Origin: Candidatus Omnitrophota bacterium
Lineage (GTDB): Bacteria > Omnitrophota > Gorgyraeia > Gygaellales > Profunditerraquicolaceae
Length of the DNA: 37,994 nt
Reading direction: 5' to 3'
Assembly: GCA_043802425.1 (NCBI GenBank)
Contig: JAZDLA010000012.1
Span: forward strand, 1-37,994
In this document: piece by piece, positions 1-37,994 of the stretch
How positions within the stretch are numbered: the stretch's first letter is position 1
Layout: the number at the start of each line of letters is the position of its first letter
The notes under the pieces: generated by a model
What the model was told of the DNA's origin: nothing
Seen by the model: the letters and a program-made list of their open reading frames with translations, nothing else
Database searches by the model: none
Translations under genes and position numbers: made by a program

Positions 1-2
1 TT

Positions 3-422
3 CCTGATAGAGAGGCCCGGATTATTGAAACCCTTCTTAATGGCGGCGAGCCTGTTACTAAAGACGCGCCTGTTTTAAAGAAATGGTATCAATTTGATAC
101 TTCATTGAGGAATGAGTTGGTTATGGTCAGGGCCAGCCGTAAAAAGATTGAGCCGCAAAAATATGTACGCGGCAGGCACGCGGTAGATGCGCATTTGGCT
201 AATGTCGCTACCCTAGCCGCAAGAGACCCTTTGATCTTAGAGGCCGAGAAGATTCTGGATTTAAACCGCTGGCAGGCAATCGAGGATTTTGTCAAAGGGC
301 ATTATTTCGATTTAGAGGTATTGGTTGCTTATGCATTACAGTTATCCATACTCTTACGTTGGGAAAAAATTTCTACTCAGGATAAAATCGCGGCATTAGA
401 AGAGGTAACCAAGGTAGCCTGA
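3..422 (+). CDS. 5'-truncated CDS, the last gene before ntpA. V-ATPase operon accessory protein, in the slot held by the DUF2764 / subunit-C-like gene in Bacteroidetes/Chlamydia-type operons
   Basis: Frame 3 is open from the window edge to TGA 420-422, so the listed TTG start at 105 is probably internal. The stop lies 1 nt before the ntpA ATG (424). I recognise no diagnostic motif, so the assignment rests on operon position only. Confidence 0.45.
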   Translation, partial: PDREARIIETLLNGGEPVTKDAPVLKKWYQFDTSLRNELVMVRASRKKIEPQKYVRGRHAVDAHLANVATLAARDPLILEAEKILDLNRWQAIEDFVKGHYFDLEVLVAYALQLSILLRWEKISTQDKIAALEEVTKVA

Positions 423-423
423 T

Positions 424-2166
424 ATGAGAAGAGGGAAGATCGCCAGAATAAGCGGCAACATGGTCTCTGTAGAGTTTGACTCTTTTGTTATTCAGAACGA
501 AGTGGCCTATATCCTCCACGGTAGGGAGCGCCTGAAATCAGAAGTAATCCGCATAAAAGGCAATAATGCCGAGATGCAGGTGTATGAAAGCACTACCGGC
601 CTTAAGGTCGGCGATCTAGTGGAATTCACCGAGGAGCTACTTTCAGTAGAATTAGGCCCGGGGTTATTAGGGCAGATATTCGACGGCCTGCAAAACCCGC
701 TTCCGGATTTGGCAGAAGAATGTGGGTTCTTTTTAAAGCGGGGCGTATATATAGAAGCGCTTAAGGACCAGACGCAATGGCATTTTACTCCGGAGAAAAA
801 ACCCGGGGATCGTCTGCGCCCCGGAGAAAAATTAGGTTTTGTCCCGGAGAAAATATTTAAACACTATATTATGGTTCCTTTTAACCTGGCGGGCCATTTA
901 GAAATCATAGATATAGCCGGTGCCGGTAAATATAACCTGAAGCAACCAGTAGCCAGGTTAAAAGATGAGCACGGTAAGGAGCATGAAGTATTTTTGCAGC
1001 AGGTCTGGCCGGTGAAGATTCCTATTACAGCCTACGCGGAGAAACTCAAGCCCGCAAAACCGCTGATTACAAAAATGCGCCTTATTGATTCTTTATTTCC
1101 GGTTGCCCTCGGAGGGACATATTGTATCCCCGGGCCCTTTGGGGCAGGTAAGACCGTGTTGCAGCAGCTTACCAGCCGCCACGCCGAAGTAGATATTGTG
1201 ATCATTGCTGCCTGCGGTGAGCGCGCCGGAGAAGTGGTAGAGACGCTGAAGACTTTTCCCGATATCATTGACCCTAATAGTGGCCGGCCTTTGATCGATC
1301 GTACGGTGATCATATGTAATACCAGTTCTATGCCTGTAGCCGCCAGAGAGTCCAGCGTATATACGGCAGTAACCATTGCCGAATACTACCGCCAGATGGG
1401 CCTGAATGTCCTGCTCTTGGCTGATTCTACTTCCCGCTGGGCACAGGCAATGCGGGAGATGTCCGGTCGGCTGGAAGAGATTCCCGGAGAAGAAGCCTTT
1501 CCGGCGTATCTGGAATCACGCATCGCTTCTTTTTATGAGCGCTCCGGAGCAGTCAGATTGCATGATGGTTTAAACGGATCGGTGACTATCGGCGGAACGA
1601 TCAGCCCTGCGGGAGGGAATTTTGAGGAACCGGTGACCCAGGCGACCTTAAAGGTAGTAGGGGCATTTCACGGCCTTTCCCGGGAACGCTCAGATGCCCG
1701 CCGTTATCCGGCGATAGACCCTTTAATCAGCTGGAGTAAATATAGTAGCTTTATTTCCGCGGAACAAGTTAAAAGAGGGCACGATATTCTGCGTAAAAGC
1801 CACGATGTGGCCCAGATGATGAAGGTTATCGGAGAAGAGGGCGTTTCCTTAGGGGATTATATCGATTATCTTAAGGGCGAATTTCTTGATTTCGTATACC
1901 TGCAACAGAATGCCTTTGACCCTGTTGATGAAGCCACTCCTGCCGAGCGCCAAACCTATGTATATGCTTTTATATATAACATCTTGGGGTGCGAATTGAC
2001 CTTCGTAGATAAAGATCAAGCGTTACATTTCTTTCAGGAGTTAAGACAATTATTTAAGGGCTGGAATTCGGCGGCGTGGGAGAGTCCGGAATTTGAGGCT
2101 ATTGAGAAAGAGATGTCAGCGTTGATACAGAAACGCCTGGCATTTAAGGAAGAGACAAATGCATAA
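424..2166 (+). CDS. ntpA: V-type ATP synthase catalytic subunit A
   Basis: 580 aa. Walker A is [32 protein letters not shown] and ERAGEV blocks are present, and the length and insert are typical of V/A-type A subunits. It overlaps ntpB by 8 nt. Confidence 0.95.
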
Positions 2167-3457
2167 AGTATATACGAATATCCTGCAGATTGCCGGAGAT
2201 GTAATTACCGTGGAGGCTGAAGGTATAGGGTATATGGATATTGCCGAAGTTTCTACGCGCCGCGGCATGTCTTTGGCCCAGGTCATCCGTATCGATGGTA
2301 AAAGAGTATCTTTACAGGTATTTGCGGGTAGCCGAGGCGTTTCTACCGGGGACAAAGTGAAGTTTCTAGGCCATCCTATGCGCGTATCCAGCGGCGAAGA
2401 CTTGCTCGGACGCATATTTAACGGAAGCGGTATACCTTTAGATAAAGGTCCTGCGCTCTCTGAGAATATCGTGGATATCGGCGGAGCTCCGGTAAACCCG
2501 GTAAAGAGAGTTATACCGAATAAAATGATTTATACCGGTATTCCCATGATAGATGTTTTTAATTCGCTGGTAGAATCGCAGAAACTCCCCATCTTCTCAA
2601 TTGCCGGTGAACCTTATAATGATTTATTAGCCAGGATTGCCGTGCAGGCCGAGGTAGATATAATCATTTTAGGAGGGATGGGCTTAAAGCACGATGATTA
2701 TCTTTTCTTTCGGGATAACCTTCAGGAACATGGGGCCTTGCCGCGTTCGATACTTTTTATTCACACCGCCTCTGACCCTACCGTAGAATGCCTATTGGTC
2801 CCTGATATCAGCCTGGCAGTTGCCGAACAGTTTGCCTTGGCAGGCAAGAGAGTTTTGGTGCTGCTTACCGATATGACAAATTTTTGCGATGCCTTAAAAG
2901 AGATCGCTATTACCATGGAACAGGTGCCTTCAAACCGGGGGTATCCGGGGGATCTTTACAGCCAGCTGGCAGCGCGCTACGAAAAGGCAGTGGATTTTGA
3001 GGGTGCAGGTTCTATTACTATACTGGCCGCTACTACTATGCCCGGAGATGATGTGACCCATCCCATACCGGATAATACCGGCTATATTACCGAGGGCCAA
3101 TTTTATCTGAAGAACGGCGTAATTGAACCCTTCGGCTCATTAAGCCGCCTTAAACAGCAGGTTAACGGCAAGACGCGCTCTGACCACAGGGCGATCATGG
3201 ACACCATGATTCAACTCTTTGCCGGCTATAGGGCAACCTTGGAAAAGCGCTCTATGGGTTTTCAGATGAGCGCCTGGGATAAAAAACTCCTCTGCTATGG
3301 AGAGATTTTTGAGCGGGAGCTCATGTCGCTAAGAGTCAATATACCCCTGGAGAAAGCGTTGGATTTATGCTGGCAGATTTTAGCAGAGTGCTTTAGCCCG
3401 GAAGAGACCGGAATTAAAAAATCTTTAATAGAAGAATACTGGCCAAAAAAGCAGTAG
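2159..3457 (+). CDS. ntpB: V-type ATP synthase subunit B
   Basis: 432 aa. B-subunit blocks [28 protein letters not shown] and [20 protein letters not shown] are present, with no canonical P-loop. It sits directly after A. Confidence 0.95.
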
Positions 3458-3482
3458 GTAGCAGATAGTAGGTAGGGTTAGG

Positions 3483-4097
3483 ATGAAAATTAAATTAACT
3501 AAGGGCGAATTAAAAAGACAGCGTGATGCTTTAAAACAGTACCTGCGCTATCTACCGATGCTGCAGTTGAAAAAACAGCAGTTGCAGATGGAAATTCTTA
3601 ATCAGCACACCTTACTGGCAGAGCGAAGGCGCCTATTGGACAACAAGATGCATAGTGCACAAGCTTGGGCGGGACTCCTCGCTGACCCCGGGATAGATAT
3701 CCATAAGCTCGTTGTAGCAAAAGGGGCGATACGCACAACAAGAAATATTTCCGGGGTGGATATCCCGGTTTTTGAGCGTGTAGAATTTACGCCCGTAGAA
3801 TACGATTTATTCCTTACTCCTTTATGGGTTGATGCAGCGATAGACATAATTCAGCAGCTGATTTCTCTTAAGCAGGAGATTAAAACAATTGAGGAGGGAA
3901 TTATTATTTTAAGACACGAATTGGCAATTACTACGCAACGCGTCAACCTCTTTGAAAAAGTAAAGATCCCCGAAGCCCAAGAGGCGATCCGTAGGGTTAA
4001 GGTTTATATCGGTGACCAGATGGCTAATGCTGTTGGCCGCAGCAAGATTGCCAAGAGAAAAATCCAGGAGTATGTTTTAGAGGGGGTAGCGGTATGA
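3483..4097 (+). CDS. ntpD: V-type ATP synthase subunit D (central stalk)
   Basis: 204 aa. Both termini look coiled-coil (TKGELKRQRDALKQYLRYLP, TTQRVNLFEKVKIPE), as in V-type D subunits. It sits between B and I and overlaps I by 4 nt. Confidence 0.85.
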   Translation: MKIKLTKGELKRQRDALKQYLRYLPMLQLKKQQLQMEILNQHTLLAERRRLLDNKMHSAQAWAGLLADPGIDIHKLVVAKGAIRTTRNISGVDIPVFERVEFTPVEYDLFLTPLWVDAAIDIIQQLISLKQEIKTIEEGIIILRHELAITTQRVNLFEKVKIPEAQEAIRRVKVYIGDQMANAVGRSKIAKRKIQEYVLEGVAV

Positions 4098-5860
4098 TTG
4101 TGCCTATGAAAAAGGCCCAGATCATTATCCAGGCCAAAGACGATAACGCGGCCGTAGCCAAACTGCGCGACTTAGGGTTGCTACATGTGGAGCATCAACA
4201 GGCCCCGGCAGGTAAAGATATTACGGCGATTCATGAAGACCTGGGTTTATTAAATACCGCGCTAAATATCTTATCAGATCAAGAACCTAACCGTAGACCC
4301 TCTTTAGGGCAGGGTAAAGAACTGGCTGACTGGCAGGCTATAGCCAGGCATAGCGTCGATGCTCAAAAGAGAATAGAGCACCTACGGGAATACTCCAGGA
4401 ATTTAGAGAATAAAATTATCGAGTGGCAATTGTGGGGAGATTTTGATCCAGAAGAAATCCAATCGCTAAGCCAGAAGGGCGTATACGTAAGACTCTATCA
4501 GATCCCCGCAAAAGAAATGCATCGGCTGCCCGCGGATGTTGTGGTAAAGAGGATATTTAGCGCCAAAGGGCTAGTTGGCTGTGTGGTTATCTCTAAGGAA
4601 AAGGTGGATATTCATTTTAAGGAGATAACCTTGCCTAAGATGGGGCTTGCCCGGATGCGCGCGCGTTTGGCTGAAGATATGCGGGTAGAAGGGTCTATAA
4701 AAGAAGATCTCAAAAGACACGCAGTTTATCTGGAGGGGTTTTTGAGGATAAAGAGAGGGCTCCAAAAAGAGTTAGAGTTTAAGGAGTCCTTACAGGGTAT
4801 GGGGCAAGTCGCCGACCTCAAATATCTTACAGGTTATATCCCCTTTGATGCGGTTGATCTATTGACAGAGGCAGCGCGCAGCCATCATTGGGGCATTATG
4901 ATAGAGGACCCGTCTGGAGAAGACCGTGTTCCTACCTTATTACGTAATCCGCGCTGGGTTTCTATTATTAATCCTGTGTTTAGATTAATATCAGTGGTAC
5001 CGGGATACCGGGAGCTGGATATCAGCCTTTGGTTTCTGCTCTTTTTTTCCGTATTCTTTGGTATGCTCATCGGTGATGCAGGTTATGGGTTGATCTTCCT
5101 TGGCCTTACCTTTTTTAGCCAGAGGAAATGGGGCAGGAAAACAGAGAATAGTTCAATATTCATGCTCTTTTATATTTTAAGTTCCTCTGCTATTCTTTGG
5201 GGGTTATTGAGCGCTACCTTTTTCGGGCAAGAGTGGATTGCGGGATTTGCCAAACCCATCATCCCTGCGCTTAGAGATGACGCAAGAGTGCAATCCTTCT
5301 GTTTTCTCTTGGGGGCGCTGCACTTAAGCATCGCGCACCTGTGGAGGTTCATATTAAAGTTTCCCTCCTTGTCTGCCTGGGCAGATATAGGTTGGATATC
5401 TATCCTCTGGGCGGCATTCTTTTTGGCAAAGTTTTTGATTCTAGGGCATACCTTTCCGGTTTTTGGAAGAGGGCTTATTATAGCGGGTGCTGGCGCGGTA
5501 TTGTTCTTCTCTAACCCTAATAAAAACCTCTTTAAATGCGTCGGTGGTGGGTTAGGTATCCTTCTACTTAATCTGATGAATAATTTTACCGATGTAGTTT
5601 CTTACGTGCGTCTCTTTGCCGTAGGGCTAGCCACGGTGGCTGTAGCCGATGCATTCAATAAGATGGCTTTAAGTATAGGCTTTAACAGTATTTTTGCCGG
5701 TATCGCCACAGGCCTGATTCTTATTCTAGGGCACAGCTTAAATATCCTGCTGGGTCCGATGTCTGTGCTGGTGCACGGAGTAAGATTAAATGTGCTTGAA
5801 TTCTGCAATCATCTTGATATAAAATGGAGCGGGTTTAATTACCGGCCTTTGAAGAATTAA
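4094..5860 (+). CDS. ntpI: V-type ATP synthase subunit I (a-type stator/channel subunit)
   Basis: 588 aa. A soluble N-terminal half is followed by a multi-TM C-terminal half containing SYVRLFAVGLA (the conserved essential-Arg helix of a/I subunits) and GPMSVLVHGVRLNVLEF. Confidence 0.85.
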   Translation: MIVPMKKAQIIIQAKDDNAAVAKLRDLGLLHVEHQQAPAGKDITAIHEDLGLLNTALNILSDQEPNRRPSLGQGKELADWQAIARHSVDAQKRIEHLREYSRNLENKIIEWQLWGDFDPEEIQSLSQKGVYVRLYQIPAKEMHRLPADVVVKRIFSAKGLVGCVVISKEKVDIHFKEITLPKMGLARMRARLAEDMRVEGSIKEDLKRHAVYLEGFLRIKRGLQKELEFKESLQGMGQVADLKYLTGYIPFDAVDLLTEAARSHHWGIMIEDPSGEDRVPTLLRNPRWVSIINPVFRLISVVPGYRELDISLWFLLFFSVFFGMLIGDAGYGLIFLGLTFFSQRKWGRKTENSSIFMLFYILSSSAILWGLLSATFFGQEWIAGFAKPIIPALRDDARVQSFCFLLGALHLSIAHLWRFILKFPSLSAWADIGWISILWAAFFLAKFLILGHTFPVFGRGLIIAGAGAVLFFSNPNKNLFKCVGGGLGILLLNLMNNFTDVVSYVRLFAVGLATVAVADAFNKMALSIGFNSIFAGIATGLILILGHSLNILLGPMSVLVHGVRLNVLEFCNHLDIKWSGFNYRPLKN

Positions 5861-5888
5861 TAGAGCGGCAATTTAAAAGGAGAGAGAG

Positions 5889-6338
5889 ATGGAACAGACA
5901 ATCTTAGCGCAATTGGGGGATTTAGGGGTAAGCGCGGTTTTAGCTTTATCTGCGGTAGGTTCAGGGTTAGGAGCAGGGGTAGCGGCTATGGCAGCAATTG
6001 GCGCCTGGAAGAAGGCCTTTGCGCAAAACAAGACAGCCACTTTTATGCTCGTGGCTTTTGTGGGCGCGCCATTGACCCAGACTATTTATGGGATGATTCT
6101 GATGAATAAAATGGCCGAGCTCGCCGCAAAGGGCGTCTATCTGTGGAGCGTAGGGATTTTCTGTGGTTTGGCTATAGGTATCTCGGCATTGATGCAGGGC
6201 AAAGCAGCGGCTGTTGCCTGCGATGCCATGGGTGAAACAGGTAAAGGCTTTGGTAATTATATTGTGGTCTTGGGTATCGTGGAAACGGTTGCGCTTTTTG
6301 TGATGGCCTTTGGCCTGGGGCTTTTAGGTAAATTTTAG
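5889..6338 (+). CDS. ntpK: V-type ATP synthase proteolipid subunit K (4-TM c-type), Na+-site motif present
   Basis: 149 aa and Gly/Ala-rich, with 4 predicted helices. Motifs are PLTQTIYG (T63, Q64), LMQGKAA (Q103) and GIVETVALF (E132). A strong SD (AAAGGAGAGAGAG) precedes the ATG. Confidence 0.9.
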   Translation: MEQTILAQLGDLGVSAVLALSAVGSGLGAGVAAMAAIGAWKKAFAQNKTATFMLVAFVGAPLTQTIYGMILMNKMAELAAKGVYLWSVGIFCGLAIGISALMQGKAAAVACDAMGETGKGFGNYIVVLGIVETVALFVMAFGLGLLGKF

Positions 6339-6351
6339 TTCTGTAATATTT

Positions 6352-6428
6352 GGGCGCTTAGCTCAGCTGGTTAGAGCGGTTGACTTACATTCAACAGGTC
6401 GGGGGTTCAAGTCCTCTAGCGCCCACCA
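6352..6428 (+). tRNA. tRNA-Val (anticodon TAC), CCA encoded
   Basis: Hand-folded cloverleaf. Acceptor GGGCGCT/AGCGCCC, D arm GCTC..GAGC, anticodon stem GTTGA/TCAAC with loop CTTACAT, T loop TTCAAGT, discriminator A plus CCA. 77 nt. Confidence 0.92.
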
Positions 6429-6497
6429 TTTTATCTTCAAGGCAAAAATTTATTGCAAAGAGAATAACTTTCAGTTACAATTAACTTTCTGCTTTAT

Positions 6498-6576
6498 GGG
6501 CCCGTGGTGCAGCCTGGTTTAGCACGTCAGATTGTCGATCTGAAGACCGCGAGTTCAAATCTCGTCGGGCCCGCCA
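6498..6576 (+). tRNA. tRNA-Asp (anticodon GTC), CCA encoded
   Basis: Hand-folded cloverleaf. Acceptor GGGCCCG/CGGGCCC, D arm GTGC..GCAC, anticodon stem TCAGA/TCTGA with loop TTGTCGA, T arm GCGAG-TTCAAAT-CTCGT, discriminator G plus CCA. 79 nt. Confidence 0.92.
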
Positions 6577-6609
6577 TTCAACTTATGATATTCTATATAT
6601 GCAGATACA

Positions 6610-6636
6610 GAGCTAAATTAAGCATAGCTCAGTTTT
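6610..6636 (+). terminator. Possible weak intrinsic terminator after the tRNA pair
   Basis: GAGCTA-aattaagca-TAGCTC hairpin (6 bp) followed by AGTTTT. The stem is short and the T-run is only 4 nt. Confidence 0.3.
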
Positions 6637-6726
6637 AGCTTGTTGAGTCAAACCCCGCCAGGCAAATTCCTACAAAAAAGAGGAGGCAAAGAAATTGCTT
6701 AAAAAGACACCCGGCTATAAGACGCC

Positions 6727-7599
6727 ATGGATGAAAAAGTGCCCTTTATAAGTTTTAAAAAAATATTAATTTTGGGGGGGATGATAGTAGTATTAATCCA
6801 GCCTATGGGCCCCAGAACACCTGGGGAATGCTCGGATAACCTTGCACTAAAGAATGAAGAATTAATCCCCGAACACTGGAAGGATAAATACGGTATTTCT
6901 TTTAAGGAAGTAGCCAAGCTAAATGGGCAAGTTTTTTTTATCGATGCAAGAGAGCCGGAAGAGTTCGCTTACGAACACATAAAAGGAGCCAAGCATATTA
7001 GGGCCAGAGATATTGACTCCATTGAAACAATAAAGAAGGCATTTAATTTAAGCGATAAGGAATTCAAGCAGTCATTTTTTATTATCTATTGTCACACCGG
7101 CACCAGGGCCGCGGAAATACCTGCAAAAGTAGAAGTCAATAATATCAAATTCTTGCTTAAGGGGGGGATGTTCTTACGCTTGGAAGAAAATCAACATTTG
7201 ATATATAGGGATCTCGAACAGACTATATTTGATGTAGATTTAGTAAATGAAGGTTTTTCTATATCTATAGACAGGGCGATAGAATTATTAAGGAAAAGAG
7301 AGGCCCTATTTATTGACGGACGATTATACAAAAAAAATCCTCTACCCTTTGCCTATGACTTCAGGATAGGCCAACTGTCTACCCGGGAGTATGAACAAAG
7401 ATTAACTAATCTCTTGAATTTTATTGATAAAAAGATTATTTATATCGCAGATAGTTATGCGGATGTTTATTACGCTAAACTTTTGGTACAAAGGCTAAGA
7501 AAACAATACGCTTTTAAGATTAAGAATTATTTTGTGTTATTCAAAAAAAGCGATCTATTTTATCGAAAATTGAAAGATTTGAATTTGTTGGTTGAATAA
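6727..7599 (+). CDS. Membrane-anchored tandem rhodanese-domain protein (paralogue 1)
   Basis: 290 aa with an N-terminal KK plus one hydrophobic helix. Domain 1 has FFIDAREPEEFAYEHIKGAKHI, IIYCHTGTRAAE (CX4R active-site loop) and LKGG. Domain 2 (LFIDGR...IIYIADSYADVYYAKLL) has Asp at the Cys position, as in inactive rhodanese modules. There is no SD before ATG 6727, so the start is uncertain. Confidence 0.75.
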   Translation: MDEKVPFISFKKILILGGMIVVLIQPMGPRTPGECSDNLALKNEELIPEHWKDKYGISFKEVAKLNGQVFFIDAREPEEFAYEHIKGAKHIRARDIDSIETIKKAFNLSDKEFKQSFFIIYCHTGTRAAEIPAKVEVNNIKFLLKGGMFLRLEENQHLIYRDLEQTIFDVDLVNEGFSISIDRAIELLRKREALFIDGRLYKKNPLPFAYDFRIGQLSTREYEQRLTNLLNFIDKKIIYIADSYADVYYAKLLVQRLRKQYAFKIKNYFVLFKKSDLFYRKLKDLNLLVE

Positions 7600-7621
7600 T
7601 ATATAATATGGGAAATATACT
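7592..7621 (+). promoter_or_regulatory. Candidate sigma70-like promoter for the beta-helix genes (weak call)
   Basis: TTGAAT-N18-TATACT lies about 90 nt upstream of ATG 7711. The region is very AT-rich, so chance matches are likely. Confidence 0.25.
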
Positions 7622-7710
7622 TTCTACTTCTCCGAAAGCATGATAATATGTAACCGTGGATTAAATAATTAATAAACAAATCGTAACGGTAATAAGAAAG
7701 GAGTCGGGAT

Positions 7711-8015
7711 ATGAGAAAAAAGTTTTTTTTAGCTATCTGCGGCATAAGCGTTATAGGGTTGGCTTTTGTCAACAATCAAGCCTGTTTAGGCGAAGATAAG
7801 GCCGAAACAGTGATATCTGCCGGGAAACATGAGTTCCCGCAAGGGATTATAGTCAAAAAGGGCGAGGCTCTAATCGTGAACCCAGGGGCCCATTTGAAGA
7901 TGGGTAAAAACACCAGAATCATCGTAGAAGGAAAAATTATTGCCAAAGGCACCAAAGACCGCCCGATTATATTTTCCGGAAGCGATGGTTATTGGAGGGG
8001 GATTAAGATTACGGG
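7711..8015 (+). repeat. 305-nt near-identical 5' module, copy 1 (codons 1-102 of beta-helix gene 1)
   Basis: My hand alignment to 9300-9604 gives 297/305 identical positions and no indels. Similarity starts exactly at the ATG and collapses after ACGGG. Confidence 0.9.
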
Positions 8016-9303
8016 TCAAGAAAAAATTCCTGCTTCTGATTCATTCTGGCAATGGTTAAAAGAAGGAGACGAACAAAAAGAGCATTTTTTTCTTTCTAAA
8101 ATTCAACAGGGGAATATTTTTAAATATTGTAAATTTGAAAATATTTCTACTGAAGAGCAGAAATTACGTTGTACTAATAAACGGATTGGCGCTTTAGAAA
8201 TCTACAATAGCTCGGTTCAGGTGAGTAATTCTGAATTTAATGACATTCTGCACATTGCAGGGGTATTAACCCAAGAATCTTATGTATTAGTAGCGAACAA
8301 CTCTTTTATTACCAACTTTATTCATAAAAGTGTAAATATTACCCGTAATTGTATAGCGGTAATCTACCAAAACGAGATTATTCAACAGCGGGTTAAAAAC
8401 CAGACCTGCGCTGATGGAATCTGGGTAATCGGTTCTACCGTTCTTGTTATGTCAAATAACCTTGAAGGCATTGGCGATGACGCTGTGGATATCAAGGGTT
8501 CTCGTTCTATAATTATTAATAATAAAATAGATACTGTTTGGGATGAAGGCATAGATTTGGAGGGAGGGATAAATCTTGTCATTCGAAACAGCATAAATAA
8601 TAGTAATGAGTCCGGAATTATGATCACGCAAAGTAAAAATACGGCTTTAGTAGGGAACACGATTAGGAGATCAAACATTGATGGTGGGTTGACTTTAAGA
8701 AACGGCGCCGTAGTTACAGCAACAAAAACTACCATACAAGATAGTAATACGGGCGTACTCTTCAAACAAATCATCCCTCTGGGTATATCGGAAGCGGACT
8801 TTATAAAAACTAAAGAACAGCTACTTGTTACGCCCCCGGAAGAGATTGCTCCTGGAATGTGTGATTCTCTCACCCCAGCTGACCTTATTAACAAACTAGA
8901 GTCAGCTTATACCAAAGAAGGTAATTATTATTATTATAAGTTTTCTACTTTTGACGGCTTAGTGGAGGAGGTCTTCAAGACTATAAAATTTGAACCAGAA
9001 GCTGTCAATACTGATAGGATAAAGACTTTGCCTCTTTATGCAAAACAAGAAAATCGTTTATATCTGGTAGATTCCAGGCTGGAGAATAATAGAAAAGATT
9101 TTTTAATTTTTAATAATTTCTTATTAAATATAAATAACACTGAATTTACTGATGAAGAAAGTAAAACGCAGATTCAAAAAAAATGCACAGCTGATTTCAA
9201 GCCCCAATTTATAGATGACCTTGGGGTTTCCTCTGTTATTTCCAACTCTAACAGAATACTACAAGTTTTAAATCGACAAGTTTTAAATATTAACGAAGAA
9301 TGA
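7711..9303 (+). CDS. Secreted right-handed parallel beta-helix repeat protein (paralogue 1)
   Basis: 530 aa. SD AAGGAG lies 7 nt upstream. The signal peptide is MRKKFFLAICGISVIGLAFVNNQA. Stacked rungs of about 22-25 aa are visible (NNLEGIGDDAVDIKGSRSIIINNKIDTVWDEGIDLEGGINLVIRNSINNSNESGIMITQSKNTALVGNTIRRSN). The K/E/N-rich C-terminal ~170 aa has no repeats. Confidence 0.75.
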   Translation: MRKKFFLAICGISVIGLAFVNNQACLGEDKAETVISAGKHEFPQGIIVKKGEALIVNPGAHLKMGKNTRIIVEGKIIAKGTKDRPIIFSGSDGYWRGIKITGQEKIPASDSFWQWLKEGDEQKEHFFLSKIQQGNIFKYCKFENISTEEQKLRCTNKRIGALEIYNSSVQVSNSEFNDILHIAGVLTQESYVLVANNSFITNFIHKSVNITRNCIAVIYQNEIIQQRVKNQTCADGIWVIGSTVLVMSNNLEGIGDDAVDIKGSRSIIINNKIDTVWDEGIDLEGGINLVIRNSINNSNESGIMITQSKNTALVGNTIRRSNIDGGLTLRNGAVVTATKTTIQDSNTGVLFKQIIPLGISEADFIKTKEQLLVTPPEEIAPGMCDSLTPADLINKLESAYTKEGNYYYYKFSTFDGLVEEVFKTIKFEPEAVNTDRIKTLPLYAKQENRLYLVDSRLENNRKDFLIFNNFLLNINNTEFTDEESKTQIQKKCTADFKPQFIDDLGVSSVISNSNRILQVLNRQVLNINEE

Positions 9304-9604
9304 GAAAAAAGTTTTTTTTAGCTATCTACGGCATAAGCGTTATAGGGTTGGCTTTTGTAAACAATCAAGCCTGTTTAGGCGAAGATAAGGCCGAAACAGT
9401 GATATCTGCCGGGAAACATGAGTTCCCGCAAGGGATTATAGTGAAGAAGGGTGAGGCTCTAATCGTAAACCCAGGGGCTCATTTGAAGATGGGCAAAAAC
9501 ACCAGAATCATCGTAGAAGGAAAAATTATTGCCAAAGGCACCAAAGACCGCCCGATTATATTTTCCGGAAGCGATGGTTATTGGAGGGGGATTAAGATTA
9601 CGGG
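9300..9604 (+). repeat. 305-nt near-identical 5' module, copy 2
   Basis: See copy 1. There are 8 mismatches, and 7 of them are synonymous. Confidence 0.9.
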
Positions 9605-11000
9605 GACAAACAGCCCGCCCGATATAAATAGATATAAAGAATTATTCGAACGTAACGAATTTGAGCGCTCTGATTTTATTTCTTCCTTAAGGAGAGGGAA
9701 TATTTTTTTATACTGTGAGTTTGAAAATCTTGCTACAGAATCTAGGCAAAGGGATAAATATAATAGAGAAACGGGAGTAATTGAAGTTAAAAATAGCTCT
9801 TTAATCGTCTCGCATTCTAAGTTCAATAAAGATATTTTGCATATAGGTTGTATTTTATCGGATGAATCAGTAGCATTAATCAGTAATAATCACGTCAGCT
9901 CTTTGATGATCATGAAAGCGGTCTTTGCCAGAGAGAGCGTGATTATCGTTCATCATAACTCGATAGCCCCTAAGCGCTACGAGTATCAAACCTGGCCGGA
10001 TGGCATTGTTAGTGATAATGGCATGGCAATTATTTATGGTAATAACTTTGATGGGACTGGTGACGATGCGATTGATTGCGGTAATTCCTTATGCTTTATT
10101 GCTAACAACAATATCAATAGACCTTTTGATGACGGCATAGATATTGATTGCGGCGCTAAAGCATATATAGTTGGCAATAACATCTCCCAACCGTACGATG
10201 AAGGCATTATAATCTCCGATCAATCCTTCGCTCTATTAATAGATAACCAGATTAATGGCGTTAAAAGCACAAATGTTACTAGCGGCCCCTTGATAAATAC
10301 TGCCAATGCTGCTCTTACATTAAGGAGCGGGGGGAAGGCGTATTGTAAAAATTTAACTATTACAGATAGTGATAGAGGAATTTATTTGAAACAAGAATTA
10401 CCTTTAGTTCTTAACCAGCAAGAGTTTAATTCAATAAAACAGGCTATTTTGGATTTGTCTGAGCAAGAGATATCTCTTACTGCTGGTTATTCTTCCAAAC
10501 AGGAGTTGTTAAAGATATTAGATAATTCCTATGAAGATTACCGGGGGTTAAAAATTTTAGGTGACCCGCAAGAAGGTAAAGACAAAGGCTTTATTTATCT
10601 TATTCGACCGCTGAAGAAAATTTTTAAACTTATTGGACACAATCACATTCAGAGCAAGATAGACTTGGATCAGCTACTTAAAATTCCCGATGAAAAAATT
10701 AAACAAAAGTTAGCAAGGTATATTAATTTTCTTTACCTAGACAATAGCATTATTAGCAATTCAGCAATACCATTGATTAGAGAAAAACCCTATTATTTAA
10801 AGATACAAGGTGTAAAAATAGGACAAGATAACATAGACTTAGAAGACGACCGAACTCATCAATTATCGGCTAATGAATTAACTAATTTTATTCAGACTAC
10901 TAAGGCCATCGATGGAGAATTCGGCAAAATTAATAAGAAAATAGGCTATGTCGAAAAATTAATTAAAAAAATGGATACCCATGATCCCCAAGCTCATTAA
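9300..11000 (+). CDS. Secreted right-handed parallel beta-helix repeat protein (paralogue 2)
   Basis: 566 aa. The ATG overlaps the upstream stop (ATGA). Residues 1-102 are identical to paralogue 1 except C10Y. The remainder is homologous but strongly diverged (GNNFDGTGDDAIDCGNSLCFIANNNINRPFDDGIDIDCGAKAYIVGNNISQPYDEGIIISDQS). Confidence 0.75.
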   Translation: MRKKFFLAIYGISVIGLAFVNNQACLGEDKAETVISAGKHEFPQGIIVKKGEALIVNPGAHLKMGKNTRIIVEGKIIAKGTKDRPIIFSGSDGYWRGIKITGTNSPPDINRYKELFERNEFERSDFISSLRRGNIFLYCEFENLATESRQRDKYNRETGVIEVKNSSLIVSHSKFNKDILHIGCILSDESVALISNNHVSSLMIMKAVFARESVIIVHHNSIAPKRYEYQTWPDGIVSDNGMAIIYGNNFDGTGDDAIDCGNSLCFIANNNINRPFDDGIDIDCGAKAYIVGNNISQPYDEGIIISDQSFALLIDNQINGVKSTNVTSGPLINTANAALTLRSGGKAYCKNLTITDSDRGIYLKQELPLVLNQQEFNSIKQAILDLSEQEISLTAGYSSKQELLKILDNSYEDYRGLKILGDPQEGKDKGFIYLIRPLKKIFKLIGHNHIQSKIDLDQLLKIPDEKIKQKLARYINFLYLDNSIISNSAIPLIREKPYYLKIQGVKIGQDNIDLEDDRTHQLSANELTNFIQTTKAIDGEFGKINKKIGYVEKLIKKMDTHDPQAH

Positions 11001-11988
11001 ACAGATTAAACAAAGCAGGAAAATTGTCATATTTATTATTCTACAAAATATTATTCTTATTGCAGTTTTAGGGGTATTTCTTTACTTTAGATTTTATAAA
11101 TCTATTTATGATGACCAATATTTATTCCCCCAAGGGCACTCCCCGAAAACTCAACTTATTAGCTTAGAAGAAGTTAAGAAATTTAATCCGGATTATATAG
11201 TTCAAGAGGAAGACCTGTTAGAGGATAAGGAAGGACACCGAACAGTAACAAATGAAAAATACGGTATTACTGGTGAGCAAATTGAACAAAAGATCAAAAA
11301 GGGAGGAAAGGTCTATTTCATTGATGTGCGAGAGATAGAAGAATATAAAGTCGGTCATATCAATGGCGCTATACATTTAAGAGGAATGGACTTGACCATC
11401 GATAAAATAAAAGAAGGATTTGGGCTAAATCAGGATCAGCTTGACAATAGTTTATTTATTTTGGTTTGCCACGACGGGGGACGCGGGCTTGATTATGTCC
11501 GGCAAATTAATAAACCAAATATTAAATATCTGATAAAGGGGATAGAATACGGGGATGTTGAGAATATTTCCTTAGAGATGACCGGTCCTAAAATTGCCGA
11601 TTTTGAGTTATTTGGTAGAAAGTATCAAACTAAATATCAGATGAAAGCCGAGGATGCAATCAAGATGATCAATTCAGGGGAAGATGTATTAATCATCGAC
11701 GGAAGGGCTCAAATAGAATACCGGAGAAAACATATTAAAGGCTCTGTCTACCTTAAGTGCGGTAGGATGACTACCACTGAATATGAGGAGGCATTAGAAC
11801 AAGTGTTAAAGAGAAAAGGTGCGCACTTAATCGCTCTGCCTGATAGATATGGCGAACTTTTCTATGCGAACTTATTATTTTATCGCCTTGAAAACTATTA
11901 TGGATTTGATGATAGCAAATTCCATATTGTATTTCACCAGTTTGAAAAATTCAACCAAAACCCCGATCTCGAGACTATAAAAGATTAA
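10981..11988 (+). CDS. Membrane-anchored tandem rhodanese-domain protein (paralogue 2)
   Basis: 335 aa. The K/R-rich N terminus is followed by a TM helix (IVIFIILQNIILIAVLGVFLYF). Domain 1 has YFIDVREIEEYKVGHINGAIHL and ILVCHDGGRGLD (CX4R). Domain 2 has LIIDGRAQIEYRRKHIKGSVYL and LIALPDRYGELFYANLL (Asp at the Cys position). It overlaps the upstream gene by 20 nt. Confidence 0.75.
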   Translation: MIPKLIKQIKQSRKIVIFIILQNIILIAVLGVFLYFRFYKSIYDDQYLFPQGHSPKTQLISLEEVKKFNPDYIVQEEDLLEDKEGHRTVTNEKYGITGEQIEQKIKKGGKVYFIDVREIEEYKVGHINGAIHLRGMDLTIDKIKEGFGLNQDQLDNSLFILVCHDGGRGLDYVRQINKPNIKYLIKGIEYGDVENISLEMTGPKIADFELFGRKYQTKYQMKAEDAIKMINSGEDVLIIDGRAQIEYRRKHIKGSVYLKCGRMTTTEYEEALEQVLKRKGAHLIALPDRYGELFYANLLFYRLENYYGFDDSKFHIVFHQFEKFNQNPDLETIKD

Positions 11989-12026
11989 GGGTTGCACCTT
12001 TCTTCGAAATAAAATACAAATAAAAT

Positions 12027-12365
12027 ATGCTGATATTAAGAGGGATTTTAATATATGCTTTGATGCTTGTGGCTCCTGCCGCAGCCTGGGCGATTTTACC
12101 TCCCAGCTTCTTTGTTCAAGGGCTAACTTCAATTTCTGCAATAATTGCCGGAGCGATTGGGGTAACAATCGGCTATTTTTTTATCTTTTGGAGAATTTTC
12201 AAGATAATTGCCAGTAAGTATAAAAGGGTTATTTTATTTCTGTTAATACAAAATATCGTTATTGCTGCCTTGTTATGTATAATTTTTTACTGGGGTTTCT
12301 ATAAACCTTTGTATAAAACTTCCTATTTATATCAGACTCAAAATTCTAACAGCCAACCCGAATAG
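12027..12365 (+). CDS. Small ~3-TM membrane protein. Its C-terminal helix is paralogous to the anchor of rhodanese paralogue 2
   Basis: 112 aa and hydrophobic throughout. KRVILFLLIQNIVIAALLCIIFYWGFYKPLYKTSYLY aligns with RKIVIFIILQNIILIAVLGVFLYFRFYKSIYDDQYLF of the preceding gene. Confidence 0.5.
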   Translation: MLILRGILIYALMLVAPAAAWAILPPSFFVQGLTSISAIIAGAIGVTIGYFFIFWRIFKIIASKYKRVILFLLIQNIVIAALLCIIFYWGFYKPLYKTSYLYQTQNSNSQPE

Positions 12366-12374
12366 CGCCCTGGG

Positions 12375-14261
12375 ATGAATAATAAAATACCTTCTAAGAT
12401 AAAAAATCTCATTTGGCTCAAGGAAAAAGGCTTTAAAATAAAGCCCTTCTTTGTCATTGATGAGCTAATAATAAAGAGCATCGAACTAGAGATTGAAAAG
12501 ATAATTCATTTTTTCCAAGCCCAAGAAGTAGAAAGCGTAATTATCAGAAGCGCAAGCTGCCGTGAAGATTCAGACGATAAATCCCAGGCAGGTTTTTTTG
12601 AAAGCTCAGGAGAAATTTTATTAAAAAATTTAACTGCCCAAAGAGTGCTAAGCCTATGGCTGGTTAATAAGAAAAAGGCGAAGCAAATAAAATGTTCTGA
12701 GCTATATCTTTTTATTCAACAATATATTCAAGCTGATTACTGGGGGGTTATTTTCAGCCAGCAGATTTATGATCAAGACCGAGCAAGTTTAATGCTATCT
12801 ACCCTCCCCGGTGCTATTACCGGAGGCAAGAACGCGGAGAAAAATGTTACCTATAATAAAAAAAATAATCAGTGGATAAATCAGGATATTTTATCGGGAA
12901 GCTTAGAAAAAAAATTGTCCGGTATTATTTTTACCGCGGAGGAAAAATTCCCGGAAGGAGCTGATATTGAGCTGGGGATTAAGGAAAACGATGTAGAGTT
13001 ATTCCAAATTAGGCCGATTAACAGGAATAAAGATGAAAAAATCCTGCTGTTTGAGAGGCAAAGGTTAAAGGATGTCTTTGGGGTTAATTTTGAAAAACAA
13101 TCCTGGGTAAAGAATGCCTTTACCCAAGCACTAGGGGACTTAACGCCCCTATCTTTAAGTTTTTATAATTATTTGTTAAATTCAGAGGAAGTCTACTGCC
13201 TGTTAAGAAAAGCCGGGTTTATCGATAAAAGAATGGACACAGATATTAATTATAGGATTTTAGAAAATATCGGTAACCGCACCTTTTATAATACCTGCCA
13301 GGAAAAACTTCTTTTTCCTAAACAAACCAGCCGATGGCCTAACTTTAAGAGAATAATCCATATATCTATTCAGGAAGATATTCTGCGAGAAGAAGGATTG
13401 AAATTATCAAATATTGAGTTATCAATTAATAATTGCTTTGCATGGCTGTTCCTATCCGGAATTTATCTGCAAATATTTATAGAAAAGGAAAAGCAAAAAT
13501 ATGATAGTGGTAGTTTTTCGGAAAAACTCAGGAATACAGAAATTATTTGCGGCGCCTCGAGGCCCCATTTCCAAGAGGCCAGTAGCATAAGTATAGATGA
13601 ATTTATTAAGAAATATTATTATTGGGCAGATTATCCTTATGAATTAGCGAATATCAGAATTTCGGAACAGGATAAGGATGAGATAGCTAAAATATATGCT
13701 TATTTCAATAGGAAGGATAAAAAGGCAGATGTGAATAACTGTTTAGGGAGAAAAGTCCAATTTTGGCTTAAACAGAGAATTCTCCGGAAAGAAAAATTTC
13801 TTAAATCGTTATTCATGGAGCGGGGGCAATTAATACGAACCTACAAAAAAGATATTTTTAAAGCAACGAACTGGGAGGGAATAGTAAAAAAGGGCGAAGA
13901 ACCATTATTGCAAAACGGCTTCTTAGGGGACGATAACGAAAAGCTATCTAATGCATTTTCGGCTATCTCGGGGGAAAACTACCCTTATTCTAAACGAGGG
14001 GCCAGGGAACTTATTATAATGCCTGGAACGATTGATTTGCAAAATGTTGCTTATCTAACCGAAGAGGACGACATCAAGCGGTATATTGGTAGATATATTG
14101 CTATTTATTCTTTCCCTAACAAATGGATCCCATTTATTCCCAGATTAAAAGGTATTATCCTAAAGGAGGGTAATGAGCTTTCCCATATGGCGATCGCTTG
14201 CCGTGAGTATAGAATTCCCTGCAGGGTTGGCTTTTCTTCCCAGTTTAATAATAATTCTTAG
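12375..14261 (+). CDS. PEP-utilising-enzyme family dikinase/phosphotransferase. It has a PPDK_N-type ATP-grasp and a C-terminal phosphohistidine swivel domain but no PEP/pyruvate barrel
   Basis: 628 aa. The N-terminal signature is VIIRSASCREDSDDKSQAGFFES. The extreme C terminus reads GIILKEGNELSHMAIACREYRIPCRVG (mobile His domain). I do not recognise the ~350-aa middle region. No signal peptide. Confidence 0.75.
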   Translation: MNNKIPSKIKNLIWLKEKGFKIKPFFVIDELIIKSIELEIEKIIHFFQAQEVESVIIRSASCREDSDDKSQAGFFESSGEILLKNLTAQRVLSLWLVNKKKAKQIKCSELYLFIQQYIQADYWGVIFSQQIYDQDRASLMLSTLPGAITGGKNAEKNVTYNKKNNQWINQDILSGSLEKKLSGIIFTAEEKFPEGADIELGIKENDVELFQIRPINRNKDEKILLFERQRLKDVFGVNFEKQSWVKNAFTQALGDLTPLSLSFYNYLLNSEEVYCLLRKAGFIDKRMDTDINYRILENIGNRTFYNTCQEKLLFPKQTSRWPNFKRIIHISIQEDILREEGLKLSNIELSINNCFAWLFLSGIYLQIFIEKEKQKYDSGSFSEKLRNTEIICGASRPHFQEASSISIDEFIKKYYYWADYPYELANIRISEQDKDEIAKIYAYFNRKDKKADVNNCLGRKVQFWLKQRILRKEKFLKSLFMERGQLIRTYKKDIFKATNWEGIVKKGEEPLLQNGFLGDDNEKLSNAFSAISGENYPYSKRGARELIIMPGTIDLQNVAYLTEEDDIKRYIGRYIAIYSFPNKWIPFIPRLKGIILKEGNELSHMAIACREYRIPCRVGFSSQFNNNS

Positions 14262-14320
14262 ACTGTATATTCCTAAAAAAATCTACTCTTGTTAACTGAG
14301 GTATTCTTTCCAGAAATACA

Positions 14321-15466
14321 CTATTCAATCTTGTATTTTATGGTGCAATAATCGTTTTTACTGCTTCCCACCACAATAATGTCACCCTTTTTGTCCAATG
14401 CCACCCCGTAGGCTTTATCATCGCCCTTGCTGTCGTAGGTCGCTGATGCCAATTCAGTTAAATCGGGGCCATATATTATGGTGTGGTAATCATTATCGGA
14501 GCCGTTATGAATATAGCCTGTAATAATAATATTGTTATTCTCATCTATTGCTATTCCTTCGGCTCTATCGTTACTCCCGCTATCATATGTCACGGACGCC
14601 AGCTCATTTAAATCGCGATCGTATTTTATAGTGCGGTAATCATAATTTGAGCCAGTATAAACATACCCGGTAACAATAATATTATTGTTTGTATCTACCG
14701 CTACTCCTCGACATTGGTCGTCATCCCCGCTATCATATTTTACAGATTTCATTATACTTAAATCACGATAACTATACTTTACTATGCGGTAATCTCCGTT
14801 TTTTTCATTATTAGAGGTTCCGGCAACAATAATATTATTATCCTTATCGATTGCTACCCCGTAAGCATAGTCATGATTGCCGCTGTCATATGTCGCTGAC
14901 GCCGGCTTAGCCAAATTAGAATCGTATCGTATTAGATAGTAATCCCAGGTAGACTTATCATCTCTTTTTTTCCCTACATCAATAATATTGTTATTTTTAT
15001 CCACAGCTAATGCCCTTGCTCGATCATCAACATAATATGTGCTCTCGTATGTCGCAGAATTAATTGCTCTTAGATCAGAATCATATTTCACGATATAACA
15101 AAGCCAGCTGTAATAATACCACATAAAACCCGCAACAATAATATTATCATCTTTATCCACTACCATTTTATAAGCTTTTGCATCTATATATTCGCTTTCG
15201 CCTTTATATACCATAGAATCAATTATACTTAAATCGGAGTCGTATTTTATGGTTAGGGCATCAAGATCCGATCCATTATTACTGTACCCTGTAACAATAA
15301 TATTATTCTTTCCATCTACTGCTACTGCATAAGCAGCATCATCGCTGCCGCCGTCATAATACTTACAATTTTCTGTCTTAAGCATTTTTGCTTCTAAAAT
15401 TTTTAAAGGGATAACCAGAAAAGTTAAAACCAGTATCCCTATTAATTTGAACTTATTTTCCCGCAT
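14321..15466 (-). CDS. Secreted 7-repeat beta-propeller-type protein (SBBP / delta-60-like repeats)
   Basis: 381 aa with an N-terminal signal peptide. Seven units of about 47-50 aa follow the pattern YDSG..DD.A.GVA.D..NNIIVTGY...GS..DY.TIKYD.DL. Confidence 0.65.
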   Translation of the reverse strand: MRENKFKLIGILVLTFLVIPLKILEAKMLKTENCKYYDGGSDDAAYAVAVDGKNNIIVTGYSNNGSDLDALTIKYDSDLSIIDSMVYKGESEYIDAKAYKMVVDKDDNIIVAGFMWYYYSWLCYIVKYDSDLRAINSATYESTYYVDDRARALAVDKNNNIIDVGKKRDDKSTWDYYLIRYDSNLAKPASATYDSGNHDYAYGVAIDKDNNIIVAGTSNNEKNGDYRIVKYSYRDLSIMKSVKYDSGDDDQCRGVAVDTNNNIIVTGYVYTGSNYDYRTIKYDRDLNELASVTYDSGSNDRAEGIAIDENNNIIITGYIHNGSDNDYHTIIYGPDLTELASATYDSKGDDKAYGVALDKKGDIIVVGSSKNDYCTIKYKIE

Positions 15467-15569
15467 CTTTTTATAAATTTAGGCAACTAATTTTTTATTC
15501 CTTCCCCTGGGGGGGGGTAAGATGTTATTATTTAGGCTGTTTTTGTGTAGGTGTAAAAATCCTAAGTTA

Positions 15570-16655
15570 TTAATTTCTGGTTATACGCTGAATCTTCTGT
15601 AGGTAATGGAGTCTGCTAGCGCCATTTATAACTTCGTTAAGACCTAATTTTTTAGCGTTTACTTTTAATCTCCAGACTATTTCTTCTTTAGGAGTTACTT
15701 CTATAATCTGCAACGGCGTCAGAATTAAAGTGTTACCATTTGGAAGTCTGTCAGCATCACAGGTCAGGTTTTCTTGTTTCCAGTTAGGGGGATCGAATGA
15801 CCAGGTTATTTCCCCTGTTTTAGAATTGATTTGCGCAACAGGATAAAAAAATACTGATTCATCTGGAGTTGGCTGAGATGCGTAATTTTTAAGTAGCGGA
15901 TATTGAGAGATTACTAAAATATCGCCACTGTCAAGTATTTCTGGGTCGTGTGGGTAATAGATTATGCCTTTGCCGATAATTCTTATGACATCACCCTGCT
16001 TAGTTACTTCTGCAAGGCAATTGAAGTTTCGTAAACAAATCAGGGTATTCCCATTAGATAAGCGCTGAACTGCGCAAGTATGCGTAAAACCCCCCACTAA
16101 ATGATCAGGATTGTAAGTAAATTTATCCAGATGCTTACTTACGCTCCACTTCCAAACTACATGCCCGTATTTATCTACTTCTGTAACCTGCGCATCCGTT
16201 ATTTTATCTTCCATTCCAAAGACATAGAGCGTGTTACCATTGGGCAGTCGATCTGCATCATGACTTATTTTACTAGTCTTGTAGGACCAGATAATATCCC
16301 CTTCTTTGTTAACTTCATAAACTCCACGAAGTGCACATACAAAAAGTGTATTGCCGTTAGAGAGCCTTTCTACATCTATGCCACGATAATATGGTTTCAA
16401 ATTGTCCGGTAATCTATACTCCCAGACCACTCGGCCCTCCATGTCTACTTCCACAATCCGCGGATTATGCATGTCAGTCGTATCAGTAAAAAGCGTTGTC
16501 CCGTTGCAAGCTTTCTCCTTCTTCCATATATCTACAGTCCATCTATCACTATTTCCCTGCGGTTTTTTACCTTGTTCTGCACTAACTGTATATACAAAAC
16601 ACAAATGAAAAAAGAATATAGATATAGTAAGAATATAAGTTAGCTTATTGTTCAT
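15570..16655 (-). CDS. Secreted beta-propeller protein, arylsulfotransferase (ASST)-like
   Basis: 361 aa with signal peptide ILTISIFFFHLCFVYTVSA. There are four copies of (D/Q/E)RL(S/P)NGNTL spaced about 45-80 aa apart, three of them embedded in blade-like motifs (HDADRLPNGNTLYVFG, CAVQRLSNGNTLICL, CDADRLPNGNTLILT). The family name comes from pattern memory only. Confidence 0.5.
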   Translation of the reverse strand: MNNKLTYILTISIFFFHLCFVYTVSAEQGKKPQGNSDRWTVDIWKKEKACNGTTLFTDTTDMHNPRIVEVDMEGRVVWEYRLPDNLKPYYRGIDVERLSNGNTLFVCALRGVYEVNKEGDIIWSYKTSKISHDADRLPNGNTLYVFGMEDKITDAQVTEVDKYGHVVWKWSVSKHLDKFTYNPDHLVGGFTHTCAVQRLSNGNTLICLRNFNCLAEVTKQGDVIRIIGKGIIYYPHDPEILDSGDILVISQYPLLKNYASQPTPDESVFFYPVAQINSKTGEITWSFDPPNWKQENLTCDADRLPNGNTLILTPLQIIEVTPKEEIVWRLKVNAKKLGLNEVINGASRLHYLQKIQRITRN

Positions 16656-16721
16656 AATTTTGGGTCTTCATAAACGATATTTCTATTTTATAAAATTTAT
16701 TTTGAACTACTGCGGAGAAAA

Positions 16722-16832
16722 TTATAGATATAATTTTTTGGGGGGCCTTATATCTATAATAAAAGCAACATTGTTCTCTTGAAGCTTATTGAGAGAGTCC
16801 CCTAGCTTAAGTCCCTCATAGCCGATTGCCAT
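16722..16832 (-). pseudogene. Probable N-terminal fragment of a DUF488-like gene (36 codons, then stop)
   Basis: The - strand reads MAIGYEGLKLGDSLNKLQENNVAFIIDIRPPKKLYL*. The IGYEG...L....N..(I/V)IDxR..P pattern matches my memory of DUF488 N termini. The frame ends just after a C6A6 run (plus-strand T6G6, 16734-16745), and no frame continues the protein. Confidence 0.35.
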
Positions 16833-17172
16833 TAAAATTTTTATTTTACTTATATATTCGTTATTTTATCTTATAATTTTAATTAGTCAAGGCCTAGTTT
16901 TACTGTGCACTAGCAAGGTAGAAATGTCCTGTTTTTAGCAATTTTAATCTCTAAAACAGCTGCCAGCCGCCTCTTAGAGATTGTAGGGCCGTAACCTTAC
17001 TTGCCCCAATAAGTAAGTTTCTTTTGGCGATAAAGCCCCACACCGATATTTTTTCGGTAAAAAGTTGTTTAACCCTGTCAAAATTAATCATTCTGTTATC
17101 GGTATCTACTAAGAAGCCCCGGCCTATTTATTGGCTAGGGGGATCTTATAAAACGTTAGAACCCTACGGAAT

Positions 17173-17220
17173 GGGCCCCGCTTATAAATCTTACTCCGTT
17201 TAGCACTCGCGGAGCTTTTG
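17173..17220 (+). repeat. Decayed copy of the tRNA-Asp 3' tip plus its downstream hairpin (att-like, copy A)
   Basis: GGGCCCCGCTTATAAATCTTACTCCGTTTAGCACTCGCGGAGCTTTTG aligns with 17581-17628 (about 42 of 47 positions, one 1-nt indel). Confidence 0.7.
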
Positions 17221-17523
17221 CTTTTATGGGTATTTATCACATTAGTGGCTTTTTAGCCTCTATACGACGGACACTATTTGGACACCAGGGCATAACACAC
17301 AAGCTTAGAAAAGACCGGTCCCGTTTCTCAAATGTGTCCTAGCCAAGGAAGAAGGCGGTGCCACCACGAGGACATTGTGATAACGATACGCTTAAAGGGA
17401 TTGAGTTTGAACTTACCACAGATTTGAAGAGGCGGTGATAAATTGTGAAATCGGAAATACCAAGCCCGAAGATAGGAATATAGAGAGGATAAAAGAATTG
17501 ATTAAGGCGCGGAAAAAAACTAC

Positions 17524-17550
17524 TTAGCATTCCTCTTGTCGTGGTATAAT
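17524..17550 (+). promoter_or_regulatory. Candidate extended -10 promoter facing the radical SAM gene (weak call)
   Basis: TTAGCA-N15-(TG)G-TATAAT, that is TGGTATAAT at 17542-17550, about 100 nt upstream of ATG 17653. The spacer is short and nothing beyond the motif supports it. Confidence 0.3.
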
Positions 17551-17552
17551 TG

Positions 17553-17588
17553 CTTAAGATCGCGAGTTCAAAATCTCGTCGGGCCCGC
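17553..17588 (+). pseudogene. tRNA-Asp 3' fragment (T arm plus acceptor 3' strand); direct repeat of 6548-6574
   Basis: CGCGAGTTCAAAATCTCGTCGGGCCCGC matches tRNA-Asp CGCGAGTTCAAATCTCGTCGGGCCCGC, 27 nt with one extra A. Similarity extends 8 nt further 5' (CTTAAGAT vs CTGAAGAC). No 5' half is present, so it cannot fold as a tRNA. Confidence 0.85.
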
Positions 17589-17599
17589 TTATAAATCCT

Positions 17600-17628
17600 G
17601 CTCGGTTTAGCACTCGCGGAGCTTTTTT
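17600..17628 (+). terminator. Intrinsic-terminator-like hairpin plus T6 behind the tRNA fragment (copy B of the repeat)
   Basis: GCTCGGT-ttagcactc-GCGGAGC (one mismatch) followed by TTTTTTATTTTT. Confidence 0.4.
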
Positions 17629-17652
17629 ATTTTTACAAACATTGCGCTTAAA

Positions 17653-19104
17653 ATGAAGATTAAGAAAGTATTGTTGCTAGTCCCGCGTTATGCAAAAAGC
17701 CGTTACCGGTCTAATCTGGGGGCAGGAATCGGCTATATTGCCGAGGCGCTTTATGAGAACGGAATCGAATATAGGTACCTGGACATGGCTTTTGCTGATT
17801 CTGCGAAGACTCTGTCCGGGACGCTCAAAGAATTTAGGCCGGATCTTATCGGTATTTCGATGCTGACCTTTAGATACAAAGATCATTATCGCCTGGCTAG
17901 GTATATTAAAGACACCCTGTCAAGAGCGTTGGTCGGCGTAGGAGGAGCGCACGCTTGTTTATGCGCAGGTAAAATATTAGAAGACTGCCCTAGCGTAGAT
18001 ATAGTTTTTAGAGGCGAGGGAGAAAGGGCACTGATAGATTTATGTAACGGTAAAGATTGTTCAGAGATAAGAGGGTTGATATATTCTGATAACGGAAAAA
18101 TAAAAGATACCGGGAAAACGGATTTTATCTATGATTTGGATAGCCTTTCTTTTCCCCGCTATCGCGGCTTTGCGCTGGAAAGGTATATTGACAGAAGATT
18201 CAATGTTATGCCGGTCATTTCCTCCAGGGGTTGTCCTTACCAGTGCAGTTATTGCCCGGTAGAACAGTCTATGGGGTGCGATTTTAGGATGCGTAGTGCC
18301 ACCGGCATCATAGATGAAATTGAATACTGGTTTACCAGAGGCTATTACCGTTTTAGTATATCCGACGATAATTTTACCCTTGACCGCGCGCGGGTGGTAA
18401 AAATCTGCGCAGAGCTTAAGAAAAGAAATTTGAAGGGATTAAAGTTAAGTTGTGATAACGGCATACGGGCTGACCGCGTGGACCGCGCTTTACTTGGGAT
18501 GATGAAAGAAGCTGGGTTCTGGAGGATCGCTTACGGCGTTGAGGCAGGCAACGATAAAATCCTTTGTGCTCTTGGTAAAGGGTTGGATCTGGCCACAACA
18601 GAGAAGGCAATTAAAGATGCATGCGACTTAGGATATACGGTCAGGCTGTTTTTCCTTATAGGTTCCCCCAAAGAAACCTGGAGTGATTTTGAAGATTCCC
18701 TGAGATTAGCCAAAAAATACCCAGTTTTCGAAGTAAGCTTCTATCATATTATACCTTATCCCGGAACATCCCTGTTTAGCTGGATTCAGGATAACGGCTG
18801 TTTTCTGGATAGGCCAGAGAATTACCTACACTATGCAGCCGGAAAGATGAATATCCCGGTTTTTTATACCAGAGAATTTTCTCTAAAAGAGCGCGAATCC
18901 GCTTTTATTTATGCCAGGAAGGTCTCTTCGAAGATAGTAAAGGCGGCGTTAAAAGAGAAGCTGAAGTCTTTTGGTTTATTGGGTTCTTTAGTTTCTGAAT
19001 TGTATGGAATTAATTTATTTAATCGGCTATTAGAATGGCCTCTATCCCGTAAGTTAATATTGAGATTTTTGAAGCATTTTATTGATAAGGTGTTAGCGTC
19101 TTAA
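17653..19104 (+). CDS. B12-binding-domain radical SAM protein
   Basis: 483 aa. An N-terminal Rossmann-like cobalamin-binding-type domain (LLVPRY..., DLIGISMLT) is followed by the radical SAM cluster motif GCPYQCSYC. Confidence 0.8.
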   Translation: MKIKKVLLLVPRYAKSRYRSNLGAGIGYIAEALYENGIEYRYLDMAFADSAKTLSGTLKEFRPDLIGISMLTFRYKDHYRLARYIKDTLSRALVGVGGAHACLCAGKILEDCPSVDIVFRGEGERALIDLCNGKDCSEIRGLIYSDNGKIKDTGKTDFIYDLDSLSFPRYRGFALERYIDRRFNVMPVISSRGCPYQCSYCPVEQSMGCDFRMRSATGIIDEIEYWFTRGYYRFSISDDNFTLDRARVVKICAELKKRNLKGLKLSCDNGIRADRVDRALLGMMKEAGFWRIAYGVEAGNDKILCALGKGLDLATTEKAIKDACDLGYTVRLFFLIGSPKETWSDFEDSLRLAKKYPVFEVSFYHIIPYPGTSLFSWIQDNGCFLDRPENYLHYAAGKMNIPVFYTREFSLKERESAFIYARKVSSKIVKAALKEKLKSFGLLGSLVSELYGINLFNRLLEWPLSRKLILRFLKHFIDKVLAS

Positions 19105-19220
19105 TACCCTTGTTGAATACTCCACTCCCCGCATTCACCCATATAGAACAAAAGGTTGACATGGGCCAAGCCATTGTGGATAATAATGTTACACCGAACA
19201 CAGCTTCTTCATTCCCCAAG

Positions 19221-20735
19221 ATGCTAAAGAAAGCCTTACTATCCTTGCTGTGGCTATTTTTTTTCAACGCGCCCTGTATGGGAGCAGTCCTATTGGAAAC
19301 AGAAAACACTGCTTTATCCCTGGACACCTATTCTAGATGCGATCTAGTCAACTTTAAGAATGTAGTGGATTTAGACACCGGTAATAGCGATGATAGCACG
19401 GTGTATCTAGGCATCGATTATAGTTTTGCTTCTAGCTTGGAATTTAAAAACGGGGGACCGAAATATTATTTGAAATTAGAAAGGAACGGCCCGGGCGATT
19501 ATAATGCGCCTTTATTTGTGCATAATACGCTGATGACTACCGGGGGAGTGATTGAGGAATACCGCAATGATGAGCTCCTGCCTCAAGCAGAAGAATTCTG
19601 GTTAGATATGCCGCTAAGGAATAATTATAGATTTAAGCTGGGCCTCTATGCTTATGAGGTAGGCGAGGGCTTTAGCCTTAATGGCGCATACGAGAATTAC
19701 GGATTCACGTTTTATAAAGAATGGCCGAATGCGTTGTTAAAATTTTACTATTGCCGTCCGGATGTAGTTTATAAGAATCATCTGGGGCCGCGCATCCGCC
19801 AGGACGAAGAGCAGGGTTATGTTTACAACCCCAACGCCGCTAATTTCTTTGCCACAGATGTCAAGATTAAGTGGGATGAGAGCTATTTTCATCCTTATCT
19901 TGGCGTTCTTGCGGATTATACCTCGGAAGGTAAAAGGGATAATCTTTTCACAGCACCCATCAAAAAAGATATCTTAGGGACGCTGGGCTTTGCCTGTAGT
20001 TTAAGGCGGCAAAAATTATCCCTTACTACAGAGATAGCGCATAATTTTGGCAAGGCCGAGAGCGCAAGTTCGGATTATAAAGATATCTATCATACCGGGT
20101 ATATGCTCTATACGGATGTAGCCTATGGTTTAGAAAAGTTTACTCCCAGGTTTAAGTTTCTGCTCGCTTCCGGGAATAAAGTGGATTTGGATATGGTACA
20201 AAACCAGGATGCGACCCTGACCAGCGGTAAAAACCGGGCCTTTAGCCCCTCTTCCCCTTTGAATATGAACCTTTCAGATTCTATCGGTAACTGCCATTCG
20301 GAAATCCGGCCCCTTGTGGCTATGGGTAGCTGCTACGGGTTAAGTTACGGTGTTCCCCGACCGAATACATTTTATGCTACAGATTTCGATAATTTAATTA
20401 TTACTGCCTTAGGGTTTGAATTTAAGGCGACTGGAAAGCTGAACATTATCTTTGACGGGCTTTACCTAGAGTCTTTGGAGAGAGGCGCAGGCATGCTAGA
20501 CGGCGAGGCAAAATATTTATCCCGGGGTTTAGGCTACGAATTCGATTTAATTGCCGAGTATCAACTGAACGATAATCTCTTGCTTAGCGCTTCCGGAGGA
20601 TATTTCGTTCCCGGCAGGTACTATAAAGAAAAAAGAGACGATACGGACGGAAGCTTATTCAACCCTTATTTACGGGGGGACGGGCACGTCAATCCCGCCT
20701 ACCAGATAGAGATGTCCCTGGAGCTTAAATTCTAA
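19221..20735 (+). CDS. Outer-membrane beta-barrel protein (porin / alginate-export-like)
   Basis: The ORF is open from 19110, but the signal peptide MLKKALLSLLWLFFFNAPCMGAV begins at ATG 19221. Strand patterns alternate aromatic and polar residues, and the C terminus is LELKF (terminal Phe). Confidence 0.55.
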   Translation: MLKKALLSLLWLFFFNAPCMGAVLLETENTALSLDTYSRCDLVNFKNVVDLDTGNSDDSTVYLGIDYSFASSLEFKNGGPKYYLKLERNGPGDYNAPLFVHNTLMTTGGVIEEYRNDELLPQAEEFWLDMPLRNNYRFKLGLYAYEVGEGFSLNGAYENYGFTFYKEWPNALLKFYYCRPDVVYKNHLGPRIRQDEEQGYVYNPNAANFFATDVKIKWDESYFHPYLGVLADYTSEGKRDNLFTAPIKKDILGTLGFACSLRRQKLSLTTEIAHNFGKAESASSDYKDIYHTGYMLYTDVAYGLEKFTPRFKFLLASGNKVDLDMVQNQDATLTSGKNRAFSPSSPLNMNLSDSIGNCHSEIRPLVAMGSCYGLSYGVPRPNTFYATDFDNLIITALGFEFKATGKLNIIFDGLYLESLERGAGMLDGEAKYLSRGLGYEFDLIAEYQLNDNLLLSASGGYFVPGRYYKEKRDDTDGSLFNPYLRGDGHVNPAYQIEMSLELKF

Positions 20736-20750
20736 AGGAGGGGAGAAATA

Positions 20751-21071
20751 ATGGTTACTTTGGAAGATTTCAAAAAATTAGAATTAAAAGTGGCCGTGAT
20801 CAAGGAGGTCGCGGAGCATCCTAATGCCGACAGGCTATATATTATCACAGTGGATTTAGGCGATAAGACAAAACAGGTGGTAGCGGGGATCAGGGGTTCG
20901 TATCAAAAAGAAGATCTTTTAGGTAAGCAGGTGGTGGTAGCGGATAACTTAGAGCCTGCGGTTTTGCGCGGGATAGAAAGTCAGGGGATGATTCTTGCCG
21001 CTTCAGACGAAGATGGCATAGCGGTTATCACTACAGAAAGAAGAGTTAAGCTGGGCAGCATTGTGAAATGA
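20751..21071 (+). CDS. tRNA-binding domain protein (CsaA / Trbp111-like, EMAP fold)
   Basis: 106 aa. EHPNADRLYIITVDLGDKTKQVVAGI and QGMILAA blocks are present. A strong SD (AAAGGAGGGGAG) lies upstream. Confidence 0.8.
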   Translation: MVTLEDFKKLELKVAVIKEVAEHPNADRLYIITVDLGDKTKQVVAGIRGSYQKEDLLGKQVVVADNLEPAVLRGIESQGMILAASDEDGIAVITTERRVKLGSIVK

Positions 21072-21571
21072 TTAAACAAATTATTCCTCAAGAGTTTTGT
21101 TTAAAATGCCTGGGCTGTTGTAGATTTAAGCAGATAGATTCTGTCTGGTCGCCCTGCCTTTTAGACGAAGAGATACAGGATTTATTGGATAAAAAAATTC
21201 CCCCTGCGCTTATCTCCTTAAATAAAAAACTCCTTCCTATTCCTGCTCTGCAAGGAGCAGGCTTTATCTGTCCTTTTCTGGAGGCAAAAGACAATCAATG
21301 TAAAATCTATGACCTACGTCCCCTGGAGTGTCAGCTCTACCCTTTCCTTCTTAATTTAAGAGGTAGAAAGATTATTCTGACGCTGGATTTAAATTGCCCC
21401 TATGTTAGGGAGCATTCCAAAAGCCAGGAGTTTAAAATTTATACCGATTATTTAATTGCTTTTCTTAATTCTCCCGCTCAGGTTAAAACCCTGAAAGACA
21501 ACCCCCAGATTATACAGGCTTACGAAGAAGTCCTGGAGATTATCGAATTAGGGTTACCTGATGAAGCTTAA
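21068..21571 (+). CDS. YkgJ-family Cys-cluster (CxxCxxCC) zinc/iron-chelating domain protein
   Basis: 167 aa. CLKCLGCCRF is near the N terminus, and further conserved Cys occur at CPFL and CQLYPF. Confidence 0.65.
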   Translation: MIKQIIPQEFCLKCLGCCRFKQIDSVWSPCLLDEEIQDLLDKKIPPALISLNKKLLPIPALQGAGFICPFLEAKDNQCKIYDLRPLECQLYPFLLNLRGRKIILTLDLNCPYVREHSKSQEFKIYTDYLIAFLNSPAQVKTLKDNPQIIQAYEEVLEIIELGLPDEA

Positions 21572-22460
21572 GAATTTGTCCATCAAAGATAAGGGCCTGT
21601 TGCGTAAATTCTTAGGCTTAAGCAGGCACGAGTTAGCCGTTTATGCCTTTGAAAATATCTACATCTGGAAGGGGCTTTTTGATATTTATTGGAAGATAAT
21701 TGAAAATAGCCTCTGCGTATTTTTTAAAGATAAGTTCGACTGCTTTCTATATCTTGCCCCCTTAGCTAAGAACAATAATCCAGTGGTGATCAAAGAAGCC
21801 TTTAAGATTATGGACGGGTTGAATAAAAATAAAGAGGTATCGCGTATAGAGAATATCGAAGAAGAGGATGTGCCTTTCTACCAGGCCCTGGGTTATGCTT
21901 GTAGTAAAAAATCCTACGATTACCTTTGCCGCAGAACAGACTTAGTGCAATTAAAAGGCAACCGATTTAAATCCAAGCGATCTTGCTTTAATTATTTTAC
22001 CAAACATTACGCATTCCATGACCTTGTCCTTTCTTTAAGGTATAGAGATGATTGTATCAAGCTATATAATTCCTGGATGCAGGAGCGCAAAACGCACACT
22101 AAAGATCGGGTGTATCTGGGTATGCTTGAAGATAGCCTAAATTGTCTTGAGAGCGCGTTTACTAATTACTCGCGCCTGGGCTTTATAGGCAGATTGGTAA
22201 AAATCAATAAAGAAACCAAGGCCTTTACCTTTGGTTTTAGGTTAAACCCGGATACTTTCTGCATATTATACGAGATTGCAGACTTATCGATTAAGGGCCT
22301 AAGCCAGTTTATCTTTCGTCGGTTCTCTAATGCATTAGAAGGTTATAAATATATAAATATTATGGATGATTCGGGGTTAGAGAATCTTAAACAGACAAAG
22401 CTCTCTTATCACCCCGCAAAATTGATTCAGGCTTATATTGCTAAAAGAAAGAATGGATAG
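21561..22460 (+). CDS. DUF2156-like protein (fold related to the C-terminal domain of lysyl-phosphatidylglycerol synthases)
   Basis: 299 aa. The KGNRFKSKRSCFNYFTKHY block and overall length fit my memory of DUF2156. No search was possible. Confidence 0.45.
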   Translation: MKLKNLSIKDKGLLRKFLGLSRHELAVYAFENIYIWKGLFDIYWKIIENSLCVFFKDKFDCFLYLAPLAKNNNPVVIKEAFKIMDGLNKNKEVSRIENIEEEDVPFYQALGYACSKKSYDYLCRRTDLVQLKGNRFKSKRSCFNYFTKHYAFHDLVLSLRYRDDCIKLYNSWMQERKTHTKDRVYLGMLEDSLNCLESAFTNYSRLGFIGRLVKINKETKAFTFGFRLNPDTFCILYEIADLSIKGLSQFIFRRFSNALEGYKYINIMDDSGLENLKQTKLSYHPAKLIQAYIAKRKNG

Positions 22461-23274
22461 AAATATAGATGAGGTAGAGTTTACTATCTTTGATACCGAA
22501 ACCACCGGTCTTGATCCGGAGTCAGGGGATAGGATTGTGGAGATTGCCGGCATAAGATTTAAGGGGAGAGAGAAAATAGCTACATTTCAAACCCTGGTTA
22601 ATCCCCACAGGCTTATCTCTGAGGCTGCTTTTGCCGTGAATAGGATTACGCCGCAGATGCTTAAGAGCGCACCCAAGATAAGCCGGGTGATGCCTGAATT
22701 CTTAGATTTTATCCAGGATAGCTGCCTGTGTTCTTATAACGCCACCTTTGATTTAGGATTCTTGAGGAACGAATTAAAGCTCCTGGGTAAGAATTTACCG
22801 CGTAATAATGCGGTAGCGGATATATTGAGAATGGCAAAGAGGACTCTGCCGGGCCTTGAGCGTTATGCGTTATGGTTTGTCGCAGACAGGCTGGGAATAA
22901 AAACCGCACAGCAGCATCGGGCATTTGCCGACGTAGAACTTACTCTGGCGGTATTCTATAAACTAAAGGAAATACTAAAGACTAAAGGCATAGGAGATTT
23001 TGCGAATTTCTTTAGCCTCTTCGGACTCAGCTCAGAATTATTAGAGAACCTCAATAATCAAAAATTGGCTAAGATACAACAGGCTTTGGATTTAGGGGTA
23101 AAGCTTAAAATAAAATACCTTTCTAGTTGCGAAGCCGCGGTTTCAGAACGCGATGTTATACCCAAAGAAATCCGACAGGAGAAGGACCGGCATTACCTGG
23201 TAGGTCACTGTTGCCTAAGGAATGAAGAACGCACTTTTAGAATAGATGGCATATTACATCTTGAAATCGTATAA
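22453..23274 (+). CDS. DEDDh 3'-5' exonuclease (DnaQ/epsilon-like) fused to a C-terminal WYL-like domain
   Basis: Exo I is FDTETTGL, Exo II is YNATFDLGFL, Exo III is HRAFADVELT. The C terminus reads KIKYLSS...ERDVIPKEI...HYLVGHCCLRNEERTFRIDGI (WYL-type pattern). The ORF is open from TTG 22438; ATG 22453 is preferred. Confidence 0.75.
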   Translation: MDRNIDEVEFTIFDTETTGLDPESGDRIVEIAGIRFKGREKIATFQTLVNPHRLISEAAFAVNRITPQMLKSAPKISRVMPEFLDFIQDSCLCSYNATFDLGFLRNELKLLGKNLPRNNAVADILRMAKRTLPGLERYALWFVADRLGIKTAQQHRAFADVELTLAVFYKLKEILKTKGIGDFANFFSLFGLSSELLENLNNQKLAKIQQALDLGVKLKIKYLSSCEAAVSERDVIPKEIRQEKDRHYLVGHCCLRNEERTFRIDGILHLEIV

Positions 23275-24613
23275 ATTAAAGATCGACCCCTTTAAGATTT
23301 TTGCGGCCTTAAAGGACCAGAAGAATTGTTTTTTCTTAGACAGCAGCTTAAACATAGGCCCTATGGGTAGATACTCCTTTTTAGGGATAGACCCTTTTCA
23401 TGTTTTAAAGACAAAGAATGAGGATCCTCTCCCAAAATTAAGAGATATATTGGGCCGCTTTCAAATTTCTGATTTTAAAAGTAACCTTCCGCTTCTTGGC
23501 GGCGCAGTAGGGTATCTGGCTTATGATTTAGGCTTTACCTTAGAAAAAAAATTAAAAACCAGATCCAAGGAAACCCTGAAACTTCCGGATTGCCTATTTG
23601 GATTTTATAATTCTATAATTATCATCGATCATTTTAAAGGGCTGCTGCATATATTTGCCGTGGGATTCCCCGAGAGAAATCGCCGTTTGGCTAAGTTGCT
23701 CTCAGAAGCTAACTTTAAAAGAATACATAAGTTAATCTCCCAATTAAACTCAGTTAAGCATACCGACAAGAAAGATATGCCCAGGACCAGGCGTCCGGAA
23801 TTAAAATCTAATTTTAGCAAAAAAGATTACCTTTTGGCTATTAAAAAAGCCAAGGAATATATCAAAAAGGGCGATATCTACCAGGTAAACCTCTCTCAGG
23901 AATTTCAGGCCAGAACTGATTTATCCGGTTTTGAAATTTACCAGCGCCTGCGTAAAATCAGCCCGGCCTATTTTAACGCCTATTTCGATGCCGGGGATTA
24001 CCAGATTTTGAGCTCTTCTCCGGAGAGTTTCTTGAGATTAGAAGGCAACCTGGTCACCACGCGCCCGATGAAAGGCACGCGTCCGCGCGCCCAAGACAAA
24101 TTAAACGATGCGCAATTAAAGAAGGATTTATTAGATAGCGCAAAAGATAAAGCAGAACTGAACATGATTGTAGATTTAGAAAGGAATGACTTAGGCCGGG
24201 TCTGCGACTATGATTCTATAAAGGTAAATACGCTAAGACGGTTAGAAGAGTATAATACTGTCTTTCAGACTACCGCTACTATTTGTGGCCGGTTACATAA
24301 AGATAAGGATAGGTTGGACTTAATCCGCGCTTCTTTTCCCGGCGGATCTATTACTGGTTGTCCTAAGATCCGCGCTATGGAAATTATCGAAGAATTAGAG
24401 CCTACCCGGCGCTCTATTTATACGGGGAGCCTGGGCTATCTAAGTTTTTCCGGGAACATGGATTTAAACATTTTAATCCGCACTATCCTGAAAAAAGAGA
24501 GTAAGCTGTATTTTAGCGTAGGCGGAGGTATTGTTGCGGATTCAAAACCGGAAGATGAATATCAGGAGACACTGGTCAAGGCCAAGGCCATGATGGAGGC
24601 GATAAAGGCATAA
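23246..24613 (+). CDS. pabB: Aminodeoxychorismate synthase component I (chorismate-binding enzyme)
   Basis: 455 aa. Motifs are GDIYQVNLSQ, SSSPESFL, TRPMKGTRPR, FPGGSITGCPKIRAMEIIEELE and RSIYTGSLGY. It is adjacent to a pabC-like gene, which favours PabB over TrpE. Confidence 0.8.
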   Translation: MAYYILKSYKLKIDPFKIFAALKDQKNCFFLDSSLNIGPMGRYSFLGIDPFHVLKTKNEDPLPKLRDILGRFQISDFKSNLPLLGGAVGYLAYDLGFTLEKKLKTRSKETLKLPDCLFGFYNSIIIIDHFKGLLHIFAVGFPERNRRLAKLLSEANFKRIHKLISQLNSVKHTDKKDMPRTRRPELKSNFSKKDYLLAIKKAKEYIKKGDIYQVNLSQEFQARTDLSGFEIYQRLRKISPAYFNAYFDAGDYQILSSSPESFLRLEGNLVTTRPMKGTRPRAQDKLNDAQLKKDLLDSAKDKAELNMIVDLERNDLGRVCDYDSIKVNTLRRLEEYNTVFQTTATICGRLHKDKDRLDLIRASFPGGSITGCPKIRAMEIIEELEPTRRSIYTGSLGYLSFSGNMDLNILIRTILKKESKLYFSVGGGIVADSKPEDEYQETLVKAKAMMEAIKA

Positions 24614-24614
24614 T

Positions 24615-25442
24615 ATGGCAGACACTGTTTTCTTAAACGGAGAATTTATTCCGCAGGAAAAGGCAAAATTATCCGTATCTACACCCGGATTTTTATATGG
24701 CTGGGGATTATTTGAAACCCTGCGCGCGTATAATCACAGGATAGTCTATTTTACTGCGCACTTAGAAAGGATTAAACATTCCTGTAAGTTAATCGGCATA
24801 GGATTTCCTTATCCTATAGTTAAATTAAAAGAGGTTATTTTGAAAACGGTTAAGATTAACAAGTTGCAAGATGCATACGTGAGACTGACTCTTTGGAAAT
24901 CCCAGGCCGGGGCAGATACCTTGGTCAGCGCAAAAAAATACCAGTCTTATTCACCGGGAAAATATAGGAATGGTTTTTGTGCCTGCGTTTCTTCTATCCG
25001 GCAAAATGAAGAATCTCATTTAGCGCACCTTAAGACGACAAATTATCTTTTATGCAGGTTGGCTTATTTAGAAGCAGGGAAAAAAGGTTTTGATGAGGCG
25101 ATTATTTTGAATAACCGCGGTTATATTGCCGAAGGAAGCCGCGCCAACATATTCTTAATTAAAGCCAAAGAATTACTGACCCCGGCTTTAGGGTGCGGCT
25201 GTTTAGACGGGATTACCCGTAAGGCGGTCTTGAATCTGGCCAAGAAATATCATATCAAGGCCTACGCAGCCAACCTTACCTTATCCGATTTATATCAGGC
25301 CGACGAAGCTTTTTTGACTAATTCTTTATTCGGGATTATGCCTTTGGCATCAATAGAAAAACATAAAATCAATAAGGGTAGCGGTAGCTATGAAATGACC
25401 CGTTTCTTTATGGAAAAATACCGTTCTTTATTCAAAAGATGA
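24615..25442 (+). CDS. pabC: Aminodeoxychorismate lyase / class IV aminotransferase fold
   Basis: 275 aa. YGWGLFET, EGSRANIFLIK and LDGITR blocks are present. It starts 1 nt after the pabB stop. Confidence 0.75.
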   Translation: MADTVFLNGEFIPQEKAKLSVSTPGFLYGWGLFETLRAYNHRIVYFTAHLERIKHSCKLIGIGFPYPIVKLKEVILKTVKINKLQDAYVRLTLWKSQAGADTLVSAKKYQSYSPGKYRNGFCACVSSIRQNEESHLAHLKTTNYLLCRLAYLEAGKKGFDEAIILNNRGYIAEGSRANIFLIKAKELLTPALGCGCLDGITRKAVLNLAKKYHIKAYAANLTLSDLYQADEAFLTNSLFGIMPLASIEKHKINKGSGSYEMTRFFMEKYRSLFKR

Positions 25443-26560
25443 GACTTAAAAAGATCAAGCTCCCCTTTAAAATAAAAAAACCGATTCTGGCCTTAGGCCC
25501 ACAAACAAAAAACACTATCTGTTTTGCCAGCGGTTATTACGCTTACCTTAGCCCCCCGCACCAGGATTTAAGTAATCCCCAAGATTTTTCCGCTTTTGAA
25601 AAAACCGCAAAATTTTTTCTTAAGAAGAGCCCTAAAATTATCGCTTATGACTTACACCCCGAATATCAATCCACAAAATACGCCCTAGGGCTATACGCTA
25701 AACGCTATACGCTCTATGCCATACAACACCATCATGCCCACATTGCTTCCTGTATGTTGGAGAATGGTCTAGGTAATCAAAAAATAATCGGTGTAGCCTT
25801 TGATGGCACAGGGTTAGGCAGCGATAATAAACTTTGGGGAGGGGAATTCTTCATTTGTGACTATATAAATTTTAGAAGAGTAGTCCACCTAAAAGAAATT
25901 CCCCTTCTGGGTGGAGAAAAAGCGATACTTGAACCGCTAAGGATCGCTGTTGCCTGGCTTTATCTGGCATATAAAGATAGATTCTTAAATTTAGGCCTGG
26001 CTTTAATAAGAAAAATGGATAAGCAGAAATGGCCTGTGCTTAAAAATATGTATTTATCAGGATTCAACTCTCCGTCGGTCAGCAGTATGGGCCGGCTTTT
26101 TGATACCGTAGGTAGCCTGGTATCCGGGAAAGATAAGATTAATGCGGAAGCGGAATTAGCAATACAGCTAGAAAAATTAGCTACACGCTATAGGCTAAAG
26201 GCTACACACTATAAATTTAAGATTATCAAGGATAAAGACGGATATATTATAGACCCCTTACCCATGTTTAAAGAGATAATCAGGGACCTAAAAGCAAAAA
26301 AAGCAAAAGAAAAGATCGCTTATTGCTTTCACCTGACCATAGCAGAGATGATCAGAAAGGCCTGTTTAATCTTAAGGAGAGAGAATAAGATAAGCAGCGT
26401 AGTTTTATCCGGAGGCGTTTTTCAAAATAGTCTTTTACTTGGCCTGGCTTTAGATTTATTATATAAGGAAGGGTTCCAGGTATTTACGCATAAAGATCTA
26501 TCCTCCAGCGATTCTAGCATTTCCCTTGGGCAGATAGCGGTGGCAAATTTTCTGAGTTAA
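25439..26560 (+). CDS. hypF: HypF-like carbamoyltransferase, C-terminal Kae1-like domain only
   Basis: 373 aa. Motifs are ILALGPQTKNTICF, IAYDLHPEYQSTKYA, QHHHAHIASCM and GVAFDGTGLGSDNKLWGGEF. No acylphosphatase, CxxC zinc-finger or YrdC-like region is present. The ATG overlaps the pabC stop (ATGA). Confidence 0.8.
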   Translation: MRLKKIKLPFKIKKPILALGPQTKNTICFASGYYAYLSPPHQDLSNPQDFSAFEKTAKFFLKKSPKIIAYDLHPEYQSTKYALGLYAKRYTLYAIQHHHAHIASCMLENGLGNQKIIGVAFDGTGLGSDNKLWGGEFFICDYINFRRVVHLKEIPLLGGEKAILEPLRIAVAWLYLAYKDRFLNLGLALIRKMDKQKWPVLKNMYLSGFNSPSVSSMGRLFDTVGSLVSGKDKINAEAELAIQLEKLATRYRLKATHYKFKIIKDKDGYIIDPLPMFKEIIRDLKAKKAKEKIAYCFHLTIAEMIRKACLILRRENKISSVVLSGGVFQNSLLLGLALDLLYKEGFQVFTHKDLSSSDSSISLGQIAVANFLS

Positions 26561-26563
26561 AAT

Positions 26564-26773
26564 ATGTGTCTGGGTATTCCCATGAAGATAAAAAGCATTG
26601 CCGGCGAGTTTGCCGATGTAGAGACAGGCCAACTTATCCGTAAGGTCAATGTAGAGATGTTGCCTAAAGCAAGAGTAGGGGATTACGTTATTGTCCATGC
26701 CGGATTTGCTATAGAGAAAGTAGATCCCCAAAAAGCAGAAGAGACCCTAAGATTAATTAATGAAATACATTGA
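26564..26773 (+). CDS. hypC: [NiFe]-hydrogenase maturation chaperone HypC
   Basis: 69 aa with the diagnostic MCLGIPMKI N terminus (Cys2). Confidence 0.9.
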   Translation: MCLGIPMKIKSIAGEFADVETGQLIRKVNVEMLPKARVGDYVIVHAGFAIEKVDPQKAEETLRLINEIH

Positions 26774-27851
26774 CGAATTCCGCGATAAAAAGTTAGTAGA
26801 AAAACTCTCGCGAGAAATAAAAGCAATCGCGCCTTCTAAGAGCATAAATATCATGGAAGTCTGCGGCACGCATACGCAGAGTTTTTTTAGGTTCGGCTTA
26901 CATAAGCTTCTGCCCGCTAATTTAAATTTCATTGCCGGACCGGGGTGCCCTGTCTGCGTAAGCCCCCAGGAATACATTGACCGGGCAATAAAACTGGCCC
27001 AAAACAAAGAGCACCTTATCATAACCTTTGGGGATATGTTACGTATTCCCGGTACCAAGTCCACACTAGAAAGAGAGCGCTCAGAAAAAGGTAATGTCAG
27101 GGTAGTTTATTCTGCTTTAGATGCCCTTTTAATTGCCCGTCAAAACCCCCTGAAAAAAGTAATTTTTTTAGCGGTGGGCTTTGAGACTACTGCGCCCACC
27201 ATTGCCCTGGCGATGATATCGGCAAAAAGAGAAAAATTAAAAAACCTCTTCTTCTATTCTTCTTTAAGGTTAATTCCTCCGGCGATGGCTTCCCTGGTTA
27301 AAGACAAAAGGTTAAATTTAGCAGGTTTCTTATGCCCCGGGCATGTATCTTGTATAATCGGAACAAAATCCTATGCATTTATTCCCAAAAGGTATAAAAT
27401 AGGCTGTTGCATTACGGGTTTTGAGCCCCTGGATATTTTAGAAGGTATTTATTTTCTTTTGCAGCAGATGAGAAGGCATAAACCCCGGGTAGAAAATCAA
27501 TATATGCGGGTAGTAACGCCCCAGGGGAATCTTAAGGCAAAAAGGATAATCTCAAAAGTTTTTCGGGTAGCTGATGCCAATTGGCGTGGCCTGGGTAAAA
27601 TTCCCCGGAGCGGACTGAAAATAAAAGATGAATTTTCTAAATTTGACGCGGAAAAGGAATTTTCTCTTAGCCAGGGGTTACGGGTCAGGGGTCAGGGGTT
27701 ACGAAAGTGTAGATGCGCAGATATTTTAAAAGGCCTGATCTTACCTTTGCAGTGCCCGTTATTTTCTAAGGTCTGTAAGCCTGATCACCCCATCGGGCCA
27801 TGTATGGTCTCTAGCGAGGGAGCTTGTCATGCGTATTACAAATACCGTTAA
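26760..27851 (+). CDS. hypD: [NiFe]-hydrogenase maturation protein HypD
   Basis: 363 aa. Motifs are MEVCGTHT, GPGCPVCV, GFETTAPT and the C-terminal CKPDHPIGPCMVSSEGAC. Confidence 0.93.
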   Translation: MKYIDEFRDKKLVEKLSREIKAIAPSKSINIMEVCGTHTQSFFRFGLHKLLPANLNFIAGPGCPVCVSPQEYIDRAIKLAQNKEHLIITFGDMLRIPGTKSTLERERSEKGNVRVVYSALDALLIARQNPLKKVIFLAVGFETTAPTIALAMISAKREKLKNLFFYSSLRLIPPAMASLVKDKRLNLAGFLCPGHVSCIIGTKSYAFIPKRYKIGCCITGFEPLDILEGIYFLLQQMRRHKPRVENQYMRVVTPQGNLKAKRIISKVFRVADANWRGLGKIPRSGLKIKDEFSKFDAEKEFSLSQGLRVRGQGLRKCRCADILKGLILPLQCPLFSKVCKPDHPIGPCMVSSEGACHAYYKYR

Positions 27852-30276
27852 AAAATTAAAATACCGAGCGTATAGCGTAGAGCGTATAGCGGATAGCAAG
27901 AAACTAAACGCTAAGGCAGTTTATTTCTTAATATTTGCTGTTAGCCTTTTATGTTCTTCGGCTGGCTGTACACAGAAAGATGAATTAAAGCAGGCTCAGG
28001 ATTATATCAAAGAGTCGCAAGACTATTATCAGCGTGCCGTAGGCCTCTATAAAGATTTGATTGCCAAAGGCAAGGACCTGGATAGATTGCATTTCCAACT
28101 GGGGCAATTATACTATAAACAAGGCCAGCTAAAAGAAGCTGTAGAGGAATTCCAAAAGACCAGAGATCCTTATGCTAAGAAATTTTTGGCCATTTCTTAT
28201 TATCGCCTGGGTAATTTTACCGATGCCTTAGGACTTTTTAATCAGGGGGAGATTCCCGACGACGAATACCTGTATTATTATGGCTTAACTTGCGAGAAAT
28301 TGAACCTCTTTGACAAGGCGGTGGGTATCTATAAAAAAATACGGGCTAAAGAATTCGTATCGGCTAGCCTTACGCGGATCAATATCATTGAAAAACAAGC
28401 ACCGCAGGCCGGGCACGTAAAAGATATTGATCCCGGAGCCTATGAGATTTTAGAAAATGCGCCGCAAGAAGAAAAATATCCGCAGGCGGGGGCATTGATC
28501 TTATTTTGCGATGAAAAAATCGAAGTAACTGCCCAAAATACCCAGATTATTTCCCTGCGCTATGTAGTTAAAATTTTAAACGAACGGGGTAAAGAGGATT
28601 TTTCTGAAAGTCATATAGAATATGACTCTACCTACGATAATATAGAGTTAGAATATGCCCGTACTATTAAGCCAGACGGCACGATGGTAGAAGTGGGTAG
28701 CCGCCATATCCGCGATGTGTCTAAATATTTAAATTTTCCTCTCTATAGTAATGCCCGAGTTTACATCATATCTTTCCCGGAGATTACCGAAGGCGCAAGC
28801 ATAGAGTATAAAGTAAAGATACGGCGTAATCAGCTCGTCAATAAGAAAGATTTTATCACCGCTTATCCTATACAGGCGCAAGAACCGATTATCGCGGCAA
28901 ACTTCAGCATAACTATACCTAAAGAAAAGGCCCTCTATCTAAAAATATTAAATGAGCAGTATAATGATTTCGGCGCTGATCTGGAGCCCAAAACGCAAGA
29001 GGAGGATGGTCGTTTAATTTACAGCTGGCAGTTTAAAAATATTCCCCAGATTATCCCGGAAGCCAATATGCCTGCGGGCGCCCAGATAAACCCTGCTATC
29101 CTTGTCTCGACATTCTCCTCTTGGCAGGAAGTTTATAACTGGTGGTGGCAACTCGCTCAGGACAAAATACAAACAGATCCTGCCATAAAGAATAAGGTCC
29201 ACGAACTGATAATTAATCAGGATTCCGAAGAGAAAAAGGTAAGGGCAATTTATAATTTTTGCGCACAAAAAATCCGCTATGTGGCCGTAGAATACGGGCA
29301 GGCAGGATATGAGCCGCATCTTGCAGGCGATATATTTAAGAATAAGTACGGAGACTGTAAAGACCAGGCCATATTATTAGTGACTATGTTAAAAGAAGCG
29401 GGCTTATCTAGCTGGCCGGTGCTTATCCCTACTAAAGAAAATTATAATTTAAATGAGGACCTCCCGGCGATATTTTTCAATCATTGCATTGTCGCAACCG
29501 CGTTAAAAGACGGAATTGTTTTTCTTGACCCCACTGCAGAAACCTGCTCTTTCGGGGATTTGCCCGAAGATGATCAGGCCCGGAGGGTATTGATAATAAA
29601 AGAAGACGGCTACCAGATCCGGGATACCCCCCTATATCCTGCCGAACACAATTTGAAAAAACAATACGCCAGAATTAAGATTAATAGCGATGAAACTATA
29701 ATTGCGGAGAAGTCTATTTCTACTTACGGGGCCTATGATCAGCTGCAGCGCTATTGGATGATATATACGCCGCCGGAATTAGTCAAAGAAGCGTTGAAAG
29801 AAAAAATACAGGATATTTCTATAGGCGCAACGCTGGATAGTTATGAGATAAAGAATCTAGAGGACCTGAATACCCCGGTGGTGTTAAATTATGCCTTTAG
29901 AGGGACGGAATATCTTACCGATGCCGGTAAGACCCAGATAATGCCACAACTAGCCAAGCTCGATGCAACCTTAGCGGCTAAGGATAAACGTAAATACCCC
30001 ATAGACTTTTCCGTTCTAAATACCGAGGAGACAGTATCCGAAATCGAAATCCCCGCGGGTTTAATTATAAAATATATGCCAGTCAGCATCAGTGAGGATT
30101 CCCCATGGCTCAAATTTATAGTTGAATATAAGCAAAAAGATAATAAGATATACTTTAGGCAGAAGGCAGAAATAAAGCGCTGTATTATATCCGAAGAAGA
30201 TTACTCGGTTTTTAAGATTTTCTTTGAGAGCCTGACTAAGAAAATCAAACAGAGGATAGTTTTAGAGAAAGGATAG
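27829..30276 (+). CDS. Lipoprotein with TPR repeats, a DUF3857-like domain and a transglutaminase-like core
   Basis: 815 aa. The signal is FLIFAVSLLCSSAGC, and TPR-like helices are present (LGQLYYKQGQLKEAVEEF). A DUF3857-style segment (EYARTIKPDGTMVEV) and the transglutaminase Cys motif YGDCKDQAILLVTMLKEAG follow. Confidence 0.75.
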   Translation: MRITNTVKKLKYRAYSVERIADSKKLNAKAVYFLIFAVSLLCSSAGCTQKDELKQAQDYIKESQDYYQRAVGLYKDLIAKGKDLDRLHFQLGQLYYKQGQLKEAVEEFQKTRDPYAKKFLAISYYRLGNFTDALGLFNQGEIPDDEYLYYYGLTCEKLNLFDKAVGIYKKIRAKEFVSASLTRINIIEKQAPQAGHVKDIDPGAYEILENAPQEEKYPQAGALILFCDEKIEVTAQNTQIISLRYVVKILNERGKEDFSESHIEYDSTYDNIELEYARTIKPDGTMVEVGSRHIRDVSKYLNFPLYSNARVYIISFPEITEGASIEYKVKIRRNQLVNKKDFITAYPIQAQEPIIAANFSITIPKEKALYLKILNEQYNDFGADLEPKTQEEDGRLIYSWQFKNIPQIIPEANMPAGAQINPAILVSTFSSWQEVYNWWWQLAQDKIQTDPAIKNKVHELIINQDSEEKKVRAIYNFCAQKIRYVAVEYGQAGYEPHLAGDIFKNKYGDCKDQAILLVTMLKEAGLSSWPVLIPTKENYNLNEDLPAIFFNHCIVATALKDGIVFLDPTAETCSFGDLPEDDQARRVLIIKEDGYQIRDTPLYPAEHNLKKQYARIKINSDETIIAEKSISTYGAYDQLQRYWMIYTPPELVKEALKEKIQDISIGATLDSYEIKNLEDLNTPVVLNYAFRGTEYLTDAGKTQIMPQLAKLDATLAAKDKRKYPIDFSVLNTEETVSEIEIPAGLIIKYMPVSISEDSPWLKFIVEYKQKDNKIYFRQKAEIKRCIISEEDYSVFKIFFESLTKKIKQRIVLEKG

Positions 30277-30278
30277 TC

Positions 30279-32285
30279 ATGGTTTCTAACAAGGATCCCC
30301 TAGGAGATGAGCGTAGGCAATACATCAGGTTAGACTCGGTATTCCCCGTAGAATTCTGCATTTTGGGTCCTGACGGCAAGCAGGTTTTGTCGGACTGGTT
30401 GCAGGGCTTTACTAATAACATCAGTAATGGCGGGATTTGTCTTGCCATAAATAACTTAAAACCCGAATTAGCTAAACTCATCAAAGGTCAGCAGGTAAAA
30501 CTCTCCTTAAAAATAGAAATGCCTTTGGCTAGTAGCCCGGCCTTGGCATCCGCAAAGATAGCCTGGGTTAAGGATACCCCTGAACAGCCCAACAGGTATC
30601 TTATAGGATTAAGTTATGAGGAAATTGCGCCTTCTGTGAGTAGCCGGCTGATGCGTTATGCCACGACCAAGAAATTGTTTGTGCCGGCAGTTTTAACTAT
30701 AATTCTCATATTAGGATTAGCGGTTGCGGTTAATAGCTATTTAAATGTCAAGTTGATCAAAGGTAACAAGGCGCTCGTAGAACAGCTGGTCAATATTCTA
30801 CAAGAGTCCAGCGTTGCCAAGCAGATGATAAAAGAGATAAATAAAGAAAGAGAGGATTTACAATTAAAGATCCATGCCCTGCAGTTACGTATCGAGACAG
30901 TTGAAGTGGAAAAGCTGACCTTAGGGGAGAAAGTTGAGTTAGAAGAGAAGGCAAAACTTGAAGAAAAAGAAAAGCTGGAGGAAGAAATCAAGTTTAAGGA
31001 GGGTGGAGTAGCTAAAAAACTAGAAGAATTCAATAGCCTGATCAGTAAATTAACTCAGGAGAAGGCATCCTTACAGGAACAGTTAATTGCTGTCCAGCAT
31101 AAAGAAAATAAGGTTACTGAGGATCTCCTTCGTCTTGACCAGAGGAAAGCTACTTTAGAGCAGGCTAATCTAGAGAAGATGTATAAATGGGTAAAGACAC
31201 ACCAGAATCCCCGCACGGGCCTGATCATGAGCTTTGAAGGAGACGGAGATATTGCTAATTGGGCATTTATTTATGACCAGTCTCTGGTAGCCCAAGCCTA
31301 TACGTATTTTTCTGATTTCGACCGGGCAAGACAGATCCTGGATTTTTTTGCTAAGAAAGCAAAGAGGCAGGAAAGAAGTTTTTATAATGCCTACTATGCT
31401 AATGACGGAAGCCCGGCTGAGATCGTCGTGCATAGCGGCCCGAATATCTGGCTGGGGATAGCCGTATTACAATATACTAAAAAAAGCCAGGATTCCTCGT
31501 ATCTGCATATAGCCGAAGAGATAGCCTTGGATGTAATCGATTTACAGAATCAGGATAAAGAAGGCGGCTTGCGGGGCGGTCCTGGGGTAAGCTGGTATGC
31601 CACGGAGCACAATCTGGATGCCTATGCCTTTTTCAAGATGCTTTATCAGACTACCGGTAAGGAGAGGTATATTGAGGCCGGAGATAAAATATTAAATTGG
31701 CTGACCAAGCATACTTACGATAGATTAGATATACCGATTAAGCGCGGCAAGGGGGATTCTACTATTGCTACGGATACCTATGCCTGGTCCATTGCTGCAG
31801 TCGGGCCGGAGAAATTAGAAGAGATAGGGATGAATCCGGATATGATCGTAGAATTCGCGGAGAAGAATTGTAGCGTAGAAGTTTCTTATAAGAGGCCAGA
31901 GGGCCAAACCGTAAAGATAAAAGGTTTTGATTTCGCCCCGCAGACACATGTAGCCAGAGGCGGGGTAGTCTCTTGCGAGTGGACTGCCCAGATGGTTATG
32001 GCCTTTAAGATCATGTCAGATTTTTATTATAAGAAAAACATGGTCGCAAAGGCTAGGTCCTACGCTTTGAAAGCTGATGAATATCTAAACCAATTAGGTA
32101 ATATGATTATCTCCAGCCCCTCCCCTTCTGGGCAGGGCGAGAGTTGCCTTCCCTATGCCACGCAGGATTTTGTGGATACAGGCCATGGTTGGATGACCCC
32201 CAAAGGGAAATCTACGGGCTCATTGGCAGGAACGGTTTATACCTTGTTTGCCTATTATAAATATAATCCCTTAGAGCTTAAGTAA
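30279..32285 (+). CDS. PilZ domain - TM helix - long coiled coil - C-terminal alpha/alpha-toroid-like domain protein
   Basis: 668 aa. PilZ motifs are RRQYIR and NNISNGG, and the TM helix is FVPAVLTIILILGLAVAV. A charged heptad region of about 150 aa follows (KVELEEKAKLEEKEKLEEE). The C-terminal ~350 aa has WAFIYDQSLVAQAY, GPNIWLGIAVLQY and EHNLDAYAFF, patterns typical of (alpha/alpha)6 barrels. Confidence 0.65.
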   Translation: MVSNKDPLGDERRQYIRLDSVFPVEFCILGPDGKQVLSDWLQGFTNNISNGGICLAINNLKPELAKLIKGQQVKLSLKIEMPLASSPALASAKIAWVKDTPEQPNRYLIGLSYEEIAPSVSSRLMRYATTKKLFVPAVLTIILILGLAVAVNSYLNVKLIKGNKALVEQLVNILQESSVAKQMIKEINKEREDLQLKIHALQLRIETVEVEKLTLGEKVELEEKAKLEEKEKLEEEIKFKEGGVAKKLEEFNSLISKLTQEKASLQEQLIAVQHKENKVTEDLLRLDQRKATLEQANLEKMYKWVKTHQNPRTGLIMSFEGDGDIANWAFIYDQSLVAQAYTYFSDFDRARQILDFFAKKAKRQERSFYNAYYANDGSPAEIVVHSGPNIWLGIAVLQYTKKSQDSSYLHIAEEIALDVIDLQNQDKEGGLRGGPGVSWYATEHNLDAYAFFKMLYQTTGKERYIEAGDKILNWLTKHTYDRLDIPIKRGKGDSTIATDTYAWSIAAVGPEKLEEIGMNPDMIVEFAEKNCSVEVSYKRPEGQTVKIKGFDFAPQTHVARGGVVSCEWTAQMVMAFKIMSDFYYKKNMVAKARSYALKADEYLNQLGNMIISSPSPSGQGESCLPYATQDFVDTGHGWMTPKGKSTGSLAGTVYTLFAYYKYNPLELK

Positions 32286-32289
32286 TGCA

Positions 32290-32937
32290 ATGCGGCAGAG
32301 GCTCAATTCGATCTACCGTAAGCTATATTCCTGCTTTGGCCCTCAATATTGGTGGCCGGCAGAAACACCTTTTGAGGTGATGGTCGGTGCGATCCTCACC
32401 CAAAATACAAGCTGGCTTAATGTAGAGAAGGCGTTAGGTAACCTTAAGAAAAAAAGATTATTAAAGCCCGATAGGCTTTATCGGATATCGCACAAAAGAT
32501 TAGCCTCGTTGATAAAGCCAGCGGGTTATTATAATGTCAAGGCCAAGCGTCTAAAAAGTTTTTTAGATTTCTTTATAAAACATTACCAGGGCAATTACAG
32601 GAAGATGTCCATAGGCCATACCCAGACCTTACGCCAGGGGCTGCTTTCGGTAAATGGCATTGGCCCGGAGACCGCCGATTCTATCTTATTGTATGCTTTA
32701 GGAAAACCCGTCTTTGTAGTTGACGCTTATACCAAAAGAATACTTACGCGGCATAGTTTTATTCCGGAAGGCGCGGATTATCAGGAGACGCAGAATTTAT
32801 TTATGCGAAATCTTAAAAAAAGAGTAAGATTATTTAATGAGTACCATGCCCTTTTGGTAAAATTAGGCAAAGAATTCTGCTTGAAGGGCAAGCCAAGATG
32901 CGGAGCATGCCCGTTGAAAGGTCAAAACGCAAAATGA
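32290..32937 (+). CDS. Endonuclease III-like HhH-GPD DNA glycosylase family protein
   Basis: 215 aa. Motifs are ILTQNTSW, the HhH element LLSVNGIGPETADSILLYAL, catalytic-Asp context VVDAYTKRIL, and a C-terminal C-x6-C-x2-C cluster remnant. Confidence 0.75.
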   Translation: MRQRLNSIYRKLYSCFGPQYWWPAETPFEVMVGAILTQNTSWLNVEKALGNLKKKRLLKPDRLYRISHKRLASLIKPAGYYNVKAKRLKSFLDFFIKHYQGNYRKMSIGHTQTLRQGLLSVNGIGPETADSILLYALGKPVFVVDAYTKRILTRHSFIPEGADYQETQNLFMRNLKKRVRLFNEYHALLVKLGKEFCLKGKPRCGACPLKGQNAK

Positions 32938-33653
32938 AAAACATAAAAGCTCAATTAAAAATTAAAAATTTTAAATTTTTGGTTGTGGTTTTTACTTTTA
33001 CCTTCTTACTTTTACCTTTTTATTGTTATGCCGCTGGCTGCTACGGGACAAGGATGCCGTCGGAGAAACAATTATTTGCCGGATTACAAACCTATAATAT
33101 CTTTAAAAGATATCTGGAGAATGACTTTGGCAAAATAAGGAGCACGCAGCATTTTCTTCTTTTATCATACGGAGTATACGATTGGCTAGCCATAGATTTA
33201 AAGGGCGGGGCAGGCAATATCAAGCAGCGACCCACAACCAGCGCTGAAGTGGATTATACCTCGAATTTTGCCGGAGGTTACGGATTTCGTTTAAGGCTTT
33301 ATGATAAGCAAAATTTAAAAATGGTCTTTGGGTTCCAACACATCAGCGTCCATCCTAAAAGCACGCATTTGGGCATAGTCAGAAACAAGGTAATTTTAGA
33401 TGATTGGCAATGGTCTTTCTTGACCTCGTATGCTTTTAAGAAAATCGCGCCTTATTTAGGGACAAGGTGGTCGCGTATAGATTATATCCACACGGTAGGA
33501 GATACCAGGAAGCGTAAGATGTCAGATTTAACTAAAAGTGCAGGTCTTATTTTAGGGTTAGATCTACCACTTACAGAGAAATCCTGGCTTAATTTAGAGG
33601 GCCAGTTTATTGACAGCGAAGCTATGGCACTTAGCCTAAATTTTAGCTTCTAA
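32934..33653 (+). CDS. Small outer-membrane beta-barrel protein (family unknown)
   Basis: The ORF is open from 32898. ATG 32934 (ATGA overlap with the upstream stop) gives signal peptide MKNIKAQLKIKNFKFLVVVFTFTFLLLPFYCYA. The C terminus is ALSLNFSF. Confidence 0.5.
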   Translation: MKNIKAQLKIKNFKFLVVVFTFTFLLLPFYCYAAGCYGTRMPSEKQLFAGLQTYNIFKRYLENDFGKIRSTQHFLLLSYGVYDWLAIDLKGGAGNIKQRPTTSAEVDYTSNFAGGYGFRLRLYDKQNLKMVFGFQHISVHPKSTHLGIVRNKVILDDWQWSFLTSYAFKKIAPYLGTRWSRIDYIHTVGDTRKRKMSDLTKSAGLILGLDLPLTEKSWLNLEGQFIDSEAMALSLNFSF

Positions 33654-33655
33654 AA

Positions 33656-33874
33656 ATGCCCATATACGAGTACGAATGCACCAGCTGCAATTTTAAATTC
33701 GAGTATCTGGTGCGTAATAGTCACGATCCTATTGTCTGTTCTGGCTGTAAGGGCAAAAACTTAAGACGGCTAATTTCGGCATTTGCCTTTAATTCTAAAG
33801 ACCCAAGCGGTAATACTACCGGTAGTTCTTCCGGCTGCGGTAGTTGTGCCGGCGGGGATTGTTCCAGCTGTTGA
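33656..33874 (+). CDS. FmdB-family zinc-ribbon protein (CxxC...CxxC) with a Gly/Ser/Cys-rich tail
   Basis: 72 aa. MPIYEYECTSCNFKFEYL plus CSGC, with the tail GSSSGCGSCAGGDCSSC. Confidence 0.8.
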   Translation: MPIYEYECTSCNFKFEYLVRNSHDPIVCSGCKGKNLRRLISAFAFNSKDPSGNTTGSSSGCGSCAGGDCSSC

Positions 33875-33884
33875 TGATAAACTC

Positions 33885-35015
33885 ATGGTAGATAAAAGAC
33901 GGTTAATAAGGCTTACCCAGAAGTTAATCCAGATAAATTCGGAGAATCCGCCTGGAGATGAAGCTAAAATTGCGCGGTTTGTAAGAAATTATCTGGATAA
34001 ATTAGGACTAAAGACAAAGATTTACGAATTTCAAAAAAGGCGCTCTAATGTGGTCGCCTTTTTAGAAGGAAGGGATAAAAGGCATTCCCTGCTCATCACC
34101 CCGCATTTAGATACCGTGCCTAAAGGAAAAAATTGGCGTTTTCATCCTTTTAAGGGGAAGATACGCTCCGGCAAAATTTACGGCTTAGGCGCAACTGATT
34201 GTAAAGGAAATTTAGCCTCCAGCTTAGAGGCGATAAACAGCCTCCTCGAGGATGGCGCGGTTTTAGATTATACTTTAATTTTTGCCGCCACCGCCGATGA
34301 AGAAAGTGGTTCAAGTTTAGGCCTGATACCCTTACTGGATAAAGGTATCATCAGGCCGGACGTGGCAGTAGTTTTGGATTCCGATGATTTTGATATCGTG
34401 GTTACCCAGAAGGGGCTTATTCATCTTAAAGTTAAAATAGAAGGAAAAAAGGCACACGGCGCTTATCCCTGGCAGGGCATAAATGCCATTGATATAGCCG
34501 TAGATATTCTCAAAGAATTAAAAACCCATAAATTCACATATCAAAAGAATAGATATCTAAAGGCCCCCACCTTAAATATCGGGACCATTAAGGGCGGGGA
34601 TAAAGTGAATGTAGTGGCGGACTGGTGTGAGTTTGAGTTAGATTTTCGTTTTTTACCGGGCATGTCGCCAAAGGCTATTTTGCAATACGTAAAAGGGATT
34701 ATTCAAAAGCGCGCCAGGAATTTTAAAACAGAGATCGAGGGGATACAAGAGCCTTACTGGATCAGCCAAAGTCATTCTCTGGTAGGATATTGGGTTAAGG
34801 CAGCCGGAAAATTTAAGGTTCCTGCTAAAACTAAGGGCTCTGAGGGTGCGACTACAATCAGCTTCTTCCAGGACAAAAATATACCGGCGATTGCTACGGG
34901 TTTTGGATGCCAAGGTTGTGCCCATACGATAGATGAATACGTAAAAGTCAATAATTTATATAAAGGCGCAAAGGTATTAGAAGAGTTTCTAAAAGATTAT
35001 CAGTTTGATATTTAA
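33885..35015 (+). CDS. M20-family metallopeptidase (ArgE/DapE-type deacylase)
   Basis: Metal-ligand blocks are LITPHLDTVP, GLGATDCKG and ATADEESGS. The ORF is open from 33783, but that extension overlaps the zinc-ribbon gene and is low-complexity. ATG 33885 gives the usual N terminus (LIRLTQKLIQINSENPPG). Confidence 0.8.
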   Translation: MVDKRRLIRLTQKLIQINSENPPGDEAKIARFVRNYLDKLGLKTKIYEFQKRRSNVVAFLEGRDKRHSLLITPHLDTVPKGKNWRFHPFKGKIRSGKIYGLGATDCKGNLASSLEAINSLLEDGAVLDYTLIFAATADEESGSSLGLIPLLDKGIIRPDVAVVLDSDDFDIVVTQKGLIHLKVKIEGKKAHGAYPWQGINAIDIAVDILKELKTHKFTYQKNRYLKAPTLNIGTIKGGDKVNVVADWCEFELDFRFLPGMSPKAILQYVKGIIQKRARNFKTEIEGIQEPYWISQSHSLVGYWVKAAGKFKVPAKTKGSEGATTISFFQDKNIPAIATGFGCQGCAHTIDEYVKVNNLYKGAKVLEEFLKDYQFDI

Positions 35016-35029
35016 AAGGAGAGTGGCGT

Positions 35030-36037
35030 ATGGAGGGTATAAAATTTTCTAAGAAGCCCAAATTAAAAAATCCTTATCTGATTACTGCCTGGCCGGGCAT
35101 GGGTGAAGTCGCTTTTAAAGCGGCGACGTATCTGGTGAGCAAACTAAAAGCAGAAGAATTCGCCCAAATTCCCCCGGAAGATTTTTTCTATCTCACGGGA
35201 AGCGCTGTGCAGGAAGGGATACTAGCGGTCCCGGAATTACCTTACAGCAAATTCTATTATTGGAAAAATCCCGCTACAAAGATTGTCGGGCCTGCCGATA
35301 ACTTTAGCGGCAGATCCGTCGGTAATGATCTGATTATATTTATCAGTAATGCCCAGCCGGATTTGTCCAAGGCAGAAGATTATTGCCAGAGGATTATTTC
35401 TCTTGCCAAAGGTTTTAAGGCAAAGACAGTAATCAGTTTCGCGGCTATGCCCCAACCCATTGACCATACACAACCGCCTAAAGTGTGGCTTACTACAACG
35501 GCAAAAGAGGTGTCCGGCACTTTAAAGAAATATAATTTCCAGACTCTCTCCGAGGGCCAGATTAGCGGGATGAACGGTTTATTTTTGGGTATTGCTAAAA
35601 GAGAGGGCCTGGATGGCGCCTGCCTCTTGGGAGAAATACCCCTCTATACTATCCAGATTGAAAATCCCAAGGCTTCCTGCGTGGTCCTGGAGGCCTTGGC
35701 GAAGATTCTTAGTATCCAGATAGATTTAGGCGGCCTTTTTGAAGATACGCATATTATGGAAGGTGAGATTAACAAGCTCTTAGATTACCTTAAGCTGGGC
35801 GCGCCTATCGGGCCGATCAGCGAAGAGGATATAGAAAGGATAAAAAAATCCTTAACCCAACTGACAAAATTACCCCTTTCCATAAAAGAAAATCTCGAGA
35901 AGCTCTTTACCCAGGCTAAAACCGATATTTCCAGAGCCAATGAACTTAAATCCGAGCTGGATAAATGGAACGTATATAAAGAGTATGAAGATAGGTTTCT
36001 GGACTTATTCCACAAGAAAAAGGACGAAGATAATTGA
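35030..36037 (+). CDS. PAC2 (proteasome assembly chaperone 2-like) family protein with a C-terminal coiled coil
   Basis: 335 aa. The N-terminal pattern LKNPYLITAWPGMGEVAFKAATYL and SD AAAGGAGAG upstream. Confidence 0.65.
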   Translation: MEGIKFSKKPKLKNPYLITAWPGMGEVAFKAATYLVSKLKAEEFAQIPPEDFFYLTGSAVQEGILAVPELPYSKFYYWKNPATKIVGPADNFSGRSVGNDLIIFISNAQPDLSKAEDYCQRIISLAKGFKAKTVISFAAMPQPIDHTQPPKVWLTTTAKEVSGTLKKYNFQTLSEGQISGMNGLFLGIAKREGLDGACLLGEIPLYTIQIENPKASCVVLEALAKILSIQIDLGGLFEDTHIMEGEINKLLDYLKLGAPIGPISEEDIERIKKSLTQLTKLPLSIKENLEKLFTQAKTDISRANELKSELDKWNVYKEYEDRFLDLFHKKKDEDN

Positions 36038-36663
36038 GGGATAATCACCATATAAGCGCTATAATCTTTGACTTAGGAAACGTTCTGGTAGATTTTGACC
36101 ACACTATAGCGGCAAAAAAAATATCCGCATTCGCCACTAAAGACCCGCAGGAAATATTTAATCTTTTTTTTGATTCCAGGCTGACCGGGTTCTTTGAAGA
36201 AGGCAGAATATCGCCTCAAGAGTTTTTTTCTGGCGTCCAGGAGGCGTTACATCTAGGCATAGAGTATGAACAGTTTCTCCCTATCTGGAATGAGATATTC
36301 TTTTTGAGCGAAAAGAACCGGATGGTATATAATCTAGCGAAGTTTCTAAAAAAGCGCTATAAGACGGCGCTCTTATCTAATATAAACATTTTACATTTTG
36401 AGTATCTAAAGAGGAATTTTCCTGTATTTGATGCCTTTCATCACATCATTACTTCTTGCGAGTCAGGGGCCAGGAAGCCCCACCACTCTATTTATGAAAA
36501 GACATTACAGGCCTTAGAAACTCTGCCGGAGAATGTTTTCTATACCGATGACCGGCCAGAATTAGTAGAGGGCGCCTGCCGCTTAGGTGTCCGGGGATTT
36601 ACTTTTCAGGGCGCTGAACAATTAAAGGAAGACCTTTTAGCCAGCGGCGTAAATATAAATTAA
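36034..36663 (+). CDS. HAD-superfamily hydrolase (subfamily IA-like)
   Basis: 209 aa. Motif I is IIFDLGNVLVDF, motif II is ALLSN, and motifs III/IV are K...YTDDRPELV. A TTG start overlaps the upstream stop. Confidence 0.75.
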   Translation: MRDNHHISAIIFDLGNVLVDFDHTIAAKKISAFATKDPQEIFNLFFDSRLTGFFEEGRISPQEFFSGVQEALHLGIEYEQFLPIWNEIFFLSEKNRMVYNLAKFLKKRYKTALLSNINILHFEYLKRNFPVFDAFHHIITSCESGARKPHHSIYEKTLQALETLPENVFYTDDRPELVEGACRLGVRGFTFQGAEQLKEDLLASGVNIN

Positions 36664-36667
36664 TCCT

Positions 36668-37675
36668 ATGTTAACCAAAAACATACTCCTTAGTCACGGA
36701 AGCGGCGGGAGGTTAATGCATAACCTTATTAAAACCCTGCTGCTTAAAAGACTGAATAACCCCATTCTTGGAGAACTTTCTGACAGCGCGTTTATCAATT
36801 ATAAGGATAGGTTAGCCTTTACTACCGATTCCTTTGTGGTCAGCCCATTATTTTTTCCGGGAGGGGATATCGGAAAACTGGCGGTATGCGGAACAGTGAA
36901 TGACTTAACCATGTTAGGCGCTACTGCCGAATACCTTTCTTTAGCGCTTATCGTCGAAGAAGGGCTTGAGTACAGTATATTAGAAAAGATTGTAGACTCT
37001 CTTTCTTTAAATGCCAGAAAGGCCGGGATATATTTCGTTACCGGAGATATCAAGGTAGTGGAGAGAGGCGCCTGCGATAAGATATTTATCAATACCTCCG
37101 GGATCGGAAAAATCATTATAAATAAGAAACTATCTGTAAAAAACATAGAGCCCGGGGATAAAGTTATTATTACCGGTAATATTGCCCAACACGGATTGGC
37201 GGTGCTAGCTAAGAGAAAAGAATTGAATTTAGGGTTTAATATCAAAAGTGACTGCGCTGCTTTAAATAATTTAATCATTCCCGTCCTAAAAAAGACAGAC
37301 GCTATAAAATTTATGCGTGATCCTACAAGAGGGGGAGTTGCCACCACCTTAAATGAAGTTGCCGAAAACTCAAGATTAGGCGTGATTATCGAGGAAAAAA
37401 ATATACCCGTATCTATCAAAGTAAGGGCAGCGGGGGAGCTTCTGGGCATAGACCCCTTATATATCGCTAATGAAGGTAATGCCATATTAGTCGTTAGCCC
37501 CGGGGGCGCCAAGAGGGTCTTAACCTTATTAAGAAAGCATCCTTTAGGCAGGAATGCGCAGGAAATCGGCACCATGGTCAAGCGACCGCAGGGCTGTCTG
37601 ATACTGAATACTGTTTTAGGCACCCAGCGTATTGTGGATATGCTCACCAGCGAACCCTTACCAAGAATATGTTGA
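36668..37675 (+). CDS. hypE: [NiFe]-hydrogenase maturation protein HypE
   Basis: 335 aa. It has LSHGSGG near the N terminus, an AIR-synthase-like fold pattern, and the diagnostic C-terminal PRIC. Confidence 0.93.
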   Translation: MLTKNILLSHGSGGRLMHNLIKTLLLKRLNNPILGELSDSAFINYKDRLAFTTDSFVVSPLFFPGGDIGKLAVCGTVNDLTMLGATAEYLSLALIVEEGLEYSILEKIVDSLSLNARKAGIYFVTGDIKVVERGACDKIFINTSGIGKIIINKKLSVKNIEPGDKVIITGNIAQHGLAVLAKRKELNLGFNIKSDCAALNNLIIPVLKKTDAIKFMRDPTRGGVATTLNEVAENSRLGVIIEEKNIPVSIKVRAAGELLGIDPLYIANEGNAILVVSPGGAKRVLTLLRKHPLGRNAQEIGTMVKRPQGCLILNTVLGTQRIVDMLTSEPLPRIC

Positions 37676-37853
37676 TTTTCGGTTTTTGCTTCCGCGCACT
37701 GAAAATTTTTGCCGTGCACTACGGTTTACTTCTCGTTTCCGCCAGTAGACTTACGTGAGGCAGGCGTGCTCCAACTCGTCGTAAATCCTTGTGCACTCTT
37801 GCCAAAAATTTTCTAATGTGTGCTCCAGCAAAAACCTAAAATACTTATAACGA

Positions 37854-37994
37854 ATGAAAACCTCTAAATATCAAAAGCGGTTCTATCGGGATTGGGTGAA
37901 GGCTCAAGGTCTGTATTCTAGCCACATTATAGTGCAAGAGACGGATTTACAGATTTTTACCGATAAGCCCGTAGATAAGCGTTTTTTAAAAGAG
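37854..37994 (+). CDS. 3'-truncated CDS, possibly UPF0280 (ApbE-superfamily) protein
   Basis: MKTSKYQKRFYRDWVKAQGLYSSHIIVQETDLQIFTDKP... runs off the window. The YR.W....L..F.V.V.ETDL pattern resembles my memory of UPF0280 N termini. Only 47 codons are visible. Confidence 0.35.
   Translation, partial: MKTSKYQKRFYRDWVKAQGLYSSHIIVQETDLQIFTDKPVDKRFLKE

Follow-up and report, generated by a model that had tools for sequence, protein, structure and literature searches.

What do tandem rhodaneses, secreted beta-helix proteins and a dikinase-like enzyme do side by side in one gene cluster? The question is raised by positions 6727-14261 of a 37,994-nucleotide stretch of a Candidatus Omnitrophota genome, analysed here at its full length (the window). 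The original prediction saw in it an operon-like unit belonging to no described pathway, and sulfur transfer and/or surface-glycan modification paired with a cytoplasmic phosphotransferase remains the right frame for a candidate function. Our analysis goes beyond that prediction in the tRNA-Asp island, its extent to 16655, a pair of propeller proteins, the identity of the N-module and the Thr-nucleophile partners found in relatives.

Gene content of the module

The module consists of six plus-strand ORFs with successive gaps of +111, -4, -20, +38 and +9 nt. The ORFs, gaps, motifs and domain calls were all as originally described.

6727-7599, + strand: Rhd1, 290 aa (Pfam, hydropathy, orthologue position)
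7711-9303, + strand: BHa, 530 aa (Pfam Beta_helix)
9300-11000, + strand: BHb, 566 aa (Pfam Beta_helix)
10981-11988, + strand: Rhd2, 335 aa (Pfam, AF2, Foldseek)
12027-12365, + strand: N-module protein, 112 aa (alignment with long-form rhodanese N-termini)
12375-14261, + strand: dikinase-like enzyme (DIK), 628 aa (Pfam, NCBIfam, AF2, Foldseek)

The spacing suggests that the six genes are co-transcribed; scans for promoters and terminators gave results at chance level. Hydropathy revealed an N-terminal hydrophobic signal or anchor on every module protein save the dikinase, including the beta-helix proteins, for which signal peptides had been expected. Searches of Pfam, NCBIfam, PADLOC, the PDB and the literature matched the set to no characterised pathway. 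The rhodanese/beta-helix/dikinase pairing is real, conserved and undescribed.

A mobile island at tRNA-Asp

The module is carried on a foreign, horizontally mobile tRNA-Asp island of ~11 kb and low GC content (36.3% inside vs 46.9% and 41.9% outside). It is flanked on both sides by copies of a 35-nt direct repeat that corresponds to the 3' end of tRNA-Asp.

6498..6576, + strand: tRNA-Asp (GTC) (ARAGORN, Rfam)
6540-6574, + strand: left repeat copy (attL-like), the tRNA-Asp 3' end (repeat families D16, D18; alignment)
16656..17552, no strand: non-coding island tail, with no ORF of at least 100 aa
17553..17588, + strand: right repeat copy (attR-like), tRNA-Asp 3'-end repeat CTTAAGATCGCGAGTTCAAAATCTCGTCGGGCCCGC (repeats D16, D18)

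The right copy aligns to the left with 2 mismatches and 1 indel over ~35 nt (91.7% over 36 nt by blastn), and the tail also contains part of an older att-flank copy (17174-17219; repeat D8). No integrase or radical-SAM remnant was detected in the tail by tblastn or blastx. In relatives, a HydE/BioB-like radical SAM gene adjoins sister islands.

The dikinase-like enzyme

Pfam placed PPDK_N over residues 12-170 of DIK and PEP-utilizers over 582-622, with no TIM-barrel domain, in agreement with the combination that had been proposed; the motifs IIRSASCREDSDDKSQAGFFES and GNELSHMAIACREYRIPCRVG are both present. The AF2 model (pLDDT 83, pTM 0.76) comprises an ATP-grasp domain (~1-218), an all-alpha, aromatic-rich substrate domain of ~280 aa (~219-500) and a swivel domain bearing His604 (~530-628), and its whole-length Foldseek match is rifampin phosphotransferase (5fbs/5hv1/5hv3, E about 1e-15). 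As modelled, DIK is a three-domain rifampin-phosphotransferase-like enzyme, and the middle region is an all-helical substrate domain. The architecture had been likened both to this enzyme and to glucan-water dikinases; the domain order agrees with the former, but the latter, to our knowledge, do not have it. Catalytic residues are intact: 14 homologues show no variation at R58/S59/A60, E64/D65, D197/E199, Q211/R213 or H604. The protein has no TM segment and is therefore placed in the cytoplasm. In a profile search its clade is discrete: a drop of >270 bits sets it apart from every other member of the superfamily. All NCBIfam scores were far under the family cut-offs, including the best match, to PRK05849, an unnamed family of ~789 aa (E 1.3e-15; 56 bits vs a cut-off of 501).

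Like the rifampin phosphotransferase RPH-Lm (PDB 5FBS, 5HV1; PMC4844700), DIK combines an ATP-grasp, an all-helical substrate domain and a C-terminal phosphohistidine swivel, keeps the catalytic His and the ATP-grasp motifs, and lacks the PEP/pyruvate TIM barrel. It differs in size (628 aa vs about 865 aa), in its shorter ATP-grasp domain and much smaller helical domain, and in being always encoded with extracytoplasmic rhodaneses or, in a sister family, fused to them. It is very improbable that DIK is simply an RPH-type antibiotic- or xenobiotic-inactivating kinase with functionally unrelated neighbours. RPH is its top structural match, homologues of RPH occur widely, some of them acting on antibiotics (PMC4844700), and the gene does sit on a mobile island; however, identity to RPH is only 12-14%, no NCBIfam resistance family matched, and the neighbours are kept across lineages whose dikinases are only 36-47% identical, and are fused in the sister family. 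DIK also shares ATP-grasp/swivel-His chemistry and an RPH-like helical domain with the two-component phenol dikinases HpeHI, CreHI and PpsAB (PMC12167813) and with PigC/HapC-type ligases (HpeI 9goj, Foldseek E 9.5e-6; PigC, NCBIfam E 1.5e-11). Unlike DIK, these are soluble catabolic or biosynthetic enzymes of aromatic or prodiginine pathways, with no membrane, rhodanese or beta-helix partners.

Rhodaneses and the N-module

Both rhodanese proteins were recognized by Pfam (Rhodanese PF00581; E 1.5e-11 for Rhd1, E 2.6e-18 in 2 stretches for Rhd2). The CX4R loops reported for domain 1 are present (CHTGTR in Rhd1, CHDGGR in Rhd2) and conserved: the pattern C-[HY]-x-G-x-R is kept in 11/11 aligned homologues, and C163/H164/G166/R168 are invariant in 15. 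Domain 2 indeed has no Cys (LPDRYGE, IADSYAD), although the Asp said to occupy the Cys position would fall ~2 residues past its equivalent, judging from the strand/helix register of the model.

Extracytoplasmic location is known for PspE-type periplasmic rhodaneses. It is also predicted for the rhodanese domains of the module, as first proposed, from the positive-inside rule, the signal peptides of long forms and the position of the rhodanese at the place of the YidC periplasmic domain in fusions. Rhd1 is predicted from its sequence to be an N-terminally anchored or secreted tandem-rhodanese protein. Genes of its type always lie upstream of the beta-helix genes, with orthologues at the same position in L016 (67%) and in L013, L020, L023 and L025 (38-42%). 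Rhd2, the core partner of the dikinase, is predicted to be a short-form membrane-anchored tandem rhodanese with N-in/C-out topology (anchor charge +5 on the N-flank, 0 on the C-flank) and only ~14 cytoplasmic residues. In its AF2 model (pLDDT 86), two rhodanese domains come after a TM helix at 2-43, and its best Foldseek matches are tandem sulfurtransferases.

Tandem thiosulfate/3-mercaptopyruvate sulfurtransferases (F. tularensis 6MXV, P. aeruginosa 1YT8, SseA, CysA), which gave the best structural matches, likewise pair a rhodanese domain bearing a six-residue Cys loop with a second one that lacks Cys. In contrast to classical rhodanese, where the arrangement is the reverse, the module proteins carry the Cys in the N-terminal domain, and they are anchored in the membrane via a conserved N-module with an LPPxFFVQG motif. 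The family has only about 15 members, and no significant PDB sequence match was obtained for a module rhodanese. The 112-aa TM protein (signal peptide, ILPPSFFVQGL motif, TM1, basic loop, TM2) could be aligned to the long-form rhodanese N-termini of L001, L003, L013, L018, L020 and L023, and a stand-alone copy, 66% identical, occupies the same position in L021. Alignment thus identifies it as the membrane module that begins long-form rhodaneses, here detached as a protein of its own.

Conservation and fusion in relatives

A search of 5.8e9 proteins returned 17 relatives of DIK and 15 of Rhd2; the named relatives are CPR/Patescibacteria. The order Rhd-BH-BH-Rhd-dikinase was found again in six dereplicated lineages. 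In 11 of 12 such lineages the dikinase has a Rhd2-type gene no more than 2 genes upstream, and stop and start codons of rhodanese and dikinase genes often overlap across lineages. The unit originally predicted was thus recovered by neighbourhood comparison, conserved, co-localised and tightly spaced in many genomes; as numerous unrelated contigs share this gene order, its juxtaposition is not due to chance. The gene set is very rare, horizontally transferred and common to ultra-small bacteria.

In L004, L007 and L018 the rhodanese-dikinase pair occurs alone, with no glycan genes, which are therefore dispensable for its core function. CPR loci show an overlap between the dikinase gene and a GT-C (PMT) gene, after which come an ArnC-like GT2 and LAB_N; membrane-anchored alkaline-phosphatase-superfamily enzymes also flank the dikinase gene. 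Thr-type enzymes of this superfamily adjoin the dikinase in six of the 12 lineages; a 'sulfatase' identity was ruled out for them, since Thr replaces the formylglycine Cys/Ser, making them Thr-nucleophile enzymes. FISUMP surface proteins and GT4 were found near the module in L023 and L025.

Distant relatives of the module form a sister family (seven representatives, ~1,400 aa) in which one chain carries the N-module, tandem rhodanese, YidC-like 60KD_IMP, PPDK_N and swivel domain. In this Rosetta-stone fusion the rhodanese sits in place of the YidC periplasmic domain; one member is annotated as YidC insertase, and two of the seven lack the canonical Cys loop. Because distant relatives fuse these parts, rhodanese and dikinase are best read as one trans-membrane unit.

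The fusion order (outer domain, TM bundle, inner enzyme) is that of a receptor-enzyme, and receptor-like regulation would have the outer rhodanese sense persulfide or redox state, for example, and control the dikinase via membrane segments. Alternatively, the YidC-like position and annotation would suit an export-coupled role, with the rhodanese as a YidC-P1-like chaperone/oxidoreductase that serves exported clients, the beta-helix proteins for instance; the loss of the catalytic Cys in two fusions would be tolerable in a binding role. We consider such a function quite unlikely, as the parts are separate in the window, where the ~14 cytoplasmic residues of Rhd2 offer a poor signalling path, the full CX4R loop is strictly kept in the unfused family, which favours catalysis, and the dikinase has no evident downstream target.

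Proposed function

We tentatively propose that the module works on the cell envelope as a trans-membrane enzyme unit that is horizontally mobile. Inside the cell, the dikinase would load His604 of the swivel domain at the expense of ATP (to AMP + Pi), and the phosphate would then move to a non-pyruvate acceptor in the helical middle domain, possibly a lipid, a polyprenyl-linked intermediate or a lipid-linked glycan intermediate of the inner leaflet. The acceptor is most likely membrane-associated because relatives tether the dikinase covalently to a membrane domain; such an acceptor, used in envelope modification, is our best guess. Outside, the anchored tandem rhodaneses (with the catalytic Cys of domain 1) and the two secreted beta-helix proteins would handle the same molecule or its product, their target possibly being a surface glycoconjugate. 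In favour of this reading are the whole-length match of DIK to RPH with its invariant catalytic residues, the lack of a signal or anchor on the dikinase alone, the coupling and fusion of rhodanese with dikinase and, for an envelope role, the GT-C, GT2, LAB_N, GT4, FISUMP and Thr-type neighbours in relatives. The analysis shows the domain identities, the intact catalytic residues, the predicted sidedness, the conserved synteny, the Rosetta-stone fusion and the structure of the island; we infer the class of acceptor, the order of the steps and the joining of sulfur transfer and phosphorylation within one pathway.

In Campylobacter, the L-glutamine kinase Cj1418 of the capsule O-methyl-phosphoramidate pathway, an RPH/PEPS-like ATP-grasp and swivel-His kinase, yields a phosphorylated precursor to decorate surface polysaccharide; PRK05849 may be the Cj1418 family. 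The cytidylyltransferase and hydrolase genes of that pathway are absent beside DIK. In LtaS-DgkB and EptA/MCR-3-DgkA, an extracytoplasmic Thr-nucleophile transferase of the alkaline-phosphatase superfamily has a recycling lipid kinase at the cytoplasmic face as its partner, in some cases on a mobile element, and in this they resemble the relatives' loci with a Thr-type enzyme beside the dikinase. However, their kinase fold is unrelated to DIK, they have no counterpart of the rhodanese, and the window island has no alkaline-phosphatase-type gene. The envelope proposal is weighed down because the window island encodes no glycosyltransferase, flippase or transporter, because the rhodanese-dikinase pair stands without glycan genes in three lineages and because of the two fusions without a Cys loop. 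We also know of no sulfurtransferase role in any phospho-glycan pathway, which counts against it.

Capture and activation of sulfur (or selenium) is possible but doubtful. Outer rhodaneses would take sulfane sulfur (thiosulfate/polysulfide) or selenium, the element would cross the membrane, and the dikinase would trap it as thio- or selenophosphate, with a stoichiometry like that of selenide, water dikinase (ATP + HX- + H2O to AMP + Pi + X-phosphate), an enzyme of unrelated fold. The dikinase chemistry suits the EC 2.7.9 reaction type, and the rhodanese family, whose best structural matches are genuine sulfurtransferases and not Cdc25, keeps the catalytic CX4R Cys throughout; the core pair is found alone, as expected of a self-contained unit. 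The radical SAM gene beside sister islands and the sulfur-rich groundwater tied to CPR rhodaneses (PMC10811913) also agree with this reading. It gives no explanation, however, for the beta-helix, GT-C and GT2 partners; relatives use such a ~280-aa aromatic-rich helical domain for organic molecules, the 'sulfatase' partners are not sulfatases, sulfide requires no transporter, and the Cys loop is missing in two fusions.

Beta-helix and beta-propeller proteins

BHa (Pfam Beta_helix, E 2e-11) is predicted from its sequence to be a secreted right-handed beta-helix protein with CASH/NosD-like repeats and a helical C-terminal region. A NosD match was borderline and limited to BHa (Pfam, 23.9 bits vs a cut-off of 23.6), and no PDB sequence matched it; identities within its orthogroup are 69% to L021 and 30-32% to L013 and L023. 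BHb (E 6.6e-9) is an ancient paralogue whose N-part has been homogenised with BHa through gene conversion: the first 102 residues are 99% identical vs 27% for the remainder, and the first 300 nt are 97% identical (repeat D1). L021 has this pattern in weaker form (85%), and L013 and L023 do not have it.

A beta-helix fold is characteristic of enzymes that degrade polysaccharides. The beta-helix proteins could thus be depolymerases that, together with phosphodiesterases, strip a host surface polymer for an episymbiont or predator, the dikinase trapping an imported fragment. The carriers are ultra-small and host-dependent (CPR, and Omnitrophota; PMC10066038), trapping by phosphorylation is a rationale discussed for the phenol dikinases HpeHI (PMC12167813), and the island is mobile. 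Scavenging is nevertheless unlikely: no lyase or hydrolase catalytic motif was identified in the beta-helix proteins, the module has no conserved importer, translational coupling links the CPR dikinase gene to GT-C/GT2/LAB_N genes, which are biosynthetic, and a soluble catabolic kinase would not need the membrane tethering found in fusions.

The coding part of the island runs on to 16655 and includes two convergent propeller genes, both of which belong to the island.

14321..15466, - strand: secreted delta-60/SBBP-repeat beta-propeller, convergent with the dikinase gene (NCBIfam TIGR02608, 77.5 bits; Pfam SBBP)
15570..16655, - strand: secreted beta-propeller with a partial arylsulfotransferase (ASST) match (Pfam PF05935)

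The PF05935 match (54 bits) covers 130 of 374 profile positions, and among PDB sequences only designed propellers matched this protein. Each propeller has a 59% orthologue in L016, at the same position in the case of 14321..15466, and another orthologue in L021.

Organization of the six-gene unit

The six forward-strand genes of the original prediction were re-found together with the gaps between them (+111, -4, -20, +38 and +9 nt) and every sequence motif quoted for them. The features discussed here are as follows.

6352-6428, tRNA-Val, just upstream of the island
6498-6576, tRNA-Asp, just upstream of the island genes
6727-7599, + strand, Rhd1, tandem rhodanese
7711-9303, + strand, BHa (BH1), beta-helix protein
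9300-11000, + strand, BHb (BH2), beta-helix protein
10981-11988, + strand, Rhd2, tandem rhodanese
12027-12365, + strand, N-module protein, 112 aa
12375-14261, + strand, dikinase, 628 aa
14321-15466, convergent with the six genes, secreted beta-propeller with delta-60/SBBP repeats (Pfam, NCBIfam)
15570-16655, convergent with the six genes, secreted beta-propeller with a partial ASST-family match (Pfam)
17553-17588, attR-like repeat, right copy of the tRNA-Asp 3' end

Pfam rhodanese matches were detected in 6727-7599 (E 1.5e-11) and 10981-11988 (E 2.6e-18, two stretches), and Beta_helix matches in both 7711-9303 and 9300-11000. Hydropathy and charge analysis placed an N-terminal signal or anchor in all proteins but the dikinase. 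NCBIfam contributed only sub-threshold additions for the six genes. Promoter and terminator scans returned matches at chance level only and are thus uninformative on transcription. Each part comes from a known superfamily; as had been supposed, no described pathway combining the parts was found in a literature search of limited coverage.

The dikinase

The PPDK_N domain (PF01326, 30 bits against a cut-off of 27) was found at residues 12-170 and the PEP-utilizers swivel domain (PF00391, 34 bits) at residues 582-622, C-terminal rather than central; a TIM-barrel Pfam match was absent, as anticipated. Among dikinase homologues R58/S59/A60, E64/D65, D197/E199 and Q211/R213 are invariant, LSH604 is invariant in the 14 sequences of the family alignment, and the swivel domain aligns with residues 758-842 of rifampin phosphotransferase (RPH). 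An AF2 model (pLDDT 83, pTM 0.76) comprises an ATP-grasp domain (~1-218), an all-alpha stretch (~219-500, pLDDT about 85-95) and a small alpha/beta C-terminal domain. The ATP-grasp domain gave Foldseek matches to the RPH ATP-binding domain (5hv6) and to Ddl ATP-grasp structures.

RPH was also the top Foldseek match over the whole length (~800-880 columns, E about 1e-15, identity 12-14%), followed by ATP-grasp ligases, PPDK and HpeI. TM-scores are only 0.28-0.38, as the mobility of a multi-domain enzyme would lead one to expect. The whole-length alignment bears out the proposed RPH-type, non-pyruvate architecture, and shows the middle region, left unplaced before, to correspond to the substrate-binding domain of RPH. 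RPH-type enzymes are part of a wide family of small-molecule dikinases (PMC4844700; PMC12167813), and by structure the enzyme is an RPH-like small-molecule dikinase. Given that it shares only 12-14% identity with RPH, rifampin is an unlikely substrate. NCBIfam matches were sub-threshold (PRK05849 'hypothetical protein', E 1.3e-15; PigC, E 1.5e-11), and an exact-match look-up returned no record.

A profile built from 14 homologues was run against 1.84 billion representatives. About a dozen representatives, plus fragments, scored at least 444 bits, after which scores fell sharply to 166 bits or less. Judged by this gap, the dikinase forms a discrete clade without a characterised member, so that a previously unnamed clade of the RPH-like dikinase superfamily can now be defined.

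Rhodaneses and the N-module protein

Both rhodaneses match PF00581 and carry a six-residue CX4R loop (CHTGTR and CHDGGR) in the first, N-terminal domain, where every homologue keeps C-[HY]-x-G-x-R. The original prediction had placed Asp at the Cys position of domain 2. The absence of Cys stands for both window proteins (LPDRYGE or IADSYAD); the exact Asp/Cys register is only approximate, because the profile alignment of domain 1 with domain 2 covered the N-terminal halves only. This arrangement reverses that of classical bovine/RhdA rhodanese, in which the C-terminal domain is catalytic and the N-terminal one inactive.

In the AF2 model of Rhd2 (pLDDT 86), a flexible linker connects a long TM helix with two rhodanese domains. 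Its best Foldseek matches were tandem sulfurtransferases, with Cdc25B ranking only 50th (E 2.4e-3); a PDB sequence search with Rhd2 gave no match. A Cdc25/Acr2-type phosphatase or arsenate reductase was ruled out, since these need a seven-residue CX5R loop and all members have CX4R. The charge of the Rhd2 anchor is +5 on the N-terminal flank and 0 on the C-terminal one, which argues for an N-in, C-out topology and, in agreement with the fusion proteins described below, for rhodanese domains outside the cytoplasm, as predicted.

The 112-aa protein corresponds to the N-terminal module of long-form Rhd2-type proteins and consists of a signal peptide, an (I/F)LPPxFFVQG motif, TM1, a basic loop and TM2. 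A stand-alone gene for it occurs at the same position in L021, a sister island (66% identity). The rhodaneses resemble sulfurtransferases; their domain order is reversed and their N-module is novel. The module might capture sulfur or selenium and trap it as thio- or selenophosphate; we consider this rather unlikely.

Fusion proteins

The next tier of the dikinase profile search included fusion proteins of 1,279-1,422 aa, with seven representatives (P0172, P0180, P0213, P0217, P0233, P0250 and P0292). They begin with a signal peptide, an I-P/V-S/P-P motif, TM1, a basic loop and TM2, which is the N-module. A tandem rhodanese collinear with Rhd2 across both domains follows, then a 60KD_IMP/YidC-like domain with four to five TM, and the chain closes with PPDK_N, a helical stretch and the swivel domain. 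A C-x-S-G-N-R loop is retained in five of the seven. The JGI annotation of one, on a 1.1-Mb contig, is YidC/Oxa1 insertase. The 60KD_IMP core was found only in these distant relatives (P0172 and similar) and, by Pfam, in none of the window proteins.

The rhodanese of the fusions sits in place of the periplasmic P1 domain of YidC. Since the YidC core begins outside the membrane and finishes inside, the fusions independently put the rhodanese outside and the dikinase inside, and show the two as probable parts of one membrane-spanning unit. The insertase-like scaffold also brings to mind a receptor-like or export-coupled role for the rhodanese, which we judge decidedly unlikely. Two further candidates were set aside as fusion evidence: P0017, in which the N-half of a dikinase meets the C-half of a sulfatase-family protein, is a probable truncation or assembly chimera, and P0154 is likewise a chimeric fragment.

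Distribution and conserved synteny

Only 17 relatives of the dikinase and 15 of the Rhd2-type rhodanese were found in 5.8 billion clustered proteins. Among 185,579 species-representative genomes the dikinase gene occurs in one, a Candidatus Falkowbacteria MAG. Further named carriers are 'bacterium CG2_30_37_16' and a Candidatus Parcubacteria bacterium. The deposited translation of P0016, from loci L018/L019, has Trp where all homologues have Gly; translation with code 25 restores the conserved Gly, so this carrier reads UGA as Gly and is of the Gracilibacteria/Absconditabacteria type. All nameable carriers other than this Omnitrophota island belong to the CPR/Patescibacteria, ultra-small, largely uncultured and host-dependent bacteria for which surface biology is central to attaching to and living off other cells. 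Scavenging of host envelope polymers would suit such a life and the secreted beta-helix proteins, but is in our view unlikely.

Gene content was compared over 26 fetched loci, dereplicated to 12 lineages.

Genes accompanying the dikinase in the 12 dereplicated lineages
Rhd2-type gene at most two genes upstream of the dikinase: 11/12 (exception L011/L026)
Any beta-helix gene: 8/12
Rhd1-BH(-BH) block: 6/12
Membrane-anchored 'sulfatase-family' genes: 6/12
PMT(GT-C)-GT2(ArnC-like)-LAB_N directly 3' of the dikinase, overlapping its stop codon: 3/12
Propeller + ASST-like pair: 2/12

The whole window island, including both propeller genes, is reproduced in L021 at 59-75% protein identity. The order is Rhd1-BHa-BHb-RhdL-dikinase in L013 and Rhd1-BHa-BHb-RhdL-RhdS-dikinase in L023 and L025, and three lineages (L004, L007 and L018) have the rhodanese-dikinase pair alone. 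Recurrence of the gene set across the lineages excludes chance juxtaposition. It also argues against an antibiotic kinase with unrelated neighbours; RPH is the closest structural match, and we regard such a kinase as extremely improbable. None of the eight island proteins matched PADLOC at E <= 0.01, and an anti-phage defence system was rejected.

In L016, the other sister island (1-10715 of DAOVNG010000080.1, GCA_030630345.1), the N-module fragment and dikinase lie at the contig start and Rhd1 and the start of BHa at its end, so that the module looks circularly permuted. A circular element of ~15-16 kb would fit, as would a break in the assembly at the 5' ends of the beta-helix genes, which are repeated.

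'Sulfatase' genes with membrane-anchored products adjoin the module in L001, L003, L011, L013, L020, L023 and L026. The formylglycine motif C/S-x-P-x-R is absent from them; aligned with solved sulfatases, they have Thr at the Cys/Ser position and His at the Arg position (T-x-P-x-H). As T-x-P-x-H cannot give formylglycine, a type I sulfatase identity was rejected. The position of the Thr argues for Thr-nucleophile enzymes of the alkaline phosphatase superfamily, not canonical sulfatases; they probably transfer phosphoryl and not sulfuryl groups, although an automatic annotation would label them sulfatases.

Beta-helix and propeller proteins

BHa and BHb are paralogues of ancient origin, each with an orthogroup that can be followed through the lineages. 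Over their first 300 nt (7711-8010 and 9300-9599) the two genes are 97% identical, with 99% identity at the protein level, against 27% beyond the first 102 residues. Recent gene conversion has homogenised the signal peptide and the first ~80 residues of the mature proteins. The corresponding value in L021 is 85%, and homogenisation is absent from L013 and L023. PF05048 (NosD) is borderline in BHa (23.9 bits against 23.6) and absent from BHb, and the ABC genes NosF/NosY are absent from the island; a role as NosD in NosDFY N2O-reductase maturation was therefore rejected. A PDB sequence search with BHa gave no match.

PF05935 (ASST) matches the 15570-16655 propeller with 54 bits, above cut-off, at profile positions 14-150 of 374 only. 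Its PDB sequence matches were designed propellers, with no solved ASST among them. A sulfate-ester theme uniting sulfatase, ASST and rhodanese was rejected, the formylglycine motif being replaced and the ASST match partial. In the 14321-15466 propeller gene, five to six internal direct repeats of ~150 nt, 61-72% identical, were seen at 14353-15358; they correspond to the delta-60/SBBP blades.

Proposed function

On the intracellular side stands a predicted cytoplasmic RPH-type dikinase with an intact set of catalytic residues; on the outer side are membrane-anchored tandem rhodaneses, predicted to be extracytoplasmic, with an intact catalytic loop. They are accompanied by secreted beta-helix and propeller proteins. 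The genes are tightly linked, the linkage is conserved, a sister family is covalently fused and the module is mobile. We rate the whole as an envelope-associated small-molecule-dikinase system. Conserved synteny and Rosetta-stone fusions couple its dikinase clade to equally rare extracytoplasmic, membrane-anchored rhodaneses.

A reasonable reading, which we hold somewhat short of probable, is that, at the inner leaflet, the dikinase transfers phosphate to an acceptor associated with the membrane, and that the outer proteins work in the envelope on this acceptor or on its product. Candidate acceptors would be a lipid, a polyprenyl-linked intermediate or a lipid-linked glycan intermediate. Such an envelope role fits the GT-C/GT2/LAB_N and Thr-type transferase partners of the CPR loci.

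A bolder scheme, very unlikely in our estimation, is a phosphorylation-coupled trans-membrane relay in which anchored rhodanese, membrane module and dikinase translocate sulfur or a thio-/phospho-group. His~P-dependent phosphorylation would activate a substrate at the inner face, the substrate would cross the membrane, and at the outer face it would come under attack by a rhodanese persulfide, to yield a thio-substituted or thiophosphorylated envelope component. The sister family would have built its version on a YidC-like scaffold, and the system would be exchanged among ultra-small, host-dependent bacteria. We know of no described precedent for the relay chemistry or the coupling.

If rhodanese and dikinase do form one trans-membrane unit, it would be a new link between cytoplasmic ATP use and cell-surface sulfur/phosphoryl chemistry. 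Specialists are likely to be surprised by how strictly rhodanese and dikinase are coupled, by the YidC-type fusion, and by a module that CPR and Omnitrophota share on a tRNA island. The system lends itself to testing, being a cassette of six genes with a soluble enzyme whose predicted catalytic His is clear.

Island setting

The GC content drops from ~45% to ~36% between roughly 6.7 and 17 kb; it is 36.3% in the island (~11 kb between the repeats) and 46.9% and 41.9% in the flanks. The last ~35 nt of tRNA-Asp (6540-6574) have a second copy at 17553-17588, which differs from them by two mismatches and one indel. With both a tRNA 3'-end repeat and deviant base composition, this is a tRNA-integrated genomic island, and it shows that the module moves between CPR and Omnitrophota lineages. 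The island holds the six genes and the two convergent propeller genes, then a non-coding tail of ~900 nt. No ORF of at least 100 aa and no tblastn match to an integrase was found in 16656-17652; lacking an integrase gene at its end, the island is presumably fixed or decayed. The related locus L004 has an integrase two genes away. No tRNA gene was found next to the sister islands, and Rfam detected only the two tRNAs in the window.

A HydE/PylB/BioB-like radical SAM gene lies just past the ASST-like gene in both sister islands (L016 4319-5320; L021 10533-11534) and scores 205 bits to HydE, below cut-off. At its position the window has the ~900 nt of non-coding DNA, in which remnants of neither a radical SAM gene nor an integrase were detected. 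A 46-nt stretch just downstream of the attR-like repeat (17581-17626) recurs ~400 nt upstream at 17174-17219, 91% identical and preceded by GGGCCCCGC. Such a copy suggests that the same tRNA-Asp site once took a second insertion, older or in tandem, which later decayed.

The flanking genes encode a V-type ATPase, HypF-C/HypD/HypE, a B12-radical SAM enzyme, a PabB/TrpE-like protein and PilZ. Of the best 120 matches to HypD, all that carry a name are from Candidatus Omnitrophota or Omnitrophica, which makes the host a member of the Omnitrophota. The HypF-like ORF (25439-26560, 373 aa) matches only HypF_C and HypF_C_2, the C-terminal Kae1-like domains; adjoining ORFs showed none of the N-terminal parts of a normal HypF (acylphosphatase, zinc finger, YrdC). 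The V-type ATPase operon (105-6338; DUF2764-like, A, B, D, I and K/c subunits) stops right before both tRNA genes.
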